Shown here: piece by piece, positions 1 through 64,000 of the stretch
Layout of the letters: each line of letters begins with the position of its first letter
Numbering within the stretch: the stretch's first letter is position 1
DNA from: Actinomycetota bacterium
GTDB taxonomy: Bacteria; Actinomycetota; AC-67
Reading direction: 5' to 3'
Length of the DNA stretch: 64,000 nucleotides
Assembly (NCBI GenBank): GCA_046713235.1
Contig: JBKKBZ010000101.1
Span: 345 to 64,344, forward strand
Position numbers and translations under genes: made by a program
Notes under the pieces: model-generated
What the model was told of the DNA's origin: nothing
Database searches by the model: none
The model's input: the letters and a program-made list of their open reading frames with translations, nothing else

Positions 1-742
1 CGGTCCCGACCGGAGTCACCGAGATCGCCGGGCTCGCCCCAGGCCCGGGTGGCCGCCTTTGGGCGGCCGGCCGGGCCACCCACGACGGGGTGCTCCTTGT
101 CCGCATGCCCGAGGGGCGATGGCGGGAGGCGGCCCGGGTGGTGTCCGCCTCCGGACCTCAGGCTCGCTTGCACGCGATGGCCGCCGTGGGCGACGTGGTG
201 GCCGCCGGGGGCACCTCGGGCACAGCCGGGGCTCTATTCCTCGTGGGCGGAGAAACGGCAATCAGGATCGCACTGCCGGCGTCCGGCCCGATCGACGCAT
301 TGGGCTTTGCCGGGAGGAACCGCCTCCTAGTCGCGGGCTCCCCGAGCGGGCAGGGAGTCCTGTGGGAGCGTGCCGGCGCCGGCCCTTGGCGAGAAATCCC
401 CGTACCGGGAGCGAACAGGATCTCGGATATCGCGACGGGCGAGGGGTGGCTCGCGGTGGCGGCGTCCGGCGACTCGGACCTCATTCTCGTTTCACACGAC
501 GACGGCCAGAACTGGAGCCCCAGCTCCCTCCAGGCGGGACGGGATCCCCTGGTCATCGACCGCGCGGTCGCCGGAGACGGCACTCTGTGGGCCTTGGGAC
601 CCACCGGCATCTACCGGTCGAGAATCGATCGCCTCGGGCCGACTGCGGGCGTCCGCAACCACCCGTCCCGACCCCTACGCTTGAAAGCCCGGCCGCCGTC
701 CCCCAGTATTGCCAAATGGCGCCCTGCCGCTTGGATACCTGA
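1..742 (+). CDS. BNR/Asp-box repeat (Ycf48-like beta-propeller) protein, 5'-truncated by window edge; 3' end unresolved (possible frameshift)
   Basis: Frame-0 ORF carries an Asp-box-like motif (SHDDGQNWS) and Gly/Ala-rich repeats. It has no in-frame stop until 1118, but a different frame ends at 740-742 with TGATG coupling to the next gene. Confidence 0.45.
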   Translation, partial: GPDRSHRDRRARPRPGWPPLGGRPGHPRRGAPCPHARGAMAGGGPGGVRLRTSGSLARDGRRGRRGGRRGHLGHSRGSIPRGRRNGNQDRTAGVRPDRRIGLCREEPPPSRGLPERAGSPVGACRRRPLARNPRTGSEQDLGYRDGRGVARGGGVRRLGPHSRFTRRRPELEPQLPPGGTGSPGHRPRGRRRRHSVGLGTHRHLPVENRSPRADCGRPQPPVPTPTLESPAAVPQYCQMAPCRLDT

Positions 743-1587
743 TGCGCGCACGCTTCCTCCTGGTCGACGTGTTCACCGACCGCCCCTTGGCCGGCAACGC
801 TCTGGCCGTGTTTCCCGACGGGCAAGACGTGCCTCCCGACCTCATGCAGGCAATCGCTCGGGAGATGAACCTGTCCGAGACAACCTTCGTCACCGGGGTC
901 GAGGGCGATCTCTACGAGGTTCGGATTTTCACTCCCTCGGCCGAGATGCCCTTCGCGGGCCACCCCACGCTCGGAACGACCTGGGCTCTCCGCCACCTCG
1001 GGATCCTGAAGGAGGACCGTGCGGTTCAGCGCAGCCCGGCCGGGGATACCCCGGTCAGCCTCGCGCTCGACGTTGCCTGGCTGGAGCGGGCGGGCAGCGT
1101 CGGCAAGGATCTTCTTGATGCATCCTTCGTGGCAGAGGCCCTGGGTTTGGCCGAGACCGACATTGGGTTCAACGCGGCCCTCCTCGGCATGGAGCGGGTG
1201 ATGCTGGCCCCGGCAGAGGCCGATGCCGGCGTACCGCAACTCATGGTTCCCGTCGCCGATATCGCCACACTGAGCTCGTTGCGGCCTCGCCCGGAGATCG
1301 CAGGGCTCGCTCACGACGGCATCTACTGCTTCGCTCCGATCGCGCCGACCAAGATCAAGGCGAGGTTCTTCAGCCCCGGGCTGGGCGTCTCGGAGGATCC
1401 GGCAACCGGCTCTGCCGCGGCGGGGCTGGGACTGTATCTGAGCACTCGTGCCGGCGAGTCGGCCTTTGACATCTCTCAGGGCGAGGAGGTGGGGCGGCCC
1501 TCGACGATCATGGTCGTCACGTCACGCGGGCGCGTCCGGGTCGGCGGCAGCGTCGTCCCCTGCGGCGAGGGTTTCATCAACCTGTAG
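742..1587 (+). CDS. PhzF-family phenazine-biosynthesis-like isomerase
   Basis: N-terminus MRARFLLVDVFTDRPLAGNALAVF matches the PhzF/YddE signature. Length 281 aa. Confidence 0.85.
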   Translation: MRARFLLVDVFTDRPLAGNALAVFPDGQDVPPDLMQAIAREMNLSETTFVTGVEGDLYEVRIFTPSAEMPFAGHPTLGTTWALRHLGILKEDRAVQRSPAGDTPVSLALDVAWLERAGSVGKDLLDASFVAEALGLAETDIGFNAALLGMERVMLAPAEADAGVPQLMVPVADIATLSSLRPRPEIAGLAHDGIYCFAPIAPTKIKARFFSPGLGVSEDPATGSAAAGLGLYLSTRAGESAFDISQGEEVGRPSTIMVVTSRGRVRVGGSVVPCGEGFINL

Positions 1588-1846
1588 TGACTCCGCCACG
1601 CGCGCACCGGCGACCACCGGCGACCACCGGATCCGGCCTCGTCATTCGCACTCGCTAAGGGTCTGTCAGTAAATAACTCTTCCTGAGTGCTTGAGGGCTC
1701 TTAGTCCCATCGAAAGCAGCGATAAGCCTTTAGCAAAGAAAGATAGATTTAAGGCATCGGGAGATAGACGATTCGGCGCCGGCGAGTCCAGTGTGGGGGC
1801 TAGAGTTGATCGCGGCGTCGGTCTGAGGAGATCGGGGAAGGAGTCG

Positions 1847-2896
1847 ATGATGGCGAGGCTGAGAATCGACGGCTCGCCGAGGACTTGGCTCGCGCTTTTG
1901 GGCTTGCTTGGTCTTCTTGCGGCGACGGTGACCTGGCAAGGATCCGCGAAGGGGCCGAGGCTCCAGGGAACGCCCCATAACACCACGTCTGAACACGCGA
2001 GCAAGCCGGAGGCACTGGCCTCTCGCCCGGGTGAGGGGATCTCGCAGCCGGCCGATGTTCACGCACCCGGATCGGGCTTGCGTTCGATTGATCACCCGCG
2101 TGATCACCCGCGCGTGGTGACGGAGGTAAGGGATTACGAACACGCCCCCCCTCGCCAAGTCGGGGGCTCTGCGCCCGCCACCTCCAGCCCGGGGTGTCCC
2201 GACCCCCGGGGTTGCGCGGAATACCGGTTGTTCGATTTCCGTTGGGCGACGGACGCATCGGGCATAGCGAGGATTCCCTTCTTCGTGAATCCGAAGCAGC
2301 CCTGGGTCCCCAAGCAGATCGCCGTCCAGGCCACCCTCGCGGCCGCCAAGGTCTGGAACGACGCCAACCCGTCTGTGCGCTTCATCTACATGGGCACGAC
2401 CGATCGCCGACCGGGATATGACGGAGATCTTCCGGGATGGGATGGGGTCAGCGTCTTTGGATGGGATGTGATCGAGCCCCATGCGGCCGGTCAGATGAGT
2501 GGCAACGGAACACGGTACACCCTAACCGAGGCGGACGTGACGCTCAACATCACCACGAAGTGGGGTTGGTATCCTTGCCGACAAGCCAACGATTCCTGCA
2601 CGGAGATTCCACCGAAACCGCTTGTCTCCGCCTTCGGCGGGGGCGGGGACGGGCTCGTGATCTACGATCCTCTTGCGGGGGGCGTGGACATCCAGAACAT
2701 CATGACGCACGAGCTCGGCCACGTCCTCGGTCTCGACCATCCACCATTTGAATCACGGTTCGAGCAGCTCACTATGTACGGGGCGTTTCTCGGCGACGAG
2801 CGGGAGGGCTCCACACTCGCACTTGGAGACGTCCTGGGCTCCCGAGCCGCCTATCCGTGCCGGCGCTGCGACCGGCCAAAGATCTACGCGCCGTAG
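1847..2896 (+). CDS. secreted zinc metalloprotease (metzincin/matrixin-like, HExxHxxGxxH)
   Basis: Signal-peptide-like N-terminus (MMARLRIDGSPRTWLALLGLLGLLAA) and the motif HELGHVLGLDH. Upstream region 1660-1846 is relatively AT-rich. Confidence 0.8.
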   Translation: MMARLRIDGSPRTWLALLGLLGLLAATVTWQGSAKGPRLQGTPHNTTSEHASKPEALASRPGEGISQPADVHAPGSGLRSIDHPRDHPRVVTEVRDYEHAPPRQVGGSAPATSSPGCPDPRGCAEYRLFDFRWATDASGIARIPFFVNPKQPWVPKQIAVQATLAAAKVWNDANPSVRFIYMGTTDRRPGYDGDLPGWDGVSVFGWDVIEPHAAGQMSGNGTRYTLTEADVTLNITTKWGWYPCRQANDSCTEIPPKPLVSAFGGGGDGLVIYDPLAGGVDIQNIMTHELGHVLGLDHPPFESRFEQLTMYGAFLGDEREGSTLALGDVLGSRAAYPCRRCDRPKIYAP

Positions 2897-3032
2897 CCCG
2901 TATCCGGAAACGAGACTTCTAGCAAGGCGCGAATCTGCTTCCGCTGATCCTCTGTGAGGCGAAACTCGTCTACCAATTCGAATTTCACGGCCTCGTACGC
3001 GATCAGCATGAGCCTCGTGCCGCGACGCCGGG

Positions 3033-4424
3033 CTAGGCAGCCAGGGTCGGCGTCGGCGTCGGCGTGGGAAGCGGCAGGGGCGGAGGGCTCGCCACCGGAC
3101 TCTCAGAAGGAGAGGGCGACGGGCTCGGGCGCGGCTTCGGGCTCGCCGACGGACTCGGGCTCGGGCGCGCGCTTGCCGAGGGGGAGGCCGACGGGCTCGG
3201 CGACGCCGACGGTCCCGGCGGACCCAGCACGATCGAAGCCGCGCCCAGCACGGCGTCGATCATGGCGCGCTCGCCTCCTTCCATCCCGAGAGCCCAGATC
3301 CCCGCACCGCGAAGCCTCTGCTCGCCGACGAGCCGAGCTTTGAGCGCAAGCGACGACGGGTCGTCGTAGTAGATCTGATGCCACTGGCCGGCTTCGCGGT
3401 ACGCCGTCCACGGCACGAGCGCGACGGCATCCCAGTAGCGCGGATGACCGGCCGCGGTGATCTCCGAGTAGACCACCGGCCTCGGAGGGCCGGTCGCCGG
3501 TGAGTTGGGCGACTGGTCCTTTGTGGGCCAGTCGTATCCGTAGAACGGCATCCCGAGAATCAGCGCCGACGCCGGGACCAGCCCGAGATATGACGCCACG
3601 GCGGTCTTGTAGCGTGGCAGCGGGGCGTTCGGCGAGGCGACTCCCTCACGGTACATGTCGTAGGCCATCACGAAGAACGCATCGACGGCCGGTGCGAGCG
3701 CCTTGATGTCGAAGAAGCCGTCCTCGACCTCGGCCGAAGACATGTACGTGTCGATCGTGATCTGCCAGTAGGGGTTCTCCTCGCGCAGGACCTTGGACAC
3801 GCGATTGACGAACCGCGCGAAGCCGGCCCGATACGAGTCTCCGAACCCCTCGAAGTCCAAGTTCACCCCGTCCAGCTTCTTGGCCCGAACCGCGGCGGAT
3901 AGCTCTTTGCCGAGACGATCGGCAGCGCGTGGGTCCGCTGCAAGGCGCTCCAACGTCTTCGGAGCAAAGCTCTTCGCCGTCAGCACGACCCGAATGCCGG
4001 CCCGGTGCGCCCGGGTGATCAAGTCGACCAGCGCCTGGCTCTGGTACCCCACGTGACCGTCTCCCGTCTTCAGCAATCCGCCGTCGGGCCCGACGTCCAC
4101 GCCGAAGTACGCAACGGTTGTGATTCCTCGAAGGTCGAACCCGGCCTGACGGTCGAGGTTCCAGTATGGAACGAAGGCGAACAGCTCCTTGGGCTTCAGG
4201 CGCCCCTTCGCGATCTCGGCCGGCGCCGGGGCCGGCGCGCGGGTGGCCGGCGGCAGGCGCAGCGCGCGATGCGCCTCGAAGTCTTCGAGCATCGCGCCCG
4301 ATCCGCGCTCCACCGGCGGTGCTGCCGGAGGGCGACGGTCGGCGACGGGAGCGCCGGCGACGACGACCAGGAGCACCAGCGCAAGCGCCCGGCTGATCGC
4401 GACACTGCTGCGCCGGCGTCGCAA
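3033..4424 (-). CDS. glycoside hydrolase family 18 (chitinase-like) with C-terminal Pro/Ser/Thr-rich low-complexity tail
   Basis: GH18 catalytic motif LDGVNLDFEGF. TTG start gives signal peptide MRRRRSSVAISRALALVLLVVVAGAP. C-terminal SASPSPSASPS...PTPTPT repeats. Confidence 0.75.
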   Translation of the reverse strand: MRRRRSSVAISRALALVLLVVVAGAPVADRRPPAAPPVERGSGAMLEDFEAHRALRLPPATRAPAPAPAEIAKGRLKPKELFAFVPYWNLDRQAGFDLRGITTVAYFGVDVGPDGGLLKTGDGHVGYQSQALVDLITRAHRAGIRVVLTAKSFAPKTLERLAADPRAADRLGKELSAAVRAKKLDGVNLDFEGFGDSYRAGFARFVNRVSKVLREENPYWQITIDTYMSSAEVEDGFFDIKALAPAVDAFFVMAYDMYREGVASPNAPLPRYKTAVASYLGLVPASALILGMPFYGYDWPTKDQSPNSPATGPPRPVVYSEITAAGHPRYWDAVALVPWTAYREAGQWHQIYYDDPSSLALKARLVGEQRLRGAGIWALGMEGGERAMIDAVLGAASIVLGPPGPSASPSPSASPSASARPSPSPSASPKPRPSPSPSPSESPVASPPPLPLPTPTPTPTLAA

Positions 4425-4686
4425 GGACCACAAGCGAAGAGTGGGATTGAATGCCGCGGAAACTTCCAGCCTTAGGCGTTGCCGGAGGTGGCGCTCGCCC
4501 AGCCCGGCACGCGACCGCAGCCGCCGGATACGTGTCCGCATGGTTTGCGATCCCCTCAACTCGATGCCGGGCCGGCCCGCCCGGCCCACCTCGTCTAACG
4601 AGTCTCGACGAGGACTCGTTATCTAGCGGCCGTCACACTTACGCGCAAGTGGGACAAACGAGAACAGCGTGGCCCGGCGGACAACC

Positions 4687-5088
4687 TCAAGCCTGCTGTT
4701 CGACCTCGTAGACTCGGGTCACCGTCAAACCGGCGACCAGGGCAAGCACGGCCGTCGCGAGATGCAGGGCGTTGTACGAGGACGGCAGCTTGGGGTCGTA
4801 CCCGAGAACGTTTCCGAGCGAGGCCCGTGACACTAAGCCCCACACCGTGAGCGCGAGGAAGAGCAGACCGGTGATCTTCAAGATGGCCTTGGCGGCCAGC
4901 TCGCCGGCGAAATACGCAAACAGCACTCCGAGGCCGACCACCCAGTGAATGAGATTGTGAATCCCGCGCATGTCTAAAAGCACCGTCTTGCCGATCTTCA
5001 GCTCGCCGAAGAGCGCCTCGAGGAACGCGATGGCAAGGTAGGCCAGCCCAAGCAGCAGAGCGACGGTCCTGGCGATTCCCATTCTCAT
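4687..5088 (-). CDS. small multi-pass membrane protein (DUF4383-like)
   Basis: 133 aa with four hydrophobic helices and compact coding. Confidence 0.55.
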   Translation of the reverse strand: MRMGIARTVALLLGLAYLAIAFLEALFGELKIGKTVLLDMRGIHNLIHWVVGLGVLFAYFAGELAAKAILKITGLLFLALTVWGLVSRASLGNVLGYDPKLPSSYNALHLATAVLALVAGLTVTRVYEVEQQA

Positions 5089-5163
5089 GGTTCCTCCTCA
5101 ATCCGTAACGTGATCACACCCGGCATATTGTCGCAGCATCCGCGCCCGGCCGGCCAAAGGCGC

Positions 5164-5742
5164 TCAGCGAGGCCTCTTGAGTTCGATCAGCTCCGGGTGC
5201 GCGAAGGCCAGAGCGCGGATGCCCTCCCACACTGCCGCAGCGCGCTCCGGAGTCTGGGGAGATTCGGCGAACTTCACATAGACGGCTTCCTCCTGGTCGA
5301 TGATGACCGTGGGAGTACCGAAAACCTTCCACCGTTCGACGGCGTCGCGGTGCTCGCCGGCCACGGCAGCCACCCATTCTGCTCGCGCCGCTTCGAAGGC
5401 AGACACATCCACGCCGGCGTCCGCCGCCATTCCGCGGAGATCATCCTGGTCCAGCACTCGATTCTCGCCCTTCATCGCCGTGAACACCGTCTGGTGGTAG
5501 CGATCGAAATCGGCGCCTCGGGCGGCGTGCGCGAGGGCAAGAGCGGTGATGGATACACTCGAAATTCCGGCGTCGTCGAACAGCGAAGGCTCATCGCCTT
5601 CTCGGTTCACTTCCTTGAGAGAGAACGTTCGCCATTCGATGTTGAGGCCGGGAAGCGCCTCCCGCAAACGCTCGAACCAACGGAGCGCCGCATACGAATA
5701 TCCGCACGTGTAGTCGTAGTAACAGACGATCGACACTAGGAC
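5164..5742 (-). CDS. DsbA-like thioredoxin-fold protein (CxxS motif)
   Basis: VSIVCYYDYTCGYSYAALRWF thioredoxin-like active-site region. GTG start chosen to avoid overlap with the upstream gene. Confidence 0.55.
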   Translation of the reverse strand, partial: VLVSIVCYYDYTCGYSYAALRWFERLREALPGLNIEWRTFSLKEVNREGDEPSLFDDAGISSVSITALALAHAARGADFDRYHQTVFTAMKGENRVLDQDDLRGMAADAGVDVSAFEAARAEWVAAVAGEHRDAVERWKVFGTPTVIIDQEEAVYVKFAESPQTPERAAAVWEGIRALAFAHPELIELKRPR

Positions 5743-7103
5743 TCCTTGAGCCGGCTCAATACCTTGCGGGCAGCCACCAGCACGGGGTCCCACACCGTTG
5801 CGAACGGCGGCGCGTAGGACAGATCGAGGCCGACGATGTCTTCGACCGTCATTTCAGAAGTTAGCGCGGTGGCAAAGACATCGATGCGCTTGGCCGCTCC
5901 CTCTTTTCCGACGATCTGCGCCCCGAGAAGTCGCCCCGATCCTCGTTCGGCCACGATCTTCGTTCGTATGGGTCCCGCACCCGGATAGTAGCCGGCGCGC
6001 GTGGTCGAGTCGGCGGCGGCGGCGACGATGTCGAAGCCCGCCTCGCGCGCCTGGGACTCGTTCAACCCGGTTCGTGCGACCTCGACGTCACAGATCTTGG
6101 ACACCGCGGTTCCCACGACTCCGGGGAAGGTCGCCGTTCCGCCTCCGATGTTGATCCCGGCAACCCGTCCCTGCTTATTCGCGTGAGTGCCGAGGGCGAC
6201 GGCAACCGGCCTGCGAGAAACACGGTGAAAAGTTTCCACACAATCTCCTGCCGCCCAGACTCCGTCGACGGAGGTACGCATACGTGCGTCGGTCACCAGC
6301 CCGCCGGTGCTACCTATCGGGACGCCGGCAGCCTCGGCCAGACCGGAGTTGGGGAGCACGCCGATGCCGAGAACGACGAGATCGGCCGGAATCGTTCGCT
6401 CCGCCGTCTCGACGGCTCTCACCCGGCCGTCACTCACCAAGTAGCCGCACGCCTCCTCCCCCAGGAAAGTCTCGACTCCAGCCGAACGCAGCGCGTCGGC
6501 GACCATCGAGCCCATATCGGGATCGAGCGTGGACATCGGCTGTGGGAGCTGCTCGACGAGAGAAACCTCCAGCCCTCGAGCCACGAGCGCTTCCGCCATC
6601 TCGAGGCCGATGTATCCCCCACCGATGATGACGGCGCATGTGACGTCACCCGAATCGATGCGACGGCGGATCGAAGCGCCGTCGTCCAGGGTCTGGACGG
6701 TGAAGATGTTCGAGGCGTCCGAGCCGGGAAGGTCCGGACGAATCGGGTTCGCCCCGGTTGCCACGACGAGCTGATCGAAGGGTTCCGTATAGTCGCGGCC
6801 GGCCTCGAGATCCCTCACCCGGACGGTGCGCGAAGCCAGATCGATCCCGGTCACCTCACTGCGGATTCGCGCGTCGATATGAAAGCCGTCTCGAAATTTC
6901 TCCGGCGTTCGCGTAACGAGCCGGTCGGGGTCGGAGACGATGCCGGCGACAAAGTAGGGAATCCCACATGCGGAGTAGGAGGTATGGCGACCGCGTTCAA
7001 ACGCCACAATCTCGAGATTCTGAGGGTCTCGACGGCGACGCGCCTGTGAAGCGGCGCTCATTCCGGCCGCGTCGCCACCGATCACCACCAGTCTCTCGGG
7101 CAC
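5736..7103 (-). CDS. pyridine nucleotide-disulfide oxidoreductase (CoA-disulfide reductase/NADH oxidase family)
   Basis: N-terminal LVVIGGDAAGMSAA FAD-binding motif, a second Rossmann motif VIIGGGYIGLE, and a C-terminal dimerisation region. The GTG start at 7103 trims a spurious N-terminal extension. Confidence 0.8.
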   Translation of the reverse strand: MPERLVVIGGDAAGMSAASQARRRRDPQNLEIVAFERGRHTSYSACGIPYFVAGIVSDPDRLVTRTPEKFRDGFHIDARIRSEVTGIDLASRTVRVRDLEAGRDYTEPFDQLVVATGANPIRPDLPGSDASNIFTVQTLDDGASIRRRIDSGDVTCAVIIGGGYIGLEMAEALVARGLEVSLVEQLPQPMSTLDPDMGSMVADALRSAGVETFLGEEACGYLVSDGRVRAVETAERTIPADLVVLGIGVLPNSGLAEAAGVPIGSTGGLVTDARMRTSVDGVWAAGDCVETFHRVSRRPVAVALGTHANKQGRVAGINIGGGTATFPGVVGTAVSKICDVEVARTGLNESQAREAGFDIVAAAADSTTRAGYYPGAGPIRTKIVAERGSGRLLGAQIVGKEGAAKRIDVFATALTSEMTVEDIVGLDLSYAPPFATVWDPVLVAARKVLSRLKES

Positions 7104-7322
7104 TAATCGACACTCTACGGGTACCTTCGATCCGGCGGGCGCGGTTGCGGCGGTCCCGCCCTTGTGGAATCGTGAAGTTTCCGCTCGACTCTTACGGGAA
7201 GAGGTTCGCATCCGGCGGCGTTTGGGAAGGGCATACCAGATGAAAGGGAGACGATGAACCTCCGGCTGTGGCTCGTGCGAAACATCCATTGGGTCGCCGC
7301 CCATTACGGTCACCCCTGATCC

Positions 7323-8579
7323 GTGCCGAGCCCCCGGAAAACCCTCACCGCCGGTGAACTCCGGCGCTACGTCCAAGACACCTGCTTCGCTCCCACCTCC
7401 GACCGCCGGGTCGGGATCGAGGTCGAATTTCTCACCGTACCCGTCGCCCACCCGAACACCCATGCCGACTTCGACCTCGTCGGGCACGCGCTTGCCGGAG
7501 CCGGCGCGCCACCGCAAGCAAGCCGCGTCACCTTCGAACCGGGAGGCCAGTTCGAGCTCAGCTCACCGCTCGCCGACGACGTGGGAGCGGCCTGCACGGC
7601 GATTGCGTTCGATCTCGACTGGGCCCGGACGGCGCTTGCAGCCGAGGGCATCGCGCTCGCCGGCGTCGGACTCGATCCGGTCCGCAGGAATCGCCGCGTT
7701 GTCGCGCTACCGCGGTACGCAGCCATGGAAGCGTATTTCGACGCCGGCGGCCCCAGCGGTCGAACCATGATGTGCGGTACGGCGGCAATCCAAGTGAACC
7801 TGGACATCGGTGACGCCGACGGAGCCGGAGACCGCTGGCGGCTGGCTCATGCGATCGGCCCCACGCTCGCAGCCGCGTTCGCGAACTCCCCGATCGCTCG
7901 CGGCCGTGCCACCGAATGGCAGTCCGCCCGCCTCGCGAACTGGTGGGAGATCGACCGCACCCGGACGTTCCCGGCCGAGGACGACGAGATCCGTGACGAA
8001 ACCTCAGCCTGGCTCCACTACGCCCTTCGCGCGAACGTCATGCTCATACGGCTGGACGACGACCGCTTCGTCCCTCAGCTCAGGGCCGTCTCGTTCGAGC
8101 AGTGGATGGCGAACGGGCACGATCTCGGCTATCCCACACTCGATGACTTTGCTTACCATCTCACGACACTGTTCCCACCGGTTCGCCCGCGGGGCTGGCT
8201 CGAGATGCGCACCATCGACGCCCTTCCCGATCCGCTGTGGCGAGTCGCGGCCGCCGTGAGCACGGCGCTTCTCGACGACGATGAGGCCGCAGACCGTGCG
8301 CGTTGGGCAACGGCCGGGGCGGCGGAGCAGCTCTGGATCGAAGCGTTCCACGACGGCTTGCGTCACCCGGTACTCGCACGAGCGGCGGCGGCGTGTTTCG
8401 CGGCTGCCCGGGACGCTCTCTCGCGGGTGGGCGCAGATCCGGAGACCATAGATGCGACGGAGGACTTCATCGACCGATACGTTGCACGGGAACGTTCGCC
8501 GGCAGACGACCGGCGCGCGGAGTGGCGAGAACAGCCGGCGCTCATGGCAAGCCCCGTTGAGGAAGCGACATGGACCTGA
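7323..8579 (+). CDS. egtA: glutamate-cysteine ligase family 2 (ergothioneine biosynthesis EgtA)
   Basis: GCS2-family sequence, first gene of an egtABCD-like operon, overlaps egtB. Confidence 0.8.
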   Translation: MPSPRKTLTAGELRRYVQDTCFAPTSDRRVGIEVEFLTVPVAHPNTHADFDLVGHALAGAGAPPQASRVTFEPGGQFELSSPLADDVGAACTAIAFDLDWARTALAAEGIALAGVGLDPVRRNRRVVALPRYAAMEAYFDAGGPSGRTMMCGTAAIQVNLDIGDADGAGDRWRLAHAIGPTLAAAFANSPIARGRATEWQSARLANWWEIDRTRTFPAEDDEIRDETSAWLHYALRANVMLIRLDDDRFVPQLRAVSFEQWMANGHDLGYPTLDDFAYHLTTLFPPVRPRGWLEMRTIDALPDPLWRVAAAVSTALLDDDEAADRARWATAGAAEQLWIEAFHDGLRHPVLARAAAACFAAARDALSRVGADPETIDATEDFIDRYVARERSPADDRRAEWREQPALMASPVEEATWT

Positions 8580-9874
8580 CAAAAGAACGCATCGCCACCG
8601 AGATCGCCGGCGTCCGCGACCGGTCGCTCGGCCTGCTCGATCCCCTTCCCGACGATGAACAGTTGAAACAACACTCCCCGCTGATGTCACCGCTCGTGTG
8701 GGACCTCGCCCACGTCGGAAACTACGAGGAAATCTGGCTGCTACGCGCGATCGGTGCTCCGGCGATCGGGACCCAGTACGACGACGTGTACGACGCGTTC
8801 ATGCACACCCGAGACGAGCGGCCGCAACTCCCGCTCCTCGGGCCGAAAGATTCCCGGATCTATGTTGCCGATATTCGCGGCCGTGTTCTCGACACCCTCG
8901 AGACGGTCGAGTTCGATCCCAGCGTTCCTCTCCTTCGCGAAGCCTACGTCTACGGCATGGTCGTGCAGCACGAGCACCAGCACGACGAGACGATGCTTGC
9001 GACGCTGCAGCTCATGCAAGGCGAGGGGTACAGCCGGTGGGCGGCGGTATCGGAGGCGCCGCGGCTCCCGTCGGCCCCGGTGGCTCCCCCAGAGGTGTTC
9101 GTTGCGGGCGGTCCGTTCGCCATGGGGACCGACGACGAATCATGGGCCTACGACAACGAACGCAAGTCCCACACCCTCAGCGTCGAGGGCTTCTGGATCG
9201 ACACCGCGCCGGTTTCGAACGGAGAGTACGAGCGATTCATCGAGGCCGGCGGGTACCAGGACCCTCGATTCTGGAGCAAACAGGGTTGGGCGTGGCGCAA
9301 GAAGAGCGCCGTCGAGCATCCCCAGTTTTGGCAGCCGGATGGCGGCGGCTCGTGGTCGGTGAGGCGCTTCGGCCGGATACAACCTCTGCGCCCGTACGAG
9401 CCGGTTCAGCACGTCTGCTGGTTCGAAGCGGAGGCTTTCGCGCGGTGGGCCGGAAAACGGCTGCCCACCGAGGCCGAGTGGGAGAAGGCCGCCTCGTGGG
9501 ATCCCGCCACCGGTACGAAACGGCGCTATCCATGGGGGAACGGCGACCCGACTCCCGACCTGGCCAATCTCGGCCAGCGGTTCCTATCCCCCAGCGCCAT
9601 CGGCGCCTTTCCCGGCGGGGCAAGTGCCTACGGCTGCCATCAGATGATCGGCGACGTGTGGGAATGGACCTCCTCCGACTTCCGGCAGTATCCCGGGTAC
9701 CGGTCCTTCCCCTACCGTGAATACTCGGACGTGTTCTTCGGCAGCCGGTTCAAGGTTCTGCGCGGAGGATCCTGGGCGACGCACCCAACAGCAGCGCGGA
9801 CGACCTTCCGCAACTGGGACTTCCCAATCCGGCGCCAGATCTTTTCCGGCTTCCGTTGCGCGCGGGACGCTTGA
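8570..9874 (+). CDS. egtB: hercynine oxygenase / sulfoxide synthase (DinB-like + FGE-sulfatase domains)
   Basis: HEHQHDE DinB motif and the C-terminal FGE-like domain (GDVWEWTSSDF, RGGSW). Confidence 0.9.
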   Translation: MDLTKERIATEIAGVRDRSLGLLDPLPDDEQLKQHSPLMSPLVWDLAHVGNYEEIWLLRAIGAPAIGTQYDDVYDAFMHTRDERPQLPLLGPKDSRIYVADIRGRVLDTLETVEFDPSVPLLREAYVYGMVVQHEHQHDETMLATLQLMQGEGYSRWAAVSEAPRLPSAPVAPPEVFVAGGPFAMGTDDESWAYDNERKSHTLSVEGFWIDTAPVSNGEYERFIEAGGYQDPRFWSKQGWAWRKKSAVEHPQFWQPDGGGSWSVRRFGRIQPLRPYEPVQHVCWFEAEAFARWAGKRLPTEAEWEKAASWDPATGTKRRYPWGNGDPTPDLANLGQRFLSPSAIGAFPGGASAYGCHQMIGDVWEWTSSDFRQYPGYRSFPYREYSDVFFGSRFKVLRGGSWATHPTAARTTFRNWDFPIRRQIFSGFRCARDA

Positions 9875-9875
9875 C

Positions 9876-10616
9876 GTGTGCCGCCACGTCGCCTACCTCG
9901 GTCCTCCGGTGACTCTGAAGAGTCTCTTGTTCGAGGCACCGCATTCGCTCGCCGCCCAGTCACGGGCACCAAGGCACCAGCGAGAGGGGATGATCAACCG
10001 GGACGGCTTCGGCGTCGGCTGGTACGACCTCGATGTCCGTCCCGAGCCGGCACGGTACCGGCGCACCGAACCAATTTGGGAGGACGCTTCGATCACCTCG
10101 ATCGCGGGGCTCTTGCGTTCGACGGCGATCCTTGCGGCGGCCCGCAGCGCGACCCCGGGCCTGCCCATCGAAGAAGCCGGAAACGCTCCGTTCACCGCAG
10201 GGGTCTGGCTCTTCTCGCACAACGGATCGGTCTTGCATTTTCTCGACGGAGCCGGCGACGAGCTGCGCAGCCGCGTCTCCCCACCGCGCCTCGCCGCAGT
10301 GGAGGGTGCCACCGATTCGGAGATTCTTTTCGCACTGACCCTCGATCATCTCGATCGTGGGGTCCCAATCGAGGATGCTCTCGTGTCGGTCGTCACGCTG
10401 GTCAATAGGATCGCCGGCGGCCGGCTCAATCTCCTCGCAACCGACGGACACCGGGTGGCGGCCACCGCCGTGGGAAACTCGCTGTTCTCCCTCGTCGGCC
10501 AGAAACGAACCATTCTCGCCTCGGAACCGCTCGACGAGCCCTCCGCCTGGCACCCGGTCCCGGAGCTATCCGTCGCCTTTGGCGAGGCCGGCGCGCTGAC
10601 GATCGAGGCCCTCTAG
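9876..10616 (+). CDS. egtC: class II glutamine amidotransferase (gamma-glutamyl-hercynylcysteine sulfoxide hydrolase)
   Basis: GTG start gives [11 protein letters not shown], the Ntn-hydrolase Cys2 N-terminus. Start lies 2 nt after the egtB stop. Confidence 0.85.
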
Positions 10617-10632
10617 CCGCGGCATTTCCCCG

Positions 10633-11655
10633 ATGACGGAGACCTACCGGCAAGCGGAAAACATCCGCGTCGACGTGCATCTCGGGCCCACCGACATGGG
10701 AGACGCGTTGCGCTCCGATGTGCTCTCCGGCCTCACGTCGTCACCCAAAGAACTCCCTCCGAAGTGGTTCTACGACCGACGAGGCTCGGCGCTCTTCGAG
10801 GAGATCACGCGCCTCCCCGAGTACTACCCCACCCGGTGCGAACGCGCGATTCTGCGGGAAAAGTCCCGCACCATCGCGGCCGTAAGCGGCGCCGACACCA
10901 TCGTGGAGCTCGGATCCGGGACGTCGGAAAAAACCCGGCTCATCCTCGACGCGTTCTTCCAGGCGGGCCGGCTGGAACGCTTTATCCCGTTCGATGTCAG
11001 TGAAGCGACGCTTCGGTCGGCCGCAAGAGCCGTTTGCGAGGAGTATCCGGGCGTCGTCGTCCACGCGGTCGTCGGCGACTTCGAGCGGCATGTGCCGGCG
11101 ATCCCGCGCGAGGGCCGGCGTCTCATCGCGTTTCTGGGCGGAACGATAGGCAACTTGCCGGTCGCCACCCGCGCCGGATTCCTCAGCGCGCTCGCTGCCG
11201 CGATGTCGCCGGGTGACTCGCTGTTGCTCGGAACGGATCTGGTGAAGGACGTGGGCAGGCTCGAGGCCGCGTACAACGATGCGGACGGCGTAACCGCCGC
11301 GTTCAACAAGAACATCCTCAGCGTGCTCAACCGCGAGCTCGCCGCAGACTTCGACCCGGACCGCTTCGCGCACGTCGCCCGGTACGAGGTTGGCGAGGAG
11401 CGCATCGAAATGTGGCTGCGCTCGAGCGTCGATCAGACGGTGCGTGTGACCGCACTCGGGCTCGCGGTGGCCTTCGGTGACGGTGAGGAGATGCGAACCG
11501 AGATCAGCGCGAAGTTCCGCCGCGAGACGGTCGAAGCCGAGCTCGCCGCCGCCGGCTTGGAGATCGCTCACTGGTGGACGGATCCGGACGGAGACTTCGC
11601 CCTCTCGCTGTCCATCCCGAAGGACCTGCGCTCTGCCGCGCTCCTCCTCCGGTAA
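10633..11655 (+). CDS. egtD: L-histidine N-alpha-methyltransferase
   Basis: EgtD-family sequence ([17 protein letters not shown] motif, DUF323-like C-terminus). Confidence 0.9.
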
Positions 11656-11682
11656 CATCTCGGCGCGACGGAGGAGGGAACC

Positions 11683-12390
11683 GTGGGGGCGTACGGAACG
11701 ATTCTCGGTGTGTGGGCTCATCCCGACGACGAGACCTATCTATCGGCCGGCGTCATGGCGCAGGCGGTCCACGAGGGTGACCGTGTCGTCTGTGTGACGG
11801 CCACGCGGGGCGAAGAGGGATCCTGGGACGAAGAGCGCTGGCCTCCCGCGGAGATGGGCAAGGTCCGAGAAGCCGAGCTTCTAGAGTGCTTGGCCATCCT
11901 CGGGGTGCGTGAGCATCATTGGCTCGACGTCGTTGACGGGACCTGCGAAAGGCTGACTTTGGAGCAGGGTGTGGCGCTGGTGCAGCCCCTCCTAGCCGAG
12001 GTGCAGCCCGATCTCGTCCTGACCTTCGGTCCCGAAGGCATGACAGATCATGCCGACCACAAGGCCGTGAACTCGTGGACGGGCGAGGCCTTCCGCCGGG
12101 AGGCGAAGCCGGGCTCACGCCTGCTCTACGCCACGTACACCAAGGAATGGGCCGACGAGTTCGTTCCAATCATGAACCGTTTCAACGTCTTCGCGGAAGG
12201 AACTCCCCCGGTCACGCCGCGGGACGAGCTCGAGATCGGCTTCGAGCTTCCGCCGGACTTGCTCGAGCTCAAGATCCGGGGCATCGAGGCGCACGTGAGC
12301 CAGATCGAGGGAATGCTCAAGGCGTTCGGCGAGGACTTCTTCCGCAGAGCAATGGCAGCGGAGTACTTCCGTCTCGGAGACTCCGCTTAA
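11683..12390 (+). CDS. PIG-L/LmbE-family N-acetylglucosaminyl deacetylase
   Basis: GVWAHPDDE zinc-binding motif. Confidence 0.8.
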   Translation: MGAYGTILGVWAHPDDETYLSAGVMAQAVHEGDRVVCVTATRGEEGSWDEERWPPAEMGKVREAELLECLAILGVREHHWLDVVDGTCERLTLEQGVALVQPLLAEVQPDLVLTFGPEGMTDHADHKAVNSWTGEAFRREAKPGSRLLYATYTKEWADEFVPIMNRFNVFAEGTPPVTPRDELEIGFELPPDLLELKIRGIEAHVSQIEGMLKAFGEDFFRRAMAAEYFRLGDSA

Positions 12391-12483
12391 GGACGCAGGC
12401 GCGACTCGGCAGTCCAGGCTTTCACAAATAGCACATGCTGGCTATGGCGGTCGTAGGACTCGTCTCGTAGCGTCCTATCATCC

Positions 12484-12945
12484 ATGGACGCATCGCGCTT
12501 TGAAACCGGCACGGAACTCGATCCTGGTGACCCGGATTCGGAAGACTGGGCCCCGGTGGGATCCGAACAGCCGAGCCGGATCATCCTGATCGTGGACGAT
12601 GAACCCGACATCCTGTTCGTCCTCGAAGTCATTCTCCGGAGCGCTGGGTACCGGGTCATCGAAGCCAATCACGGGGCTTCTGCGCTCGAAGTCCTTTCCG
12701 AGTTGGTCCCCGACCTCATCATCACGGACTTGATGATGCCGGTCATGGACGGACACGAGCTCATCGCCAGGGTCCGAGAGGATCCGGTCACCACCTCGAT
12801 CCCGGTCATCGTCCTCACGGCCTACCCCGGGGTTGCCGCCCACGCCGAGACGACGATGAAGAAGCCGTTCCTGGCCAAGGATCTTCTCGACGTGGTGGGG
12901 AGAGCCTTTCCGGCTTCCGTCCATCCCGCCACCGGCACCGGCTAA
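12484..12945 (+). CDS. stand-alone response-regulator receiver domain (CheY-like)
   Basis: ILIVDDEPD ... DLIITDLMMP ... KKPF receiver signature with no output domain. Confidence 0.75.
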   Translation: MDASRFETGTELDPGDPDSEDWAPVGSEQPSRIILIVDDEPDILFVLEVILRSAGYRVIEANHGASALEVLSELVPDLIITDLMMPVMDGHELIARVREDPVTTSIPVIVLTAYPGVAAHAETTMKKPFLAKDLLDVVGRAFPASVHPATGTG

Positions 12946-12987
12946 ACAGCCGGAATAGCGGGCAGGATCCCGGCGTTCAAGCCCGGG

Positions 12988-14019
12988 ATGGCCCAGATCA
13001 GGTTTCTCGACACCCTGCTCGGAAACGGCGCGGGCGAAAACAACGGAGACCCCAGCGAGGCCTCCGAGGCAGAGGCGCTGGATGCCTACTCCCGGATCGT
13101 GACGTTAGTTGCCGAGCGGCTCGCTCCCTCGGTCGCCAACCTCCGCGTCACGCGGCGCAGGCGCGGCGGAGGACGGGATGCCGACGGCGGCGGCAGCGGC
13201 GTGGTAATCAGCCCCGACGGCTTCATCCTCACCTCTGCCCACGTCGTGGCCGGCTGCGACGGCGGTACGGCGTCTTTCGTTGATGGCCGCGAGCTTTTCC
13301 TCGAGGTGTGCGGCACGGATCCGCTCTCCGATCTTGCGGTGGTTCGGGCGACCGGCGGCGAGCTGGTCCCGGTGACGCTCGGTGACGCATCCGGCCTGCG
13401 GGTCGGCCAGCTCGTGGTTGCCATCGGAAACCCCTTCGGGTTCGCAGGCTCGGTGACGGCCGGCGTGGTGAGCGCGCTCGGCCGCTCCTTTCCCACGCGA
13501 TCGGGAAACGTCAACCGCGTGATAGAAAACGTGATTCAGACCGATGCAGCCCTCCATCCCGGAAACTCCGGCGGAGCGCTGGCCGACGGAGCCGGACGGG
13601 TGGTGGGGATCAACACCGCCGTCGTCGGACCCGGTCTCGGGCAGGGGCTCGGCCTCGCAGTGCCGATCAACGACGCGACCCGGCGAATCGTGGCCGCCCT
13701 CATCACCGACGGCCGCGTGCGCCGCGCCTATCTCGGCGTTGCCGGAGGGCCGCGACCGCTCCCGCCGAAGCTTGCGCGGCAGATCGAGCGAGATCACGGC
13801 GTCGAAATCGTTCAGGTGGTCGAGGACAGTCCCGCGGCACGCGCCGGAATCAGATCCGAGGATCTCCTGCTCGAGGTCGAGGGAGCGCCCGTGCGAGGCA
13901 TGGACGACCTGCAGCGCCTCATGGACGCCCATGCAATCGGTCGCCAGATCTCGATCGTGGTCGCTCGCGCCGGAGGTCTGCTCATGCTGACCGTCACGCC
14001 GGAGGAACTGGCCGGCTGA
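12988..14019 (+). CDS. HtrA/DegP-family trypsin-like serine protease with C-terminal PDZ domain
   Basis: TSAHVV (His), GNSGGAL (Ser) and a PDZ-like C-terminus. Confidence 0.85.
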   Translation: MAQIRFLDTLLGNGAGENNGDPSEASEAEALDAYSRIVTLVAERLAPSVANLRVTRRRRGGGRDADGGGSGVVISPDGFILTSAHVVAGCDGGTASFVDGRELFLEVCGTDPLSDLAVVRATGGELVPVTLGDASGLRVGQLVVAIGNPFGFAGSVTAGVVSALGRSFPTRSGNVNRVIENVIQTDAALHPGNSGGALADGAGRVVGINTAVVGPGLGQGLGLAVPINDATRRIVAALITDGRVRRAYLGVAGGPRPLPPKLARQIERDHGVEIVQVVEDSPAARAGIRSEDLLLEVEGAPVRGMDDLQRLMDAHAIGRQISIVVARAGGLLMLTVTPEELAG

Positions 14020-14300
14020 TTCAGACATCCCGAGTTGCGTCCAAAGATCGATGTAGTGCAGGCCCCGGGCCGGCTTGCTGGGACTCCCTCGTCATCGCCG
14101 CAGCGCGCACGCAATCGTGTGATCGCCATCTGACCCAGGACCTCCAAGACGGGCATGACCTGGGAGGGGTCACAGTCGTCAACCCGTTCATCCACACGCC
14201 CGATTGAAAGCGTTTGGTCTGGAGCAAACGGGCTGGGCAATCCTCCTTCTTCATGGGATGACCAAGCTGGCGCCGAAGGACGCTGGTCACCGTTGCGCAA

Positions 14301-14320
14301 TTATAGCGGTACCGCTATAA
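14301..14320. promoter_or_regulatory. perfect 20-bp palindrome TTATAGCGGTACCGCTATAA overlapping a TATAAT -10 box, 9 nt upstream of the HTH gene start
   Basis: Read directly: TTATAGCGGT is the reverse complement of ACCGCTATAA, and TATAAT sits at about 14316-14321. Likely operator/promoter of the downstream XRE regulator. Confidence 0.55.
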
Positions 14321-14329
14321 TAGCAGGTC

Positions 14330-14668
14330 ATGGGCATGGAAGCGTATTCGAGGCACCTGATCCGGATGGCGCGACGCCGGTCGGGGCTGACGCAAGAGGC
14401 GCTCGCCGGCCGGGCGGCGACCACGCAGTCGGCGATCTCGGCGTACGAGTCGGGCCGGCGTTCCCCCTCAGTTCAGACACTCGCGCGGATTCTCGCGGCT
14501 GCGGGACTCGAGCTGCGCATGCGCGCGGTGGAGCCGGGCTCGCACGATGCGTCACGCCGCACGGCCGAGGCGCTGCTGCCGGCCGGCCAGCTCGAAGCCT
14601 TCAATGCCGCCGAGGGCCGCAGAGTGGGGGCGGGCGGGCGCCGCCGGGTGCGGGACGGCCGTGGCTGA
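14330..14668 (+). CDS. XRE-family helix-turn-helix DNA-binding protein
   Basis: RSGLTQEALAGRAATTQSAISAYESGRRSPSVQTLARIL HTH_3 signature. Confidence 0.7.
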   Translation: MGMEAYSRHLIRMARRRSGLTQEALAGRAATTQSAISAYESGRRSPSVQTLARILAAAGLELRMRAVEPGSHDASRRTAEALLPAGQLEAFNAAEGRRVGAGGRRRVRDGRG

Positions 14669-15161
14669 TCTCGACATCGCCGGCCTCGTCCGCAGCTTGA
14701 ACGTGCGCGGGGTCCGCTACGTGATCATCGGGGGAGTCGCTGCTTTGGTCCATGACCTGCCCCTGCCGGCCACGGTGGACCTCGACGTAACGCCTGCGCG
14801 TGACGTCGAGAACCTCTCGCGGCTCGCGGAGGTCTTCGATGACCTCGATGCCGGACTGCTGACCGCAGAGCCGGCAGGCGCATGGTTCCCGCGTCACCCG
14901 GTCGAGAAGTGGTCCCAGTACGACACGTTGCACCTGATGACGAACTACGGACCGCTCGACCTTGTGTTTGCGCCCGACGGCGCGCCGCGAGGGTTCGACG
15001 ACCTGATCGACTCCGCGGAGCAGCGTCCCGTCCAAGCCGCTGACGCGACAGCACTCGTCATCTCTGTGTCCATGTGGGAGCGGCTCAAGCACGCGACAGG
15101 CCGGGCGAAGGATCTCGAGCACCTCGACCGGTTCTACGAACAGGGCGATGATCGCACGTAG
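14661..15161 (+). CDS. minimal Pol-beta-superfamily nucleotidyltransferase-fold protein (putative toxin/effector partner of the HTH protein)
   Basis: hGG-x14-DLDV motif (IIGGVAALVHDLPLPATVDLDV). GTG start overlaps the HTH stop by 8 nt (GTGGCTGA). Confidence 0.5.
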   Translation: MADLDIAGLVRSLNVRGVRYVIIGGVAALVHDLPLPATVDLDVTPARDVENLSRLAEVFDDLDAGLLTAEPAGAWFPRHPVEKWSQYDTLHLMTNYGPLDLVFAPDGAPRGFDDLIDSAEQRPVQAADATALVISVSMWERLKHATGRAKDLEHLDRFYEQGDDRT

Positions 15162-15309
15162 GTCTTCACGGGCCGCTCCGGCGGTGGGGCGGCTCGGAGG
15201 GACTCGACACCCCGAGTGGGGACCGGCACGAAGCCCGACCCATGCATCTGAAGAGCTGGGAACGCGCGCGTCCGATGGAGCTATGGCAGATGGACGTGAT
15301 GGGCCGTGG

Positions 15310-16095
15310 TCACTCGTTACGGAAAGTTCGCACTAGTTGCCAAAACTCTGGCGACGTTTCGTCGTAGGATGCATTGCCAATCAGGAATTCGATGAGGATC
15401 TTTGATCCGAGACCGTACAAAGGCGGTTTCGGCGCCTTGCTTAGCGGCACCAACACATACAGGATCTTGAGGTCTCCGCTCGCAGAGCCCTTGCTGGTAC
15501 TGGGATCGAAACGAATGGAGCACCACTTCGCTTCCGTTCCAGGAACCGCCGCATCCTTGTCCGGGGTGCAGCCATCATCAATCACATTGACGTTCGGCGG
15601 AAACACATTGAAGCGGACCGCGGCAAAATCACGGTCAATGACCGCGTCGAACAGGTTCTGAGAGCCAACCCAGGGGAAACCCTTTGCGGCTAGCAGCGTG
15701 AGATTCCAAAGGTTAGAGACAGGGATTGAGGCTAAAGGCAGCGGCTTGTCGAGGTCAGTGAATCCCCATCCCTTCGGATAGCAAAAGCCGTACCCAACTT
15801 TGGTGTTTCGGAAATAGTTCCAGTCACCGCTCGGACAACGACCCGGTGGGGCTGTAGCTACGGTGGGAACCGATGGTTCCGTTGGCAAAGCGGTGGGCAG
15901 CGTCGGGAGAGTAGGCAGGGTAGGAAGCGTTGGTACCAGCAACGGAAGACGCCCGGGGTTTTCTTGTTCTCCGCATGAGGCGAGCAGAAGAAGCAGCGAA
16001 AGCGACACCAGGAAGCAGCCAGGCCGACTGGAGCGTCGCGGCGGCAAGCATCGAGAAGCGCTTGATGCGTCCACCCGCCTGGCCGGCTGCTTCAT
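15310..16095 (-). CDS. lipoprotein with PTLPTLPTLPTLP repeat, function unknown
   Basis: Lipobox LLLLASC and a PTLP tandem repeat. Local GC is visibly lower than the flanks. Exact start uncertain. Confidence 0.55.
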   Translation of the reverse strand: MKQPARRVDASSASRCLPPRRSSRPGCFLVSLSLLLLLASCGEQENPGRLPLLVPTLPTLPTLPTLPTALPTEPSVPTVATAPPGRCPSGDWNYFRNTKVGYGFCYPKGWGFTDLDKPLPLASIPVSNLWNLTLLAAKGFPWVGSQNLFDAVIDRDFAAVRFNVFPPNVNVIDDGCTPDKDAAVPGTEAKWCSIRFDPSTSKGSASGDLKILYVLVPLSKAPKPPLYGLGSKILIEFLIGNASYDETSPEFWQLVRTFRNE

Positions 16096-16363
16096 GGCTC
16101 CTCCCGAATGTGGCGTTTACCCCTTAGTTCTCCAACAGTAGTCGGAGTCCTGGGCGGCGTCCGCGATCGCCCGATGGCGATGAAGCCCGAACTCGTCCGC
16201 TCGCTCGACGAGATTCCACACCTCACGCGGGTCCGTCGGCTCGGTCGCCCCGATCCCCCTATGGTCGATTCCGCACGCGCAGCGGCTACCTCCAAGTCTA
16301 ACGTCGCCCGTGCGGCATCAACGCGCTTCAGACCTCGGCACGCCGGCATGAGATGATGGCGCT

Positions 16364-16849
16364 GTGCCAGACCATTCCGACCGGCCCGAGGAACGTCTCG
16401 ACCTGACTGCGCTCGAGCGTCTGTCTGCGGATGCTCCGCTTCCGCGGCCTCCCCGTGGACCAATCCTGGGGAAAGTTCTCGCGTTCCTCGTTCCCCTTGC
16501 CGTACTCACGTTGGTGCCGTGGTTTCTCATCTCGCGCATGCGAAACGAGCCTGTGCGCCCGAGCACAGCCGCGACCCAAACACCCACCGCGTCGGCGAGC
16601 GTAGAGGTTTCGGCGACTCCGTCGGCAACCCCTGCTGCCGGGTTCTACGAAGTCACGGTGTCGGAGAACTGCCTGCGCGTGCGCGAATCGCCGGGGCTCG
16701 ACGGTGACGTCGTGGACTGCCTGGGCCCCGGCTATCAGGTAACGAGCGACGGCGTACTTCGCGACATAGACGCCGTGGGATGGATGCAGATTCGCTACGG
16801 CAAGAAGACCGGCTGGGTCGCCGAACGCTATCTCAAAAAAACCGGCTGA
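16364..16849 (+). CDS. membrane-anchored bacterial SH3 (SH3b) domain protein
   Basis: TM helix, then a Thr/Ala/Ser-rich linker, then SH3_3-like YEVTVSENCLRVRESPGLDGDVV...GWMQIRY. Confidence 0.6.
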   Translation: MPDHSDRPEERLDLTALERLSADAPLPRPPRGPILGKVLAFLVPLAVLTLVPWFLISRMRNEPVRPSTAATQTPTASASVEVSATPSATPAAGFYEVTVSENCLRVRESPGLDGDVVDCLGPGYQVTSDGVLRDIDAVGWMQIRYGKKTGWVAERYLKKTG

Positions 16850-17319
16850 GGACGTCGGCGCCCGGGAGGAGCAAGCGCAGCACGTGCGTCGTCCAGGGTC
16901 ACTACGCGCTTGCGGTAATTGCGGAGCGCGAAGCGGTCACAGGCCGTCTCCCCCGCGCCTTTCCGCCCGAGTGTTTCGTGCAAGAACCAGTGGTACCACT
17001 CGTGGCAGTAAAGGAACCGCAGGACCTCGCGCCGCGTGCGAAAGGTGATGCCCTCGGACATCCACGCAAAGCGCATCCCTCGGGCCGGCAGCCGCTTCGC
17101 CGCATACGGAACCACTTCCCCGAAAGGCAGGAACGGTTCCGGTATCTGAATGGTGATCCGGTGCTCCTCGAACTCCGTCCAGGCTCCGAGGTGCGGACGC
17201 GAGCGGTAGCGCAGCGGCCTTACGTGGAGCTCATACCCCTCCGCCGGCGGCAATCCCGCGAGCGCCGACCGGATGCGCTCAGGTGACAGCGCGGAATGTG
17301 TGCTGGTTATCCGATCCAC
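16828..17319 (-). CDS. hypothetical protein with HExxH (CHEWYHWFLHE) motif, possible small zinc-dependent peptidase
   Basis: Co-directional, 36 nt downstream of the tadG-like gene. HEWYH motif read directly. No confident family assignment. Confidence 0.45.
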   Translation of the reverse strand: MDRITSTHSALSPERIRSALAGLPPAEGYELHVRPLRYRSRPHLGAWTEFEEHRITIQIPEPFLPFGEVVPYAAKRLPARGMRFAWMSEGITFRTRREVLRFLYCHEWYHWFLHETLGRKGAGETACDRFALRNYRKRVVTLDDARAALAPPGRRRPQPVFLR

Positions 17320-17355
17320 GCCGCGGAGCGTAGCGGATCGAAGCGCGAAAACTCC

Positions 17356-19251
17356 CTAGCCGATGAGGCGGCGGCGTTCGCGGTCGGAATTGCCGTTTCC
17401 GCCGGGCCCGCCACCGCCGGAGCCGCCTACGCCGCCGGAGCCGCCCCCGCCACCGCTCGTCGTCGGCGTGCAACTCAAGAAGAAATTGTCCACGTCGGCG
17501 CCGGCCAGTGTGGTGCCCGTCTCCGGGCCGAGCCCGAGGACGGCCATGGCGTCGTGCATGATCGTGTCCAGCTCCTTGAGCATCGGCTTCACGAGCGCGA
17601 GAACCGCGGCGTCCACGCCGGGGAGCGGAAGCCCAAGGGCCGTCGTTGCCGTCGCGGTGACGCTTGCTTCCAGCAGATCGCCCATGCGTATCGCCGTGGC
17701 TCCGACCGTCTGCTTTGCCGGAGCCGTTCCCGGCGGGAGCGCCCACGGAAAGATCAGATCCGCGACGGCGCCGTTGATCGTTCCCTCGCCCGTCCCGGTC
17801 ACCGTCACCACACCGGGCGCGTCCACGAAGGTCGCCGGACTCACCGTAGCGGGGGTGGAGCCGTCCGTCATCGCCGAAGAGCCAACCGTCCCGACAAAGG
17901 CCCGGAGCGCGTCGGTCTCGGCGTGAATCCCGACACCCCCGTTCGTGCAGTCCGTCGCGGTCAGCGAGCCGGCGGCGGCGTTGCCCTCGAGGTACACCGG
18001 GACCGTGACCGGGTAGACGGCACCCGAGATCTCAACCCCATCGGTGAGCGACATCGTGAGCTGAAATCGCGCCTGGGCGGTGCGTGCTCGCGTGACCCAC
18101 AGACCGTCCGTGCCCACCGCTGCAGGCCCGAGCGCCATGGCCGGCTTTTCGATGAACCCCACCGACAGCGTGCTTCCGGTGAGCCCTGAAACGCTCGCCG
18201 GCAGATTGAACGTGATCAAGCGGTTCTTGTTGGCAATCTCGGCCGCAGCGACGATGAACGGGAGCACCTTGAGCTTGGCCTTGCCGACCTGACCCGGGGT
18301 GGAAGCACTGATGTCGAGCAGATCTCCGATCACCAGCGTCAGGTCGGCGTCCGCGACTGCGGCAATCGACGCAAGGGCAGCGGCGGCGGTCAGGGCCTCC
18401 GGCGAACCGTCGGCCGCCAGCGCCTGGATGGATGCCTGGAGAAGCGTCGGTATGCTCACCGACGCCGACAGGACTTGTTCGGGTGAGCCGGTACCGGTCA
18501 TGAACCCCAGCGTGGTCAGCAGGGAATTCACGGTGATCGTCGCGTCGGCAAGGCCCTGGTACCCGGCTGCGTCGAGCGTGATCGTCCCGTTGACCAAACC
18601 TCCCAATGCCTGATTTGCCGTCTGCGCAAATGTGGGGCTCGAACGCGCGCCGAAGGATCCGATCGAGAAGCCGCCCAAGCCGTCGGTCGTCGTGAGCGAA
18701 GATGGAGGAGACGACGAGGCGGTTGGTGTCGGCGACGCGGTCGGTGTCGAGTTCGGGGCCACCCCGAACTCATCGGCCAGCGCGACGGCTTCCGCCGTCA
18801 GCAGCGTGGTCCCGGGTAGAAAATGGCTCTCGACGGCCGCGGTAATCGTGATGCGCACGGCATTCGCCAACCCCATGGCCGATCCACTGGGAAGGGCGAC
18901 GAACGTTCGGGTAGCCCCCTGGGCCATTCCCACCTCGACGAGAAGCGAGTGACCCGCCACCGTGTCGGTCCAGTTGTAGCTGTTGCGCTCCGCGCTGCGC
19001 TGGGCGAGGTCGATCGCAAAGAGCTCTTCGCTGCCCGGAACCCGGCGATCCCCGACCGCGCGTACGGCGTCCAGGGACACCGAGTCGGCAATCGTCTGCA
19101 GCCTGCGGTCGCGCCAGGCCCGATGGCCCACATCGACGCCCATCGCCGCCCCGCCGATCACGAAGACCATCGATAAGGCGGCGGTTAGGGCGATCGCGCC
19201 GCGCTCGGCGGAGCCGACGCGGGCGTGCACGCAACGAAGAAGGTTTCGCAT
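17356..19251 (-). CDS. tadG: TadG-like Flp-pilus-assembly protein (TadE/G N-terminal domain, large Thr/Ala-rich body, Gly-rich C-tail)
   Basis: N-terminus MRNLLRCVHARVGSAERGAIALTAALSMVFVIGG. ATG start overlaps the tadE stop (TAATG). Confidence 0.65.
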   Translation of the reverse strand: MRNLLRCVHARVGSAERGAIALTAALSMVFVIGGAAMGVDVGHRAWRDRRLQTIADSVSLDAVRAVGDRRVPGSEELFAIDLAQRSAERNSYNWTDTVAGHSLLVEVGMAQGATRTFVALPSGSAMGLANAVRITITAAVESHFLPGTTLLTAEAVALADEFGVAPNSTPTASPTPTASSSPPSSLTTTDGLGGFSIGSFGARSSPTFAQTANQALGGLVNGTITLDAAGYQGLADATITVNSLLTTLGFMTGTGSPEQVLSASVSIPTLLQASIQALAADGSPEALTAAAALASIAAVADADLTLVIGDLLDISASTPGQVGKAKLKVLPFIVAAAEIANKNRLITFNLPASVSGLTGSTLSVGFIEKPAMALGPAAVGTDGLWVTRARTAQARFQLTMSLTDGVEISGAVYPVTVPVYLEGNAAAGSLTATDCTNGGVGIHAETDALRAFVGTVGSSAMTDGSTPATVSPATFVDAPGVVTVTGTGEGTINGAVADLIFPWALPPGTAPAKQTVGATAIRMGDLLEASVTATATTALGLPLPGVDAAVLALVKPMLKELDTIMHDAMAVLGLGPETGTTLAGADVDNFFLSCTPTTSGGGGGSGGVGGSGGGGPGGNGNSDRERRRLIG

Positions 19252-19691
19252 TAGTCGAGCTGAACGATCGATTCGGCAGTGATCTCTGCGGGGACGCCGA
19301 TGTTCAGGATCGGCGGGATGATCGGGCGCTCCTTCCACGGGTAGACGACCCGAACATGGATGCAGTCGTAGGCATCGTCGGGCGGGGCGCAGGTGAAAAC
19401 CTCCGCCGTCACGTCGCTTGCGGAGATGCGTCCGCCGAGCCAACTGAGCCGGTCGAGCGCCACCTGCTCCGCATGCGCAACCTGTGTCACTCCCGTCGCC
19501 TGGGAAATCGCCGCCCGCGCCCCCTCCTCCGCCGCGTGCGTGATGCTGTTGTCCACGCCGAAGATGAACCCGTACATGAGGGTCCCGTAGAGGAAAACGA
19601 GGAGCACGATGGAAACGATGGCGAACTCGACGGCGGCGGCTCCACTTTCTTCGCGACGCCAGCGGGCGATGGGAGAGGTCGTCGGGCTCAT
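19251..19691 (-). CDS. tadE: TadE-family pilus assembly protein
   Basis: ESGAAAVEFAIVSIVLLVFLYG TadE signature. Start chosen at MSPTT. Confidence 0.75.
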   Translation of the reverse strand: MSPTTSPIARWRREESGAAAVEFAIVSIVLLVFLYGTLMYGFIFGVDNSITHAAEEGARAAISQATGVTQVAHAEQVALDRLSWLGGRISASDVTAEVFTCAPPDDAYDCIHVRVVYPWKERPIIPPILNIGVPAEITAESIVQLD

Positions 19692-20611
19692 AGAATGTTC
19701 TTCATGATCGAGGCAACGGCCGGCCCGACGACAACTACGAACAGCGCCGGGAAGATGAACAGGAACATCGGAAAGAGGATCTTGACCGGCAGCTTGGCCG
19801 CCTTCTCCCGCGCCCATTGACGCCGCTTCGCCCGCATCTCTCCGGCCTGAATGCGCAGCACCTTGCTCATCGGCATGCCGAGCGCATCGGCCTGGATCAG
19901 CGCGAGAACGAAGTTCGATACCTCCGGAACCTCGGTGCGGCGCTTGAGGTTCTGCAAGGCCTCCCGGCGCGAGAGCCCCAGCTCCATCTCCCGGAGTGTG
20001 CGATTGAGTTCGAACGCCAGCGTGCTCGTGAAGTGCTGCCCGACGACCTCGATGGCACCTTCCAATCCCACACCTGCCTCGACGGAGATGGCCAGCAGGT
20101 CGAGAACGTCCGGCAGGTCCCGCCGGACCTCGGTCTGCCGGGCTTCCTTCTTACGTTCGGACCACGACACCGGCGCGTATGCGCCCAGGAGCCCAAAGAC
20201 TAGAAGTCCGCGCAGGATGCCGGTTGTGCTCCAGCCCATCAGGAGGCCGAGCAACGTCCCTCCGAGAATGCCGGCGGCAATCGTCACGAGCTGAATGACG
20301 ACGAACTCTTCGGGCCGGAAACGATCGGCGAGCCCCGATGTGATCAGGCGCTTGCGCATCTGATCCAGGTAATTGCGCGGAACCAGCGCGGACACACCCC
20401 CCGATAGCCTGCGGCCCACCGGCTTGAACAGGCGCGCGACGATAGGCTCGGCCAGGCGCTCCTGGTACGCGTCCATGGTGGAAGGACTGCCTTCGAGCTC
20501 CGCCAGCACCGCGCCGGCGTCGATCGACGGCTTTCGCAGCGCGAAGACAACGACCAGCCACGCGCCGAGAAGGGCGCTGCCGCCACCGAGGGCGATCACG
20601 GCGTCAGACAT
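19688..20611 (-). CDS. tadC: type II secretion system F-family inner-membrane protein TadC
   Basis: T2SSF-domain sequence with three TM segments. Overlaps tadB. Confidence 0.85.
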   Translation of the reverse strand: MSDAVIALGGGSALLGAWLVVVFALRKPSIDAGAVLAELEGSPSTMDAYQERLAEPIVARLFKPVGRRLSGGVSALVPRNYLDQMRKRLITSGLADRFRPEEFVVIQLVTIAAGILGGTLLGLLMGWSTTGILRGLLVFGLLGAYAPVSWSERKKEARQTEVRRDLPDVLDLLAISVEAGVGLEGAIEVVGQHFTSTLAFELNRTLREMELGLSRREALQNLKRRTEVPEVSNFVLALIQADALGMPMSKVLRIQAGEMRAKRRQWAREKAAKLPVKILFPMFLFIFPALFVVVVGPAVASIMKNIL

Positions 20612-21554
20612 TGACCTTCGCCATCTTTCGGATCACGCCGATTCCGATGAAGATCGAGATCGTCGCCGCGATCAGCGCGATCAGACCTTTGCCGTGAAAC
20701 AGCGGCTTGATGTACTCGGGATTGAGAACCTGCAACGTCAGAAGCATGAAGAACGGCAACCCGCCGAGAATATTGCCCGACAGGCGGCCCTCTGCCGTGA
20801 GAACGCGCACCTCGCGACGTATCTCCTCACGCGACCGCATGAACTCGGCCAGCGTGGAGAGCAGGTCCGCCAGCTTTCCTCCCACGGTCTGCTGAATCCG
20901 GATGGCGTGGACGGCCCAGCCGAGATCGGTGATGTCGACTCGGTCCGACATACGCTGCAGCGCATCGACGAGCGAGTGCCCCAGCCGGGTCTCGGCCAGA
21001 ACGAGGTCGAACTCTTCACTCAGGGGAGCTTCGCTCTCTTCGATCATCATCTCGACCGAGTGCAGGAAGGTGTGCCCGGCCTCAAGAGACGAGGCCACGA
21101 GCGTGAAGGCGTCGGGGAGCTGCGCCTCGAAGGCTCGCCGGCGGCGCTCGACCTTCGCCTTCACAAGCATCCAGGCAAGCCAGGGAAATACTCCGAGCGC
21201 GAGCATTGCGAGGGCCGGCGACCCGGTAAACAGTCCAATGAATCCGGCACCAAGAATCGAGGCCCCGGCAACCAACAGGACGAACTCCCCCGGCCGCATC
21301 GGCACGCGTCCGCGGGCCAGGGTCACACTGATGCGCTCCGTCATCTTGAGCTGCTCGAGGCCGGCATGAACCGCGGCGATTCCCGACTCCAGCAGCACGG
21401 ACCGGGAAAGGTCCTCGGGCGGAAGTCCTTGCTCGCCGAAAGGCAGTTGGAGGACGGAGGCGATCTCCTCGTCCCGCTCGCGTACGCGCAGGAGCGCACC
21501 GACGACCAGCAGGGCCAACCCTCCGCCGACCGCCAGGGCCGCGATCAGCGTCAC
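20604..21554 (-). CDS. tadB: type II secretion system F-family inner-membrane protein TadB
   Basis: T2SSF domain. GTG start overlaps the cpaF stop (GTGA). The long N-terminal extension in the ORF track was judged spurious. Confidence 0.8.
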   Translation of the reverse strand: MTLIAALAVGGGLALLVVGALLRVRERDEEIASVLQLPFGEQGLPPEDLSRSVLLESGIAAVHAGLEQLKMTERISVTLARGRVPMRPGEFVLLVAGASILGAGFIGLFTGSPALAMLALGVFPWLAWMLVKAKVERRRRAFEAQLPDAFTLVASSLEAGHTFLHSVEMMIEESEAPLSEEFDLVLAETRLGHSLVDALQRMSDRVDITDLGWAVHAIRIQQTVGGKLADLLSTLAEFMRSREEIRREVRVLTAEGRLSGNILGGLPFFMLLTLQVLNPEYIKPLFHGKGLIALIAATISIFIGIGVIRKMAKVNV

Positions 21555-23002
21555 GCACGGCTCCCCGGCGTGATCATTCCGGAGCGAAGACTCACCGGCC
21601 TGCCGTTGCGCGGCACGGTCGGCGACTGGAAGAACTTCATTGGGAGGTCGATGCCTTCCGCCTTGAGTTTGTCGAGGAACTTCGGACGAAGCCCCGCCGA
21701 TACCATCTGACCGACCTGACGGCCGTCGGCGGTGACCTGCGGGCGGAACCGGAAGATCTCCTGGAGCAGGATCGTGTCGCCTTCGAGCCCCTGGATCTCG
21801 TGAACCGAGGTCACCTTGCGCGAACCGTCGCTCAACCGCTCGAGCTGGACGATGACGTTGATGGCCGACGCGATCTGCTCCCGGATCGCCCTGACCGGGA
21901 GGTCGTAGCCGGCCATCAACACCATTGTTTCTAGTCGGCTCAGTGCATCTCTCGCCGAGTTTGCATGGACGGTAGTTAAAGATCCTTCGTGACCCGTGTT
22001 CATCGCCTGGAGCATGTCCAGCGCTTCCCCGCCGCGCACCTCGCCCACGACGATGCGATCCGGACGCATGCGCAACGCGTTGCGCACGAGATCGCGAATC
22101 TTCACCTCGCCGGCGCCTTCGGCGTTCGGCGGCCGCGACTCGAGGTTCACCACGTGCGTTTGCTGGAGCTGGAGCTCGGCGGAGTCTTCGATGGTGATGA
22201 TGCGCTCCTTCGCCGGAATGAAGGAAGACAGGACGTTCAGCAGCGTCGTCTTTCCCGTCCCCGTCCCGCCGGACACAAGGATGTTCAGCTTGCCGCGTAC
22301 GCACGCTTCCAGCGCGTGGACGAAGTCGAGGGAGATCGCCCCGAAGTTGACGAGATCCTTGGCGGTGTACGGCGTCTCGGCGAACTTGCGGATCGTCAGC
22401 ACGGATCCGTGAATGGCCAGCGGCGGAAGAATCGCATTTACCCGCGAGCCGTTGGGAAGGCGCGCATCAACCATCGGACTCGACTCGTCTACCCGGCGCC
22501 CGACGGCCGACACGATCTTGTCGATCACCTGACGGTAGTGCTCGTCGGTATCGAACGACGCCATTGTCGGCTCGATGAGCCCGCCGCGCTCGACCCAGAT
22601 CTCCTCGTGCGAGTTGCACATGATCTCCGTGACGGTCGGGTCGGCCAGAAGCTCGTCGAGGGGCCCGTAACCGAGCGTGTCGCTCATTACCTCGGCGACG
22701 AACTTCTGGCGTTCAATCGGGGAGACTCGAACGTCCTCCCTGCGGGTGATGCGATCGAGCGTCGACTTGACTTCCTTCTCCAGCGCTTCGCCGATGAGCG
22801 CCTTTGGGCCCGTCATTTTCGGGGAGAGTTCCGCGAGCACGTGCTCGCGAACCTTCCGCTTCGCCTGCTCCCAGCTCCCTTCGGCTTTCGTTGAGCGCGT
22901 ACCACGGGTTCGCCGCGCGGGTGTTCCCGGCTCTGAGGCGGACGTCTTGTTCTCGGTCTGCTCGGCCGCGGCAAGGGCGGCGAGCTTTTCGGATAGCTTC
23001 AT
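21551..23002 (-). CDS. cpaF: CpaF/TadA type II/IV secretion ATPase
   Basis: Walker A GGTGTGKTT, Asp box, His box and GEVRGGEA. Confidence 0.9.
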   Translation of the reverse strand: MKLSEKLAALAAAEQTENKTSASEPGTPARRTRGTRSTKAEGSWEQAKRKVREHVLAELSPKMTGPKALIGEALEKEVKSTLDRITRREDVRVSPIERQKFVAEVMSDTLGYGPLDELLADPTVTEIMCNSHEEIWVERGGLIEPTMASFDTDEHYRQVIDKIVSAVGRRVDESSPMVDARLPNGSRVNAILPPLAIHGSVLTIRKFAETPYTAKDLVNFGAISLDFVHALEACVRGKLNILVSGGTGTGKTTLLNVLSSFIPAKERIITIEDSAELQLQQTHVVNLESRPPNAEGAGEVKIRDLVRNALRMRPDRIVVGEVRGGEALDMLQAMNTGHEGSLTTVHANSARDALSRLETMVLMAGYDLPVRAIREQIASAINVIVQLERLSDGSRKVTSVHEIQGLEGDTILLQEIFRFRPQVTADGRQVGQMVSAGLRPKFLDKLKAEGIDLPMKFFQSPTVPRNGRPVSLRSGMITPGSRA

Positions 23003-24300
23003 CGGGTGCCTCCGTGCACCGGCTCACCAGGTACAGCGCGCGCCGGCCGCTTGAAGAATCGGGACAGCAGGCCCACCTTGGGCCCGCGCTCGGCCGGCAC
23101 GGTCGAGCGTGCCCCCTCCGGCAGCAGATCGGTCAGCCCGGCCACGAGCCTCTTCGAAACCTCGGACTGCGGATGCGTCGACAGCACGGGCTCACCCATG
23201 TTGATCGACTTGGACACCTCGCGCGCGTACGGCAGAGTCGAGCGGAATCCCTGGGGGAACAGCTTGACGATCTGCTCCACGGAGATCCCCACGTCGCTCT
23301 CGACCTTGTTGAGTACCAGCGAGATGTTGTCCGACGGGATCCGCAGCTTTTCGAGCGTCTGCAGGAAGATGCCCAGGTTGCGAACCGACGGCAGATCGAG
23401 CGTCGCCATGACGTAGAGCTTCTCGGAGACGTCGAAGGCGGCAAGGACCGTCTCGGCGAGGGCGGCCGGCGTGTCGACGATGACGTAGTCGAACCGCGTG
23501 CGCAGAGCTTCGATGATCCGGGTGACCTCGACCGGCGTGATCCGATCGGCCTCCGCGGGATCACGCGGCGTCGCGAGCACCTTGAAGTGATCGCCGTAGG
23601 AGACTAGGTACTCGTCGATGTGGGAGGCGAGGTCCCCGCTCTCATCCTGCTTAAGCACGTCGACGATCGTGTAGGTCGGCTGGAGCCGAAGCGCCGTGCT
23701 GACCTCGCCGAACTGAAGGTCGAGATCGATCAGCGCCACCCTGGCTCCGGCCTGCGACAGCAGGTACGCGGTGTTCGTGGCGTAAAAGGTCTTTCCGCAC
23801 CCGCCCGAGGCAGAGCTGACCGTGACGACCTTGCCGAGGGGGCGGGGCTCTGCCACCTCACCATTGGCCGAGTAGGCAGGCATCTGCGACGGTTCCGGGG
23901 CGGATGAGAGTACTCCTGCTCGCTGCTCCGCCAGCTCGATACACCGGAGAACAGAGCTGCGCAGCGTGAGATCGTCGACCGGCAGCTCTACGAGATCGTC
24001 GGCGCCGACTTGCACGATATCCCGGAGGCTCGCCGTCGGGCGCTTGGCAAAGGCGATGAGGAAGGACGACGCAGGCAACTCCCGGTGCAGCACCGCCAGA
24101 CGACGCAACCCCGCCCGGCTTGCGAGGGACGGCCCCGCGATGAACACCGAGATCGGCCCCTCGTGCTCGTTGATGTGGTTGGCGCCCACCCGCGTGCAGG
24201 CTGAAACCTCGGCGCGGTCTTCGACGATGCGCCGGATCTGCTCCGCCAGCTCGTCGTTGCGGTCCAGTACCAGGATCTTCGGAACATTCATGGCCGCCAC
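22999..24300 (-). CDS. cpaE: CpaE/TadZ pilus-assembly protein (receiver-like N-domain + ParA/MinD-type ATPase)
   Basis: N-terminal receiver-like ILVLD, and VVTVSSASGGCGKTFYATN deviant Walker A. Confidence 0.8.
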   Translation of the reverse strand: MAAMNVPKILVLDRNDELAEQIRRIVEDRAEVSACTRVGANHINEHEGPISVFIAGPSLASRAGLRRLAVLHRELPASSFLIAFAKRPTASLRDIVQVGADDLVELPVDDLTLRSSVLRCIELAEQRAGVLSSAPEPSQMPAYSANGEVAEPRPLGKVVTVSSASGGCGKTFYATNTAYLLSQAGARVALIDLDLQFGEVSTALRLQPTYTIVDVLKQDESGDLASHIDEYLVSYGDHFKVLATPRDPAEADRITPVEVTRIIEALRTRFDYVIVDTPAALAETVLAAFDVSEKLYVMATLDLPSVRNLGIFLQTLEKLRIPSDNISLVLNKVESDVGISVEQIVKLFPQGFRSTLPYAREVSKSINMGEPVLSTHPQSEVSKRLVAGLTDLLPEGARSTVPAERGPKVGLLSRFFKRPARAVPGEPVHGGTR

Positions 24301-24882
24301 CTAAAAAGCGTTCTCGTAGGTGCGACCCGTCGTCGTCCGCGGAGACTGACCCGACGGAACGAGGGTCATCCAAAGAGCCTCGAACTTCCCGAAGAAGATG
24401 AGCTTCTCCGCCTCTTGCTCATCGAGGGCGAGGAGGAAGACACCGCCACCGCTCGTTCCCGGCGTCGGGTACTTCACGTCGAGCACGCGGACGGCCTTGA
24501 GGAAGAGCTTCGACTGCGGCTGGCGGACGTTTGCCGCCGCGGGAGCATTCTTGACCATCGCGTACACGTTCACGAGATCCCCGGCCTTGGCGTAACCGGC
24601 CAGCGCAGGCACGAGCGGCAGCTCCACCGCGACGGCCTGCTTCCCCGTCGGGATCGTGAACGTCGTGGGCTTCTGGCCGGTGCCGGTGGTTCGGACGATC
24701 TGCGTCCCGGCCGGCGTCTGCTGCGCCTGCGGGTTCTGTGCGGCCGGCGCCCCAGCGGACTTCTTGCCTTGCGCTTGTGCATCGCCACCGCCCGACCGGA
24801 GGCCCGCGAAGACGAGCCCGGATCCGAGGACGAAGACGGCGACGCCGAGTACGATCAATTTGGATGAACGCCTCTGATGCAT
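24301..24882 (-). CDS. cpaB: CpaB/RcpC-like Flp pilus assembly protein (SAF domain)
   Basis: N-terminal TM, then a SAF-like region, then a C-terminal RcpC beta-clip. First gene of the tad operon. Confidence 0.7.
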   Translation of the reverse strand: MHQRRSSKLIVLGVAVFVLGSGLVFAGLRSGGGDAQAQGKKSAGAPAAQNPQAQQTPAGTQIVRTTGTGQKPTTFTIPTGKQAVAVELPLVPALAGYAKAGDLVNVYAMVKNAPAAANVRQPQSKLFLKAVRVLDVKYPTPGTSGGGVFLLALDEQEAEKLIFFGKFEALWMTLVPSGQSPRTTTGRTYENAF

Positions 24883-25109
24883 TGTCTCTTACTCCCCAGG
24901 CGAGGGCCGTCGGTGGCGGCGAGGCTGACAATGACTACGTGGTTACCCGTACATCCACTTGAGTCGTACCGAGCACGTAGGGAACGCATAGCCCGTTGGA
25001 GCCATCTTTCGGGGTCCGGATCGACCACTGTGAACCAGTCTGATCGGTTGTCCGGAGATTGGAGATCCGGGACGATCGCCCTTCATTCCACGATGAATCG
25101 GATGCGGGG

Positions 25110-25802
25110 GTGAGCGCGCTCGTCGCCGGCTTCGTCGCGCTGGGGGCTGCGGCGCAGGCCGTCACCGGGATCGGATTCGCCCTCATATGCGGACCGTTTC
25201 TCGTGACGACGCTCGGCGCGCGCGAGGGCGTGCGCATGACGGTCTTTCTGTCGGCGATCGTGAACGCGATGGTGCTCCTGCCCGAGTGGCGCGCTACGCG
25301 GGTTCGCTATGCACTTGCCCTTCTCATTCCGGCTGCGGCCTCCCTACCGCTGTTCGCTCGACTCGTTCGGGGAGCCGATCCGGACGTGCTCGCCGTCGCC
25401 GCCGGTTCGCTGGCAATCGCCGGTGCGGCCGCGCTTGCCGTCGGCGTGCGTTCGGCGCGGTTAGTCGGTCCCGTGGGAGCCGCCGGCGCCGGGGTCGTCA
25501 GCGCGGCGATGAACGTCGTTGCCGGCATCGGCGGGCCGGCCGCGGCCGTCTACGCGGTCAACGCCGGCTGGCCTCCGGCCGTAACCCGTGCGACGCTGCA
25601 GACGTACTTCCTGGCCCTGAACATCGTGACGTTGCTGGCGCTCGGGATGCCCGTGGTGGAATCTGGGCCGTTCCTCGGTCTGGCCGCCGGCTGGGTAGCC
25701 GGCACGCTACTGGCCAAGCGTCTTCCCGACGGCCCGGTGCGCACCACCACGCTCGCGCTTGCGGCGGCGGGCGGGGTGCTGGCGATCGCGCGGGCGATCT
25801 AG
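25110..25802 (+). CDS. TauE/SafE-family (DUF81) anion exporter membrane protein
   Basis: Repeated GxGGG-like TM motifs (AVTGIGFALI, VVAGIGGPAAAV). GTG start chosen. Confidence 0.6.
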   Translation: MSALVAGFVALGAAAQAVTGIGFALICGPFLVTTLGAREGVRMTVFLSAIVNAMVLLPEWRATRVRYALALLIPAAASLPLFARLVRGADPDVLAVAAGSLAIAGAAALAVGVRSARLVGPVGAAGAGVVSAAMNVVAGIGGPAAAVYAVNAGWPPAVTRATLQTYFLALNIVTLLALGMPVVESGPFLGLAAGWVAGTLLAKRLPDGPVRTTTLALAAAGGVLAIARAI

Positions 25803-25872
25803 ACGGCTACCAGTTGATGCCACGCGGCCGCATGAGGCGACCCACGGGGGCGCCCGTTACGATCCGCCCCAC

Positions 25873-27666
25873 ATGAAACCGGCACTAGTCGCCGACCTTG
25901 AGCGCCTCCTCGGCGGGGGCTCCGTGGTGACCGACCCGGTTCTCGCCGCGCCCTACGGTCGGGATTTCGTCATGCAGCGCGGCACCCCCGGTGCGGTCGT
26001 TCGCCCGGCAGAGGCGGCCGACGTCTCCGCGGTACTTACCTTCGCCTCGCGGCACGGCACCCCGGTGGTCCCGCGTGCGGCCGGGAGCAACCTTTGCGGC
26101 GGCTTCGTGCCGACTCCCGAGTCGATCCTGCTCGACATGACCTCCATGGACCGCATCGACGACGTCGATCCCGACGCGCGTCGCGCGATCGTCGAGCCCG
26201 GGGTGATCAACGCGGCGCTGCAAGCCCGGCTAGAGCCGCTCGGCTTGCGCTTCTCCCCGGACCCTGCGTCGTCGGCGATGAGCACCATAGGCGGAAACAT
26301 CATCGAGAACGCCGGCGGGCCCGGGTGCATCAAATACGGCGTGACGTTTCATCACGTCGCCGAGATCGATCTCGCTGTTCCGGGCGGGGAGATCCTGACG
26401 CTGCGCGAGGACGACGCGGTCGACCTTCTAGGCGTAGCCATCGGATCCGAGGGCGTCCTCGGCGTCGTGACCCGCGCGGTGCTGCGCCTTCGTCCCATTC
26501 CCCCCGCGGCATGGACGGCCCTCTGCGCCTACGAGCGGGTGGAACAGGCCGCGGAGACCGTCTCTGCCATCATCGCGGCGCGCATTCAGCCCTCGGCTCT
26601 CGAGCTTTGCGACGATCGCATGATCGAGGTCATCGAAGCGTGGCAACCCTCGGGCTATCCGCTCGACGCCGGGGCGATCCTGTTTGCCGAGCTGGACGGT
26701 TCTCCTGAGGAGGTCGCCGTCGCAGCCGGGATGCTCAAACCACTGCTCCGTCAACACGACCCCGACGTGCGGATCGCCGGAACCCCGGACGAGCGGCGCG
26801 CGATGTGGGCGGGCCGTCTAGGAGCCGGCTTGGCGACCATCGCCACCGGCCGCTCGCAATACGTCTGTGACGTCACCGTGCCTCGGCAGCGCATTCCGGA
26901 GATGACGCTGCGCGCCCGCGAAGTCGCGGCGCGGCATTCGGTAAATCTCGTCGTGGCTGCTCACGCGGGCGACGGCAATCTTCATCCGGTGATCCTCTAC
27001 GAACCGGCACAGGCGGACGCGATGGCGAAGACGGCCGACGAGATCGCGCAAGCCGCCCTCGACCTCGGCGGCACGCTGACCGGTGAGCACGGCATCGGCA
27101 CGGAGAAGGTGCGGCACATGCGCCGGCGGTTTGGTGCCCCCGAGATCGCGGCGTTTCGCGCGATCAAACGCGCGTTCGACCCGCGCGGCGTGATGAATCC
27201 CGGTGTGCTGCTGCCCCCGCCTGCAACCGACGAGCCGGATCTTCCGGCCTTCGCGCGCGGACTTTCGGCAGCGCTCGCAGGACGCAAGCTCGGAACCGGG
27301 GAGGCCCACGGGGACGCACGCGACATTCTTGTAGACGAGGAGAACCTCACCGTGGAGACCGGCGCCGGGGAGCGCTGCGACGAGGTCGTCGCAAGACTCG
27401 GAAGGCTCGCGCTGCGCTGTCCCGCTCTAGAGGACTCTGCGGAAACAGTCGGAGAGCATCTGGCGTCGGCCGGCCATCGCCAGCCGGCGCGCGGGGCACT
27501 CCTGTGCGTGGAGGCCACCCTCGCCGATGGGCCGGCCGTGCGGTTCGGCAGTGCCGCCGTGAAGGACGTGGCTGGTCTCGACGCCAAGCGACTCATCGCG
27601 GGGACCCAGGGCGCCTTCGGCCGCATCGAGCGCGCAATCTTCCGCGTGACACCGCTGCACGGTTAG
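25873..27666 (+). CDS. FAD-linked oxidase (GlcD/D-lactate dehydrogenase-like) with extra C-terminal GlcE-like domain
   Basis: FAD_binding_4 region (PRAAGSNLCGG) and FAD-oxidase C domain. The 597-aa length suggests a fused second FAD-binding-subunit fragment. Confidence 0.8.
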   Translation: MKPALVADLERLLGGGSVVTDPVLAAPYGRDFVMQRGTPGAVVRPAEAADVSAVLTFASRHGTPVVPRAAGSNLCGGFVPTPESILLDMTSMDRIDDVDPDARRAIVEPGVINAALQARLEPLGLRFSPDPASSAMSTIGGNIIENAGGPGCIKYGVTFHHVAEIDLAVPGGEILTLREDDAVDLLGVAIGSEGVLGVVTRAVLRLRPIPPAAWTALCAYERVEQAAETVSAIIAARIQPSALELCDDRMIEVIEAWQPSGYPLDAGAILFAELDGSPEEVAVAAGMLKPLLRQHDPDVRIAGTPDERRAMWAGRLGAGLATIATGRSQYVCDVTVPRQRIPEMTLRAREVAARHSVNLVVAAHAGDGNLHPVILYEPAQADAMAKTADEIAQAALDLGGTLTGEHGIGTEKVRHMRRRFGAPEIAAFRAIKRAFDPRGVMNPGVLLPPPATDEPDLPAFARGLSAALAGRKLGTGEAHGDARDILVDEENLTVETGAGERCDEVVARLGRLALRCPALEDSAETVGEHLASAGHRQPARGALLCVEATLADGPAVRFGSAAVKDVAGLDAKRLIAGTQGAFGRIERAIFRVTPLHG

Positions 27667-27677
27667 GCTCGAGAACC

Positions 27678-28511
27678 ATGCCCGAGCTTCCGGAGATCCG
27701 CGCGCTGGCCGAGCGCCTGGACACAGTCTGCGGCGGCGCGGTATTCGAGCGCGCCGTGCCGATTCAATTCAGCGCGATCAAGACCGTGCAGCCCGGTCCC
27801 GATTCGCTCGCCGGAGCAAGGATCGAGCGCATCACCAGCTATGGCAAGTACCTCGTCTTCGACTTCGGAGGCCCGCGTGTCCTGGTGCATCTTTCGCAGG
27901 GCGGACGCCTCGGCGTGGAAGACCCGTCGAAGACGACGCGCCCGAAACAGGGAGTGGTGCGTTTCGCCTTCGCGGACCGGCCGTCGATCCTGGTCAAGGA
28001 GTTCGGCACCGAACGCAAGGCCGGCTGGTGGGTGCTCGCGCCCGGCGACGACGGACCGCTTGCCGTCCTCGGTCCCGAGCCCTTCGACGCCGCCTTCGCG
28101 AATCTGATCGGCTCGAGCGAGGACCGGAGGCGCATCCACACACTGCTCCGCGACCAGCGGACGGTGGCCGGTATCGGCCGCGGGTACTCCGACGACATCC
28201 TCCACACCGCGCGGCTTTCTCCGTACGCATCGCTCCCTTCATTGGCGCCGGGCGAGCGCGACGTTCTCTTGCGCTCGGTGCGCGGGGTGCTCACCCGTGC
28301 GCTCGAGATCGAGCGGCGCCGCCCCGGCGGTCTGCCGGCCAAGATCGGCGATCACTTCACCGTGCACGGCAAGTACGGCTACCCCTGCCCGCGTTGCGGC
28401 GGCGACCTGCGGAGGGTGTCCTACGAGTCCCACGAGGTGACTTACTGCCCCGCGTGTCAGACCGGCGGCAAGATCCTCGCCGACCGCAGGCTGTCGCGGC
28501 TGGTCAAGTAG
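27678..28511 (+). CDS. formamidopyrimidine-DNA glycosylase / endonuclease VIII family (Fpg/Nei)
   Basis: N-terminal MPELPEI (catalytic Pro2, Glu3), H2TH region and C-terminal zinc finger CPRCGG...CPACQ. Confidence 0.85.
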   Translation: MPELPEIRALAERLDTVCGGAVFERAVPIQFSAIKTVQPGPDSLAGARIERITSYGKYLVFDFGGPRVLVHLSQGGRLGVEDPSKTTRPKQGVVRFAFADRPSILVKEFGTERKAGWWVLAPGDDGPLAVLGPEPFDAAFANLIGSSEDRRRIHTLLRDQRTVAGIGRGYSDDILHTARLSPYASLPSLAPGERDVLLRSVRGVLTRALEIERRRPGGLPAKIGDHFTVHGKYGYPCPRCGGDLRRVSYESHEVTYCPACQTGGKILADRRLSRLVK

Positions 28512-28604
28512 ACAGCGTCGGATCCCGGCCGCACGAGGACCGCACGGCGCGCTCGAACACGCTCGATTGCGCCAGCGCGCTCTTGGGACGAGTTCTGGTC
28601 CTGA

Positions 28605-28808
28605 TCAGTCAAGCGGCCGGCGGCGCAAGCCGATGAGCGCGATCCCCGCGATCACGGCCGCGGCGCCCGACGCGAGAGGAATCGCCAGCAGGTAGGTCTC
28701 ACCTGCGAGCGACACCGGACCGGCGGGATCGCTCGCCATCGCGAGCAGCCCGCCCACGGCAAGAAGAACGATCCCGAGACCGATCAGCACCATCCCGACG
28801 GCACGCAC
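28605..28808 (-). CDS. small two-helix membrane protein
   Basis: 67 aa, two hydrophobic helices, tightly packed before the next gene. Confidence 0.35.
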   Translation of the reverse strand: MRAVGMVLIGLGIVLLAVGGLLAMASDPAGPVSLAGETYLLAIPLASGAAAVIAGIALIGLRRRPLD

Positions 28809-28810
28809 CG

Positions 28811-30067
28811 TCAGACCTGGCGCACGTACCGGATCTCGGTGTCGCTCTCGTTGTCCACCGACCGCGCCCAGGTGAGATGCGCCCGTCCGAGGAAGTCGAG
28901 CGCAAGCGATTGGAAATCACCCAGCTCGCGGTCCTGGTCGCAGGCGAGACCGTCCGTGCAGATAGGACCGGACTTCACCGGCGTCGGGTCGACCGTGACG
29001 AGGCTGCTGAACGTGGCTCCGAAGTCGGTGCTCTCCAGGTAAGCCTCGTACCACTGTGTGCTCTCCGGCACCTTGCTCGGGGCGTTGCTCGTCGTGGTGT
29101 GGAAGAGAGACACGGCGATCTTGCTGCCTTTCGCCGCCACCCACGGGAAGACCGGCGTACCGGAGTTCACGATCGTCCTCGGCACGCTCCACGTCGCGCC
29201 CCAGTTCGTCGACTTGCTCATCTTGACGCGCGACGAATTGTTCAGGACCTCCAACCACACGGCGACGAGCCTGCTTCCGCCGGCCTTAGCCACGATCGGG
29301 AACGACGCCACCGTGTCGACGCCACCCTGACCCGGGCTGACCTCCGTTACTTCGAACGTCAATCCGCCGTTCAGCGACCGCGCGACCTTGACGCCTCCGA
29401 GGGACGTTCCAAAGATGATCGCAACCTTGTCGTTGAGAGCGCTTGTCCCATCGACCACCATGTAGCCCGGCGGGCAGATGCAGCCGGTCTGATCCAACAG
29501 CGTCGCCGCATGGCGCACCGGCTGGTATGTAAGACCGCCGTCGAGCGACCGGGAGAGGATGAGACCGCCCGGCAGCTGGTTCTGGATGAAATACACCCGT
29601 CCCCCGCCCGGCGTGGCGATCCACTGGCGGTCGTGCACGGGCGGGCCGCCGAAGGGATTCACAATCCAGGTCTTCGCCTTGTCCTTGGATTGACCAACCG
29701 TCGAGTCACCGAGCCAGAGGTCGGTCCAGTACAACGTTCCGTCGTTCGGGTCGATTGCCATGTGCGAGTCTCCACCTCCGTGCGCGAGCGCGCGAAGGCT
29801 CACCGGCGTCTGCACGAACGAAGCCCCTCCGTTCGTCGAACGCCAAATGTGACTTGGGCTGGGTATGGGAAGGGAGATTCCCGGAATCGCCGTGATGTAC
29901 ACCTGCGAGCCCGTCGTGACGATGAATGGCTCGCTATCGTCCGTGTCGCTGCTCACCACCTTCGGCGTGCCGAAGGCGGTGATCGCGCCGGCCGGCGAGC
30001 CGGTTGCGGCGACGAACAGAGCGAGCAACATTCCTAATGAGACACTGACGGACCAAAGCCTGCGCAT
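28811..30067 (-). CDS. secreted BNR/Asp-box beta-propeller protein (sialidase-like fold)
   Basis: Signal peptide plus multiple Asp-boxes (STNGGASF, SLDGGLTY, SLNGGLTF, STNWGATW, STDFGATF). Confidence 0.7.
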   Translation of the reverse strand: MRRLWSVSVSLGMLLALFVAATGSPAGAITAFGTPKVVSSDTDDSEPFIVTTGSQVYITAIPGISLPIPSPSHIWRSTNGGASFVQTPVSLRALAHGGGDSHMAIDPNDGTLYWTDLWLGDSTVGQSKDKAKTWIVNPFGGPPVHDRQWIATPGGGRVYFIQNQLPGGLILSRSLDGGLTYQPVRHAATLLDQTGCICPPGYMVVDGTSALNDKVAIIFGTSLGGVKVARSLNGGLTFEVTEVSPGQGGVDTVASFPIVAKAGGSRLVAVWLEVLNNSSRVKMSKSTNWGATWSVPRTIVNSGTPVFPWVAAKGSKIAVSLFHTTTSNAPSKVPESTQWYEAYLESTDFGATFSSLVTVDPTPVKSGPICTDGLACDQDRELGDFQSLALDFLGRAHLTWARSVDNESDTEIRYVRQV

Positions 30068-30172
30068 CGTCGGTTTCCCCCCATCGGTCTTTCAGTGTGT
30101 ATGAACCCGAAACATTATCGCCCGAGCCGGCCCGAGCGTCACCGGGACAAGCCGCCCGAAGCGGCAGAGGTC

Positions 30173-31966
30173 TCAGCGTAGCGGGAAAAGAACCGGTACA
30201 ACGATCACCGTCACCACCAGCGTGGCCACGGTGAGCGGCGCCCCGAGCCTGGTGAAGTCCCGATACCGGTACCCCCCCATCCCCCACACGAGGGTGTTGG
30301 CCTGGTAGCCGATCGGCGTGAGAAACGAAAGCGTCGCCCCGAACAGGATCACGATCGCGAACGGCCTCTGCTGCAAGCCGGCCTGGGACGCCGTCGCCAT
30401 CGCCACCGGGAACATCAACACGGCGGCCGCGTTGTTCGACAAAAGCTCCGTCATCAACATCGTCGCCAGCAGGATCCCGGCCAGCAGGCCTACGTCGCCC
30501 AGGGGCTCGAACGCCGTCACGACGACCCGAGCAACCTCCTTCGCCAGCCCGCTCTGCTCCATCGCCACGCCGAGTCCGAAGGACAGCGCCATCAGCAAGA
30601 TGATGTCGAGGTCCACCGACTTCCGCGCCTCCCAGGGTGTGATGACCCCGAGCGCCAGCAGCGCGATGGCAACAACCAGGGACACTTGAAGAAGGTCGAG
30701 CAACCCGGTTCCGGCCGCGACGATCAGACCGAGAGTGAGCAGCTGAACGATCCTCGCTTTGTCCCGCCGGATCGGTTTGTCATCCGTCAGGCCGGCGACC
30801 ATCAGGAAATCTGGTCGCTCCTTCCATCGCCGGGCAAAACCGGGGTCCCCGACGAGCAGCAGCACGTCGCCGGTTCGCAGCGGTATCTCGCCGAGCTTTC
30901 CCTCGATACGCTCGCCGGCGCGGTGAATGGCCATTACGGCCCCGCCGTAGGCTGCACGGAAATCCGATTGCTTCAGCGTGGACCCGACGAGAGAGGACCC
31001 TTCGCCGACGACCGCCTCGAAGAACGTCTGACCGAGCTTGCTATCCGAAGCTGAGAAATGACGGTCGTGCGCCGAGACGAGGCCCGGCGTGCGCTGGAGA
31101 TCGAGAATGCGGCCGACGTTTCCCGCAAAGATCAGCCGGTCGTCGTCGACGAGCACCTCATCGGGCGCGACGGGAGCGATCGTGCGCCCGGCTCGCTCGA
31201 TGCCGACGAGGAACACGCCCTCTAGGTTTCTCAAACCCGCGTCGGCAACGCTTCGCCCGGACAGCGGGCTGTTCGCAGCGACCTGCATCTCAACGGTGAA
31301 CTCGCGAAACTGTTCGCCGAGCCCTTCGGTCGGCGCCTGCCGCGCCTTCAGCAGCCTCGGCGAGAGGAAAACGATCATCGTCACCCCGACGAGGGCGATC
31401 ACCACGCCTGCCCCGGTGATCTCGAAAAGGCCGAGGCCCTTCTGCCCGGATTTCTTCAGCAGCCCATCGACGACGAGGTTCGTCGACGTGCCGATGAGAG
31501 TCGTGCACCCGCCGAAGATCACCGCGTAGGAGAGCGGCATGAGATATCGAGAGGGCGAGCGGCCGGTCCGCCGGCACCATGCGACGACACGGGGCGCGAG
31601 CATTCCCACCAGCGGCGTGTTGGCGATGAAAGCCGATGCGGCGGCCGACGGATACGAGATGCGTCCGAGCTGCCGCCATTGCGCGGCGCGCGTTTGTTCG
31701 ACCGGTCGGTTTCCCAGAGCCTTGGCGGTGATGCGGTCGAGCGCTCCGGTAATCTCGGCGGCGCCGGCAAGCACGTATAGAGCAGCCACGGTGACCGGCG
31801 CGTCGCTGGAGAACCCCGCCAGTGCTCCCTCTTCGTCGATCACCCCCGCCACCAGCAAGACCGTGACCGCGGCTCCCATCACGAGTGCAGGTGGATACCG
31901 GTCGGTGGCAAGCAGGACGATGGTGGCGACGGCCACCACGAGCGTGATCCATCCGTCCAGACCCAC
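30173..31966 (-). CDS. SLC13/DASS-family permease with two central TrkA-C domains
   Basis: CitMHS/ArsB-like TM halves flank two TrkA_C-like regions. Confidence 0.8.
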   Translation of the reverse strand: MGLDGWITLVVAVATIVLLATDRYPPALVMGAAVTVLLVAGVIDEEGALAGFSSDAPVTVAALYVLAGAAEITGALDRITAKALGNRPVEQTRAAQWRQLGRISYPSAAASAFIANTPLVGMLAPRVVAWCRRTGRSPSRYLMPLSYAVIFGGCTTLIGTSTNLVVDGLLKKSGQKGLGLFEITGAGVVIALVGVTMIVFLSPRLLKARQAPTEGLGEQFREFTVEMQVAANSPLSGRSVADAGLRNLEGVFLVGIERAGRTIAPVAPDEVLVDDDRLIFAGNVGRILDLQRTPGLVSAHDRHFSASDSKLGQTFFEAVVGEGSSLVGSTLKQSDFRAAYGGAVMAIHRAGERIEGKLGEIPLRTGDVLLLVGDPGFARRWKERPDFLMVAGLTDDKPIRRDKARIVQLLTLGLIVAAGTGLLDLLQVSLVVAIALLALGVITPWEARKSVDLDIILLMALSFGLGVAMEQSGLAKEVARVVVTAFEPLGDVGLLAGILLATMLMTELLSNNAAAVLMFPVAMATASQAGLQQRPFAIVILFGATLSFLTPIGYQANTLVWGMGGYRYRDFTRLGAPLTVATLVVTVIVVPVLFPLR

Positions 31967-32135
31967 GGTTCCCCGCTCACCTACTCGCCGGTCTCTCCGG
32001 CGGCGGCGGAACTGTACCCTCTCGCTACTCCCCGGAGCCCGCGCTGGCTCGGGAGCCGCCGAGCGGCACAGGACCTACGATTCGCTCATGCCCGATCAAC
32101 AGCACATGTACGCACGCACCCCCTCAACTCTTGAC

Positions 32136-32164
32136 ATTTGCTTTTGCCGGATTTATCCTGGCGT
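32136..32164 (+). promoter_or_regulatory. sigma70-like promoter TTGACA-17 nt-TATCCT with about 125-nt leader
   Basis: Read directly upstream of the gene at 32294. GGGGGAGG RBS sits before the ATG. Confidence 0.3.
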
Positions 32165-32293
32165 AGGTCGCTTTCGAGAACCGGCCGGAATCTTCGGACC
32201 GCTCGGCGGGCAGGACAAAGGGACCGAAGTGTCGAATCCAGAGAATCAGGCAGGTCGTTAGGGCGACCGGCCGGTAGATAGGGGGAGGCCCGT

Positions 32294-32803
32294 ATGAGGG
32301 AAAAGACTAGGGCTGCGGTTTTGCTTGCTCTGCTCATCGCGATCGTCGTGATGCCGCTGGGCAGCCGGGCCGAATTGCCCCGAAGCGGCACTCTGGCCCA
32401 GTGCTACGGCTACACCGCAGCCAACGGAGCGGGCTCGTGCACGGCCACGTTCGCACTCGCCCAGAGTGGGTTCGTCTCGAACCTCGAGACGCACGCACAC
32501 TTTCACCATTTCTTCCCCGACTTCGGGCCGACGCGTTTCGTCACGCTCGAGTGGTGGGACAGCGCCGGTGAGCTGGTGTACTCCACGTTTTGCCAGGACC
32601 GCGGTGGCTCCCTTGCCGATCAAGTCGGCCAGGAGATCGGACCGTCGGACCTAACCAACGCGACCTGCGCTTCCGTGTACCACAAGACCCGTTACTTCGC
32701 CGGTGAGCAGACCCTTGCGGTCACAGGCGACATGGTTCCTCACGGAGCCGGCTTCAAGTTCCACGGCAAGCTCTTCATTACGACGGATGGCGGGCTCTTC
32801 TAA
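32294..32803 (+). CDS. secreted hypothetical protein
   Basis: Signal peptide MREKTRAAVLLALLIAIVVMPLGSRA, Cys-containing mature part, no family recognised. Confidence 0.5.
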   Translation: MREKTRAAVLLALLIAIVVMPLGSRAELPRSGTLAQCYGYTAANGAGSCTATFALAQSGFVSNLETHAHFHHFFPDFGPTRFVTLEWWDSAGELVYSTFCQDRGGSLADQVGQEIGPSDLTNATCASVYHKTRYFAGEQTLAVTGDMVPHGAGFKFHGKLFITTDGGLF

Positions 32804-32860
32804 CCACGGCTTCGACAGAACGAGCCGCCGACATCGGCGGCTCGTTCGCTTTTGGCGGCG

Positions 32861-33670
32861 TCACTCGGATGCAGGACCTTGAAACGACGCCGGTCTTTTC
32901 TCGCGGCGCGACGCAATCCCTTCCACTACGTCGGGTCCCCCAAACCCGAGAAACTCGAACGCGAGCGACGCGTCGAAGATCGGTCCGGCAGACCGTAGCC
33001 AGTTGTTGAGCGTGTACTTCGTCCACCTGATCGCACTCTGCGAGCCGGACGCAAGCGTGCGAGCGATGTCCAGCGCGCGCGACTCCAACTCCGAATCCTC
33101 TACACACAAAGACACCAAGCCGATCCGCTCCGCCTCCTCCCCCGACACCGGCTCGCAGGTCAGCAGGTGATACTTGGCCTTCGCCATGCCACACAGCAGC
33201 GGCCACACGATCGCTGCGTGATCGCCGGCAGCCACTCCGAGTCTGGTGTGCCCATCGATGATGCGCGCGGTGCGCGACGCGATCGACACATCGGCGAGCA
33301 GACCCACGACGAGCCCGGCACCAACCGCCGGACCGCGCATCGCCGAGACAATCGGCTTGGAGCAGTTGATCACGTTGTAGACGAGATCACGGGCTTCGCG
33401 GAGGACGCGGATCATCACCGCATAGTCCTCGGCCATGTCGCGAACGAGATCCAGGTCGCCACCGGAGGAGAAAGCCTCCCCTTCACCCTGGATGATCGCG
33501 ACCCGGGTATCCGGGTCGCGATCGACTTCCTGCCACACGGCGGCGAGGTCTCGGTGCATCTCGTGCCCCGCGGCGTTCAGCCGGCCTGGTGTGCTCATGA
33601 CGATTCGCAGGATGCCCGGCCCCACCCGTTCGAAACGGAGACTGGGGTAGGCGGCATAAGGATCGGACAT
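32861..33670 (-). CDS. enoyl-CoA hydratase/isomerase (crotonase family)
   Basis: Crotonase fold motifs ([23 protein letters not shown]). Confidence 0.85.
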
Positions 33671-33839
33671 TGGCCCCTCCTCGACTTAGGAAACCCCAGG
33701 ATAAGGCTCGAAACGGCAGAAGATCCCGCCCGACCGCCGGATTTTGCTCTTTTCTCCCGGGGAGCCGTAAGTGGCGAAAGCGGCTTTCGTAGTTATAGTG
33801 AGAAGAGCAAACGTAAGGCCGAGACTAGTGGAGGTTGCC

Positions 33840-34469
33840 ATGAGCGCGTCCAAACGGACGCAGCGAGCGATGGCCAAGGGCTTGTTGTCACTGGCGATCG
33901 CGTCCGGCGTCATCGTCATCATCCCCGCACTGACCGCGGCGGCTTCGGCGGAATGCCCTTCGGTCACTGTGCAGATCTCCGGCGAGACCTGCACAGGACC
34001 AGTCCAGGTCACGCCGACCGATCCAGCGTCCCTGCTGGTCGGCGGCAACGAGCCGGCTCCCACACAACCGTCCGACGAGCAGCCCAGCGGCAGCGTCGTG
34101 CCCTTCAACCCGGCACCCCGCGTGCTGAGCCCGCCGCCTTCTGCTCCGCGACCGGCAAACAGCACGCCGGCCCCGGCGCGTCCGAAGCCTGCCGCCCCCA
34201 CGACGGTTGCACCGGTGCTGCCCCAAGATCTGCGGTGGGAGGGAATCGAGGAGTTCTACCAGGGCTCGTTCAAGCCCACGCTTCCGTACTTCGGGCTGTC
34301 GGTCGGCCCCCCGAGTGTTGAGCGTCCGAGCACGATCATTACGCTCACACCTTCGTCGGGTGGCTTCAGCCTCTCGCTGTTCGAGCGCTCGCTTGCCGCA
34401 CCACTGGCCGGAAGCATCCTGCTTCTGATCGGTGCCATGCGAGTACGTCGCTTCCTGCTCGACGTCTGA
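33840..34469 (+). CDS. secreted Pro/Thr-rich hypothetical protein with C-terminal TM anchor
   Basis: Signal peptide, then ECPSVTVQISGETCTGPVQVTP, then a Pro-rich region, then C-terminal LAGSILLLIGAMRVRRF. Confidence 0.45.
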   Translation: MSASKRTQRAMAKGLLSLAIASGVIVIIPALTAAASAECPSVTVQISGETCTGPVQVTPTDPASLLVGGNEPAPTQPSDEQPSGSVVPFNPAPRVLSPPPSAPRPANSTPAPARPKPAAPTTVAPVLPQDLRWEGIEEFYQGSFKPTLPYFGLSVGPPSVERPSTIITLTPSSGGFSLSLFERSLAAPLAGSILLLIGAMRVRRFLLDV

Positions 34470-34531
34470 GCGCGGTACACGTTGTCGAGCGCGCCGAGAT
34501 CGAAGATCTCGGCGCGCGGGCAGCCGCGTGG

Positions 34532-35788
34532 TTGCGCTCCCGCGGCGCCCAACGTGGTGATCGTGTCGTGGTCGTTGCTCCGAACGAGCCGCGCCTTCTT
34601 GCGCTGACTCTCGGCGCGCTTCGCGCCGGAATCCTTCCGGTTCTAGTCGGGCCCTCGCTTGCTCCCCGGGAACGTCAAGAGATCGTCGACGATGCTCAAC
34701 CAGTCCTTTCGGTGAGCGACCTCGACCAGGTCTCCTGGGATCACCCGCCGGCGCGAGACCTCGCCGCGCTACCGCTCGGCCGCCCGATCCTCTACACCTC
34801 GGGTACAACCGGCCGGCCGAAGGGCGTCTGGGGTGGGGTACTGTCCGAGGATCTCGCCGCAGAGTGGGCCGCAGACGAAGCCGAGCTGTGGGCACCCCGG
34901 CCGGGAACCGAGGTGCTCGTCTGCTCTCCGCTGTATCACTCGGCGGGACACCGTCTGGCGACCTCGGCGCTGGTCGCCGGCGCCCGGGTGCTGCTCGCCG
35001 AGCGCTTCGACCCGGTTGCCGTGACCCGTCTTCTGGCCGAGCGAGACGTCTCGGTGACGTTTCTCGTCCCGACCCACCTCCGGCGGTTGCTCGCAGACGG
35101 CGAGCCCCCGCGCCCGAGAGCACTCCGTCGCGCCCTGCATGCCGGTGAACCCTGCCCTCCGGACCTGAAGCGCAGAGCTATGGAATGGCTTGCGCCGGGG
35201 TCGCTGTGGGAGTTCTACGGTGCAACCGAGGGCCAGTTCACCGCGATCTCCCCGGAGGAATGGCTCCAGCGGCCGGGAAGTGTGGGGCGAGCCCGGCCGG
35301 GACGCCACCTCACCATCGCGAATCCGGACGCCGGCGGCGTCGGCGAGGTGTTCGTGAGCGCGCCGGAGTTCGCACGCTGGGAGTACTGGCGAGATCCCGG
35401 TCGCACGGCATCGGCATGGAACGGAGATTCGTTCACGGCCGGCGATCTCGGCAGCGTCGACGATGCCGGCTACCTCACCCTGGCCTCCCGCCGTGAGGAC
35501 CTGATCATCTCGGGAGGAGTCAATGTGTATCCGGCGGTCGTCGAGCGAATCCTTCTCGAACACGAGGCGGTCACTGAGGCGGCGGTGTTTGGGGTTCCCG
35601 ACGACCGCTGGGGCCAGCGGGTGTGTGCCGCAGTGGTCGCCGACGAGCGCGCGCGCGAGGATATCGGCGCCTGGACCAGGACTCGCCTCCTGAGCGCGCA
35701 GCGACCTAAAGATCTCCTGGTCCTGGATGAGCTTCCGACACTACCGACGGGGAAACTTGATCGCGGGGCCTTGCGGGATCGCGTCTAG
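34532..35788 (+). CDS. AMP-dependent synthetase/ligase (short acyl-CoA ligase)
   Basis: LYTSGTTGRPKGV AMP-binding motif and C-terminal LPTLPTGKLDR. Start (TTG or upstream) uncertain. Confidence 0.75.
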   Translation: MRSRGAQRGDRVVVVAPNEPRLLALTLGALRAGILPVLVGPSLAPRERQEIVDDAQPVLSVSDLDQVSWDHPPARDLAALPLGRPILYTSGTTGRPKGVWGGVLSEDLAAEWAADEAELWAPRPGTEVLVCSPLYHSAGHRLATSALVAGARVLLAERFDPVAVTRLLAERDVSVTFLVPTHLRRLLADGEPPRPRALRRALHAGEPCPPDLKRRAMEWLAPGSLWEFYGATEGQFTAISPEEWLQRPGSVGRARPGRHLTIANPDAGGVGEVFVSAPEFARWEYWRDPGRTASAWNGDSFTAGDLGSVDDAGYLTLASRREDLIISGGVNVYPAVVERILLEHEAVTEAAVFGVPDDRWGQRVCAAVVADERAREDIGAWTRTRLLSAQRPKDLLVLDELPTLPTGKLDRGALRDRV

Positions 35789-35803
35789 GCACCGGGAGAC
35801 GTA

Positions 35804-36850
35804 CTAGAAACCGAGCCGGCCGCGCATGGCCTGCGCGGCGCGCCGCGCGAGGAAGGGCACCCCGTGTTCGAGCTGAGCAAACAGAGGGTGATCGGCGATG
35901 CCCGCCAGAAACCGGCGGTACGAGCCCTCCATGATGATCGCGATCTTCCAGCCCGCCAAAGCCGAGTACCACGCGACCGAGTCGGGCACTCCGATCGCCG
36001 CCGAATACCGCTCGAAAATCTGTCGCCGCCGCAGGAAACCCTCCTGGTCCATCGCGGCCGAGACGGCCAGTCCGAAACCATCGTCGCCGGGATCGCGCCA
36101 GAAATACAGCATCCAGCCGAGGTCGGCGAGCGGGTCACCGATCGTGGACATCTCCCAATCCACGACGGCAACCAAGCGCGCCGGAGATTCGGGAGCGAAG
36201 ATGACGTTGTCGAGCTTGAAGTCGCCGTGCACGATCGCCGCCGCGGCCGGCGATGGAATGTTGGCTTCCAGCCAGCCACCAACCTCCTCGATCTCGGGGA
36301 TGTCGCGAAAGCGAGCGAGATCCCACAGTTGGCGCATGCGGCGAAGCTGTCGCTCGAGATAGCCGTCCGGCTTCCCGAACCCATCGAGCCCGGCGGCGCG
36401 CCAGTCCACTCGACGTAGAGCGACGAGGGTATCCACGAGCTGTTCGCACATGCTCGTTCGATCCTCCGGTGAGGACAGCGCATCGGGCACCGTGGCCCTC
36501 ACGACATGCCCGTCGACGCGCTCCATCAAATAGAACGGAGCGCCGATCACCGAACGGTCCTCGCACAACACGATCGGCCGGGCGACCGGAACCGGCGCTT
36601 TGTGATCGAAGAGCGCGCGCGTCACTCGATACTCGCGAGTCACGTCGAAGGCCGTGGGTGGAAGATCTCCGCGCGGCGGCCTTCGCAGGACGACCTCCCA
36701 TCCATCACCGCGAACGCGGAAGGTCAGGCAAGACTGGCCCTCCCCCAGCCGTTCCACCTCGAACGGTCCGCCGAACTCCGGCGCGTGCCCGGCGAGGTAG
36801 GACCGGAGGCCTTTGGGGTCGACGAGCTCGTCGGTGCCGGTGCTACTCAC
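35804..36850 (-). CDS. phosphotransferase-family (APH-like) kinase, ACAD-associated
   Basis: Brenner motif HGDFKLDNV and VVDWE. GTG start overlaps the ACAD stop (GTGA). Confidence 0.75.
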
Positions 36851-38073
36851 CGCTCGAGAAGCTCCTTCGGGATGTACTTCGCCAGCTCCCTGCGCGCGAT
36901 CACCATCTTGTGCACCTCGTCGGGCCCGTCGGCGATGTGCAGCGTGCGTGCGTGCGCGTACATGGAGGCTAGGGGAACGTCGTCGGACACACCCGCGGCG
37001 CCGAATGCCTGAATCGCGCGGTCGAGCACCCAGGTCGCGACTCGAGGCGCGACGACCTTGATCGCGGAGATCTCTACACGTGCGGACTCCTTGCCGCCGG
37101 TGTCCATGAGCCAAGCCGCCTTCAGCGTGAGCAGCCGGGCCTGCTCGATCATGATGCGCGCTTCTGCGATCCAGTCCTGGACCACGCCCTGCCGGGCGAT
37201 CTCCTTGCCAAAGGCCGTCCTGGAAAGCACGCGCTTGCACGTCAGCTCGAGCGCCCGCTCGGCCATTCCGATCGCGCGCATGCAGTGATGGATGCGGCCG
37301 GGCCCGAGCCGTGCTTGCGCGATCGCAAATCCTCCACCCTCCTCGCCCAAGAGGTTCCCTGCCGGAACGCGAACGTCCTCGAAGAAAATCTCGCAGTGTC
37401 CGGGAACGTCTTCGTAGCCGAAGACCGGAAGCGATCGAACCACGCGAACCCCGGGAGTGTCGAGAGGAATCAGGATCATGCTCTGCTGGTTGTACCCGCC
37501 GGCGTCGGGGTTCGTGACCCCCATGAAGATCATGATCTTGCACCGCGGGCTCGCCGCGCCGCTCGTCCACCATTTGTGACCGTTGACAATGTAGTGGTCG
37601 GCCTCCCGCACGATCCTGCTTTGGATGTTGCGCGCGTCGGACGAGGCAACTTCCGGCTCCGTCATGGCGAAGCACGAACGGATCTCACCTTCCAGGAGCG
37701 GCGTCAGCCATTGCTCCTGCTGCTCCTTCGTGCCGAACTGCGCAAGGATCTCCATGTTCCCGGTGTCGGGTGCAGCGCAATTGAGCGCCTCCGGAGCAAT
37801 CGCGGCGCTGGCGCCGGTGATCTCGGCAAGGGGCGCATATTCGAGATTGGAAAGTCCGGCACCCCAGCGGTCGTCGGGCAGGAAAAGATTCCACAAGCCG
37901 CGCCTCCGCGCTTCCGCTTTTAGCTCCTCCATCACCGGAGGATGAGCGTGCGGGTCTCCCGAAGCACGCAACTGGTCGCGGTACACAGGCTCGGCCGGGT
38001 AAACGTGATTCTCCATGAAATCGATCAGCTGCTTTCGCAGATCCTCGACTTTGGCACTGTGATTGAAGTCCAT
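36847..38073 (-). CDS. acyl-CoA dehydrogenase
   Basis: ACAD N-terminal, middle and C-terminal domains ([20 protein letters not shown]). Confidence 0.85.
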
Positions 38074-38171
38074 CTGTCCCCCTCGGCCGCTCCGGCGACC
38101 GAACCGTACGTGGACCTGCGCGCTCGGGGCAAGCGGCACCGGACGGCGCGTTCTCGCGCGCGTATGTCATC

Positions 38172-39311
38172 ATGCCCCGAATAGCGACGAAGGAGGCGGC
38201 CTTGGATCCTCGAGATCTTCCCGAGATGCCGGAGCTCATGATCGTGGGTCCCGGCGAGTTGCACGACGAGGACCTCGCCGTCCTGGGCAAGCAAGTCATC
38301 GCACACTACGGCGACACCTGGGTCGAGGCGCACAACGACGCCGTCCGTGCCCTGGCGCGCCTGCTGGGCGCCCCCGAAGATCCGTACGTCATTCCCGGGT
38401 CCGGCACGGCGTGTCTCGACGCTGCGCTGATGAACCTGTTCGAGCCCGGCGAGCGCATCGTCGTTGCCGGAACCGGCTTCTTCGGCGTCCGCCTCGCAGA
38501 GGTTGCGACCGCGGTGGGGCTCGACGTGGTCGAGGTGCCCGTCGCGGTGGGCGAACCGGCCGACGCGCGGGCTATCGCCGACGCCGTAGCCTCGACCGGC
38601 GCGGCCGGCGTTGCGATGACGCACGTGGAAACCTCTACCGGCGTTCGTCATCCGATCGCCGCAGTGGGGCGTGCCGTGCATGAATCCGGCGCCCTGCTCG
38701 TCGTCGACGGCATCGCCTCGATCGGGGGCGAAACCTTCGATCTCGAGGACATGGGCGTGGATGCGCTCGTGACGAGCACGCAGAAGGGTTTGGAAACGCC
38801 ACCGGGTCTCGGGATCGTCGCGCTCGGCCCCGCCGCACGAAGGCGACTCGAGAGTCGTCGAACAGCGGTGCGGTCTTGGTATCTCGACCTTCGACGGTGG
38901 GACTGGTACCGGCGCGAGTGGGGATGGCACCCGCATCCCGTCACAATGCCGACGAGCCTCGTGCTGACTCTGCTGTCGAGCGTGAACCGCATCCTGAATT
39001 TCGGTCTGGATTCATGGATCGCGGATCGGGCCGCGCTTGCCGCACGCTGCCGTGAGGGCTTGGAGTCGATCGGGCTTCCGGCGGTCCCGAGAAGCGACGT
39101 GCAATCCAACATGGTGATCGCGGCGTATGCGGACGACGGGCCGGAAATCCAGCGACGGCTGCTCGAGGACGGCTTGCAAATCTCCGGCGGTCTCGCGCCG
39201 CTTGCCGGACGCACGATTCGTATCGGGCTGATGGGGCGCACTGCCACCGAGGCGATGGTCGATCGGGTGCTCGATGCGATCGCCCGCGCGCGCAAGGATC
39301 CCGGCGCCTAG
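38172..39311 (+). CDS. class V aminotransferase (alanine-glyoxylate/serine-pyruvate aminotransferase-like)
   Basis: PLP-lysine context TSTQKGLETPPG. Confidence 0.8.
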   Translation: MPRIATKEAALDPRDLPEMPELMIVGPGELHDEDLAVLGKQVIAHYGDTWVEAHNDAVRALARLLGAPEDPYVIPGSGTACLDAALMNLFEPGERIVVAGTGFFGVRLAEVATAVGLDVVEVPVAVGEPADARAIADAVASTGAAGVAMTHVETSTGVRHPIAAVGRAVHESGALLVVDGIASIGGETFDLEDMGVDALVTSTQKGLETPPGLGIVALGPAARRRLESRRTAVRSWYLDLRRWDWYRREWGWHPHPVTMPTSLVLTLLSSVNRILNFGLDSWIADRAALAARCREGLESIGLPAVPRSDVQSNMVIAAYADDGPEIQRRLLEDGLQISGGLAPLAGRTIRIGLMGRTATEAMVDRVLDAIARARKDPGA

Positions 39312-39463
39312 CCGATCGCGGACGCGGGCTCGCCGTGCTTGCCGAGTCGCCCGAGTTTCGTCCCCGGCCCGTTCAACGAAGGCGGAAATGTGTGGCAAGT
39401 CACTCTTGCCCATTGTCCAGGATGCTCGCATACTGTAGGGGCGACGAATCATTAGGGGGCAAC

Positions 39464-40297
39464 ATGCGCAAGGCTCTTATCGTGGCCCTTGCTCTGGCCA
39501 TGGGCGGCACCGCCTGCGTCGGGTTGGGCGCGGGCGCTCAAGCCGAGGACGAGGTAGCCCAATCGCCGACTGTGCGGCCGCTCCGCGCTGCTCGCCCGGC
39601 GTGGTTCACGCCCGAGCTGGAGGCCAAGCTCGCCGCGCCTGCGGCGACCACGCCCGCACCGGCCGATGCGCCGCTGCCGGGCGAGGTCGGCATCCGCCCG
39701 GGATCGTGGATGATCTCCCCCTACCTGTGCACGATGAACTTCATCTTCCGAAGCGGCTCCACCCTCGCCATCGGAACGGCCGGCCATTGCACGAACACGA
39801 TCGGCCAGGATGTGACCCTTCTGACGCTGGCACCAGGCGGCTCGGACCCCGTGCTCGTCAACGTCGGCAAGGTGCTAGTTCGCGCCAGCGCAGGTGTCGG
39901 CAACGACTTTGCCCTCGTCTCGATCTATCCGAGCCTTTACGGCTGGGTCAGCCCGACGATCGCCGCCATCGGCGGCCCGTGCGGGCGCTACACCGGCAGC
40001 GCGACGCAGGTCGTCGCCCATTACGGCCACGGTCTCGGAATCGGAACCGGCGGAACACCGCGCGCCGGTGTGAGCACCGTGTGGATGAATGCGTGGTACG
40101 AGTGGGCCGGTGTCCTCTCCACCGGCGACTCGGGAAGCGCCGTCCGGGTCGGTAACATGAAAGCAGCGGGGAATCTCACTCATGTGGGAGTCCTCGTGCC
40201 CGGTGTTCCGAAGCCTCTCGGCTACGGAACGCGGATCGCCAAGATCCTCAAAATCGCAACAGGTTACGCGCTCGTCAACAGCCCGCTCTGCGTCTAG
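39464..40297 (+). CDS. secreted chymotrypsin-fold serine protease (alpha-lytic/S1-like)
   Basis: Signal peptide plus TAGHC (His), GNDFALV (Asp) and GDSGSAV (Ser). Confidence 0.75.
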   Translation: MRKALIVALALAMGGTACVGLGAGAQAEDEVAQSPTVRPLRAARPAWFTPELEAKLAAPAATTPAPADAPLPGEVGIRPGSWMISPYLCTMNFIFRSGSTLAIGTAGHCTNTIGQDVTLLTLAPGGSDPVLVNVGKVLVRASAGVGNDFALVSIYPSLYGWVSPTIAAIGGPCGRYTGSATQVVAHYGHGLGIGTGGTPRAGVSTVWMNAWYEWAGVLSTGDSGSAVRVGNMKAAGNLTHVGVLVPGVPKPLGYGTRIAKILKIATGYALVNSPLCV

Positions 40298-40331
40298 TTG
40301 CGCGGCAGAGGCGCTGAGCACAACCCCGCGC

Positions 40332-41342
40332 TCATTCGGTACCCGGTCGTGCGCCGAGGATGATGGTCGAGCCGGTCGCAGTCGCCGCCTTCTTCCCGTC
40401 GATGGCGAACACATCGGCTACCGCGACGGCGAGGTTTCGTCCCCGATGCGTGACGGTGCCCTTGGCAACCAGATCACCGTCTCCGGGAAACACCGGACGG
40501 AGAAAGTTCACCTTCACGTCCACCGGCCGGTAGGCGCTCCCGGCTTCCAGCGTGGAGACGACCGCCGTCGCGAGCGCGGCGTGAGCAAGCATCGCCGTCA
40601 GGCCGCCCTGGATCGTCCCCATCGGACTCGTCAGCCACCGGCTTGCCGGCATCGTAAACGTCACGCTCCCGTGTGCGACCTCACGCAGCGTCATGCCGGT
40701 CAGATAATGAATTGGCGGGTGGTCGACCTCGCCTTGGATCTGTCGCGTGAGCAACCGCTCCCCGGTCATGTTGCGCCACTCGTCCCAAGGGACGATCGTT
40801 CCCCGAGCGGGGCGCCGGTATGGATCCGGAGTTTTCTCTTCGTCTTCGACGACGATCGGGAGTTCGCCCGGCCGCTCGAACCCTTCAAGCGGCGGTTGCA
40901 CGAAGCACGTAGACGTTCCGTAAGCGACCAGCGCTCCGCGATCGTCCGCCACCTCGACCTGCGAGAGTGCCAACGGCCGTCCCATGTGAATCGGCCGGCC
41001 GGTCGCACGGAGTGTCCCGGAGGCGGCGCACGGCGCCAGGAAGCTCATCGACAGCTCGGACGTCGTCATCGGGGTGGCCGCCGGCAAGCCGATCAGAACC
41101 GCGGTTCCCAGCGCGGCGTCGGCAAGCATGGTGAGCGCGCCGGCCGAAATCTGTCCCTGGGAGGACAGGAACCACTCGGATGCCGGGAGCGTGAAGACCG
41201 AGTGGTCCTCCTCGGCTCCGGCCAGGAGCAGACCCGTGAGACGCGACATCGGGGGCCGCACGCCGTGGCCCCGGAGACCCGCCTGGAGTTGCTCGAGCCC
41301 GGAGAGGCCGAACGCGACGGGATCGGGGTAGCCTCCGCGGAC
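40332..41342 (-). CDS. tandem hotdog-fold (PaaI/4HBT-like) thioesterase, two domains
   Basis: Two repeats of the PaaI-like core (one ending AGALTMLADAALGTA, one ending GGLTAMLAHAALATA). Start uncertain. Confidence 0.6.
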   Translation of the reverse strand, partial: VRGGYPDPVAFGLSGLEQLQAGLRGHGVRPPMSRLTGLLLAGAEEDHSVFTLPASEWFLSSQGQISAGALTMLADAALGTAVLIGLPAATPMTTSELSMSFLAPCAASGTLRATGRPIHMGRPLALSQVEVADDRGALVAYGTSTCFVQPPLEGFERPGELPIVVEDEEKTPDPYRRPARGTIVPWDEWRNMTGERLLTRQIQGEVDHPPIHYLTGMTLREVAHGSVTFTMPASRWLTSPMGTIQGGLTAMLAHAALATAVVSTLEAGSAYRPVDVKVNFLRPVFPGDGDLVAKGTVTHRGRNLAVAVADVFAIDGKKAATATGSTIILGARPGTE

Positions 41343-41583
41343 CGGCTCGAGCCAGATGGGCACGCCGGTCTCGGTGACATTCCCCGATTGTGCGTGATGG
41401 TCGGCCACAATCCCCCCCACGCCGCACGCCGGCGGCCCAAAAGCGATGGTAAACGCCTCCGGCGAGCGGGTCCAGCCCAACTTGCCGGGATTGCCGCCTT
41501 GGTCTAGTGTTCCCACCCTAAGTGACTGCTCGTACTCATCGAGCGGTCCGGGGAGGGATCTAACGGTCCCGGAAGGAGGGGGT

Positions 41584-42096
41584 ATGCGTAAGCTTCTTCG
41601 TATCGCGGTAGTCGTCGTCGTCCTTGGAGGGCTCATGGCGGCCGGCCCAGCGGCCATGGCCGCCGGCCAGAGGCCGGAGACGTTCACAGAGCACCAGGAC
41701 GACTACACCGACACCTTCACCGATCTCGCGTGCATCGGCGGAGTGGAGCAGGAGGCAGTCATCAGCATCGTCGAGGACGGCGTCTTCCACGGCACGTTCT
41801 TCGAGGACGGCCGCCTGCACGTCACCGGGACCTTTGTCGGGCAGTTCATCGCAGACCCGGTAGACCCGGCGCTGCCGACGTACACCGGCCGCTACACGGT
41901 GTGGTTCGGCGAGAACCAGAACAAGAACGTTGACAACGGCACGTTCACGTTCCACGCCAACGGCTCCGCGCCCGACGGCTCCAAGGTGGCGTTCGGCGTC
42001 GTGCATCACATCACCGCCGGATCGATCGACTGGACGGACGACGAGCCGGTCCTCACAGACCTGCGCTCCGAGGTAGATCTCCACCGCTGCAAGTAA
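41584..42096 (+). CDS. secreted hypothetical protein
   Basis: Signal peptide MRKLLRIAVVVVVLGGLMAAGPAAMA. Followed in the same frame, after one TAA, by the next ORF. Confidence 0.5.
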   Translation: MRKLLRIAVVVVVLGGLMAAGPAAMAAGQRPETFTEHQDDYTDTFTDLACIGGVEQEAVISIVEDGVFHGTFFEDGRLHVTGTFVGQFIADPVDPALPTYTGRYTVWFGENQNKNVDNGTFTFHANGSAPDGSKVAFGVVHHITAGSIDWTDDEPVLTDLRSEVDLHRCK

Positions 42097-42228
42097 CGCA
42101 CCACGCTTTCCGACGGCCCGGCGACCCGCCCCGTCGCCGATCCGACGCCGGCCGTTCCGACTCCATCACCGGCGGAGACTCCGTGCCGCGAGGCGCTCGG
42201 GCGAGCCGACCCTCCGCCGGGCGTTCGC

Positions 42229-42612
42229 GTGACCCTGCACGCGAAGCCGGCCACGCTCGGGCGAAACGAAGAGCTGCGCTTCACGGTAAGCCTCCGCAAC
42301 GGAGGGCCGAGTGCCGTCGGCTTCTATCGAGGCCGCGACTGGGTCGATCTGTGGATCTACCGCGGCGACGAGTTCATCTGGACGAAGAGCAAGGCCGGCG
42401 GCTTCTACACCCGGGAGGCCTTGATCGAGTCTCTCGCGCCGGGCGACAGCCGGGCCGAGGACGTGACGTGGGACCAATCCTCGAACTGCCCTGGGGCTCC
42501 ACCCACGGTGACGGCCGGCCGCTATTTCGCCCGCGCGTCGCTCAAGGTGGAGACGGCGTCGGGAACCGTCACGTGGTGGTCCGAGGCGATCCAGTTCACC
42601 ATCCGCCCATGA
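42229..42612 (+). CDS. beta-sandwich domain protein (BsuPI/intracellular-proteinase-inhibitor-like), possibly C-terminal part of the upstream gene
   Basis: Same frame as 41584-42096 and separated only by TAA at 42094-42096, with an open Pro/Thr-rich linker in between. GTG start. Confidence 0.4.
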   Translation: MTLHAKPATLGRNEELRFTVSLRNGGPSAVGFYRGRDWVDLWIYRGDEFIWTKSKAGGFYTREALIESLAPGDSRAEDVTWDQSSNCPGAPPTVTAGRYFARASLKVETASGTVTWWSEAIQFTIRP

Positions 42613-42674
42613 GATCCCCGGCCGCAATCGGGGGTGGCATCGTGCTCCTTATCCTCGGTTCGCGGTCGAGGTAC

Positions 42675-42708
42675 GCATAACGGGTTCGGTTCCAGCCGCA
42701 AGTTATAC
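42675..42708 (-). repeat. attC-11, truncated (about 34 bp) terminal attC-like site
   Basis: gcataac gggttcg gttccagccgcaa gttatac has the arms of the family-A attC with the central region missing. Confidence 0.5.
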
Positions 42709-42721
42709 GGGCCCCTCGAGC

Positions 42722-43273
42722 TCATGCTGGGACCAACCTAACCCACCAATCGCGATTTCGAATAGTGCAGGGCTTGAGATCAGAAAGCGCTTGATAGCCG
42801 GTCGGGTATTGATTGCCGGGCCCGTAGTTCGAGACGTAGCCGATACGACAGTTACCGAGCATGAGTTCCTTGAACGGGTGCTGTGCCTCGTCGAGGTCTA
42901 TGCCGAAGCGGGTTGTCTCAACGAGACAGAGCGTCTTCCCTGAATCGGATTCACTTAGGTACGTGTCGTGTTCGGAGTTTCCCCAGTCGATTGAGCCCTT
43001 GGGACAATCGGGCGCGGGGCCGGGCGTTAGCGTGAAGGCTGCCGAAGGCGCCTGAGTCGGCGTCGTGGATGTCTGGGTGCGAGGACTGGAAGGTCGGCCC
43101 TCGATTCGAGACGATGGACACGCACCGAGTGTTATAGGCAAGAGCCCGACTGCGATCACGGTCCGCCATGTCATGAGCATCTGCACCTCAAGTGAGTTGA
43201 CCCGATGGCCCTCAATAGCAGCTGTGGCCCAGTCCCGAGCATGTCCTTTCGGGCAAGCGAGGCTCACTTTCAA
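42722..43273 (-). CDS. cassette 11: lipoprotein, unknown function
   Basis: MLMTWRTVIAVGLLPITLGAC lipobox. Lower GC. Confidence 0.5.
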   Translation of the reverse strand: MKVSLACPKGHARDWATAAIEGHRVNSLEVQMLMTWRTVIAVGLLPITLGACPSSRIEGRPSSPRTQTSTTPTQAPSAAFTLTPGPAPDCPKGSIDWGNSEHDTYLSESDSGKTLCLVETTRFGIDLDEAQHPFKELMLGNCRIGYVSNYGPGNQYPTGYQALSDLKPCTIRNRDWWVRLVPA

Positions 43274-43290
43274 ATACTAGGCAGGCTCCG

Positions 43291-43365
43291 CCCAACGGTT
43301 TGGCGGCTGAGCAGCCGGGAGCGCGCGCAGCGCGCGAGCGGTCTGTTCCAGTCGCAAGTTAGACG
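43291..43365 (-). repeat. attC-10
   Basis: gcccaac ggtttggcggctgagcagcc ... gttccagtcgcaa gttagac. Confidence 0.7.
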
Positions 43366-43919
43366 GTGGAGATTCCCGCCAACACTTCGCTAATCGCAAG
43401 ATTAGAGTCCTCCAGCCAGACGATGCATCCCTCCGGGTTCTGATCGATTCCCCAGGTCGTGTGTTCAACAAGCTCTCTGGGCACCCAGGCTAGAAGATAG
43501 GGGCTTGGGTAGCGTCGTAGTTCGCGCCGTTCTTCGATCATTGCGACCCAGGTGTCCCAGGGTGGACAGTTATGCGTATCAAAGAAGCCAGCCGATGAGT
43601 CCTGCGCAGCGCCATCAGCGAGCTCGTCATTGGGGAAATAGACCAGCAGGCGTCCAGAGTCTAATGCGCGAGGAACTTCAGTCGAGCGCAACACTTGATG
43701 GCTCCGTAGGACTCCAACATGCCGTACCGCCGAAAAGTAGTCTGCTTCCAGAACCCGCGGACGAGTTTCGTCTCGACGTAAGCATTCCGCCGGATGCGCG
43801 ACATCTACATGCTTCACGCACCAAAGAATCGTTTCGCGAAGTCGAAGCGCTAGCGGATCAAGGGACTCGGAGAGATTCGGCTCGGATCGTCGAATCTTCT
43901 TTGCGAACGACCGCGTCAT
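43359..43919 (-). CDS. cassette 10: hypothetical protein (186 aa)
   Basis: The ORF fills the cassette and its stop lies in the attC box. No family recognised. Confidence 0.5.
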   Translation of the reverse strand: MTRSFAKKIRRSEPNLSESLDPLALRLRETILWCVKHVDVAHPAECLRRDETRPRVLEADYFSAVRHVGVLRSHQVLRSTEVPRALDSGRLLVYFPNDELADGAAQDSSAGFFDTHNCPPWDTWVAMIEERRELRRYPSPYLLAWVPRELVEHTTWGIDQNPEGCIVWLEDSNLAISEVLAGISTV

Positions 43920-43924
43920 GATCC

Positions 43925-43985
43925 GTCTAACGACTTGGGCGCTGACCCGCCGGCGAAGCCGGTCGGGTCCAGCGGCGAGTTCTAC
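43925..43985 (-). repeat. attC-9 (family B, short)
   Basis: gtctaac gacttgggcgctgacccgcc ... gggtccagcggcga gttctac. Confidence 0.65.
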
Positions 43986-43997
43986 GGCCGGGAGTCC

Positions 43998-44210
43998 TCA
44001 AAGCAGCTTCCGAAACTCTTCGATCGTGAGGCCAGCGTCCCGAGCGATTCCACCCATCGTGAGGGCGTTGATTGGGTTCGCGCGCGGAATCGTCAAGATG
44101 CGGCGGCCATCCGACATCACGATGTGCTTCCCCTCGCGAATGACTTCGAAGCCTGCTTTGCGAAGAGCTCGAACCGCACGCTGATGCGAGATGCCGGGAA
44201 TGCTGGGCAT
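43998..44210 (-). CDS. hicA: cassette 9: HicA mRNA-interferase toxin
   Basis: GKHIVMSDGRRILTIPRANPINALTMGGIARDAGLTIEEF is HicA-like. Confidence 0.8.
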   Translation of the reverse strand: MPSIPGISHQRAVRALRKAGFEVIREGKHIVMSDGRRILTIPRANPINALTMGGIARDAGLTIEEFRKLL

Positions 44211-44413
44211 CAGAGGGCGACTTCGATCTCCCGAACTTCCGCTCCTTCGAGCTGCTCGTCGGCGACCGAAAGGTAGGCCTGAATCGCGTCGCGGATGTTC
44301 TCGATAGCCTCGTCCTCATCCTTACCCTGTGACCAGCATCCTGGGAGACCGGGCACGGAGACAGCGACGCCTTCATCCGAACGGTGGAGAGCGATCTTGT
44401 AGCGAACCGTCAT
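44210..44413 (-). CDS. hicB: cassette 9: HicB-like antitoxin (UPF0150)
   Basis: MTVRYKIALHRSDEGVAVSVPGLPGCWSQGKDEDEAIENIRDAI is HicB N-domain-like. Overlaps the hicA start. Confidence 0.75.
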   Translation of the reverse strand: MTVRYKIALHRSDEGVAVSVPGLPGCWSQGKDEDEAIENIRDAIQAYLSVADEQLEGAEVREIEVAL

Positions 44414-44441
44414 ACCCGCATTCTACTCCCGCCGTCCGTCC

Positions 44442-44510
44442 GTTCAACGGCTTGGGAGCTGAGCCGCGCGAGCCCGCAGGGCGAGCGTCGGTTCCAGCCG
44501 CAAGTTGTGC
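44442..44510 (-). repeat. attC-8
   Basis: gttcaac ggcttgggagctgagccgcg ... ggttccagccgcaa gttgtgc. Confidence 0.7.
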
Positions 44511-44571
44511 GGCGACCGATCAGGCGCCTTGGAATTGCACAACGGATTCTCCTCCGGTGACGCGATCGGAC

Positions 44572-45117
44572 TCATGATGCGGTCGGATCACGCGGCTTGT
44601 CCATCGCACTCGCGAGACGCCACGACCCAAGAATCGCTAGCGAGGCACCGCCGACTAGGAGCGCCCACTGCGCGAGCCACCCTGGGTCCGGTCTTCGAGG
44701 GACAGGAGTGCCGGCGCCGAGCACGGACTCGGCCTCCCGAACAGCGGTCGAACCGCGCAGATACTCCGTGCAGAGATTCAGCGGCTGCGGGCTGCCGTTT
44801 GGCTGCGAGACGATGACGTAATCGACCTGCGAGACACTCGTTCCACAGGTGTCCCCACCGCCGCCGGCCACTTTCACTCGCAGATTCGAACGGGCAGGAC
44901 CTTTGAGGACCCGAAGCACGCGGAAGCTCGCGCCGGAAAAGAGATCGATAGAGCGGGGACGCGCGACGTAGACCGCGTCGGCCTCGGTGACCACGTCAGA
45001 GACAGACCCGCGAACGCACGAGCAGGCATGGGCAGGGCTGGAAGAACCTATGAGGAATCCGACGGCTGCCAAGACAGTGAGACTGATGACTCGCGGCCGG
45101 CGCCACATGAGTTTCAC
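44572..45117 (-). CDS. cassette 8: secreted hypothetical protein (C-terminal TM)
   Basis: Signal peptide (ISLTVLAAVGFLIGSSSPAHA) and C-terminal hydrophobic helix. Confidence 0.5.
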   Translation of the reverse strand: MKLMWRRPRVISLTVLAAVGFLIGSSSPAHACSCVRGSVSDVVTEADAVYVARPRSIDLFSGASFRVLRVLKGPARSNLRVKVAGGGGDTCGTSVSQVDYVIVSQPNGSPQPLNLCTEYLRGSTAVREAESVLGAGTPVPRRPDPGWLAQWALLVGGASLAILGSWRLASAMDKPRDPTAS

Positions 45118-45130
45118 GAACTAGCAGTCC

Positions 45131-45206
45131 GCACAACGGACTTGGCGCTCAGCGGCGGCGGCTCGCCGAAGGCCAGCCGTCCGTCCGTTGCAGCGCCTTG
45201 TTAGGC
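45131..45206 (-). repeat. attC-7 (family B)
   Basis: gcacaac ggacttggcgctcagcggcg ... cgttgcagcgcctt gttaggc. Confidence 0.65.
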
Positions 45207-45212
45207 AGCAAG

Positions 45213-45554
45213 TCATGCCGACTCCTTCTGGTATTGGGCATCGAGGTGCTGCGCAAGGTTGAGGACCTCCCGCCACTCCGGTAGCTTGAGTAGATCCGTG
45301 ACGCTTGAGACTCCAGACCCGGAAGCCTCAACAAGCAGCCCATAGAGACGAGCCAGGTCTTTCAACTCGTCCTCGGTGAATGCAGCGAGGAAGGCGGGGC
45401 TCTTCGGGTGGTAGAGGTCAGCACAAAACATGTCGACCAACTCCCCAGGGACATACGCGATCGGGACATTTTGCTCATATTTCAGCTGCCCCGACGGATG
45501 GGCAAGAAGGTGGATGTGCTCCCGCACTGCCCTCCGAATCTCATGAGGTTCCAT
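45213..45554 (-). CDS. cassette 7: hypothetical protein (113 aa)
   Basis: ORF fills the cassette. No family recognised. Confidence 0.45.
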   Translation of the reverse strand: MEPHEIRRAVREHIHLLAHPSGQLKYEQNVPIAYVPGELVDMFCADLYHPKSPAFLAAFTEDELKDLARLYGLLVEASGSGVSSVTDLLKLPEWREVLNLAQHLDAQYQKESA

Positions 45555-45559
45555 GGTCT

Positions 45560-45616
45560 GCCTAACGACTTGGCGCGTCAGCGGCGCGAAGCGTCCGTTG
45601 CACGCGCTTGTTAAAC
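45560..45616 (-). repeat. attC-6 (family B, 57 bp)
   Basis: gcctaac gacttggcgcgtcagcggcg cgaagcgtc cgttgcacgcgctt gttaaac. Confidence 0.65.
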
Positions 45617-46033
45617 CGTGGCGCTGATTCGAATCTCATATCTCGTCCCTGTTCCTAACATGTTTTCTCGAGTCAGGCGCCCAAGTTCCGCGGGGGTTAC
45701 TGCAACGGTCTCCGCTGGTTCAGCAGGATCCCACATGGCCTCGATCCACAAATCAGCCGGCCCCTCGGACGCGAGGGTCTCGAGGGCGATGGCGAGGGGT
45801 TCGAGAATCTCCGATCGCAGGGTCCAATTCGGCGCGTCCCAGTCCACCTCCGCGGGGAGAAAGTCGCCGTCCGTGGACAAGACGCCTCGAATCAAACCCC
45901 GGTCCCTGAAGAATCGGGGCCGGGGATCAACGTGGATTTCCAACCCGCTCTTGCTAGCGAGCCCAGCTGCCCTCTCCAGGGCCTCACGATTCTCGGCACT
46001 CGTGACAGCCCGAATGACGAAACTCAAGCGCAA
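45611..46033 (-). CDS. cassette 6: hypothetical protein (140 aa)
   Basis: Stop codon lies inside the attC box. Confidence 0.45.
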   Translation of the reverse strand: MRLSFVIRAVTSAENREALERAAGLASKSGLEIHVDPRPRFFRDRGLIRGVLSTDGDFLPAEVDWDAPNWTLRSEILEPLAIALETLASEGPADLWIEAMWDPAEPAETVAVTPAELGRLTRENMLGTGTRYEIRISATV

Positions 46034-46043
46034 GCCTTCATCG

Positions 46044-46145
46044 GTTTAACGGTTTGGCGGATGAGCCGCCACGCATCGCGCCCGCACAGCCGAAGATGAA
46101 CGGGCGTCGGGCGCGATCGTGGTCGGTTCCATCCGCAAGTTGTAC
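46044..46145 (-). repeat. attC-5 (family A, about 102 bp)
   Basis: gtttaac ggtttggcggatgagccgcc ... ggttccatccgcaa gttgtac. Confidence 0.7.
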
Positions 46146-46164
46146 GGCACGTTGTTGACCCCCG

Positions 46165-46485
46165 CTACGGTGTCGAGGTCCGAGGCCATCTGAGGATAGC
46201 GCGTGAGACAACTACGACGGCCCCTCCGGCTGCGAGTCCACCTACAGCAACGAGGAAGGCGTACACCATGCGACGGTTGTGTTCAGCGTCGCACTCATCG
46301 TCGTGTCCGGGCACGTGCGGATTCTTTGGAGCGAAGACTATCCCGCACGAAACGATTTGCTCCTCAACATAGCCAGCGCCTTTCGTCTCACCAGCCGGGT
46401 AGGTGTGGTGTGTCGGTACCAAGGCGAGGGCGAGCCCGGACAGTAGACCCATCGCCGCGAGTGCTATTGCTATTCGTCGGTTCAT
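46165..46485 (-). CDS. cassette 5: small signal-peptide/TM protein
   Basis: MNRRIAIALAAMGLLSGLALALVP with a C-terminal TM. Start chosen inside the cassette. Confidence 0.45.
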   Translation of the reverse strand: MNRRIAIALAAMGLLSGLALALVPTHHTYPAGETKGAGYVEEQIVSCGIVFAPKNPHVPGHDDECDAEHNRRMVYAFLVAVGGLAAGGAVVVVSRAILRWPRTSTP

Positions 46486-46599
46486 ATGGGCATCCTCCCC
46501 CAGTGGACAGCGCACGTCCATGACCCTTCGGGCAGTCCGGTGGCGCTCCCCAGGCACCAGAGTCGACGCCGCGTCCCGGGTGTCCGTTTCTATTGGTCC

Positions 46600-46701
46600 G
46601 TACAACGGATTAGCGACTGAGCCGCCGCGTATCGCGCCGGCAAAGCCGAGGTCGAGGGGGCATCGGGCGCGATCGCGGTCGGTTCCAGTCGCAAGTTAGA
46701 C
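46600..46701 (-). repeat. attC-4 (family A, about 102 bp)
   Basis: gtacaac ggattagcgactgagccgcc ... ggttccagtcgcaa gttagac. Confidence 0.7.
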
Positions 46702-46729
46702 GGCGCCCAGTTCAGAGTTCTCGGCGATC

Positions 46730-47404
46730 TCATCTGTCGTCCCTATCCCGTTCAAGAGCCTTCTTTCTTCGACGATACCCAAGGAATGCTGAAATCACAG
46801 CTATCCCTAAGGCCCACGGGAGCCCTCCGACGAGGACTGCTTCTGGCCAAGACACCGGATCAGATGACGTGAATTTGTCCTGCGCCGCACCGGCGAACAG
46901 CAAGCCGACAAACAAACCCAAGGTTATGAGAAGGTCGCGGATTGGATGGTAGGAAGGTATGAACTCAGCGGCGGGCGTGTCCCGATGCTCGGCGGTGCTG
47001 CGTAGTAGTTTTCGGAGATGCTGCAAATCATGTTCAAGGACGCCGATCTCAATTTCAGCCGTCTCGCTCTTGGCAAGCTCGACGACAGCGTCGGGGTTCA
47101 TGCCCCACGCTTCTTTCAATTTGGGTTGTCGTGGGGCCGCTGACGTTGGAACGAGCTTCAGCCGGACATACTTCGAAGGTATCGGGATTCGTGTCCAGAC
47201 GAACACGCCGTTCTCCATCCATCCGATTCCGTTTCGCCAGTGGCGCGCCAAACCTCGTTCCTCGCCGGAGGCGACCCTCAGGCCGCATTCAATCCAGCCT
47301 GGGTGCAACTTCCGAAGCCGAAATCGTCGACGAATCAGGATCCCGAAGAACCCAAATACCGTGACCGGAACGATGATGCCGCCGACGAGCACTAGGGAAT
47401 CCAT
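46730..47404 (-). CDS. cassette 4: multi-pass membrane protein (224 aa)
   Basis: N- and C-terminal TM helices. No family recognised. Confidence 0.5.
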   Translation of the reverse strand: MDSLVLVGGIIVPVTVFGFFGILIRRRFRLRKLHPGWIECGLRVASGEERGLARHWRNGIGWMENGVFVWTRIPIPSKYVRLKLVPTSAAPRQPKLKEAWGMNPDAVVELAKSETAEIEIGVLEHDLQHLRKLLRSTAEHRDTPAAEFIPSYHPIRDLLITLGLFVGLLFAGAAQDKFTSSDPVSWPEAVLVGGLPWALGIAVISAFLGYRRRKKALERDRDDR

Positions 47405-47411
47405 GAAGTCC

Positions 47412-47513
47412 GTCTAATGGATTAGCGGCTGAGCCGCGGCGCGTCGCGCCGCGAAAGCATCGGCTCCGATACGGTCGGGCGCGACCGCCGTCGGTTCCAG
47501 CCGCAAGTTGTAC
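47412..47513 (-). repeat. attC-3 (family A) with degenerate core box (ATTAGAC on array strand instead of GTTAGAC)
   Basis: Plus strand reads gtctaat where the paralogs read gtctaac/gtacaac. The first G of the GTT triplet is replaced by A. Confidence 0.65.
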
Positions 47514-47519
47514 GGCCCA

Positions 47520-47980
47520 TTAATCGGCAGAACTGCCGAGGTAGCGCACATCGTCGAACCCTTCGTGTAGGTCCTTCCAGAAGTCGTCACGCAAGATCTC
47601 AGGATAGACGAGCACGTCCCTGAGCTCATCCTGATTAAACCACCGCGTGGTCCGCTGAAGGTCATTGGGGACATCTCGTTGGGATCCGGGTTGCCGGGAC
47701 TCGTGTCCGTCTGACAAGAAATAGAGCTCAAGCCAGCGAGTATCACGAATCGAATCCCAGAACTCGCGCAAGTAGATAAGCCGGCCGATCTCTACAAGAA
47801 GCCCTGCTTCCTCAAACACCTCGCGCTGGGCGCCGGCGAATAGGGTCGAGTCAGGTTCCTCGAGCCCACCACCGGGCGGTATCCAGTATTCATCACCAGT
47901 CCGCGGGTCGACTTCGCGCACAAGGAGTAACCGGTCTGCGTCGACGATCAGAACCGAAGTCCTAACACCTTGTTTCATTG
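47520..47980 (-). CDS. cassette 3: NUDIX hydrolase
   Basis: Nudix box GGGLEEPDSTLFAGAQREVFEEAGL. Confidence 0.7.
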
Positions 47981-48688
47981 GGTTGGCCGTCCAGCACTCC
48001 GTTCCCAGATTCCTTCCCACTGCACCCATGTGCCCGTCTGCGGCTGTTCACGTAGGGTCGCAACCTCCCGCAGCGCCAACGCGGGCCCGAATCCATCGTG
48101 CGTCAGTGCTTCGAGTTCTTGGCGTGAGAAGAAGTGGATCGGGATCCCATCTTTGGATCCTTCCTGATAACGAATCGCCAGACCGCCCTTCGGGTTCTGG
48201 CTTAGGACCTCATGCCGTCGCCCAATTTCCGTCGAAACTGAGTTCACGCGGAGGAAGAATAGTCCACGTGGACGAAGGAGCCGCTGTGCCTTCTCAAAAT
48301 AAGCGTAGGCTTCGGACTCAGTCCCGTGTTGGAAGACCTGAATCGCAATTAGGTAGTCGAAGTCATGCGGACTGGAGAAGTTAACGAAGTCTACGCACAG
48401 CAACCGGTCGTCCGCGTCGGGCGGCAGCTTCGACCGCAATTGGGCGATGGCTTCCGGTGAGCTGTCGATTCCAACCAGATTCAATCCGGCAGAATGGAGG
48501 GGGACGAAGTTACGGCCGTTCCCGCATCCAACGTACAGCCCTTTCCCCGATTGAACGAGAGGCCGCGACTGGAGGGTGGTGGTGATATCGCGGACGAAGG
48601 GCAAGGGCGGCTCACTCGCATAGCGGCCGAGTCGGTATTCGTTATCCCAGCTCCTTGAAACAGAATCGCGTTTCACGCGTGATCTCAT
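47975..48688 (-). CDS. cassette 3: class I SAM-dependent methyltransferase
   Basis: Motif I LYVGCGNGRN. Stop abuts the NUDIX start with no attC in between. Confidence 0.7.
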   Translation of the reverse strand: MRSRVKRDSVSRSWDNEYRLGRYASEPPLPFVRDITTTLQSRPLVQSGKGLYVGCGNGRNFVPLHSAGLNLVGIDSSPEAIAQLRSKLPPDADDRLLCVDFVNFSSPHDFDYLIAIQVFQHGTESEAYAYFEKAQRLLRPRGLFFLRVNSVSTEIGRRHEVLSQNPKGGLAIRYQEGSKDGIPIHFFSRQELEALTHDGFGPALALREVATLREQPQTGTWVQWEGIWERSAGRPTQ

Positions 48689-48723
48689 CGCCCTTCACCT
48701 ACAGTTGCGGTGGTGGCTGGTCC

Positions 48724-48790
48724 GTACAACGGATTGGCGGCTGAGCCGCGCGAGGCGTAGCCGAGCGGCGGTTCCAGCCGAGAGTTATGC
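48724..48790 (-). repeat. attC-2 (family A, short)
   Basis: gtacaac ggattggcggctgagccgcg ... ggttccagccgaga gttatgc. Confidence 0.7.
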
Positions 48791-49213
48791 CGTGGCGCAA
48801 CCTACCTCCCACCCGAACACGGTAGCGCGCGTGTGAATTGGGTGAATGAGCGCATCGACATCAGATGAAGCGCGCGTGCCGAGCTGGATACCGAGGACAT
48901 CCGTGGCGATCAACTCGAACGAGCGGACCAGCGGCTCAAAGTCGACCTCTGGCGGGTTGTGTGAGTAAGTCACCACGACGACACCACGGCGTTCGACTGC
49001 CCGAAGCTGCACAAGCTTCAAGCAGTCACCGAGCGTGCTCACGTTGCCTGCATAGGGATGCAAGAGGTTCTCCGACCAGTGCTCCGCTGGTTTTCCATTG
49101 TCTCCGAACGGCCGCACAATCTTGAACTCAAGCGCCCAGTGTCCGGGGATGAGGAGATCTGGCTGGCGCATGGTGCGAGCGCGCGCGTACTCCGAATGGC
49201 TCCCGGCAAGCAC
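48785..49213 (-). CDS. cassette 2: hypothetical protein (142 aa)
   Basis: Stop codon within the attC box. Confidence 0.5.
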   Translation of the reverse strand: MLAGSHSEYARARTMRQPDLLIPGHWALEFKIVRPFGDNGKPAEHWSENLLHPYAGNVSTLGDCLKLVQLRAVERRGVVVVTYSHNPPEVDFEPLVRSFELIATDVLGIQLGTRASSDVDALIHPIHTRATVFGWEVGCATA

Positions 49214-49360
49214 ACGGCCGATGCGCGCAACAAGCTGCGGCTCGCCGAATGGACCAGCGCCTGGCTGGAATGCTTTGTGTGCCTCGCCGGACGAGTCGAC
49301 GGCCTTAAGCGCAGCACCGATGCGCGCAATGAGCTCGTTCAGCGTTCACTCCTGGGATCG

Positions 49361-49438
49361 GTATAACGGTCTGGCGGCTGAGCAGCCAGGTAAGCGCGCG
49401 AAGCGCGCGTCCTGGTCTGTTCCAGTCGCGAGTTAAAC
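49361..49438 (-). repeat. attC-1
   Basis: gtataac ggtctggcggctgagcagcc ... gttccagtcgcga gttaaac. Confidence 0.7.
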
Positions 49439-49924
49439 GGCGTCATCGCGCTCCGGGCCTTTCAGTGTTCGACTCTTGATGTAGTCGCAAACCCTATCGG
49501 CTTTGGTTTGTAGGTGGAACCATTCGGCTGCGTTCCACTTCTGCACCGCTACCGCGGTGACCTCTTCGCCATCCGCGCGTCGGATGGTGAGGCCGTAGTA
49601 GCCAGGCTCGCAATCGAGGATTTCTGGCCATGAGATGAGCAGGATGCGAAATGGATTGCGGATGTAGAGGCCCTCCTCGCGGGCCTCGATGTAGGGCACG
49701 ATCGTAATGCGCCAGAGAAGGATGAGCGGACCGGCGATGATTGGTAACGCCAGGAAACCCCAGCCGGGCCATTCTTCTCCGAACCAATCGCCCCATCCCG
49801 GTGAGGTGATCGCCCAGATCATGAGAGCGATGGCGCCGAGGAGGCCCGCGAGGATGACTGCTCCGGCAACTGCGCGTAATGCAAGCGCTGGCCTCCACGG
49901 GAGCGGCTGCTGAGTCGAGGACAT
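49433..49924 (-). CDS. cassette 1: membrane protein with bacterial PH-like (bPH_2/YdbS-like) domain
   Basis: Two TM helices, then a PH-like C-terminus. ATG 13 nt after a GTTAAAC junction box. Stop TAA inside the attC box. Confidence 0.5.
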   Translation of the reverse strand: MSSTQQPLPWRPALALRAVAGAVILAGLLGAIALMIWAITSPGWGDWFGEEWPGWGFLALPIIAGPLILLWRITIVPYIEAREEGLYIRNPFRILLISWPEILDCEPGYYGLTIRRADGEEVTAVAVQKWNAAEWFHLQTKADRVCDYIKSRTLKGPERDDAV

Positions 49925-49943
49925 TCGAACTTGTCCGTTTAAC

Positions 49944-50119
49944 TCTTGTTTCTGCTGACCTGCATAGCGCACATGGCCGCAGGCTAGCACTCGATTCCGT
50001 CGGGAGCCAGACATGGCGGCAGCGCCTATAGCCTGCAGAAACAGCGTATCGGCGGCCCTGCACTCGGCGTGTTATGCCGCCTGCCGGTCGGTATAGCGCG
50101 CGGGTCGGGATAACGTGCA
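49944..50119 (-). other. putative attI region between the intI 3' end and the first cassette junction (GTTAAAC at 49937-49943 on the array strand)
   Basis: A simple junction box with no partner inverted repeat. Contains gttatgc at 50070-50076 and ggataacg motifs that could be integrase-binding repeats. Assignment is by position only. Confidence 0.35.
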
Positions 50120-51136
50120 TCAGAGGCGCCGGAGGGGTCCTGGGCGGTCCAGAGGACTCGAGACGCCCATCGCCCCCCGGTTCAGGACGTGCGTGTAGAT
50201 CATCGTGGTCCGGACGTCGCGGTGGCCGAGGAGTTCCTGGACGGTCCGGATGTCGTAGCCGTCTTCGAGCAGGTGCGTTGCGAAGGAGTGCCGGAAGGTA
50301 TGAGGGCTCACCCGCTTGCTCGAGGAAACCAGCAGGCTCGCGACGCGCACAGCCTTCTGGATCACGGACTCGTGCAGATGATGGCGGTGGCGCAACCCGG
50401 TCTCGGCGTCCCGGTAATGCGACGTCGCCGGGAACACCCATTGCCAGGGCCAGTCGGTTTCCGCGTTGGGGTACTTCCGGCGGAGCGCGGTGGGGAGAGG
50501 CGCTCGACCTAGGCCTTGGCGAAGGTCGGCCTGGTGCTGCCGTTTCACCGAGAGCAGGTGTTCGCTGAGGGACCGCCGCACCGCCCGGGGCAGCATGGTG
50601 ACGCGGTCCCTCCGTCCCTTGCCGTCTCGCACGACGATCTCGCCGCGCTGGAAGTCGAGGTCCTTGATCCGCAGCGAGAGCCCCTCGCCCAGACGGAGTC
50701 CGGTTCCGTACAGCAAGCTCGCAACGAGTCGGGGTGTTCCATCCATCGCCCGAAGAACTGAATCCACCTCTTCGCGCGCGAGCACATCGGGCAGGCGCGC
50801 GGGGCGGCACGCGCGTACCACACCCTCTATTCGATCCAAGGGTTGGTTCAGGACCTGCTCATACAGGAACAGCACCGCCGCGAGCGCTTGGTTCTGTGTG
50901 GAGGCGGAGACCTTCCCTTGGATCGCGAGATGCGACAGGAACGCGTTCACGTGGGACTCGGTGAGATCGCGGGGAGGCTTGCGGTGGAAGGCAAGGTACC
51001 GGCCGATCCAGTGGAGTTAGGCCTTCTCGGTGCGCGGACTGTAGTGCCGCGCGCGCAGCCGCTGAACGACGCGGCCCCTGAGCTCGGGGACATCATCGCG
51101 GGCGACAACACGCAGTCGACCTGCGACCGAATCCAT
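50120..51136 (-). pseudogene. intI: integron integrase IntI, interrupted by in-frame TAA (51017-51019) replacing a conserved Tyr codon
   Basis: Catalytic core intact (R...K...HTFRHSFAT...LGHRDVRTTMIYTHV) and the IntI-specific insert ALRRKYPNAETDWPWQWVFPA...RHRHH is present. The frame upstream of the stop continues as MDSVAGRLRVVARDDVPELRGRVVQRLRARHYSPRTEKA*LHWIGRYLAFH, matching the IntI N-terminus. Confidence 0.8.
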
Positions 51137-51469
51137 GGGCGGATCTTGGGAGCCTCAGTAGGACGCGTCAAGAAGCGGAAGAGTGCGAGAACGCGCCCTG
51201 TGCGCCAAGGGGGAGCACTGACCAGAGCGTGTCGTCGCCGGCTTACGCCTCGACCTCCAAGGTGACGTGCTCGGACAGGATCTCTGCGACACTCGGGCGT
51301 ACACTCATCCTCGCAGGCTCCGGCTCGGGTGCCCCTTGTGGGTCAACTGACCGCTTGGCGGTCTCATACGGAGGGAGCACGCTCTCTCCACTAGATCCCG
51401 CGGCCAGGAGCCCACGCACTCAACCGAAGGACACCAGATCGTGAAAACTACAACTCGTCTGGTCGTTAG

Positions 51470-51554
51470 TGCCCGGGGCAGGTCTCGATCCTGCACGCCC
51501 CCGGAGGGGCAGCGGATTTTAAGTCCGCCGCGTCTGCCGTTTCGCCACCCGGGC
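51470..51554 (-). tRNA. tRNA-Leu (anticodon UAA), long variable arm
   Basis: Manual fold: acceptor GCCCGGG/CCCGGGC, D-arm TGGCGAAACGGCAGACGC, anticodon stem-loop GCGGA-CTTAAAA-TCCGC, long variable arm, T-arm GCAGG-ATCGAGA-CCTGC. T-loop position 54 is A. Confidence 0.75.
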
Positions 51555-51592
51555 CGGCCTCGATGCTACCCGGCGACCCGACCGCCGCGCGG

Positions 51593-53458
51593 CTAGATCG
51601 CGGCGCGGCTGAACTGGGTCTCGTACAGCTCGGTGTACGTGCCGCCGGCGCCGACGAGGTCGGCATGGCGGCCGCGCTCCACGATCCTGCCGCCGTCCAC
51701 CACGAGGATCTCGTCGGCCGCCACGATCGTCGACAGCCGGTGCGCGATCACGATGGACGTTCGGCTCGCCAGCGCATGGCCGAGCGCCCGCTGGATCAAC
51801 GCCTCGGACTCCGAATCCAGATGCGACGTCGCCTCGTCCAGGATCACGATCGCCGCGTCCTTGAGCAGCACCCGCGCGATCGCCAGGAGATGCTTCTCCC
51901 CGCCCGACAGCCGGTAGCCGCGCTCGCCCACCACGGTCCGGTAACCGTCGGGCAGCGACGCGATGAGGTCGTGGATCTGGGCCGCGCTGCACGCCTGGAC
52001 GATCTCCTCGTCGGTCGCCTCCGGCCGCGAGTAGCGCAGGTTGGCGCCGATCGTGTCGTGGAACATGTGCGGATCCTGGGTCACGATCCCGATCGAGGCG
52101 GCCAGCGAAGTCATCGTCACGTCGCGAACGTCCATGCCGTCGATCCGTACTGCGCCCTGCGTGACGTCGTAAATCCGCGGGATCAGCATGGAAATCGTGG
52201 TCTTGCCGGCACCCGAAGGACCCACGAGCGCCACCGTCTCGCCCGGCTCAACCCCGAAGGAAACATCGCGCAGCACCCAATCCGACGGGCGGGATTCCAG
52301 CTCCGTCATGCCCTCCTCCAGCGAGGGAATCGACACCTCGGCACCGGGCGGGTAACGGAACCGCACCCCGTCGAACTCGATCTTTCCGGACGGCCGCTGC
52401 AGCGGCACCGCGCCCTTGCGGTCCCGGATCGGATGCGGGAGATCGAGCACCTCGAAGACCCGTTCGAAGGACACAAACGCCGTCAGCAGATCCACGCGCG
52501 CGTTCGTGAGCTGCGTCAGAGGGCCGTAGAGCTGGGCGATGTACACCGCAAAGGCCGCCACCGTGCCGGCCTGAATGGCTCCGTCGAACACGAGCCTCCC
52601 GCCGAACCAGTACACGACCGCAGTGCCCACAGCGGCCACCAGCCCTAAAATCATGAAGAAACTGCGTGCGAACAGCGCGATCTGAATTCCGATGTCGCGG
52701 AGTCCGCGCGCGCGACCCTGGAAGTCCTCCTTCTCCTGCGACGGCCGGCCGAACAGCTTGACCAGCAGGGCCCCGGCGACGTTGAAGCGCTCGGTCATCA
52801 TGCTGTTCAACCGCGCGTTGAGCTGCATCTGCTCGCGCGTCGCGGACTGAATGCGCTCGCCCAGGCGGCGTGTCGGGAGGATGAACAGCGGGAGCATGGC
52901 CAGCGACAGGACCGTGAGTCTCCACTCCAGAGCCAGCATGACGATCAGCGTCGAGAACACGCTGATGACGTTGGAGGTGACGCTGCCGAGCGTTCCGGTG
53001 ACGGCGTTCTGGGCCCCGATGACGTCGTTGTTGAGCCGGCTGATCAGCGCTCCGGTATGCGTCCGGGTGAAGAACGCCAGCGGCATCCGCTGGACGTGAG
53101 CAAAGAGCGAGGACCGCAGATCAAAGATGAGTCCCTCACCGACCCGCGACGAGAAGAACCGCGCGCCGAGCGACAGCAGGGCCGACCCCAGGGCCACACC
53201 GATCGCCGCGATAGCCAGCCAGTTGAGGCCGGCGGAGTCCCGCTTCGGTAGCACATGGTCGATCAGGCTCCGAAGCAGCAGGGGTGGAACAACGGCAAGA
53301 AACGACCCGGCGACCGTGATCAGCAAGAACAGGATGATCTGCTTCCGGTACGGTTTGGCGAAGCTGAGCGCGCGGGCAATGACCTCACGCGGCAGCTTGC
53401 GGCCCTTGACATCGAGACGCGAACCGAACGGCCCCCGGCCGGCATGTATTGGGAACAT
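51593..53458 (-). CDS. ABC transporter, fused permease + ATPase (exporter, MsbA-like)
   Basis: Six-TM domain, then Walker A GPSGAGKTT, signature LSGGEKHLLAIARVLL and Walker B ILDEATS. Confidence 0.85.
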   Translation of the reverse strand: MFPIHAGRGPFGSRLDVKGRKLPREVIARALSFAKPYRKQIILFLLITVAGSFLAVVPPLLLRSLIDHVLPKRDSAGLNWLAIAAIGVALGSALLSLGARFFSSRVGEGLIFDLRSSLFAHVQRMPLAFFTRTHTGALISRLNNDVIGAQNAVTGTLGSVTSNVISVFSTLIVMLALEWRLTVLSLAMLPLFILPTRRLGERIQSATREQMQLNARLNSMMTERFNVAGALLVKLFGRPSQEKEDFQGRARGLRDIGIQIALFARSFFMILGLVAAVGTAVVYWFGGRLVFDGAIQAGTVAAFAVYIAQLYGPLTQLTNARVDLLTAFVSFERVFEVLDLPHPIRDRKGAVPLQRPSGKIEFDGVRFRYPPGAEVSIPSLEEGMTELESRPSDWVLRDVSFGVEPGETVALVGPSGAGKTTISMLIPRIYDVTQGAVRIDGMDVRDVTMTSLAASIGIVTQDPHMFHDTIGANLRYSRPEATDEEIVQACSAAQIHDLIASLPDGYRTVVGERGYRLSGGEKHLLAIARVLLKDAAIVILDEATSHLDSESEALIQRALGHALASRTSIVIAHRLSTIVAADEILVVDGGRIVERGRHADLVGAGGTYTELYETQFSRAAI

Positions 53459-53499
53459 GGCGAGCAGTATAGGGCGGCCGCACGACGGCCGAGCCGCTG

Positions 53500-53943
53500 C
53501 TAGGACGTCGCGGCGTTTGCCATCCTGCGGGCCAGCTCCGCCAGCATGGCGATCGCGATCTTCGGCTCTTCCTCGAGCAGCGTATGAAAATCGAAGCGGC
53601 TGATCGCCAGGCAGCGCACCGGGGTCTTGGCCCGGACCCGCGCCGTCCGCGGGATGCCCTCGGCGAGCAGCGATAGCTCGCCGATGAATTCCCCCGGGCC
53701 GTGCTCCAGCTTCTTGCCGCCGGGGAGATCGACGACGACCTCACCCTCCTCGATCACAAAGAGTCCCGAACCCTCCATGCGAGCCTCGGCGAGCACGTGC
53801 CCGGCCGCTGCCTCGAACTCCGTTCCGAGCTTGACAATGCGCCGGAGGGCACGGTCGGTGAGCCCACCGAACAACGGGATAGAGCGCAGGCGCTCTATCC
53901 GGTCGGCAGCGGTCGGTTTAGCCACGGCGCACCTTCCTACCAC
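53500..53943 (-). CDS. cyclic-nucleotide-binding domain protein (stand-alone cNMP-binding)
   Basis: GELSLL...RTARVRA cNMP-binding signature. No DNA-binding domain. Confidence 0.7.
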   Translation of the reverse strand: MVGRCAVAKPTAADRIERLRSIPLFGGLTDRALRRIVKLGTEFEAAAGHVLAEARMEGSGLFVIEEGEVVVDLPGGKKLEHGPGEFIGELSLLAEGIPRTARVRAKTPVRCLAISRFDFHTLLEEEPKIAIAMLAELARRMANAATS

Positions 53944-54021
53944 GCCTTCCGTCCCCGCGCGACTCGCCGCCGGCTCGTCACCGCCGCTAGGCTTCGCCGG
54001 TCACCCCGAAGGGAGAACGGC

Positions 54022-54444
54022 ATGCAAAGCGTAGACGACGTCGTATCGATCATCGCCGGCCTCGCGTTGTTCGCGGATCTGTCTCGTCCGGAGCTGGAGC
54101 AAGTCGCCCACACGTTCGACGAGGCGATGTTCGCGGAGGGCGAGCGCATCCTGCGCCAGGGCTTCGCCGGCAGCTCGTTCTACGTAATCCTCGACGGCGA
54201 AGCCGCGGTGAACATCGACGGCGTCGAAGCGGCGCGCCTTGCCCGCGGGGATTTCTTCGGAGAGATCTCCGCGCTCCTCGGCGAGACGCCGACGGCCGAC
54301 GTCGTCGCGTTGCGACCGCTCCGCTGTCTGGTGCTTTCCGGCGAGGAGCTTCCGGTGTTTCTGACCTCCAAGCCGCAGGTGATGCTCCGAATGCTGCAGG
54401 CCGAGGCACGCCGGCTTCGTTCGAACATCCAGTGGCGCAATTGA
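54022..54444 (+). CDS. cyclic-nucleotide-binding domain protein (stand-alone)
   Basis: GEISALLG...PTADVVA cNMP signature. ATG preceded by GGGAGAA. Divergent from the previous gene. Confidence 0.7.
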   Translation: MQSVDDVVSIIAGLALFADLSRPELEQVAHTFDEAMFAEGERILRQGFAGSSFYVILDGEAAVNIDGVEAARLARGDFFGEISALLGETPTADVVALRPLRCLVLSGEELPVFLTSKPQVMLRMLQAEARRLRSNIQWRN

Positions 54445-55937
54445 CCGAACCCCCCTTCCCGCCCGGCGACTATCCGGTCGTCATCCTCGGCAGCGGCCCG
54501 GGCGGGCTGCAAGTCTCCTACGACCTCCGTCGCCTGGGCGTCGATCATGCGCTGCTGTCGGAGGACGAGGCACCGGGAGGCATGTTCCGCCGCTTCCCGT
54601 TGTTTCAGCGCCTCATCACATGGACGAAGCTCTACGCTCCGGCCGAGCGCGGCACGCGCGCTTACGAGTGGTACGACTGGAACAGCCTAATCGCCGCGGA
54701 GCCGGAGCAACGCGCCCTCGTTCCGCAGTTCATGGACGGCACGTCCTACTTTCCGGCTCGCGCCGAGATGGAGCAGGGGCTGGCCGCCTTCGCCGACGGC
54801 TCCGGGATCCGCGTGCGAAGCGGCTGCCGCTGGGAGTCGACGAGCCGGGATGAGCACGGATTCGCGGTGCACACTTCCGACGGCGATTACCGGTGCCGCG
54901 CACTGGTCGTCGCCGTGGGGATGACCGAGCCGTGGAAGCCGGACATCCCCGGTCTCGACCTTGTGCCGCACTATGTGGAGACCAAACCGGCACCCGAATT
55001 CGCGGGAAAGCGCGTCTTCATCATCGGCAAGCGCAATTCCGGATTCGAGATCGCCGACGCGCTTTTGCCGTGGGCCACTCAGATCGTGCTCGGGTCGCCG
55101 CGTCCCGCCCGGATCTCCGTGCTGATCCATTCGACCGCCGGAGCCCGGGCGCGATACCTCCAGCCCTACGAGGACCACGTCCTCGGAGGCGGCAACCTGG
55201 TGATCGACGCCGCAATCGAAAGAGTGGAGCGCACGAACGGCTGCTACCGCGTCTTTGCGAAGGGTACGACCCGGCCGGGCGATCTCGAGTTCGAGGTCGA
55301 CGAGGTGATCGCCGCGACCGGCTTCGGCACGCCGTTACGCGATCTGGCGGATCTCGGCGTCAAGACCTTCTATCAAGGACGTCTGCCGGCCCAGACCCCG
55401 TTCTGGGAGAGCGCCACCGTGCCGGGAATCTTCTTCGCCGGCTCGATCACTCAGGGCGCGATCGGCTTGAAGAAGTACGGCATCCCGAGCAACTCCGCGG
55501 CCGTTCACGGGTTCCGCTACAACGCCCGGGTGATGGCGCGCCACCTGGCTGCGACGCGCTTCGGCATCGAGCGGGATCGCACGCCGGTACCGCCAGACCG
55601 TGTCGTGCCGTATCTGCTCGATGAGGCAACGCGCGCGCCCGAGCTGTGGAATCAGCAGGCGTACCTCACGCGCGTGCTTTCGCTGGGAGATCAAGGTATC
55701 GCCGACGAGGGTATCCTTCCGCTGGCGCACTTCGTAGACGCGAGCGGACCGGACGCCGTCGCGATCTCGGTCGAAACCGGCGCCGACGGCGACATTCATC
55801 CGGCGGTCTACCTGCGCCGTGGGGGCCGGGTAGACGAACACCTGTTGCCCGGGAGTCCCTTGCTCGAATTCGACACCAGCGAGCACCACGCCGAGTTGAA
55901 GAGCCACCTGAAGGCGTTCATCGAGTCCGGGAGGTAG
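54432..55937 (+). CDS. FAD/NAD(P)-binding oxidoreductase (flavin monooxygenase / pyridine nucleotide-disulfide oxidoreductase-like)
   Basis: VVILGSGPGG dinucleotide-binding motif and a second RVFIIGKRNSG motif. Confidence 0.65.
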   Translation: MAQLTEPPFPPGDYPVVILGSGPGGLQVSYDLRRLGVDHALLSEDEAPGGMFRRFPLFQRLITWTKLYAPAERGTRAYEWYDWNSLIAAEPEQRALVPQFMDGTSYFPARAEMEQGLAAFADGSGIRVRSGCRWESTSRDEHGFAVHTSDGDYRCRALVVAVGMTEPWKPDIPGLDLVPHYVETKPAPEFAGKRVFIIGKRNSGFEIADALLPWATQIVLGSPRPARISVLIHSTAGARARYLQPYEDHVLGGGNLVIDAAIERVERTNGCYRVFAKGTTRPGDLEFEVDEVIAATGFGTPLRDLADLGVKTFYQGRLPAQTPFWESATVPGIFFAGSITQGAIGLKKYGIPSNSAAVHGFRYNARVMARHLAATRFGIERDRTPVPPDRVVPYLLDEATRAPELWNQQAYLTRVLSLGDQGIADEGILPLAHFVDASGPDAVAISVETGADGDIHPAVYLRRGGRVDEHLLPGSPLLEFDTSEHHAELKSHLKAFIESGR

Positions 55938-55942
55938 ACGAC

Positions 55943-56368
55943 GTGCAAGCGCTAACCGATGATGAGCTGCGTCACATCTATGCCGATACGAAGACGATCG
56001 CCGTCGTCGGCGCCTCGACCGACGAAAACAAGCCGGGCCACAACATCCCCGCGTACCTTCAGAGCCAGGGTTTCCGGATCATCCCGGTGAGCCCCAAGGC
56101 GGGCGAGATCTTGGGCGAGAAAGTCTATCCCTCCCTCGAGGCGATCGACGTGCCGGTGGACGCCGTCGACGTCTTCCGGCCGTCGGAGGAGACACCGGAT
56201 ATCGCGCGCAAGGCGGTGGCGATGGGAGCGAAGGTGCTGTGGCTGCAGACGGGGATCGAATCCGAGGAAGCCGCCCGGATCGCAGAGGAGGGCGGGCTGA
56301 CGTGGGTGATGAACCGGTGCATGGGCGTAACCCACGGCCAGCTCGACCTCGGGCCCGGACCGCACTGA
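55943..56368 (+). CDS. CoA-binding domain protein (YccU/YneT-like)
   Basis: KTIAVVGASTDENKPGHNIP ... AKVLWLQTG is a CoA_binding_2 signature. GTG start after a GGGAGG RBS. Confidence 0.75.
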   Translation: MQALTDDELRHIYADTKTIAVVGASTDENKPGHNIPAYLQSQGFRIIPVSPKAGEILGEKVYPSLEAIDVPVDAVDVFRPSEETPDIARKAVAMGAKVLWLQTGIESEEAARIAEEGGLTWVMNRCMGVTHGQLDLGPGPH

Positions 56369-56369
56369 G

Positions 56370-56594
56370 TCAGTCCGGCGCCGATTCGAGCACCGAGCGC
56401 ACGATCTCACGCGCTTCGTCCAGACGCTCGCGCTCGACGAAGAGCCGCACGCCCCAATCTCCCATGAAGACGAATCGTGCGATGGCGCCGGCTTGCTTGT
56501 GCCACCAGGTGATGCCGGCCTTCTCAAGGCGCGCGGCGATGGCGTTCGACGCCTCCCAGGTGAACTGACCGAGATAGACCGTCGCCGCGCCCAC
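56370..56594 (-). CDS. small hypothetical protein (74 aa)
   Basis: Compact ORF between convergent genes. No family recognised. Confidence 0.35.
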   Translation of the reverse strand: MGAATVYLGQFTWEASNAIAARLEKAGITWWHKQAGAIARFVFMGDWGVRLFVERERLDEAREIVRSVLESAPD

Positions 56595-56598
56595 TAGG

Positions 56599-57741
56599 TT
56601 ACAGCGTGTTGAGATCGTCGAGGCGGCCCCAGTCGGCCGGCTCGGTCGTGCGGTAGTCGTACATACTCCCGCCTAGAACACGCATCTCGCGCGCGGCGCG
56701 CACGAAATCGGCGACCTCGGCGTCGGCCACATTGTCGGCAACCCCACCGGCGATGTTCACCGGAAGCGTATTTCCTGTGAGCTTGCGCGTCTCGGAGATG
56801 TTTCCCTTCGTGTAGCCGTAGGCGCAGTGCTCGGGCACCTCGGGACAGTCATCACGATAGGACCAGTACGACATCGGCATGACGACGTTGAATCCTTTGG
56901 CGAACTCCGTCCAAGGGAATCCGGTCCAGTGTGCCGGACGGATCGCCATCCCGAGCGGTGGCGGCGTTATCGCGGCCATCGGAAACCGCGCACCGATGAG
57001 ATGCCGAACGCGAAGCGAGTGCGTGATGATGCCGCGGTTCCAGTCCTCCTGCGTCATGGTCTGGGATGGGGGAACTCCGTCGCAGGACGATCCCTTCAAC
57101 TCGCACTTGTCCTCGATGTCGACACCGATCCCATCGAAGCCCTGGCCGTCGGAGGTCCGGAAGCGCGCGATGGCGACCGTTCGGTTCACGTCGCGGTCCA
57201 TGTTTCCATAGCCGGGCAGGTACCAGCCGACGATCTTCATGCCGTTCGCATGCGCGGCCCGCACCCAGGCGGCCAGGGCGCCGGCGTCTTTGAAGTCTCC
57301 CGGCAGCGTGTAGCGCCCTGTTTGGATGAAAAGGGCGCGGACTCCTTTCGACCGCATCGCGGCCGCGGAGTCCTCGGGATCGAGTCCGTAGTCGTAGACG
57401 TCAACCCAAGTCGCAAGGCGACGGAAGGCCGTCAGATCCAATCCCGAGACGGCAGCCGCCCTGGGCTTCGGTCTCGGTCTCGCCGCGACGGCCGGCTTCG
57501 GCGACGGCTTGAGGAAGAGCTTCGGCGACGGGGACGGTTTCGGCGACGGGGACGGCGATGGGGACGGGGTCGGGGACGGCTCGAAGGACGGAAGCTCCAG
57601 CGGCGACGACACGGCGAGCGGCGCCCGCGGCGGCGGCTCGTAACGGACGTAGGCCAGCATGACGGCCAGCGCAGAAGAAACCACCATCGCGACGACGAGC
57701 GCCACATGGATCGGCGAACGAAACGAGCGAGGAATCCTCAT
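56599..57741 (-). CDS. membrane-anchored glycoside-hydrolase-like TIM-barrel protein (GHL family) with Pro/Ser-rich linker
   Basis: TM helix, then PSPTPSPSPSPSPKPSPSP linker, then a GH-like domain (GVRALFIQTGRYT, GMKIVGWYLPGY, GFDGIGVDIE). Confidence 0.5.
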   Translation of the reverse strand: MRIPRSFRSPIHVALVVAMVVSSALAVMLAYVRYEPPPRAPLAVSSPLELPSFEPSPTPSPSPSPSPKPSPSPKLFLKPSPKPAVAARPRPKPRAAAVSGLDLTAFRRLATWVDVYDYGLDPEDSAAAMRSKGVRALFIQTGRYTLPGDFKDAGALAAWVRAAHANGMKIVGWYLPGYGNMDRDVNRTVAIARFRTSDGQGFDGIGVDIEDKCELKGSSCDGVPPSQTMTQEDWNRGIITHSLRVRHLIGARFPMAAITPPPLGMAIRPAHWTGFPWTEFAKGFNVVMPMSYWSYRDDCPEVPEHCAYGYTKGNISETRKLTGNTLPVNIAGGVADNVADAEVADFVRAAREMRVLGGSMYDYRTTEPADWGRLDDLNTL

Positions 57742-57829
57742 GGCATTACTCGAAGAAAACCAGTATGTCGGCCACCCCTCAACGCGGCAACCACCTTGCT
57801 CGACGCGGTGCTCGCCTCGGAAGTTGCCA

Positions 57830-58744
57830 TCAGAGCAAGGACGCGGCGAGCCCGTCCAGGATGTCGGCCTCGCTGACCAGGAGATTCTGGAAGCCAAACC
57901 GGGTCATGACGCGCTCGAGAATCACGGTCCCGGCAACGATCACATCCTCCCGGCCCGGAGGCATGGCCGGCAGCCGCTTCCGGGCTTCCGACGTCATTGC
58001 CGCAAGGCGAGCGAGGAGCGCTCGCACATCGTCAAGAGTCATCGAGGAATGGTGGATGGCGTCGCGGTCGTATCCGGTCAGCCCGAGCGTGATCGCCGCG
58101 AGCGTGGTGATGGTCCCGGCCAGGCCGACCAGGATTCGCGCGCGAGCCGGTACAACCACGCGCTCGGCTTCCTCCAACGCATGGTCGACGATCTTCGCGA
58201 CCTCGCCGAGCTGTCCAGGAGCCGGCGGATCCGACAGTGCGCATCGCTCCGTCAGCCGAACCGCGCCCACGTCGAGTGACACCGCAGCCTCAACGGTTCT
58301 CACCCCAACTACCATCTCAGTCGATCCCCCGCCGATGTCGAGCACACAGAATGGGCCCGTCCGGCCGGCCAGGTCCGACGTGGCACCGGCAAAGGACAAG
58401 GCCGCCTCCTCGTCTCCGGACAGCACATCGCATGCCCGGCCGGTTCGGTTCCTCACGGCTTCTAGAAAGTCTTCGCGGTTGCCTGCGTCGCGCACGGCGC
58501 TCGTGGCTGCGATGCGTGAACGGCGCACGCCGGCCTTCTCGCACCGGTCCCAATACATCCCTACGGCGTCCACGGTTCGCGTCAGCGCCTCAGGATGGAG
58601 CCGCCGGTCCCGGTCTACTCCCTGACCCAGTCGAGTAATAGTCAGGGAGCGCTCGATTTGCCGCAGCTCACCATTCGCGCGCTCGGCGAGATACAGCCGG
58701 ACCGAATTCGTGCCGACGTCGATGACTCCGATCCGAAAGCTCAC
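57830..58744 (-). CDS. ppx: Ppx/GppA-family exopolyphosphatase
   Basis: IGVIDVGTNSVRLYLAE and VLDIGGGSTEMVVG are Ppx-GppA motifs. Confidence 0.85.
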   Translation of the reverse strand: MSFRIGVIDVGTNSVRLYLAERANGELRQIERSLTITRLGQGVDRDRRLHPEALTRTVDAVGMYWDRCEKAGVRRSRIAATSAVRDAGNREDFLEAVRNRTGRACDVLSGDEEAALSFAGATSDLAGRTGPFCVLDIGGGSTEMVVGVRTVEAAVSLDVGAVRLTERCALSDPPAPGQLGEVAKIVDHALEEAERVVVPARARILVGLAGTITTLAAITLGLTGYDRDAIHHSSMTLDDVRALLARLAAMTSEARKRLPAMPPGREDVIVAGTVILERVMTRFGFQNLLVSEADILDGLAASLL

Positions 58745-59220
58745 GGAGCGACGCAGGGACCGGAGCAGTCGACGGGCTCGATCCGCGCGGCAGCCTCGGC
58801 TCCTACGGGGTTGTCACCGCCGACGAGGTGGTGGGCGTAGAGAGCGTGAAGGCACTTCACTCGGTCGGGCATCCCTCCCGCTCCCGATGCACCCGGCTCG
58901 CATACCCCGTCGCGGTCGGCGACGTAGCTTTCGTTCGCCGCGTGGTAACGGTCGGCGAACGCTTCGTCGGAGGAAAGTCGTTCGGCCATCGTGCGCATGA
59001 ACCCGCCCGCCTCCAGCCTCCCGGCAGCACGCGCCGCGGCCGGGCAAGTAAGCCAGTACAGCGTGGGAAACGGCTCCCCCGATTCGAGACGGGGCTCGGT
59101 GCGCACGACCGCCGGCAGGCCGTACGCGCAGCGAACGGCGACCTCAGTAGTGCCCCGGGGATGGCGGCCGATCTGCGCGGAAACGATTCTTACGTCGGTC
59201 TGGTCCATCTCGCTCCTCAT
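58741..59220 (-). CDS. DUF501 domain protein
   Basis: Sits in the conserved position between ftsB-like and ppx. Cys-rich C-terminus. Start uncertain. Confidence 0.55.
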   Translation of the reverse strand: MRSEMDQTDVRIVSAQIGRHPRGTTEVAVRCAYGLPAVVRTEPRLESGEPFPTLYWLTCPAAARAAGRLEAGGFMRTMAERLSSDEAFADRYHAANESYVADRDGVCEPGASGAGGMPDRVKCLHALYAHHLVGGDNPVGAEAAARIEPVDCSGPCVAP

Positions 59221-59267
59221 GGCGAAAGCGGCCTTGCGGCCGCTCTCTATCGCCACATTCTCGCGGA

Positions 59268-59648
59268 TTAGCCGCGCTTCGACTCGCGCTGGCGCCGCCA
59301 ATCGACGAGCCGTTCCTCGCTTTGGCGCATGAACCTCTTGAGCTTCTGCTCGAACTCAGGATCCTTTCCCCTCGCGCGACGCGGAGCTTCCGGCTGCCAA
59401 TCCGGAGCCGCTTGCTTGATCGAGAGGTCGATCTTCCCCCCATCCTTGATCCCCACCACCTTGACGGTGACCTTGTCGTTCTCGCGGAGGTGGTCGCTCA
59501 CGGTGCGGACGAAGTTTCGGTCGATCTCGGAGATATGGACCAGACCCGTCTCTCCGCCGTCCACCGCAACAAAGGCCCCGTACGGGGCCAGGCGGGTGAC
59601 CGTTCCCTCGACGATGGCTCCAACTTCTAGTGGCATACCGGTTTCCAT
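59268..59648 (-). CDS. S1 RNA-binding domain protein
   Basis: S1 motif VGAIVEGTVTRLAPYGAFVAVDGGETGLVHISEI. Confidence 0.65.
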   Translation of the reverse strand: METGMPLEVGAIVEGTVTRLAPYGAFVAVDGGETGLVHISEIDRNFVRTVSDHLRENDKVTVKVVGIKDGGKIDLSIKQAAPDWQPEAPRRARGKDPEFEQKLKRFMRQSEERLVDWRRQRESKRG

Positions 59649-59756
59649 GCTCCTTTCGGGATCGGCCCGGCTCTTGCCGGGATCGACCACCATGGTATGC
59701 CCGGCGCGTGAAGAGGGTCAATGGCTCCTACGGCTGATGAGCCTGAAATCGAGCGC

Positions 59757-61459
<1,703 letters not shown>

Positions 61460-61543
61460 CTAACCGCGCCGGCCGCCGTTTCACGGGGTCCTCGGGGCGC
61501 CCGCCGGCTTGGTCGGCTCGCAGGCGACGGGTTGAGAAGTACC

Positions 61544-61926
61544 TATTGTGGTGTGGAGTTGAGTCGCACCCCCGGGCATGGGTCCCGGAAGATCGCTCTG
61601 GTCCGATACTCGTTCAGGAACTCCTCCGAGAAGCGCCAGAACGGGATCGAGAACATGTGCCCGGCGGTAGCAACCAGGATCGTCTCCTCGTGGACGGACA
61701 CAGAGACATCTCGCGGGTACGCGGGGATACCGAGACACGAGATCGACTCTCCCGACGCGACGTCCAGCTCGTAGAGATCCAGGCGGCCTGTGATAACCGC
61801 GACGATGTCGCCGCCGGCTGCCGCCGCAACGACGCCGTCTTTCGGCAGCCGGAAACCCCAGCCCCGACTTCCGGTGCGGGCATCGAACGTGCGCAGCTCG
61901 TGCGCGTCGGCGCGGGCGCCGCGCCT
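61544..61926 (-). pseudogene. start-less beta-propeller-repeat protein fragment (gene remnant)
   Basis: Hand translation of the minus strand gives about 127 protein-like codons (…WGFRLPKDGVVAAAAGGDIVAVITGRLDLYELDVASGESI…). It is bounded upstream by an in-frame stop and has no ATG/GTG/TTG near the N-terminus. Confidence 0.3.
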
Positions 61927-61979
61927 TCACCCCCCCGATCGAGCAGTATGCTTCGACACAAATGTAGTGGAAGGGGCTT

Positions 61980-63512
61980 ATGGATCCAACAGCCGGCGAC
62001 GCAAGCCTAAGCCTTCGTACCCGAAGGCAACTGCGTGTCGCCGGTGCGCTTTCCGCTGCAGCCGTCCTGGCGTTCCTGTGGGCGGCGAGCCAGATCCCGC
62101 CCTTCCCGGCGTTTCCTCCCGCCGCGCTCTCCGAGCGCATCGTGAGGCTCGCGCCTGGAGGGATCGCAACATTCTTCATCGATACCCTGAAGCACAATGC
62201 CATGCGCCTGCTCACGCTTGGCGCCGCGGCCGGTTTCTTCGCGTTGTTCGCGTCTGCGCCGCGACTGACGTCCTTCGGCCATCGACTGCGCCCCTTCGCG
62301 GCCGGAGCGTCCGTTGCCGCGGTCGCGATAGCCGCGGACTTGGCGGCGCCGATGATTCGCGAGCCGGTCGCGAGCGTCACGATGGCAGTCGTCGGCGGCA
62401 TCATTTACGGCACTTCGCTGCGGTGGCTCCTCCAGACCTCGGCGCCCACCGACCCCTCACGCAGGCGAGCGATCATCGCCGTGGGAGCGGCGGCGGCCGG
62501 ATTCGCGGTCGCCGGAACGCTGCTCGGCAGGCTCGGGAGGCGGCTGCTCGGGCCCAACACGGCCGTGCCGCTGCGGGCCGCCGACGAGCCTCCCCCAGGC
62601 GTTGACCGCGCGGACTTCCCCGAGATACCCGGACTCAGCCCCGAGGTCACGAGCAGCGCCGACCATTACGTCGTGGACATCGACCTGCTCGACCCGGTCG
62701 TCGAGGCGGCTGGGTGGCAACTCGTGGTCGGAGGCCGGGTCGGGAGGCCACTCGCTCTGTCCTACGAGGAGCTGCAAGCCCGGTACCGCCTGGTCGAGCA
62801 GTACTCGGTCCTGACCTGCGTATCGAACGAGGTGGGCGGCGACCTGGTCGGCAGCGCCCGCTGGACGGGCGTGCGCCTCGCCGACGTGCTTGCCGACGCG
62901 GGACCGCTGCGCGGCGTCGCCGACGTCGTCTTCCGGTGCGCCGATGGCTACTCCAGCTCCCTCCCGCTGGCGGCGGCCAAAGATCCAAGCGTCCTGCTTG
63001 CGCTCGGGATGAACGGCCGGCCGCTGAGCTGGGAGCACGGCTTTCCCTGCAGGGTTCGAGCCCCGGCGGTTTACGGCGTCAAGAACGCGAAATGGATCGA
63101 GCGGATCGAGCTGGTGAACCGCGACCACGCCGACTACTGGACCGAGCGCGGCTGGTCGGACTCTGCGATCGTGCGAACCTCCTCGCGGATCGACACCGTC
63201 GGTGAACCGGATACTCGGGCGAGGCGGGCAACCTGGATCGCGGGGGTAGCGTGGGCGGGGGCCAGAGGCATCTCCCGCGTCGAGGTTTCCCTTGACGGCG
63301 GCCGGACCTGGCAGGCTGCCGAGCTTCGCGAGCCGCTCTCCCCGCTGGCGTGGACGCAGTGGGCGTACCGGTGGACCCCTGCCGGTCGGGGCAACTACCG
63401 AATCCTGTGCAGGGCAACCGACGGAAGCGGACGGCTCCAGGACTCGGTGCCACGGCAACCTCATCCCTCCGGGGCGAGCGGCTACCACGAGGTCATCGCG
63501 GACGTCGTCTGA
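61980..63512 (+). CDS. sulfite-oxidase-family molybdopterin oxidoreductase (MsrP/YedY-like catalytic domain) with N-terminal membrane domain
   Basis: N-terminal TM helices, Oxidored_molyb region (CVSNEVGG...GVRL) and Mo-co dimerisation-like C-terminus. Confidence 0.8.
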   Translation: MDPTAGDASLSLRTRRQLRVAGALSAAAVLAFLWAASQIPPFPAFPPAALSERIVRLAPGGIATFFIDTLKHNAMRLLTLGAAAGFFALFASAPRLTSFGHRLRPFAAGASVAAVAIAADLAAPMIREPVASVTMAVVGGIIYGTSLRWLLQTSAPTDPSRRRAIIAVGAAAAGFAVAGTLLGRLGRRLLGPNTAVPLRAADEPPPGVDRADFPEIPGLSPEVTSSADHYVVDIDLLDPVVEAAGWQLVVGGRVGRPLALSYEELQARYRLVEQYSVLTCVSNEVGGDLVGSARWTGVRLADVLADAGPLRGVADVVFRCADGYSSSLPLAAAKDPSVLLALGMNGRPLSWEHGFPCRVRAPAVYGVKNAKWIERIELVNRDHADYWTERGWSDSAIVRTSSRIDTVGEPDTRARRATWIAGVAWAGARGISRVEVSLDGGRTWQAAELREPLSPLAWTQWAYRWTPAGRGNYRILCRATDGSGRLQDSVPRQPHPSGASGYHEVIADVV

Positions 63513-63903
63513 CTGGAGTGCGATCGACCAGCTTGCATGGCTTGGGCTTGCGCACGAAGGTCCATGCCCACCAGATCAACAGCGGTTGGAACGGCAGGCG
63601 CGCCTGCGTGAGCCACCATTCGGTCGTGCCGTACTCGGCATCGACCGCGTGCTGCACGTTCGCGGGGAACACCGCGACGAAGAGGGCGACGGCTCCCCAC
63701 CCGCCTGCGCGCCGCGTGCGCGGATGGGCGAGGGCCGCGGCGAGCGCGATCTCTGCGATGCCGCTCCAGAAGACCGCCGCTTCCGCGCCGGGAACCCAGC
63801 GAGGTACGATGCGAACGTACGGCTCCGGCTTGACGAGGTGAGTGATGCCGGACGCGCCCAGCAGCGCGACCAATCCCGCGAGTGAGAGCGTGCGGCGCGT
63901 CAT
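63493..63903 (-). CDS. small integral membrane protein (DoxX-like)
   Basis: Four hydrophobic segments. Start chosen at MTRRTLSLAGLVALL. Confidence 0.4.
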   Translation of the reverse strand: MTRRTLSLAGLVALLGASGITHLVKPEPYVRIVPRWVPGAEAAVFWSGIAEIALAAALAHPRTRRAGGWGAVALFVAVFPANVQHAVDAEYGTTEWWLTQARLPFQPLLIWWAWTFVRKPKPCKLVDRTPVRRRPR

Positions 63904-64000
63904 GCGTGACACGATATCGCCCCCACCCCACACTCCGACGCCCTATCTCCGATGTCACGGCTAGGACCATGACCTCACGACGTGCGCGAGGCTCGCGGTG

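Follow-up and report, generated by a model that had tools for sequence, protein, structure and literature searches.

On the minus strand of the window, the 64,000-nucleotide stretch analysed here, which belongs to a contig of 66,743 bp from a draft genome or MAG and not to a complete genome, lie the parts of a complete integron: an integrase gene, intI (50120-51136, 338 codons), behind a conserved upstream region (51137-51191), an attI region with a conserved core (49937-50119), ten foldable, covarying attC sites, and 11 co-oriented cassettes. The presence of intI, attI and attC bears out the identification of the locus as an integron in an earlier note made from the bare sequence. Integron integrases are tyrosine recombinases with an integron-specific insert that bind the folded bottom strand of attC and recognize it by structure, namely by the paired R and L boxes and the extrahelical bases. 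When attC recombines with attI, a cassette in circular form is integrated at the G|TT of attI; cassettes are excised when two attC sites recombine with each other. Gene cassettes are mostly single ORFs that lack a promoter and are read from upstream. As intI is located upstream on the cassette strand, transcription of the cassettes in the window would depend on a promoter inside attI or close to it, or else on read-through from intI.

The cassettes, all on the minus strand, range from 429 to 1312 bp, and the earlier count of 11 stands despite two of them (cassettes 3 and 9) carrying two genes and the last one ending with half an attC only. Cassette 1 (49367-49942) encodes a bPH_6 membrane protein (ORF 49433-49924, 163 aa from an ATG inside the cassette) with a bacterial PH domain (Pfam PF10756, 23.8 bits). 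Cassette 2 (48730-49366) encodes a member of an uncharacterised family with a PD...ExK-like motif, which has 276 relatives in a library of 1.84 billion proteins and no match in Pfam and NCBIfam; homology spans 48785 to about 49341, tblastn with the homologues runs in frame through the 'spacer', and the 5' end is disturbed by a 7-bp tandem duplication (TGAACGC/TGAACGA, 49335-49348). In cassette 3 (47418-48729) the genes for a SAM-dependent methyltransferase (47975-48688; Methyltransf_25/12/11 in Pfam) and a NUDIX hydrolase (47520-48029; NUDIX in Pfam) overlap, with no attC between them; a generic methyltransferase match to this cassette was the sole PADLOC match. The 224-aa predicted membrane protein of cassette 4 (46606-47417; ORF 46730-47404) found in family searches only a sub-threshold match to DUF2550. 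The small membrane protein of cassette 5 (46050-46605; ORF 46165 to about 46488), the 140-aa protein of cassette 6 (45566-46049; ORF 45611-46033), the 113-aa protein of cassette 7 (45137-45565; ORF 45213-45554), the 181-aa protein of cassette 8, which has an N-terminal signal or membrane segment (44448-45136; ORF 44572-45117), and the 186-aa protein of cassette 10 (43296-43930; ORF 43359-43919) had no match in these searches, in keeping with the earlier impression that most cassette proteins belong to no recognizable family. Cassette 9 (43931-44447) carries a toxin-antitoxin pair, HicB (44210-44413) and HicA (43998-44210), matching PF15919 and PF07927, and homologues of both are also known from loci linked to intI in other phyla (L008, L077); such a cassette would stabilize the array. 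Cassette 11 (42675-43295) encodes a putative lipoprotein (42722-43273). Codon usage of the 11 cassettes departs from that of the host, their GC3 being 0.57-0.71 as compared to 0.72-0.88 in the backbone and 0.81, a backbone-like value, in intI.

The attC sites

The imperfect inverted repeats described earlier behind the minus-strand genes were found as ten complete attC sites and a truncated one, all on the minus strand. They were scored with two covariance models, R1, trained on the attC sites of the window, and R2, built from 46 attC sites of other genomes, none from the window, albeit R2 is not fully independent because its training sites were picked by the window-trained R1. The complete sites, with R1 and R2 scores in bits, are a1 (49361-49438; 71.1 and 56.4), a2 (48724-48790; 72.1 and 45.5), a3 (47412-47513; 73.8 and 43.5), a4 (46600-46701; 75.0 and 50.4), a5 (46044-46145; 73.7 and 48.3), a6 (45560-45616; 57.2 and 62.8), which is short (57 nt) and of a second sequence type, a7 (45131-45206; 60.6 and 61.1), a8 (44442-44510; 73.5 and 45.1), a9 (43925-43985; 66.6 and 51.1) and a10 (43290-43364; 77.9 and 57.7). 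R2 finds exactly these ten (43.5-62.8 bits, E 3e-12 to 8e-8). The truncated site a11 (42675-42708) is the end of the array; read directly in the sequence, it keeps the R''-L'' half, immediately followed by GTTATGC, without a complementary arm, and scores 18.6 bits with R2 and 18.3 bits with R1, the inner part of the model being deleted in both.

The outer boxes, R'' = G[TC]NNAAC and R' = GTTRNRC with a single exception (ATTAGAC as R' of a3), approximate attC core sites as had been claimed, and in 4 of the 11 cassettes (1, 2, 6 and 10) the ORF stops within R'', again as expected from the earlier reading. On the bottom strand, which is the plus strand of the window, all sites adopt the same stem, whose R''/L'' arm carries two bulges of one base each, a C and, at a distance of five base pairs, a T; the central unpaired spacer is strongly asymmetric (6 nt versus 2 nt). 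Folding compared to shuffled sequences gave z-scores of -1.9 to -6.3. In the alignment of the ten sites, which fall into two sequence subtypes with a mean column identity of 61%, 96.6% of the cells are paired and compensatory changes are seen at 8 of the 18 pairs, values reached by none of 500 shuffles, and slid controls were 23-44% paired. In addition, nine of the ten sites contain a G·T pair that is possible on the bottom strand only.

An integrase gene with a nonsense codon

The translation of intI matches the integron integrase model TIGR02249 with 424.3 bits (cutoff 265) as well as PF13495 and PF00589, and scores far under the cutoffs of the XerC and XerD models. It aligns end to end with VchIntIA of Vibrio cholerae (PDB 2a3v; residues 25-331, E 7.9e-82), the alignment covering the IntI-specific insert with a single one-residue gap, and each of the catalytic residues (R, K, H, R, H and Y) has its conserved counterpart in the alignment. 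Homologues number in the thousands and many are labelled 'integron integrase' by their sources. The earlier proposal of a tyrosine recombinase with the IntI-specific insert at one end of the array was therefore right as to the protein family, but its reading frame is not intact: an in-frame TAA at 51017-51019 constitutes codon 40, a position occupied by Tyr in 19 of 19 aligned homologues. Outside this codon the frame and all catalytic residues are intact. Besides the nonsense codon, the earlier note had overlooked the shared direction of intI and cassettes, the truncation of the last attC and the origin of the sequence from a draft or metagenome contig. The longest intact ORF (50120-50950, 276 aa, GTG start) would probably still match integrase profiles, and the public protein set for the contig contains this truncated product only (P0001). 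Given the in-frame TAA, intI is probably a recent pseudogene, and as a single nonsense codon interrupts an otherwise intact gene with all its catalytic residues, inactivation of the platform was probably recent.

Alternatively, the integron could be fully functional, with IntI made in full length and the TAA being either a minority allele of the sampled population or an error of sequencing, assembly or consensus calling. The TAA is one base away from TAC or TAT, the conserved start, the remaining frame and the catalytic residues are intact, the attC sites are well preserved, and the source is a metagenome-type contig, all of which would fit such an error. However, the TAA is the base call in the record, the public protein set has the 276-aa product only, and inactivated intI genes beside cassette arrays are found in the literature (PMC4889954), making a fully functional integron unlikely, if by no means far-fetched. 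With the integrase gene inactivated, as we prefer to read it, the array would now be frozen, unless another IntI acts in trans or the TAA is an assembly or consensus artefact, and the element may be a relic. Pseudogenes of intI were found beside 15 of 279 CALINs (Cury et al., PMC4889954), and the array in the window may now be functionally similar to such a CALIN, from which it differs by an intI complete but for one codon, an intact attI and the 276-aa ORF that is left.

The attI region was located by comparison with relatives. Its crossover core G|TTAAAC is found at 49937-49943. From about 51191, upstream of intI, the window is 77% identical to the related locus L084 up to AAACAAGAGTTAA, whereupon the sequences diverge, homology stopping exactly at G|TTAA (in AAGAG|TTAAAC). 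A core of the form (A/G)GGAG|TTRRRY is also found downstream of intI in L001, L002 and L085, which together with the window and L084 makes five loci. Upstream of the core, two direct repeats, GTTATCCCGACC (50103-50114) and GCTATACCGACC (50086-50097), are candidate accessory IntI-binding sites, and similar direct repeats are present in L084 and L002. We infer the recombination activity of the integron and the role of attI as its recombination site. In the region upstream of intI, TTGACG (51166-51171) and CAAGAT (51143-51148), separated by 17 nt, form a candidate promoter, which would give a leaderless transcript beginning with the ATG or close to it; the pattern TTGAC-N17-CANNAT is kept in L084, the closest relative. 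A scan of 49800-51600 for the sigma-70 consensus, which captures actinobacterial promoters poorly, gave no match, and a LexA-type box (GAAC-N4-GTTC) is absent from the intI upstream region.

Chromosomal setting and host

The element is flanked on one side by genes for enolase, Ppx/GppA and an ABC transporter and by a tRNA-Leu(TAA) gene just upstream of the integron (51469-51554, minus strand; ARAGORN; Rfam tRNA, 51.8 bits), and on the other side by thioesterase and acyl-CoA dehydrogenase genes. The next gene after the array end (42229-42612, plus strand) has a backbone-like GC3 of 0.87. Housekeeping genes on both sides within one contig agree with the chromosomal location assumed from the start. 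Likewise, the suspicion of an actinobacterial host proved justified: the named best matches of enolase and ABC transporter stem from Actinomycetota, Actinobacteria or Acidimicrobiia MAGs, with the exception of one Acidobacteria-labelled enolase match near the bottom of the list. These source names of homologues, as distinct from a marker-gene phylogeny, support assignment of the host to the Actinomycetota.

From eno to the tRNA-Leu gene, the window and contig L086 are collinear; the tRNA-Leu genes of the two are 89.7% identical, and homology stops after the tRNA; L086, the sole syntenic relative compared, contains neither intI nor attC. As to the same locus being used across the lineage, which is one criterion for a sedentary integron, the L086 locus thus lacks the element and related integrons are situated in other neighbourhoods. 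It could therefore be imagined that the element arrived recently, as a genomic island beside tRNA-Leu, or was mis-assembled onto an actinobacterial backbone. The exact stop of synteny behind the tRNA, the lack of the element in L086, the differing neighbourhoods of the integron in relatives, and the GC and GC3 values of the cassettes below those of the backbone would be consistent with this scenario. However, low cassette GC is expected in any integron and GC3 of intI (0.81) matches the backbone. Moreover, neither transposase nor conjugation genes nor another integrase gene were found near the element, the 3' end of the tRNA has no direct repeat elsewhere in the window, and backbone-type genes lie on both sides in one contig. 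Furthermore, in a rough NJ tree IntI groups with IntIs of Actinomycetota-labelled MAGs (94% bootstrap), which share attI core and attC type. A recent arrival or a mis-assembly appears improbable in the light of these observations.

That the repeats are a lineage-specific REP/MITE family resembling attC, and the recombinase an ordinary Xer-like enzyme, can practically be dismissed: the sites are GC-rich palindromic intergenic repeats as REP elements are, but neither R1 nor R2 detects a copy outside the array in the 64 kb (R2, on both strands, nothing above 16 bits beyond the ten sites and the truncated one), which excludes within the window the dispersed family that the earlier note had named as the outcome speaking against an integron, nor is there a copy in 50 kb of related contigs without intI; the repeats have a single orientation, occur once per cassette and begin directly after intI; the attC arrays that R1 detects in other genomes, from several phyla, all lie downstream of an intI homologue, with the same relative strand in nearly all cases; and the recombinase passes the integron-integrase model and fails those of XerC and XerD.

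A possible integron family in uncultured Actinomycetota

Taken together, we assign a probability of about 0.9 to the reading that the segment 42675-51191 (minus strand) is a sedentary chromosomal integron with 'inverted integrase' layout in the genome of an uncultured actinomycetote. More than 10 attC sites have been suggested for sedentary chromosomal integrons (Neron 2022), and with ten complete sites and a truncated one the array is at this size threshold, 11 cassettes being the lower edge of what counts as such an element. The minus strand carries intI and all cassette ORFs and is also the top strand of the attC sites, an arrangement that defines the inverted integron-integrase group, known from Treponema and further lineages outside the Proteobacteria (Boucher 2007; Cury 2016, PMC4889954). 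The window shares with this group the intI on the cassette/attC strand, the chromosomal location, attC sites that are fairly homogeneous, if with two subtypes and a mean column identity of 61%, and a cargo in which a toxin-antitoxin cassette stands beside genes whose function is mostly unknown, and differs from it by the Actinomycetota host, the modest array, the nonsense codon in intI and the truncated terminal attC.

Closer relatives are found in Actinomycetota MAGs, namely L001 (GCA_041658565.1), L002 (GCA_040905475.1), L084 and L085, the latter a forest-soil contig with thyX-dapA-ftsK-pgsA-cinA as neighbours. These four have IntIs 67-85% identical to that of the window, the same attI core, the co-directional layout, which most of the related loci compared also have, and the same attC family (34-58 bits with the window-trained model), but other cassettes, other chromosomal neighbourhoods and an intact intI. 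With the V. cholerae superintegron the window has in common an IntI that aligns over residues 25-331, insert and catalytic residues included, and attC sites that form bottom-strand hairpins in which bulged bases accompany the R and L boxes. By contrast, the intI of V. cholerae points away from an array of far greater size, and the window sites have the asymmetric spacer and the bulged C and T described above.

Integrons are rare in complete actinobacterial genomes (PMC9024848), and to this extent the earlier statement that they are essentially unreported from complete genomes of this kind is correct. As a claim of novelty it goes too far, because a 2021 review already counts Actinobacteriota among the integron-bearing phyla (PMC8618304) and NCBI labels close IntI homologues 'integron integrase [Actinomycetota bacterium]'. 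Similar annotated elements are already present in other actinobacterial metagenome genomes. It could be, and we see the odds as even, that an uncultured lineage of Actinomycetota keeps a chromosomal integron family of its own, characterized by co-directional intI, a conserved AGGAG|TTRRRY attI preceded by direct repeats, and lineage-typical attC sites, and that Actinobacteria lack integrons in the textbooks owing to the sampling of complete genomes from cultured strains and not to a biological incompatibility. If true, this family would provide a native system to ask whether attC folding and recombination by IntI work in high-GC Gram-positive cells.

Inverted repeats of the array and their fold

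Between the small minus-strand ORFs of the array lie ten imperfect inverted repeats, each 57-102 nt long, and an eleventh, truncated repeat is found at 42675-42708. On the cassette strand each repeat opens with an R'' box (G[TC]NNAAC) and closes with an R' box (GTTRNRC), the latter reading ATTAGAC in one case. The bottom strand, which is the plus strand of the window, folds into a common structure across the repeats, in which pairing of the R boxes (AAC/GTT) is followed by an unpaired, asymmetric spacer of 6 nt against 2 nt and then, further inward, by a 7-bp stem, a bulged base that is usually C, a 5-bp stem, a bulged T and more stem up to a variable terminal loop. The folds have shuffle z-scores between -1.9 and -6.3, and of the two strands the bottom one folds more stably in eight of the ten complete sites. 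When these ten sites are aligned, 96.6% of the cells hold standard pairs as compared to 82% for shuffles and 23-44% for slid partners, and compensatory changes occur in 8 of the 18 pairs. Moreover, one pair is G·T in nine of the ten sites and its top-strand equivalent is an A·C mismatch, which favors folding of the bottom strand.

As a safeguard against circularity a covariance model (R2) was built solely from 46 sites that a model trained on the window sites (R1) had picked in ten other intI-linked loci. Scanning the window with filters off on both strands, R2 recovered the ten complete sites with scores of 43.5-62.8 bits (E values between 3e-12 and 8e-8). The truncated site reached 18.6 bits, and no other match on either strand of the whole 64 kb scored above 16 bits; a scan with R1 gave the same picture. 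The earlier note had proposed an attC-like repeat for each cassette and had named a REP/MITE family as the rival explanation. Such a family is unsupported within the sequence available, as no copies occur beyond the array in the 64 kb and R1 detects no attC in related actinobacterial contigs without intI (50 kb), and the folds, the covariation and the recovery by R2 bear out the proposal. Judged by fold and covariation, the repeats are attC sites. A scan of the window with Rfam, which contains no attC family, matched only a tRNA.

Two attC sequence types are present in the array, most sites containing ...CTGGAACCGAC... and the sites a6 (45560-45616, minus strand) and a7 (45131-45206, minus strand) containing ...TGCAACGGAC... 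instead. The type of a6 and a7 predominates at L001, L002, L084 and L085, which are related loci of Actinomycetota, and these two sites score highest with the outside-trained R2. The truncated site a11 retains just the R''-L'' half with GTTATGC directly after it, and attC x attC recombination can therefore no longer excise C11, the cassette that it terminates. About 60 bp separate the end of the array from a convergent backbone gene.

Integrase gene and attI

The intI reading frame comprises 338 codons (51136-50120, minus strand). With its internal stop read as Tyr the product scores 424.3 bits against the TIGR02249 'integron integrase' model (cutoff 265) and far under the cutoffs of the XerC, XerD and XerA models. 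It consists of a SAM-like N-terminal domain and a catalytic domain and aligns over residues 25-331 with the crystallized IntIA of Vibrio cholerae (2a3v; E 7.9e-82). This alignment spans the IntI-specific insert (LPTALRRKYPNAETDWPWQWVFPA...) with a lone one-residue gap, and the catalytic Arg, Lys, His, Arg, His and Tyr are each aligned and conserved. The TIGR02249 score and the alignment through the insert thus uphold the earlier assignment as an IntI-type tyrosine recombinase with the specific insert, and by its sequence the protein is an integron integrase with a broken frame. Codon 40 is TAA (51017-51019; context ...RTEKA*LHWIGRY...), and since all 19 aligned IntI homologues have Tyr at this position, a single base change truncates IntI. 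The longest intact ORF, which starts at an internal GTG, encodes 276 amino acids and is missing much of the N-terminal DNA-binding domain; the same 276-residue product is held for the source contig in the public protein collection (P0001). As the rest of the gene is intact, the TAA is either a recent lesion or an assembly or consensus artefact. The integrase looks recently inactivated.

A sequence of the type TTGAC(G/T)-17 nt-CA(A/C)(G/C)AT ends 6 nt ahead of the intI ATG both in the window (51143-51171, minus strand) and in L084 (about 145-176), a 1.7-kb contig carrying the closest relative. From this candidate promoter, whose TTGAC-type spacing is shared, the intI mRNA would be leaderless or near-leaderless. 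Leaderless mRNAs are common in Actinobacteria. A scan for sigma-70 promoters and terminators around intI and attI found nothing, nor was an actinobacterial LexA box found upstream of intI. An ORF in the gap between the tRNA gene and intI (51243-51419) was considered as the N-terminus of a transposase and dropped, having neither a Pfam match nor a plasmid match in tblastn.

Where does the cassette array begin? The IntI of L084 is 83-85% identical to that of the window, and the two loci share 77% of their nucleotides over an alignment that sets in at about 51191, 55 bp ahead of the start codon of intI, and continues to about 180 bp past the stop codon. Homology stops at AAACAAGAG|TTAA, and the sequences beyond are unrelated. 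Because the core (A/G)GGAG|TTRRRY is also found downstream of intI in L001, L002 and L085, the attI crossover is placed at the G|TT of GTTAAAC (49937-49943), so that the first cassette ORF is now taken to begin at the ATG at 49924. The stretch of 180 bp between intI and the first cassette ORF is non-coding. It contains the direct repeats GTTATCCCGACC (50103-50114) and GCTATACCGACC (50086-50097, both minus strand), which are kept in L084 and recognizable in L002. By analogy with attI1, whose direct repeats DR1 and DR2 are the model for accessory IntI-binding sites, they are candidates for such sites. In L001 (around 4896), L002 (around 11158) and L085 (around 11190) the attI core is preceded by a Shine-Dalgarno-like AGGAG (AGGAG|TTRRRY). 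The first-cassette start codon follows the core by 10-20 nt in these three loci, and the window has AAGAG (49937-49948). It may be that attI supplies the ribosome-binding site to the first cassette.

Cassette content

Thirteen small ORFs in the same orientation extend on the minus strand down to 42722. With boundaries set at G|TT the cassettes measure 429-1312 bp, and four of them have their stop codon within R''. The G+C content is 65-70% in the flanks and drops to 58-61% over 43-50 kb. GC3 is 0.57-0.71 in the cassette ORFs as compared to 0.72-0.88 in backbone genes and 0.81 in intI, a contrast that fits an integrase long resident in the genome and cargo from a wider pool.

C1 encodes a bacterial PH-domain membrane protein, C3 overlapping SAM-methyltransferase and NUDIX genes without an attC in between (47520-48688, minus strand; overlap 55 nt) and C9 a HicB-HicA toxin-antitoxin pair. 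The products of C4-C8, C10 and C11 match no family above threshold, and several resemble membrane proteins, secreted proteins or lipoproteins. The protein of C2 (48785-49341, minus strand) belongs to an uncharacterized family of 276 cluster representatives, with homologues of about 190-200 residues and no match in Pfam or NCBIfam; its conserved RxPDLLIP...ALEFKIVRPFGDN, a PD...ExK-like motif, we take to resemble that of PD-(D/E)xK nucleases. At the start of C2 (49335-49348, minus strand) a 7-bp tandem duplication, TGAACGC/TGAACGA, directly follows AGGAG. With one copy deleted the frame reads GTG-AAC-GAG... (MNELIARIG...), in agreement with the N-termini of the homologues. In the sequence as it stands, the first ATG, GTG or TTG start of this homologous frame comes only at 49213, so that the gene is either 5'-frameshifted or CTG-started.

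Relatives of the NUDIX, HicB and HicA proteins are present at intI-linked loci of other phyla, and a NUDIX homologue lies directly downstream of intI in a Thiobacillus MAG (L042, 4385-4831). In an Acidobacteriota locus (L008) two pairs of attC matches with equal scores (14470-15071 and 20132-20732) are about 5.66 kb apart. Each pair is followed by a HicB-like ORF, and the array suggests tandem duplication of a cassette block. PADLOC, run on ten cassette proteins, returned a generic methyltransferase domain as its sole match, and no defence system is claimed.

Chromosomal setting, relatives and meaning

In the window intI and the cassettes are co-directional, a layout known as 'inverted integron-integrase' (PMC4889954; PMC13323075). 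An IntI-alignment search of genome contigs listed 80 distant loci (51-62% IntI identity), the nearest relatives not being among them. Where R1 matches attC in these loci, the sites follow intI downstream and on the matching strand; L030 and L049 are the two exceptions and show the classical divergent arrangement. The cumulative GC skew declines steadily over 1-64000 (-0.85 across 64 one-kb windows). Should the skew mirror the direction of replication, the bottom strands of the attC sites (plus strand) would be on the leading-strand template, as reported for large sedentary integrons, but the skew is too weak to carry this assignment.

The window is drawn from a 66,743-bp draft or MAG contig and not from a complete genome. 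The nearest relatives of its enolase (60176-61450) are 75-79% identical, the named top matches being, with one exception, 'Actinomycetota/Actinobacteria bacterium' MAGs, and the ABC transporter adjoining tRNA-Leu(TAA) has named matches exclusively in Actinomycetota and Acidimicrobiia. A 39-kb contig from JGI (L086) has the gene order of the window from enolase through the ABC transporter to tRNA-Leu(TAA), with 67-90% nucleotide identity, and this collinearity ends exactly at the 3' end of the tRNA gene (51469-51554, minus strand, in the window; 12084-12170 in L086). This 3' end is the boundary of a variable region, beyond which all sequence differs between the two contigs. L086 contains neither intI nor attC. 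The integron is thus located at a synteny break beside a tRNA gene; a direct repeat of the tRNA-Leu 3' end, the mark of a tRNA-targeted island, was not found elsewhere in the window, nor were island-defining mobility genes found nearby.

IntI homologues with 67-73% identity derive from NCBI-labelled Actinomycetota MAGs (P0003, P0030, P0040), and on their contigs intI is followed by 3-6 attC sites, which belong to the same family as those of the window. On a forest-soil contig (L085) six strong and two weak attC matches are accompanied by thyX-dapA-ftsK-pgsA-cinA, a gene order that we take to be typical of Actinobacteria. Downstream attC matches also accompany intI on four Coriobacteriia MAG contigs (L021, L024, L047, L053). 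A comparison of L002 with L003 for cassette turnover found identical sequence. In a rough neighbor-joining tree of 33 IntIs, bootstrapped and with taxon sampling biased toward named matches, the window IntI groups with that of L084 at 100% and falls into a 94% clade of Actinomycetota-labelled IntIs with single Acidobacteria-, Armatimonadota- and Planctomycetota-labelled proteins. The Coriobacteriia IntIs form a separate clade, which argues that Actinomycetota acquired integrons at least twice and points to a second, independent integron presence in the phylum.

In surveys of complete genomes, Actinobacteria have yielded one In0 and a few CALINs but no complete integron, a gap that these surveys call intriguing; the phylum contributes about 10% of the genomes surveyed (PMC9024848; PMC4889954). 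The rarity claimed in the earlier note therefore holds for complete genomes; the element is, however, not unprecedented, as a 2021 review counts Actinobacteriota among the integron-bearing phyla (PMC8618304) and in public MAGs homologous proteins already carry the annotation 'integron integrase'. The window element is a genuine integron whose kind and layout are both known, from a phylum rarely reported as an integron host, and its locus reveals no new mechanism. It is a clean, contig-anchored example in which every part is identifiable, and several related loci have the same attI and attC design. It points to a small clade of such integrons in uncultured Actinomycetota, and together with its relatives it shows that the chromosomes of at least some uncultured actinobacteria harbor integrons. 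The well-delimited actinobacterial intI/attI/attC set provides concrete sequences for testing integron function in this phylum.

Follow-up and report, generated by a model that had tools for sequence, protein, structure and literature searches.

An integron with its integrase gene co-directional with eleven cassettes, probably in an uncultured actinomycetotal chromosome

Does an integrase gene that appears to point into its own cassette array really do so, and what would such an arrangement mean for the expression of the cassettes? The question is raised by a stretch of 64,000 nucleotides (the window), in which an earlier note had placed intI on the minus strand at the high-coordinate end of a cassette array, with its 3' end facing that array. 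This placement is borne out by the intI stop codon at 50122–50120 and the crossover point at 49943/49942. We confirm that the locus is an integron in which intI is co-directional with 11 cassettes, and that the "reverse" layout is real. Along the minus strand, a promoter-like element is followed by intI, a conserved attI region of ~180 bp and 11 cassettes, each closed by an attC site; open reading frame (ORF) reading and a covariance model put intI, the cassette ORFs and the attC top strands all on that strand. We hold with high confidence that a reverse (inverted-integrase) integron resides here in a chromosome, probably that of an uncultured member of Actinomycetota, and that its integrase is most likely inactive.

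An interrupted integrase gene in a chromosomal setting

The intI gene (50120–51136, minus strand) runs from an ATG at 51136 to a TGA at 50120, a frame of 338 codons with one nonsense codon inside. It is identified as an integron integrase by TIGR02249 (424.3 bits, cut-off 265), which aligns in one stretch over profile positions 5–314 of 315, and is also matched by Pfam PF13495 and PF00589. The segment KYPNA...WQWVFP...RHHLHE, used as a test for the IntI-specific insertion, aligns with that of the relatives. The encoded protein is 55–62% identical to 12 aligned relatives and, the nonsense codon aside, keeps all positions invariant among them. Its reading frame is not intact: an in-frame TAA (51017–51019, minus strand), overlooked in the earlier note, occupies codon 40 in place of a conserved tyrosine. 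Tyrosine is found at this position in all 12 aligned relatives, and the closest relative, L084, reads TAC, pointing to a single C-to-A substitution. Because this change turned Tyr40 into a stop codon, the integrase of this copy is probably inactive, so that the array would probably be static unless another integrase acts in trans. The 5' end of the gene also differs from that of L084, with a 1-nt indel directly behind the ATG; the annotated TTG start of L084 corresponds to 51171, which lies in another frame of the window. These two features leave it uncertain where intI really starts: the start may be a different one, or the gene may have a second lesion.

The array could still be dynamic if the integrase were functional, either because the TAA is an assembly error or strain polymorphism or because a shorter product is active. 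The sequence comes from a metagenome-type assembly, so that an error or a minority variant could account for the TAA, and a gene that otherwise looks intact fits a very recent change or such an error; the public record (P0001) holds only the 276-aa remainder of the integrase, starting at GTG 50950. Yet the TAA is unambiguous in the sequence, the 276-aa product would be without residues 1–62, which make up most of the N-terminal SAM-like domain (PF13495, residues 19–100), and interrupted intI genes are common beside chromosomal arrays (PMC4889954). A functional integrase is therefore unlikely in our judgment, and an inactive one remains our preferred reading.

The same contig carries eno, S1, DUF501 and ppx, a chromosomal context. 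Best-match names and synteny indicate that the host is probably an uncultured member of Actinomycetota; among the enolase relatives bearing an organism name, 14 of 15 belong to Actinomycetota or Actinobacteria. Surveys of complete genomes recovered no complete integron in Actinobacteria (PMC4889954, PMC9024848), and an enolase operon and an integron on one contig add physically linked evidence for integrons in the chromosomes of a phylum considered almost devoid of them. The locus falls outside the sedentary chromosomal integrons as defined by Cury et al. (2016), which have more than 19 attC sites or occur in all genomes of a species: it has 11 attC sites, and our search returned no genome of the same species, the best relative at the DNA level having an integrase 83% identical. 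Nor does it belong to mobile integron classes 1–5, as its score against NF011946 is 309 bits (cut-off 435) and its flanking genes are housekeeping genes; unlike class 1 integrons, it has no Tn402 or 3'-conserved-segment context.

Might the element instead be part of a mobile island inserted at a tRNA gene? A tRNA-Leu(TAA) gene (51469–51554) has its 3' end toward intI, the G+C content of the array is below that of its surroundings (0.604 compared with ~0.66 in intI and both flanks), and the closest relatives occupy different chromosomal sites. Low G+C is, however, usual for cassettes, and no other mobility gene is evident. A direct repeat of the tRNA 3' end is absent from the 20 largest repeat families listed for 38000–52000, and a tRNA gene adjoining intI was looked for in the relatives and not found. 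These observations make an island distinctly unlikely and favour a resident chromosomal integron.

Layout among relatives and polarity of the array

The layout is not peculiar to this locus, since it is a type long described and is the norm among its relatives. Of the 30 related loci that yielded attC sites, 24 show it, in a survey that favours attC sites resembling those of this array, from which its attC model was made. So do L081, L082 and L083, the three nearest relatives whose sequence was long enough for scoring. The classical layout occurs in the other six loci, for example in a Betaproteobacteria, a Thiobacillus and one Nitrospira assembly, interleaved at similar identity. The integrases of L081–L084 are 67–83% identical to that of the window, with L084 the closest at 83%; these four came from a protein search, as a contig scan gave only relatives of at most 62% identity. 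Relatives were found in Acidobacteriota, Planctomycetota, Eisenbacteria, Coriobacteriia and Nitrospirota. A tblastn comparison of the window with 80 related loci detected no synteny or shared cassettes beyond generic ABC-transporter and NUDIX similarity.

These comparisons bear on whether the orientation of intI could reflect a recent local inversion in this genome alone, which would have left a classical divergent ancestor with a flipped intI and a layout without functional meaning. Rearrangement could be suggested by the damage to intI, which carries a nonsense codon and possibly an indel near its start, and by a short ORF without a Pfam match that lies, together with the tRNA gene, just upstream of it. 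But the order of intI 3' end, conserved attI and cassettes is also that of the four closest relatives as well as of the 24 more distant loci, the DNA is collinear across the intI/attI junction, and upstream of intI there is neither an attI-like nor an attC-like site. A local inversion is thus very improbable, and we take the reverse layout to be shared with the relatives.

The array occupies 49942–42681 of the minus strand, with ten full attC sites and a truncated eleventh. Cassette 1 (49367–49942, 576 bp) encodes a membrane protein with a bacterial PH domain (bPH_6; ORF 49924–49433) and ends in attC1 (49438–49361). The span marked in the earlier note begins at the last base of this site, 49361, and ends at 51136, the intI start codon. 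Cassette 2 (48730–49366, 637 bp; attC2 48790–48724) holds an ORF without a Pfam match (49213–48785). Two genes share cassette 3 (47418–48729, 1312 bp; attC3 47513–47412), a methyltransferase (48688–47975) and a NUDIX hydrolase (47978–47520) whose start overlaps the methyltransferase stop as ATGA. An ORF is present in each of cassette 4 (46606–47417, 812 bp; ORF 47404–46730; attC4 46701–46600), cassette 5 (46050–46605, 556 bp; ORF 46485–46165; attC5 46145–46044), cassette 6 (45566–46049, 484 bp; ORF 46033–45611; attC6 45616–45560), cassette 7 (45137–45565, 429 bp; ORF 45554–45213; attC7 45206–45131) and cassette 8 (44448–45136, 689 bp; ORF 45117–44572; attC8 44510–44442). Cassette 9 (43931–44447, 517 bp; attC9 43985–43925) carries a toxin–antitoxin pair, the HicB antitoxin (44413–44210; PF15919, E 3.8e-10) and the HicA toxin (44210–43998; PF07927, E 3.7e-7). 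It is followed by cassette 10 (43296–43930, 635 bp; ORF 43919–43359; attC10 43364–43290) and by cassette 11, the last (42675–43295; ORF 43273–42722), whose attC (42708–42675) is truncated to 34 nt without its L' arm. The array ends with this cassette, below which the G+C content climbs again.

The attC sites are imperfect palindromes of the form R''-L''...L'-R', with RYYYAAC on the side of the ORF and GTTRRRY at the opposite end. Their folded bottom strands form hairpins with two bulged bases on the 3' arm, which is the R''/L'' arm, and compensatory changes occur in 6 of 11 stem pairs. A regular-expression scan was blind to the real attC sites and returned none of them, because it demanded that R'' and R' of a single site be complementary at 6 of 7 positions and R' belongs to the next cassette. 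An Rfam scan of the whole window at gathering thresholds returned only the tRNA, Rfam having no attC family. The sites were finally located by direct sequence reading and a covariance model. On the minus strand this model scored the ten full sites at 56–79 bits (E 1e-13 to 2e-20), a match by construction since it was built from these ten, so that the independent information lies in the strand difference and in the absence of other matches. Three of these sites recurred on the plus strand, at about 11–12 bits (E ~1), and in the rest of the 64 kb nothing was better than E = 0.68. The truncated site of cassette 11 reached 18.7 bits (E 0.0096).

Summed across the array, the R'' boxes complement the R' boxes of the preceding sites at 37 of 44 variable positions, compared with 23 of 44 for the R' of their own sites. 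The polarity is fixed by this R''(n)/R'(n-1) complementarity, the strand contrast of the covariance model and the end of L084 similarity at GTTAAAC; the recombining bottom strand is the window's plus strand. The earlier note had assigned both cassette ORFs and attC sites to the minus strand and had named plus-strand cassettes as the outcome that would overturn it; box order, bulges and the R''(n)/R'(n-1) rule all correspond to minus-strand cassettes. Although long ORFs lie on both strands at 60–66% G+C, we give next to no credence to cassettes on the plus strand, convergent with intI, and spurious minus-strand ORFs, a reading rejected on the attC strand scores and on the R''/R' rule, which holds only in the minus direction, while the RYYYAAC/GTTRRRY order is that of a minus-strand top strand and Pfam domains (bPH_6, methyltransferase, NUDIX, HicB and HicA) fall on minus-strand ORFs whose stop codons lie at or just before R''.

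The attI region and possible routes to cassette transcription

The attI region (49937–50119, minus strand) extends from the intI stop codon to the crossover point, downstream of intI as the earlier note had supposed. The crossover, G|TTAAAC at 49943/49942, lies 177 bp downstream of the stop codon and was mapped in two ways, by complementarity to the attC1 R'' box and by the end of similarity to the closest relative. The attI core (49937–49954) consists of an L box, CAGAAAC (49954–49948), a spacer, AAGA, and an R box, GTTAAAC (49943–49937), the last of which matches the reverse complement of GTTTAAC, the attC1 R'' box, without a mismatch. DNA similarity to L084 spans the 3' end of intI and 183 bp of attI, and breaks at GTTAA of GTTAAAC. 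Judged by sequence, attI thus lies next to intI and its GTTRRRY crossover starts cassette 1. The described attI design has two inverted boxes 4–5 bp apart (PMC12614218). New cassettes would enter at G|TTAAAC through a folded attC bottom strand, here the plus strand of the window.

Blocks within attI are conserved in five integrons, those of the window and of the relatives with integrases 67–83% identical to it. RGAGTTARRC is invariant or nearly so across the five. Further upstream, the block CGCGCGCTATACCGACC...GGCATAAC (50071–50102, minus strand), with an inverted GTTAT-like element inside, is kept in the window, L084, L081 and L083. The attI1 site carries direct repeats and, by analogy with these, the block may be an accessory integrase-binding site. 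A third element, TGCTAGCCT (49981–49989, minus strand), lies within the conserved block GYTAKNYTG; TANNNT stands at the aligned position in all five integrons and is preceded by TGn in three. As attI is usually hard to define, a crossover, L and R boxes and conserved upstream blocks precisely mapped for an environmental reverse-integron clade are of use beyond this locus.

The orientation of attI and the cassettes to each other is normal, only intI being flipped relative to the classical layout, so that intI would be transcribed toward attI and the cassettes rather than away from them. Because of this direction, a class 1-type position would be ruled out for the cassette promoter, which could lie neither within the 5' part of intI nor divergent from it. 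Convergent interference of the class 1 kind, between cassette promoter and intI promoter, would likewise be unable to operate. The cassettes would instead be transcribed by read-through from intI, from a promoter in attI, or from both. In the integron of Treponema denticola, a promoter between intI and cassette 1 was active in a reporter assay (PMC6557892).

One candidate for each route was recognised. The candidate intI promoter (51143–51171, minus strand) comprises TTGACG (51171–51166), a 17-nt spacer and CAAGAT (51148–51143). It agrees with 8 of 12 consensus positions, below the scan threshold; a sigma-70 consensus and intrinsic-terminator scan of 49300–51700 gave no match of either kind. 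L084 retains the block CTCTTCCGYTTCTTGAC and A2/T6 of the second hexamer. The ATG of intI lies 6 nt after CAAGAT, and with so short a gap the intI mRNA could be leaderless. Between the tRNA gene and intI, no match was found to an actinobacterial LexA box (TCGAAC-N4-GTTCGA, up to 3 mismatches). In attI, the candidate promoter is TGCTAGCCT with its TANNNT, a possible extended -10 element (TGnTANNNT) 38 nt upstream of the crossover. This motif could equally be an integrase-binding repeat, as it reads GYTAT, like the GTTA core, and both it and the promoter-like element of intI are only candidates for cassette transcription. The earlier note expected cassette 1 to lack the usual divergent Pc promoter, a view to be set against the conserved TANNNT of attI. 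The nonsense codon matters for the read-through idea, since a premature stop in intI could lower read-through via Rho-dependent polarity. For the HicBA cassette a promoter of its own is probable, as toxin–antitoxin cassettes commonly have one. The locus offers a clean example for studying how cassettes are expressed when intI points into the array, and what effect a premature intI stop has.

We tentatively propose, as a possibility that we rate somewhat below even chances, that this locus and L081–L084 form a distinct reverse-integron family in uncultured Actinomycetota chromosomes. Its members would share an attI of ~180 bp with its own cassette promoter (TGnTANNNT), similar attC sites and a leaderless intI transcript. 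If this is true, the family would have an expression design separate from the convergent Pc/PintI arrangement of class 1 integrons.

Comparison with described integrons

The locus adds an example to an integron type that is already described. Integrons of this layout, called "reverse" or "inverted-integrase", have been in the literature since 2004 (Coleman et al. 2004); they include those of Treponema (PMC3607928, PMC4909258) and occur also in Chlorobium, Blastopirellula and Acinetobacter (PMC6557892). In a survey using IntegronFinder 2.0, the inverted type is one of two expected orientations (PMC13323075). The layout itself therefore changes nothing, reverse integrons being a recognised type that annotation tools handle. 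The "inverted integrase group" of Boucher et al. (2007) is the inverted integron-integrase group of Cury et al. (2016) (PMC3575428, PMC4889954), a group found paraphyletic in the latter study (PMC4889954). The phyla named for it overlap in part with those of the relatives found here, among which the six classical-layout loci are interleaved.

The likeness to Treponema-type integrons drawn in the earlier note is apt (PMC3607928, PMC4909258). Those of T. denticola ATCC 35405 and other Treponema resemble the locus in their canonical attC sites, chromosomal position, toxin–antitoxin pairs and many ORFs of unknown function (PMC3607928, PMC4909258, PMC6557892). The locus differs from them in its high-G+C host, probably an actinomycetote, in its 11 cassettes as opposed to 45, and in the nonsense codon of its intI. 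Its integrase shares only ~55% identity with the one in a Treponema-labelled assembly (L068), and its attI is unrelated to the Treponema attI, being conserved only within its own clade.

The class 1 mobile integron and the locus have their three modules in common and follow one recombination logic, and their attI cores look alike, AGAAAC-AAGA-GTTAAAC here and AAAAC-AAA-GTTAGGC in attI1. Class 1 integrons differ in that intI diverges from the cassettes, with Pc lying within intI1 and converging on PintI1.

An array is likewise kept beside an integrase gene unable to give a full-length protein in chromosomal integrons whose intI is inactivated, for example in Xanthomonas, and in CALIN beside intI pseudogenes (PMC4889954; bioRxiv 10.1101/2025.06.18.660453). 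The present locus stands apart from these in that its gene, intact in other respects, is interrupted by one nonsense point mutation, and in its reversed layout.

Polarity of intI and the attC array

The integron integrase gene intI (338 codons; 51136–50120, minus strand), recognized by ORF reading and NCBIfam/Pfam profiles, lies at the high-coordinate end of the element with its 3′ end facing the array and the attC sites downstream, as the earlier note had described. Its product scores 424 bits against NCBIfam TIGR02249 ("integron integrase"; curated cut-off 265) in a single stretch covering profile positions 5–314 of 315, an unbroken match that implies the presence of the IntI-specific insertion, and Pfam assigns a SAM-like N-terminal domain and a catalytic domain. 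Downstream of intI, the minus strand carries ten complete attC sites followed by a truncated last one (attC1–attC11, numbered from intI outward), each opening with RYYYAAC at or just past the stop codon of a minus-strand ORF and closing with GTTRRRY. The consensus fold comprises 11 stem pairs, with compensatory changes at 6, and the folded bottom strands (window plus strand) display two single-base bulges on the 3′ (R″/L″) arm, the arm that bears the extrahelical bases of described attC sites.

The ten full sites were used to build a covariance model, which was run unfiltered over all 64 kb. All ten scored 56–79 bits on the minus strand and the truncated eleventh 18.7 bits, whereas only 3 of the 10 reappeared on the plus strand, at ~11–12 bits; beyond the array sites, the best match in the 64 kb had E = 0.68. 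Since the ten sites fit the model by construction, the informative features are the strand asymmetry and the absence of other matches. Direction was assessed independently by the cassette-circle rule, under which the terminal six bases of R′ are part of the next cassette, such that R″(n) should complement R′(n−1) and not its own R′. Over four variable positions at 11 sites, R″ complemented the preceding R′ at 37/44 positions versus 23/44 for its own R′, which places the start of the array at the high-coordinate end beside intI and the cassettes on the minus strand. The array ends at a 34-nt attC (42675–42708, minus strand) in which a GTTATGC box comes immediately after R″ and L″ in place of an L′ arm, and R″ fails to complement the previous R′ (4/7).

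Every cassette ORF with a recognizable domain is on the minus strand. These include a protein with a bacterial PH domain (Pfam) and two two-gene cassettes with overlapping stop and start codons, one encoding a methyltransferase and a NUDIX hydrolase (47520–48688) and the other HicB and HicA (43998–44413). The G+C content of the array is 0.604, compared with ~0.66 in intI and both flanks. A tblastn search against L001–L080, a set of more distant related loci to which L081 does not belong, found no cassettes common to the window and these relatives; L081, an integron locus of a nearest relative, also has methyltransferase, NUDIX and HicAB cassettes of its own. The reverse layout, in which intI shares the direction of its cassettes, is confirmed as an observation, and the interpretation placed on it in the earlier note is supported. 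The opposite scenario raised there, plus-strand cassettes with spurious minus-strand ORFs, is excluded by the complementarity rule, with the array starting beside intI.

Several minor features of the attC sites were also observed. The R and L helices are separated by a strongly asymmetric unpaired spacer (for example at 47412–47513 and 43290–43364), whose R″ side has 2 nt (TT or TC) and whose R′ side has 6 nt (such as TAATCC), while model sites have roughly 5 nt per side. The two unpaired bottom-strand bases are C and T, compared with G and T in model sites. The attC sites of cassettes 3–5 (47412–47513, 46600–46701 and 46044–46145; 102 nt each) form a sub-family with 72–80% identity over their full length including the variable loop, and attC6 and attC7 have a distinct L″ variant in common, TGCAACGGAC. 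The cumulative GC skew is weak, declining steadily over the length of the window to about −0.85; should the window plus strand be the lagging one, the bottom strands of the attC sites would lie on the leading-strand template, as reported for large chromosomal integrons.

The attI site and candidate cassette promoters

The motif GTTAAAC at 49943–49937 is the exact reverse complement of the attC1 R″ box. In L084, the closest relative (a 1.7-kb contig whose integrase is 83% identical), DNA similarity to the window extends across the 3′ end of intI and a further 183 bp past the stop codon, ending just after GTTAA. Beyond this point L084 enters an unrelated cassette, whose attC opens with GCTTAAC, the complement of its own GTTAAGC. 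Judged from this alignment, the break is the pattern expected of an attI crossover. The same architecture is found in the other nearest relatives, L081–L083 (integrases 67–73% identical), and comparison of all five loci disclosed a conserved upstream block, CGCGCGCTATACCGACC...GGCATAAC, a block GYTAKNYTG ~45 bp before the crossover, and a core A.A...A.GAGTTARRC. The window core, CAGAAAC-AAGA-GTTAAAC, consists of two inverted boxes 4 bp apart, a described attI design (PMC12614218). Because the similarity break, conserved blocks and core boxes all sit there, attI is placed 3′ of intI, where the earlier note had expected it; by sequence comparison, it is in normal orientation relative to the cassettes and intI alone is flipped. 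Cassettes would be inserted after the G of GTTAAAC (G/TTAAAC) when attI recombines with the folded bottom strand of attC.

In class 1 integrons, Pc lies within intI, facing away from it and convergent on PintI, an arrangement inapplicable here because intI points into the array. Two sources of cassette transcription are conceivable, both weak. One is read-through that would start at a promoter-like element 5′ of intI (TTGACG, 17 nt, CAAGAT; 51171–51143, minus strand), whose −35 block and −10 hexamer positions A2/T6 are kept in L084; a terminator scan found no terminator-like hairpin between intI and cassette 1. The intI ATG lies 6 nt past the −10 hexamer, so use of this promoter would yield a leaderless intI mRNA. 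The other is a promoter inside attI. The promoter-motif check proposed in the earlier note returned no sigma-70 site by consensus scan (49300–51700), and a conserved candidate did emerge in attI: TGCTAGCCT (49989–49981, minus strand) fits an extended −10 element (TGnTANNNT), with TANNNT at the aligned position in 5/5 integrons. This block may just as well be a repeat bound by the integrase. Upstream of intI, as far as the tRNA-Leu gene, no actinobacterial LexA box (≤3 mismatches) was found. The motif TCGAAC-N4-GTTCGA, allowing ≤3 mismatches, occurs 67 times in the whole window versus 42.6 ± 6.6 in shuffles, none of which reached 67, an excess that probably reflects composition or codon effects where sequence is rich in TCGA.

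Integrity of the integrase gene

Codon 40 of intI is an in-frame TAA (51017–51019, minus strand) at a position occupied by Tyr in 12/12 aligned relatives. L084, closest at the DNA level, reads TAC here, indicating a single C-to-A change; all other positions invariant among the aligned relatives are retained. The public protein record for the contig (P0001) holds only a 276-aa remainder, starting at GTG 50950. Full-length integrase is probably not made here owing to the nonsense codon; as a result, and barring another integrase that acts in trans, the array is likely static. Speculatively, the codon might also lower read-through by polarity. Alignment of 51115–51171 (minus strand) with L084 177–260 revealed a 1-nt deletion in the window right after the ATG. 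The annotated TTG start of L084 aligns to TTG 51171, in a different frame of the window, and the N-terminal peptides in that frame are alike (MTRPTEAPKIRPWIRSQ versus MTHPLDAPTIHQWTRQQ); the indel is either a second lesion or the mark of a different start codon.

Reverse layout among relatives and genomic context

A scan of species-representative genomes yielded 80 loci with integrases 53–62% identical, 30 of which were positive with the attC model: 24 reverse (attC downstream, on the integrase's strand) and 6 classical (upstream, opposite strand), a ratio that is indicative only, as the model is biased to sites like those of the window array. Reverse loci include Acidobacteriota, Eisenbacteria, Thermoanaerobaculia, Coriobacteriia, Planctomycetia and a Nannocystaceae assembly; classical loci include a Betaproteobacteria assembly, Thiobacillus, Steroidobacteraceae, Methylomirabilis and one Nitrospira assembly. 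The nearest relatives long enough to score (L081–L083) are all reverse, with 5–13 attC matches each, 7–9 of them at 35–62 bits. The layout is not unusual among relatives and represents an already known type of integron. The precedent cited in the earlier note holds: reverse integrons have been known from Treponema denticola since 2004, with subsequent descriptions genus-wide (PMC3607928, PMC4909258). They are also listed for Chlorobium phaeobacteroides, Blastopirellula marina and an Acinetobacter baumannii class 1 integron (PMC6557892, PMC4889954). Boucher et al., as cited in PMC3575428, counted an "inverted integrase group" among three broad integron groups; Cury et al. found it paraphyletic (PMC4889954), and the methods of a 2026 survey with IntegronFinder 2.0 treat the two orientations as two expected types (PMC13323075). 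In T. denticola, Pc is predicted between intI and the first cassette, and a Pc-bearing fragment was active in a reporter assay (PMC6557892, PMC4909258).

The contig carries, at 56599–61450 on the minus strand, eno, a small ORF and genes for an S1-domain protein, DUF501 and Ppx/GppA; the order enolase, S1-domain protein, DUF501, Ppx/GppA is typical of Actinobacteria. Among named enolase relatives, 14/15 are Actinomycetota or Actinobacteria assemblies, and the named integrase relatives at 67–73% identity are also Actinomycetota. From named relatives and gene order, as distinct from phylogenetic placement, the host is probably an actinomycetote. Because surveys of complete genomes report no complete integron in Actinobacteria (PMC4889954, PMC9024848), an integron physically linked to such a genome is mildly notable; database annotations already label integrases of this sort.

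A tRNA-Leu(TAA) gene (51469–51554, minus strand) precedes intI by ~330 bp, its 3′ end toward the integron. Among the 20 largest repeat families listed for 38000–52000, none repeats the tRNA-Leu 3′ end or marks an island boundary, and 0/10 relatives checked have a tRNA beside intI. Between the tRNA and intI, a 58-aa ORF (51243–51419, minus strand) ending in ...VRPSVAEILSEHVTLEVEA is without a Pfam match; the final 20 residues of its product presumably resemble the N-terminus of some transposases, and it may be a remnant.

Follow-up and report, generated by a model that had tools for sequence, protein, structure and literature searches.

The integron-integrase gene (intI) at positions 50120..51136 (− strand) of the window, as the whole 64-kb stretch of analyzed DNA is called here, was interrupted once, by an in-frame TAA codon (51017..51019, − strand; codon 40) in place of a conserved tyrosine. 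As written, this 338-codon gene was a pseudogene (or, should its stop codon be leaky, an attenuated gene), since an uninterrupted frame for the full two-domain protein was not found. The rest of the gene and the associated att sites were intact. We consider it quite probable that the TAA codon represents a real nonsense mutation, recent on an evolutionary scale, and that it affects the integrase of a sedentary chromosomal integron. From the sequence, we infer that the base call is probably real, that the change is probably recent and that integrase activity has probably been lost.

According to this interpretation, a C→A change would have turned Tyr codon 40 (TAC) into TAA, and translation from the start codon at 51136 would end too early to yield a full-length integrase. 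The attI site and ten intact attC sites would then no longer be recombined. Cassette capture, excision, and reshuffling would be lost unless a second integrase, encoded elsewhere in the genome, acted in trans, and the array would be frozen in its present order without having decayed as yet. Loss of integrase activity, with cassettes no longer rearranged, is thus the most likely predicted consequence of the TAA codon.

Identity of the interrupted gene and position of the stop codon

The intI reading frame (338 sense codons) extended from ATG 51136 to TGA 50122-50120 on the − strand, and its upstream extension was blocked by an in-frame TGA seven codons before the ATG. Profile searches with the encoded protein were performed with the internal stop read as Tyr. 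The whole protein scored 424.3 bits against the NCBIfam model TIGR02249 ("integron integrase"; curated cutoff 265), while its scores against generic XerC/XerD models were far under the cutoffs of those models. The Pfam domains PF13495 (N-terminal SAM-like domain) and PF00589 (catalytic domain) corresponded to residues 19-100, across the position of the stop, and to residues 119-318, respectively. The TIGR02249 score and the extent of PF13495 indicated that the N-terminal likeness to IntI, for which the original prediction had kept coincidence in view, is genuine.

The closest solved structure was that of the Vibrio cholerae integron integrase VchIntIA (PDB 2a3v, E = 8e-82). Its alignment with intI spanned residues 25-331 and was gap-free through the IntI-specific insertion, an additional domain without a counterpart in XerC/D that comprised residues ~222-255 of intI (YPNAETDWPWQWVFPATSHYRDAETGLRHRHH). 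Eight residues of this insertion (W229, W231, Q232, F235, P236, R251, H252, and H253) were invariant in the family alignment. The tyrosine-recombinase catalytic set (R148, K173, H279, R282, H305, and Y314) was complete and invariant across 19 aligned sequences, in agreement with the earlier statement that the catalytic core downstream of the stop is intact. By these sequence criteria, the frame from 51136 to 50120 is identified as a true integron integrase. It shared its domain architecture, including the IntI-specific insertion, with VchIntIA (IntI4) of the V. cholerae superintegron. However, VchIntIA is intact, is encoded divergently from its array, and comes from a gammaproteobacterium whose array is much larger, whereas intI in the window was interrupted and co-oriented with its cassettes.

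The TAA codon (51019..51017 in coding direction) was the sole internal stop in the frame, and the peptide around it (...RARHYSPRTEKA*LHWIGRYLAFH...) was exactly that given in the original prediction. In a 120-row alignment, the column of the stop contained Tyr in 116 of 119 homologs, Cys in two, and a gap in one. The stop was private to the window sequence, being absent from every relative at the codon-40 column (119 aligned homologs). In the nearest intact ortholog (P0002, 83% amino acid identity, encoded on locus L001 from the Logan assembly of run SRR33619853), the corresponding codons read GAG AAG ACC TAC CTC CAC TGG, versus GAG AAG GCC TAA CTC CAC TGG in the window. Of the adjoining codons, only one differed (GCC in the window versus ACC in L001). 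Based on this comparison, the lesion is identified as a single C→A change on the coding strand, corresponding to G→T at 51017 on the + strand. The original prediction had placed an in-frame TAA at a conserved Tyr, had proposed a change from TAY to TAA and had suggested comparison with intI orthologs. This comparison, with TAC in L001 and Tyr in nearly all homologs, confirmed both the position and the proposed change.

Origin and age of the stop codon

Translation in a single frame did not reveal further stops or frameshifts in intI. Across 109 other columns with at least 95% conservation among the 119 homologs, intI departed from the family residue at none; the median for intact homologs was two departures, and only 16% of them showed zero, a comparison biased in favor of intI by the selection of these homologs for their similarity to it. 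The dN/dS ratio of intI versus its L001 ortholog was 0.10 over 329 codons, with a dS near 1, which indicated that the history of the lineage was dominated by purifying selection. The absence of other lesions, the lack of departures at conserved columns and the low dN/dS together suggest that the gene spent little time under relaxed selection; the stop, if real, appears to be young. A dN/dS of 1.6 for codons 41-62 was considered as a sign of relaxed selection and was set aside as uninformative, because it was based on only 22 codons with 3 synonymous differences, and this stretch varies throughout the family.

A gene that is otherwise flawless, without a change at any of the 109 conserved columns and with its catalytic set complete, fits an artefact as well as it does a very recent mutation. 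The TAA could thus stem from an error in sequencing or assembly, or from a minority allele that entered the consensus of a metagenomic population, with the organism itself carrying TAC or TAT and a working integrase, an explanation to which we assign a small though appreciable probability. The source is an NCBI contig of an uncultured organism, probably a consensus sequence of a metagenome-assembled genome (MAG). Moreover, the single C→A (G→T on the + strand) transversion belongs to a class that is typical of oxidative-damage artefacts. These points have to be weighed against the absence of a homopolymer or repeat at the site of the TAA. In addition, other conserved genes on the contig (encoding enolase, an ABC transporter, an FAD oxidase, and an aminotransferase) were full-length by profile and free of frameshifts, which argues against an error-rich assembly. 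A scan of the whole window for stops inside GC3-rich frames, performed as an assembly control, was non-discriminating, since antisense frames of real genes also scored high.

Sequences from the same species were not encountered: metagenome contigs contained no exact match to a pattern that left the third base of the codon free (N), protein-guided scans of genome and metagenome contigs yielded nothing closer than 66 and 64% identity, respectively, and an exact look-up of the 276-amino-acid product that is discussed below returned no contig.

A further argument against an error is the high prior for real intI pseudogenes, which is well above the expected chance that a consensus substitution creates a stop in a given 1-kb gene. 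Internal stops or frameshifts were found in six to seven of 161 related loci (4%; L003, L039, L076, L077, L092, L103, and possibly L049), a sample whose retrieval favors intact intI genes. In L003 (10001-10955), which originates from an Actinomycetota MAG and is the closest genomic relative, intI changed frame within the N-terminal domain, and L039 contained a frameshift near residue 300. L076, L077, L092, and L103 each carried one internal stop, in L092 at a Tyr codon. Three of the interrupted loci (L003, L039, and L076) still had attC sites nearby. For genomes, nearly one third of intI genes have been reported to be pseudogenes with an internal stop or frameshift (Nemergut et al., PMC2426708). 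The original prediction had listed recent inactivation, an assembly error, and restart at GTG 50950 without a preference among them. A recent inactivation of intI is favored by the lack of any other lesion, the lack of departures at 109 conserved columns and the intact attC sites.

If real, the nonsense mutation has close parallels. Like class 2 intI2 (Tn7 family, internal ochre stop), intI in the window was an otherwise intact integrase gene with a single in-frame stop and a cassette array persisting beside it. The stop in intI2 is located at codon 179, in the catalytic domain. The stop in the window, at codon 40 in the N-terminal domain, was an independent event at a different position. Furthermore, intI2 is carried by a mobile transposon in Proteobacteria, and its stop has become fixed throughout class 2, whereas the window integron was chromosomal, occurred in an Actinomycetota MAG and had a private stop. 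Inactivation of intI2 by its one internal stop can be undone, with activity recovered upon suppression or reversion of the stop (PMC2426708). A second parallel is provided by Xanthomonas, for which inactivated integrases with stabilized arrays are well known (PMC8618304). As in Xanthomonas pathovars and in the third of intI genes that are pseudogenes, a chromosomal integrase gene would have lost its function through a stop or frameshift, followed by stabilization of the array (PMC2426708, PMC8618304); the window integron differed from these inactivated chromosomal integrases in its host phylum and IntI clade, and in having a single lesion without further decay. Inactivation of intI by a single stop is therefore a common and well-documented phenomenon, of which the window provides an ordinary further instance. 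The finding itself is of small significance, as it adds one more knocked-out chromosomal integron integrase that has left a stabilized array.

Restart, readthrough, and recoding at codon 40

Translation from ATG 51136 would end after 39 residues. The first in-frame start beyond the TAA was GTG 50950 (codon 63), 22 codons downstream. A 276-amino-acid open reading frame from this GTG (50120..50950, − strand), which lacks the first 62 residues, is present in the public NCBI annotation of the 66,743-bp contig, in which the record P0001 is 100% identical to it. Restart at GTG 50950 had been proposed in the original prediction as a route to expression, and the product would keep the entire PF00589 domain and the IntI-specific insertion. 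However, a start at this codon entails loss of 54% of the N-terminal DNA-binding domain, with only profile positions 47-83 of the 85 positions of PF13495 being retained. Seven family-invariant residues (L19, Y32, S33, T36, W43, F50, and P55) would be missing. Furthermore, no GGAGG-like or other Shine-Dalgarno-like motif was present in the 40 nt upstream of GTG 50950, and none of 119 aligned homologs began at or past this position. While the GTG is indeed the first available start, an active enzyme is therefore improbable, and we regard it as very unlikely that a real stop is compensated by a 276-amino-acid integrase that still recombines cassettes.

The shortened open reading frame still matched both PF13495 and PF00589. 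Automated integron surveys would consequently count the locus as a complete, functional integron, which is most likely wrong, and the public annotation of this frame conceals the defect in intI.

Instead of being bypassed by a restart, a real stop might be leaky. Since TAA differs from a Tyr codon at the wobble position only, decoding of UAA by a near-cognate tRNA-Tyr is predicted to yield the native protein, resulting in a strongly attenuated, though not inactive, integrase that a one-base reversion would restore fully. The base following the stop is a C, and TAA-C is a weak termination context. UAA is, however, the most efficiently terminated stop codon in bacteria and is read through at a very low basal rate. 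The surroundings of the site did not show a recoding signal, and the stop, which occurred in no relative examined, was not conserved. The only tRNA gene nearby encoded a tRNA-Leu whose TAA anticodon recognizes UUA codons; this tRNA is no ochre suppressor. On balance, the chance that readthrough sustains an attenuated integrase appears slim. To our knowledge, integrons of the host lineage, uncultured Actinomycetota, have not been studied. Selection is known to act against costly integrases (PMC3510236), and suppression of the intI2 stop restores activity (PMC2426708); both are consistent with a leaky stop. Along the same lines, it is conceivable, though improbable, that the TAA acts as a low-level or reversible off-switch that keeps a costly recombinase almost silent in uncultured Actinomycetota. 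As context for this idea, the closest genomic relative, L003, likewise bears an N-terminal lesion in its intI.

Finally, TAA could be read as sense if the organism had an altered genetic code or possessed a dedicated suppressor. Nothing specific pointed to such recoding, apart from the rarity of TAA in this 66% GC sequence (212 TAA versus 1454 TGA trinucleotides). Against it, TAA terminated cassette open reading frames inside the R'' box of attC sites, for example in the frame ending at 49433 (GTT-TAA-CTC), and 7 of 78 long open frames ended in TAA. Other conserved genes that were checked did not contain an internal TAA, and the window did not encode a suppressor tRNA, the sole tRNA-Leu having been considered as a candidate and rejected because it reads UUA. 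The use of TAA as a terminator of cassette frames effectively refutes an altered code, and the probability of a sense reading is close to nil.

attI, cassette array, and chromosomal context

Whatever the fate of codon 40, intI was accompanied by a well-preserved set of recombination sites. The attI region (49937..50119, − strand) extended from the intI stop to the first cassette and contained a crossover motif GTTAAAC at 49943..49937. In an alignment with L001, homology continued for ~190 nt past the intI stop to ...AAACAAGAGTTAA (GTT 49943-49941), after which different, unrelated cassettes followed. The end of this homology located the predicted attI crossover. In the first ~60 nt past the intI stop (50060-50119, − strand), conservation with L001 was about equal to that of coding sequence. 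The same segment contained two direct copies of the motif YTAYMCCGACC, GTTATCCCGACC and GCTATACCGACC, which might serve attI as promoter elements or as binding sites for the integrase.

The cassette array (42675..49942, − strand), delineated by a motif scan and a covariance model, comprised ten complete cassettes and an eleventh with a truncated attC. Its GC content was 58-61%, versus 65-70% in the flanks. The attC sites, ten intact and the truncated eleventh, occupied positions 42675-49438. All were scored with R1, a covariance model built from the ten attC sites. Starting from the intI side, all on the − strand, attC1 (49361..49438; 74.7 bits; z = −4.4 for its bottom-strand hairpin) was followed by attC2 (48724..48790; 70.2 bits), attC3 (47412..47513; 69 bits; fold z = −4.7), attC4 (46600..46701; 72.2 bits; z = −4.2), and attC5 (46044..46145; 72.3 bits; z = −6.1). 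Further along the array were attC6 (45560..45616; 59.6 bits) and attC7 (45131..45206; 55.8 bits), which represented a second sequence type, attC8 (44442..44510; 71.5 bits), attC9 (43925..43985; 61.4 bits; z = −4.7), and attC10 (43290..43364; 79.4 bits). The other eight complete sites shared one sequence type.

The ten complete sites measured 57-102 nt and had ..AAC (R'') and GTTRRRC (R') boxes, with GTTRRRC occurring in nine of the ten. Their bottom strands folded into hairpins with two single-base bulges, and compensatory changes were found in 6 of 11 consensus stem pairs. The array contained only two blemishes. In attC3, R' was ATTAGAC, and the crossover triplet, GTT without exception in the other nine sites, was replaced by ATT; this change would probably lock the methyltransferase and NUDIX cassette to the next cassette. 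The second blemish was the terminal attC (42675..42708, − strand; motif with one mismatch; 18.5 bits with R1), which consisted of the R''-L'' half only (AACTTGCGGCTGGAACCGAA) and had no partner L'-R' half. As judged from its sequence and from the high-GC flank that starts after it, this half-site appears to be the truncated distal end of the array. The description of the locus as a fossil array in the original prediction was thus apt as far as recent inactivation is concerned, which is the best supported reading, but overstated decay, as ten of eleven attC sites were complete and folded properly.

The cassettes encoded a bPH_6-domain (bacterial PH-domain) protein, a methyltransferase together with a NUDIX hydrolase, a HicB/HicA pair and several open reading frames without a family match. 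The HicB/HicA cassette (44016-44413, − strand), which preceded attC9, combined a HicB-like antitoxin (PF15919) and a HicA toxin (PF07927; both Pfam), with overlapping stop and start codons. Toxin-antitoxin cassettes are thought to stabilize sedentary arrays.

intI and all eleven attC matches were located on the − strand, with the array 3' of intI, and the remainder of the 64-kb window, including the opposite flank of intI, contained no attC-like sites. This co-orientation of intI and its cassettes, with attI at the 3' end of intI, had not been mentioned in the original prediction. R1 was also used to search 100 related loci, all of which had been turned so that intI was encoded by the + strand. 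In 28 of the 31 loci with attC hits, attC sites were located downstream of intI on the same strand, and only three (L058, L067, and L076) showed the classical divergent layout. The related loci with attC hits (L002-L124) were derived from Acidobacteriota, Actinomycetota, Gemmatimonadota, and other MAGs. Judging from these relatives, the co-oriented layout appears to be normal for the IntI clade of the window. An "inverted integron-integrase" arrangement, in which intI, attI, and cassettes share one strand and attI lies beside the 3' end of intI, as in the window, has been described for a group that includes Treponema-type IntI (PMC4889954). The likeness to this group is one of layout only; because the group was reported to be paraphyletic (PMC4889954), layout alone defines no clade.

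The flank of the integron and further parts of the contig (51469-61450) contained genes for tRNA-Leu, an MsbA-like ABC transporter, enolase, a DivIC-like septation protein, and a DUF501 protein. The named relatives of the enolase were almost all from Actinomycetota MAGs (best non-self identity 79%), as were the closest named relatives of IntI. These affiliations point to a host from an uncultured, poorly sampled actinobacterial lineage and to a chromosomal location of the integron. A housekeeping context, similar attC sites, and a HicB/HicA cassette are all characteristics of sedentary chromosomal integrons, although the array, with 10-11 cassettes, was small. Among complete genomes surveyed previously, those of Actinobacteria did not yield a complete integron (PMC4889954, PMC9024848). 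As a modest side point, the contig has actinobacterial housekeeping genes in physical linkage with an integron of 10-11 cassettes, which supports the existence of native, co-oriented chromosomal integrons in uncultured Actinomycetota.

No site for a cassette promoter (Pc) was found when region 49300-51650 was scanned with the σ70 consensus, a scan that does not model high-GC Actinomycetota promoters. Similarly, region 51137-51470 contained no LexA (SOS) box resembling TCGAAC-N4-GTTCGA with up to three mismatches. LexA control of intI is frequent in integrons, without being a defining feature. A sequence TTGACG-N17-CAAGAT-N6-ATG, noticed by eye as a hint of a leaderless transcript, was set aside because the matching ATG in L001 was out of frame.

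The tRNA-Leu gene (anticodon TAA; 51469-51554, − strand) was located ~330 nt upstream of the intI start. In L001, the upstream neighbor of intI was a different, protein-coding gene that ended 25 nt before intI, which indicated that the left-hand context of the integron is not conserved. On the contig, the eno, divIC-like, and DUF501 genes were arranged in a row.
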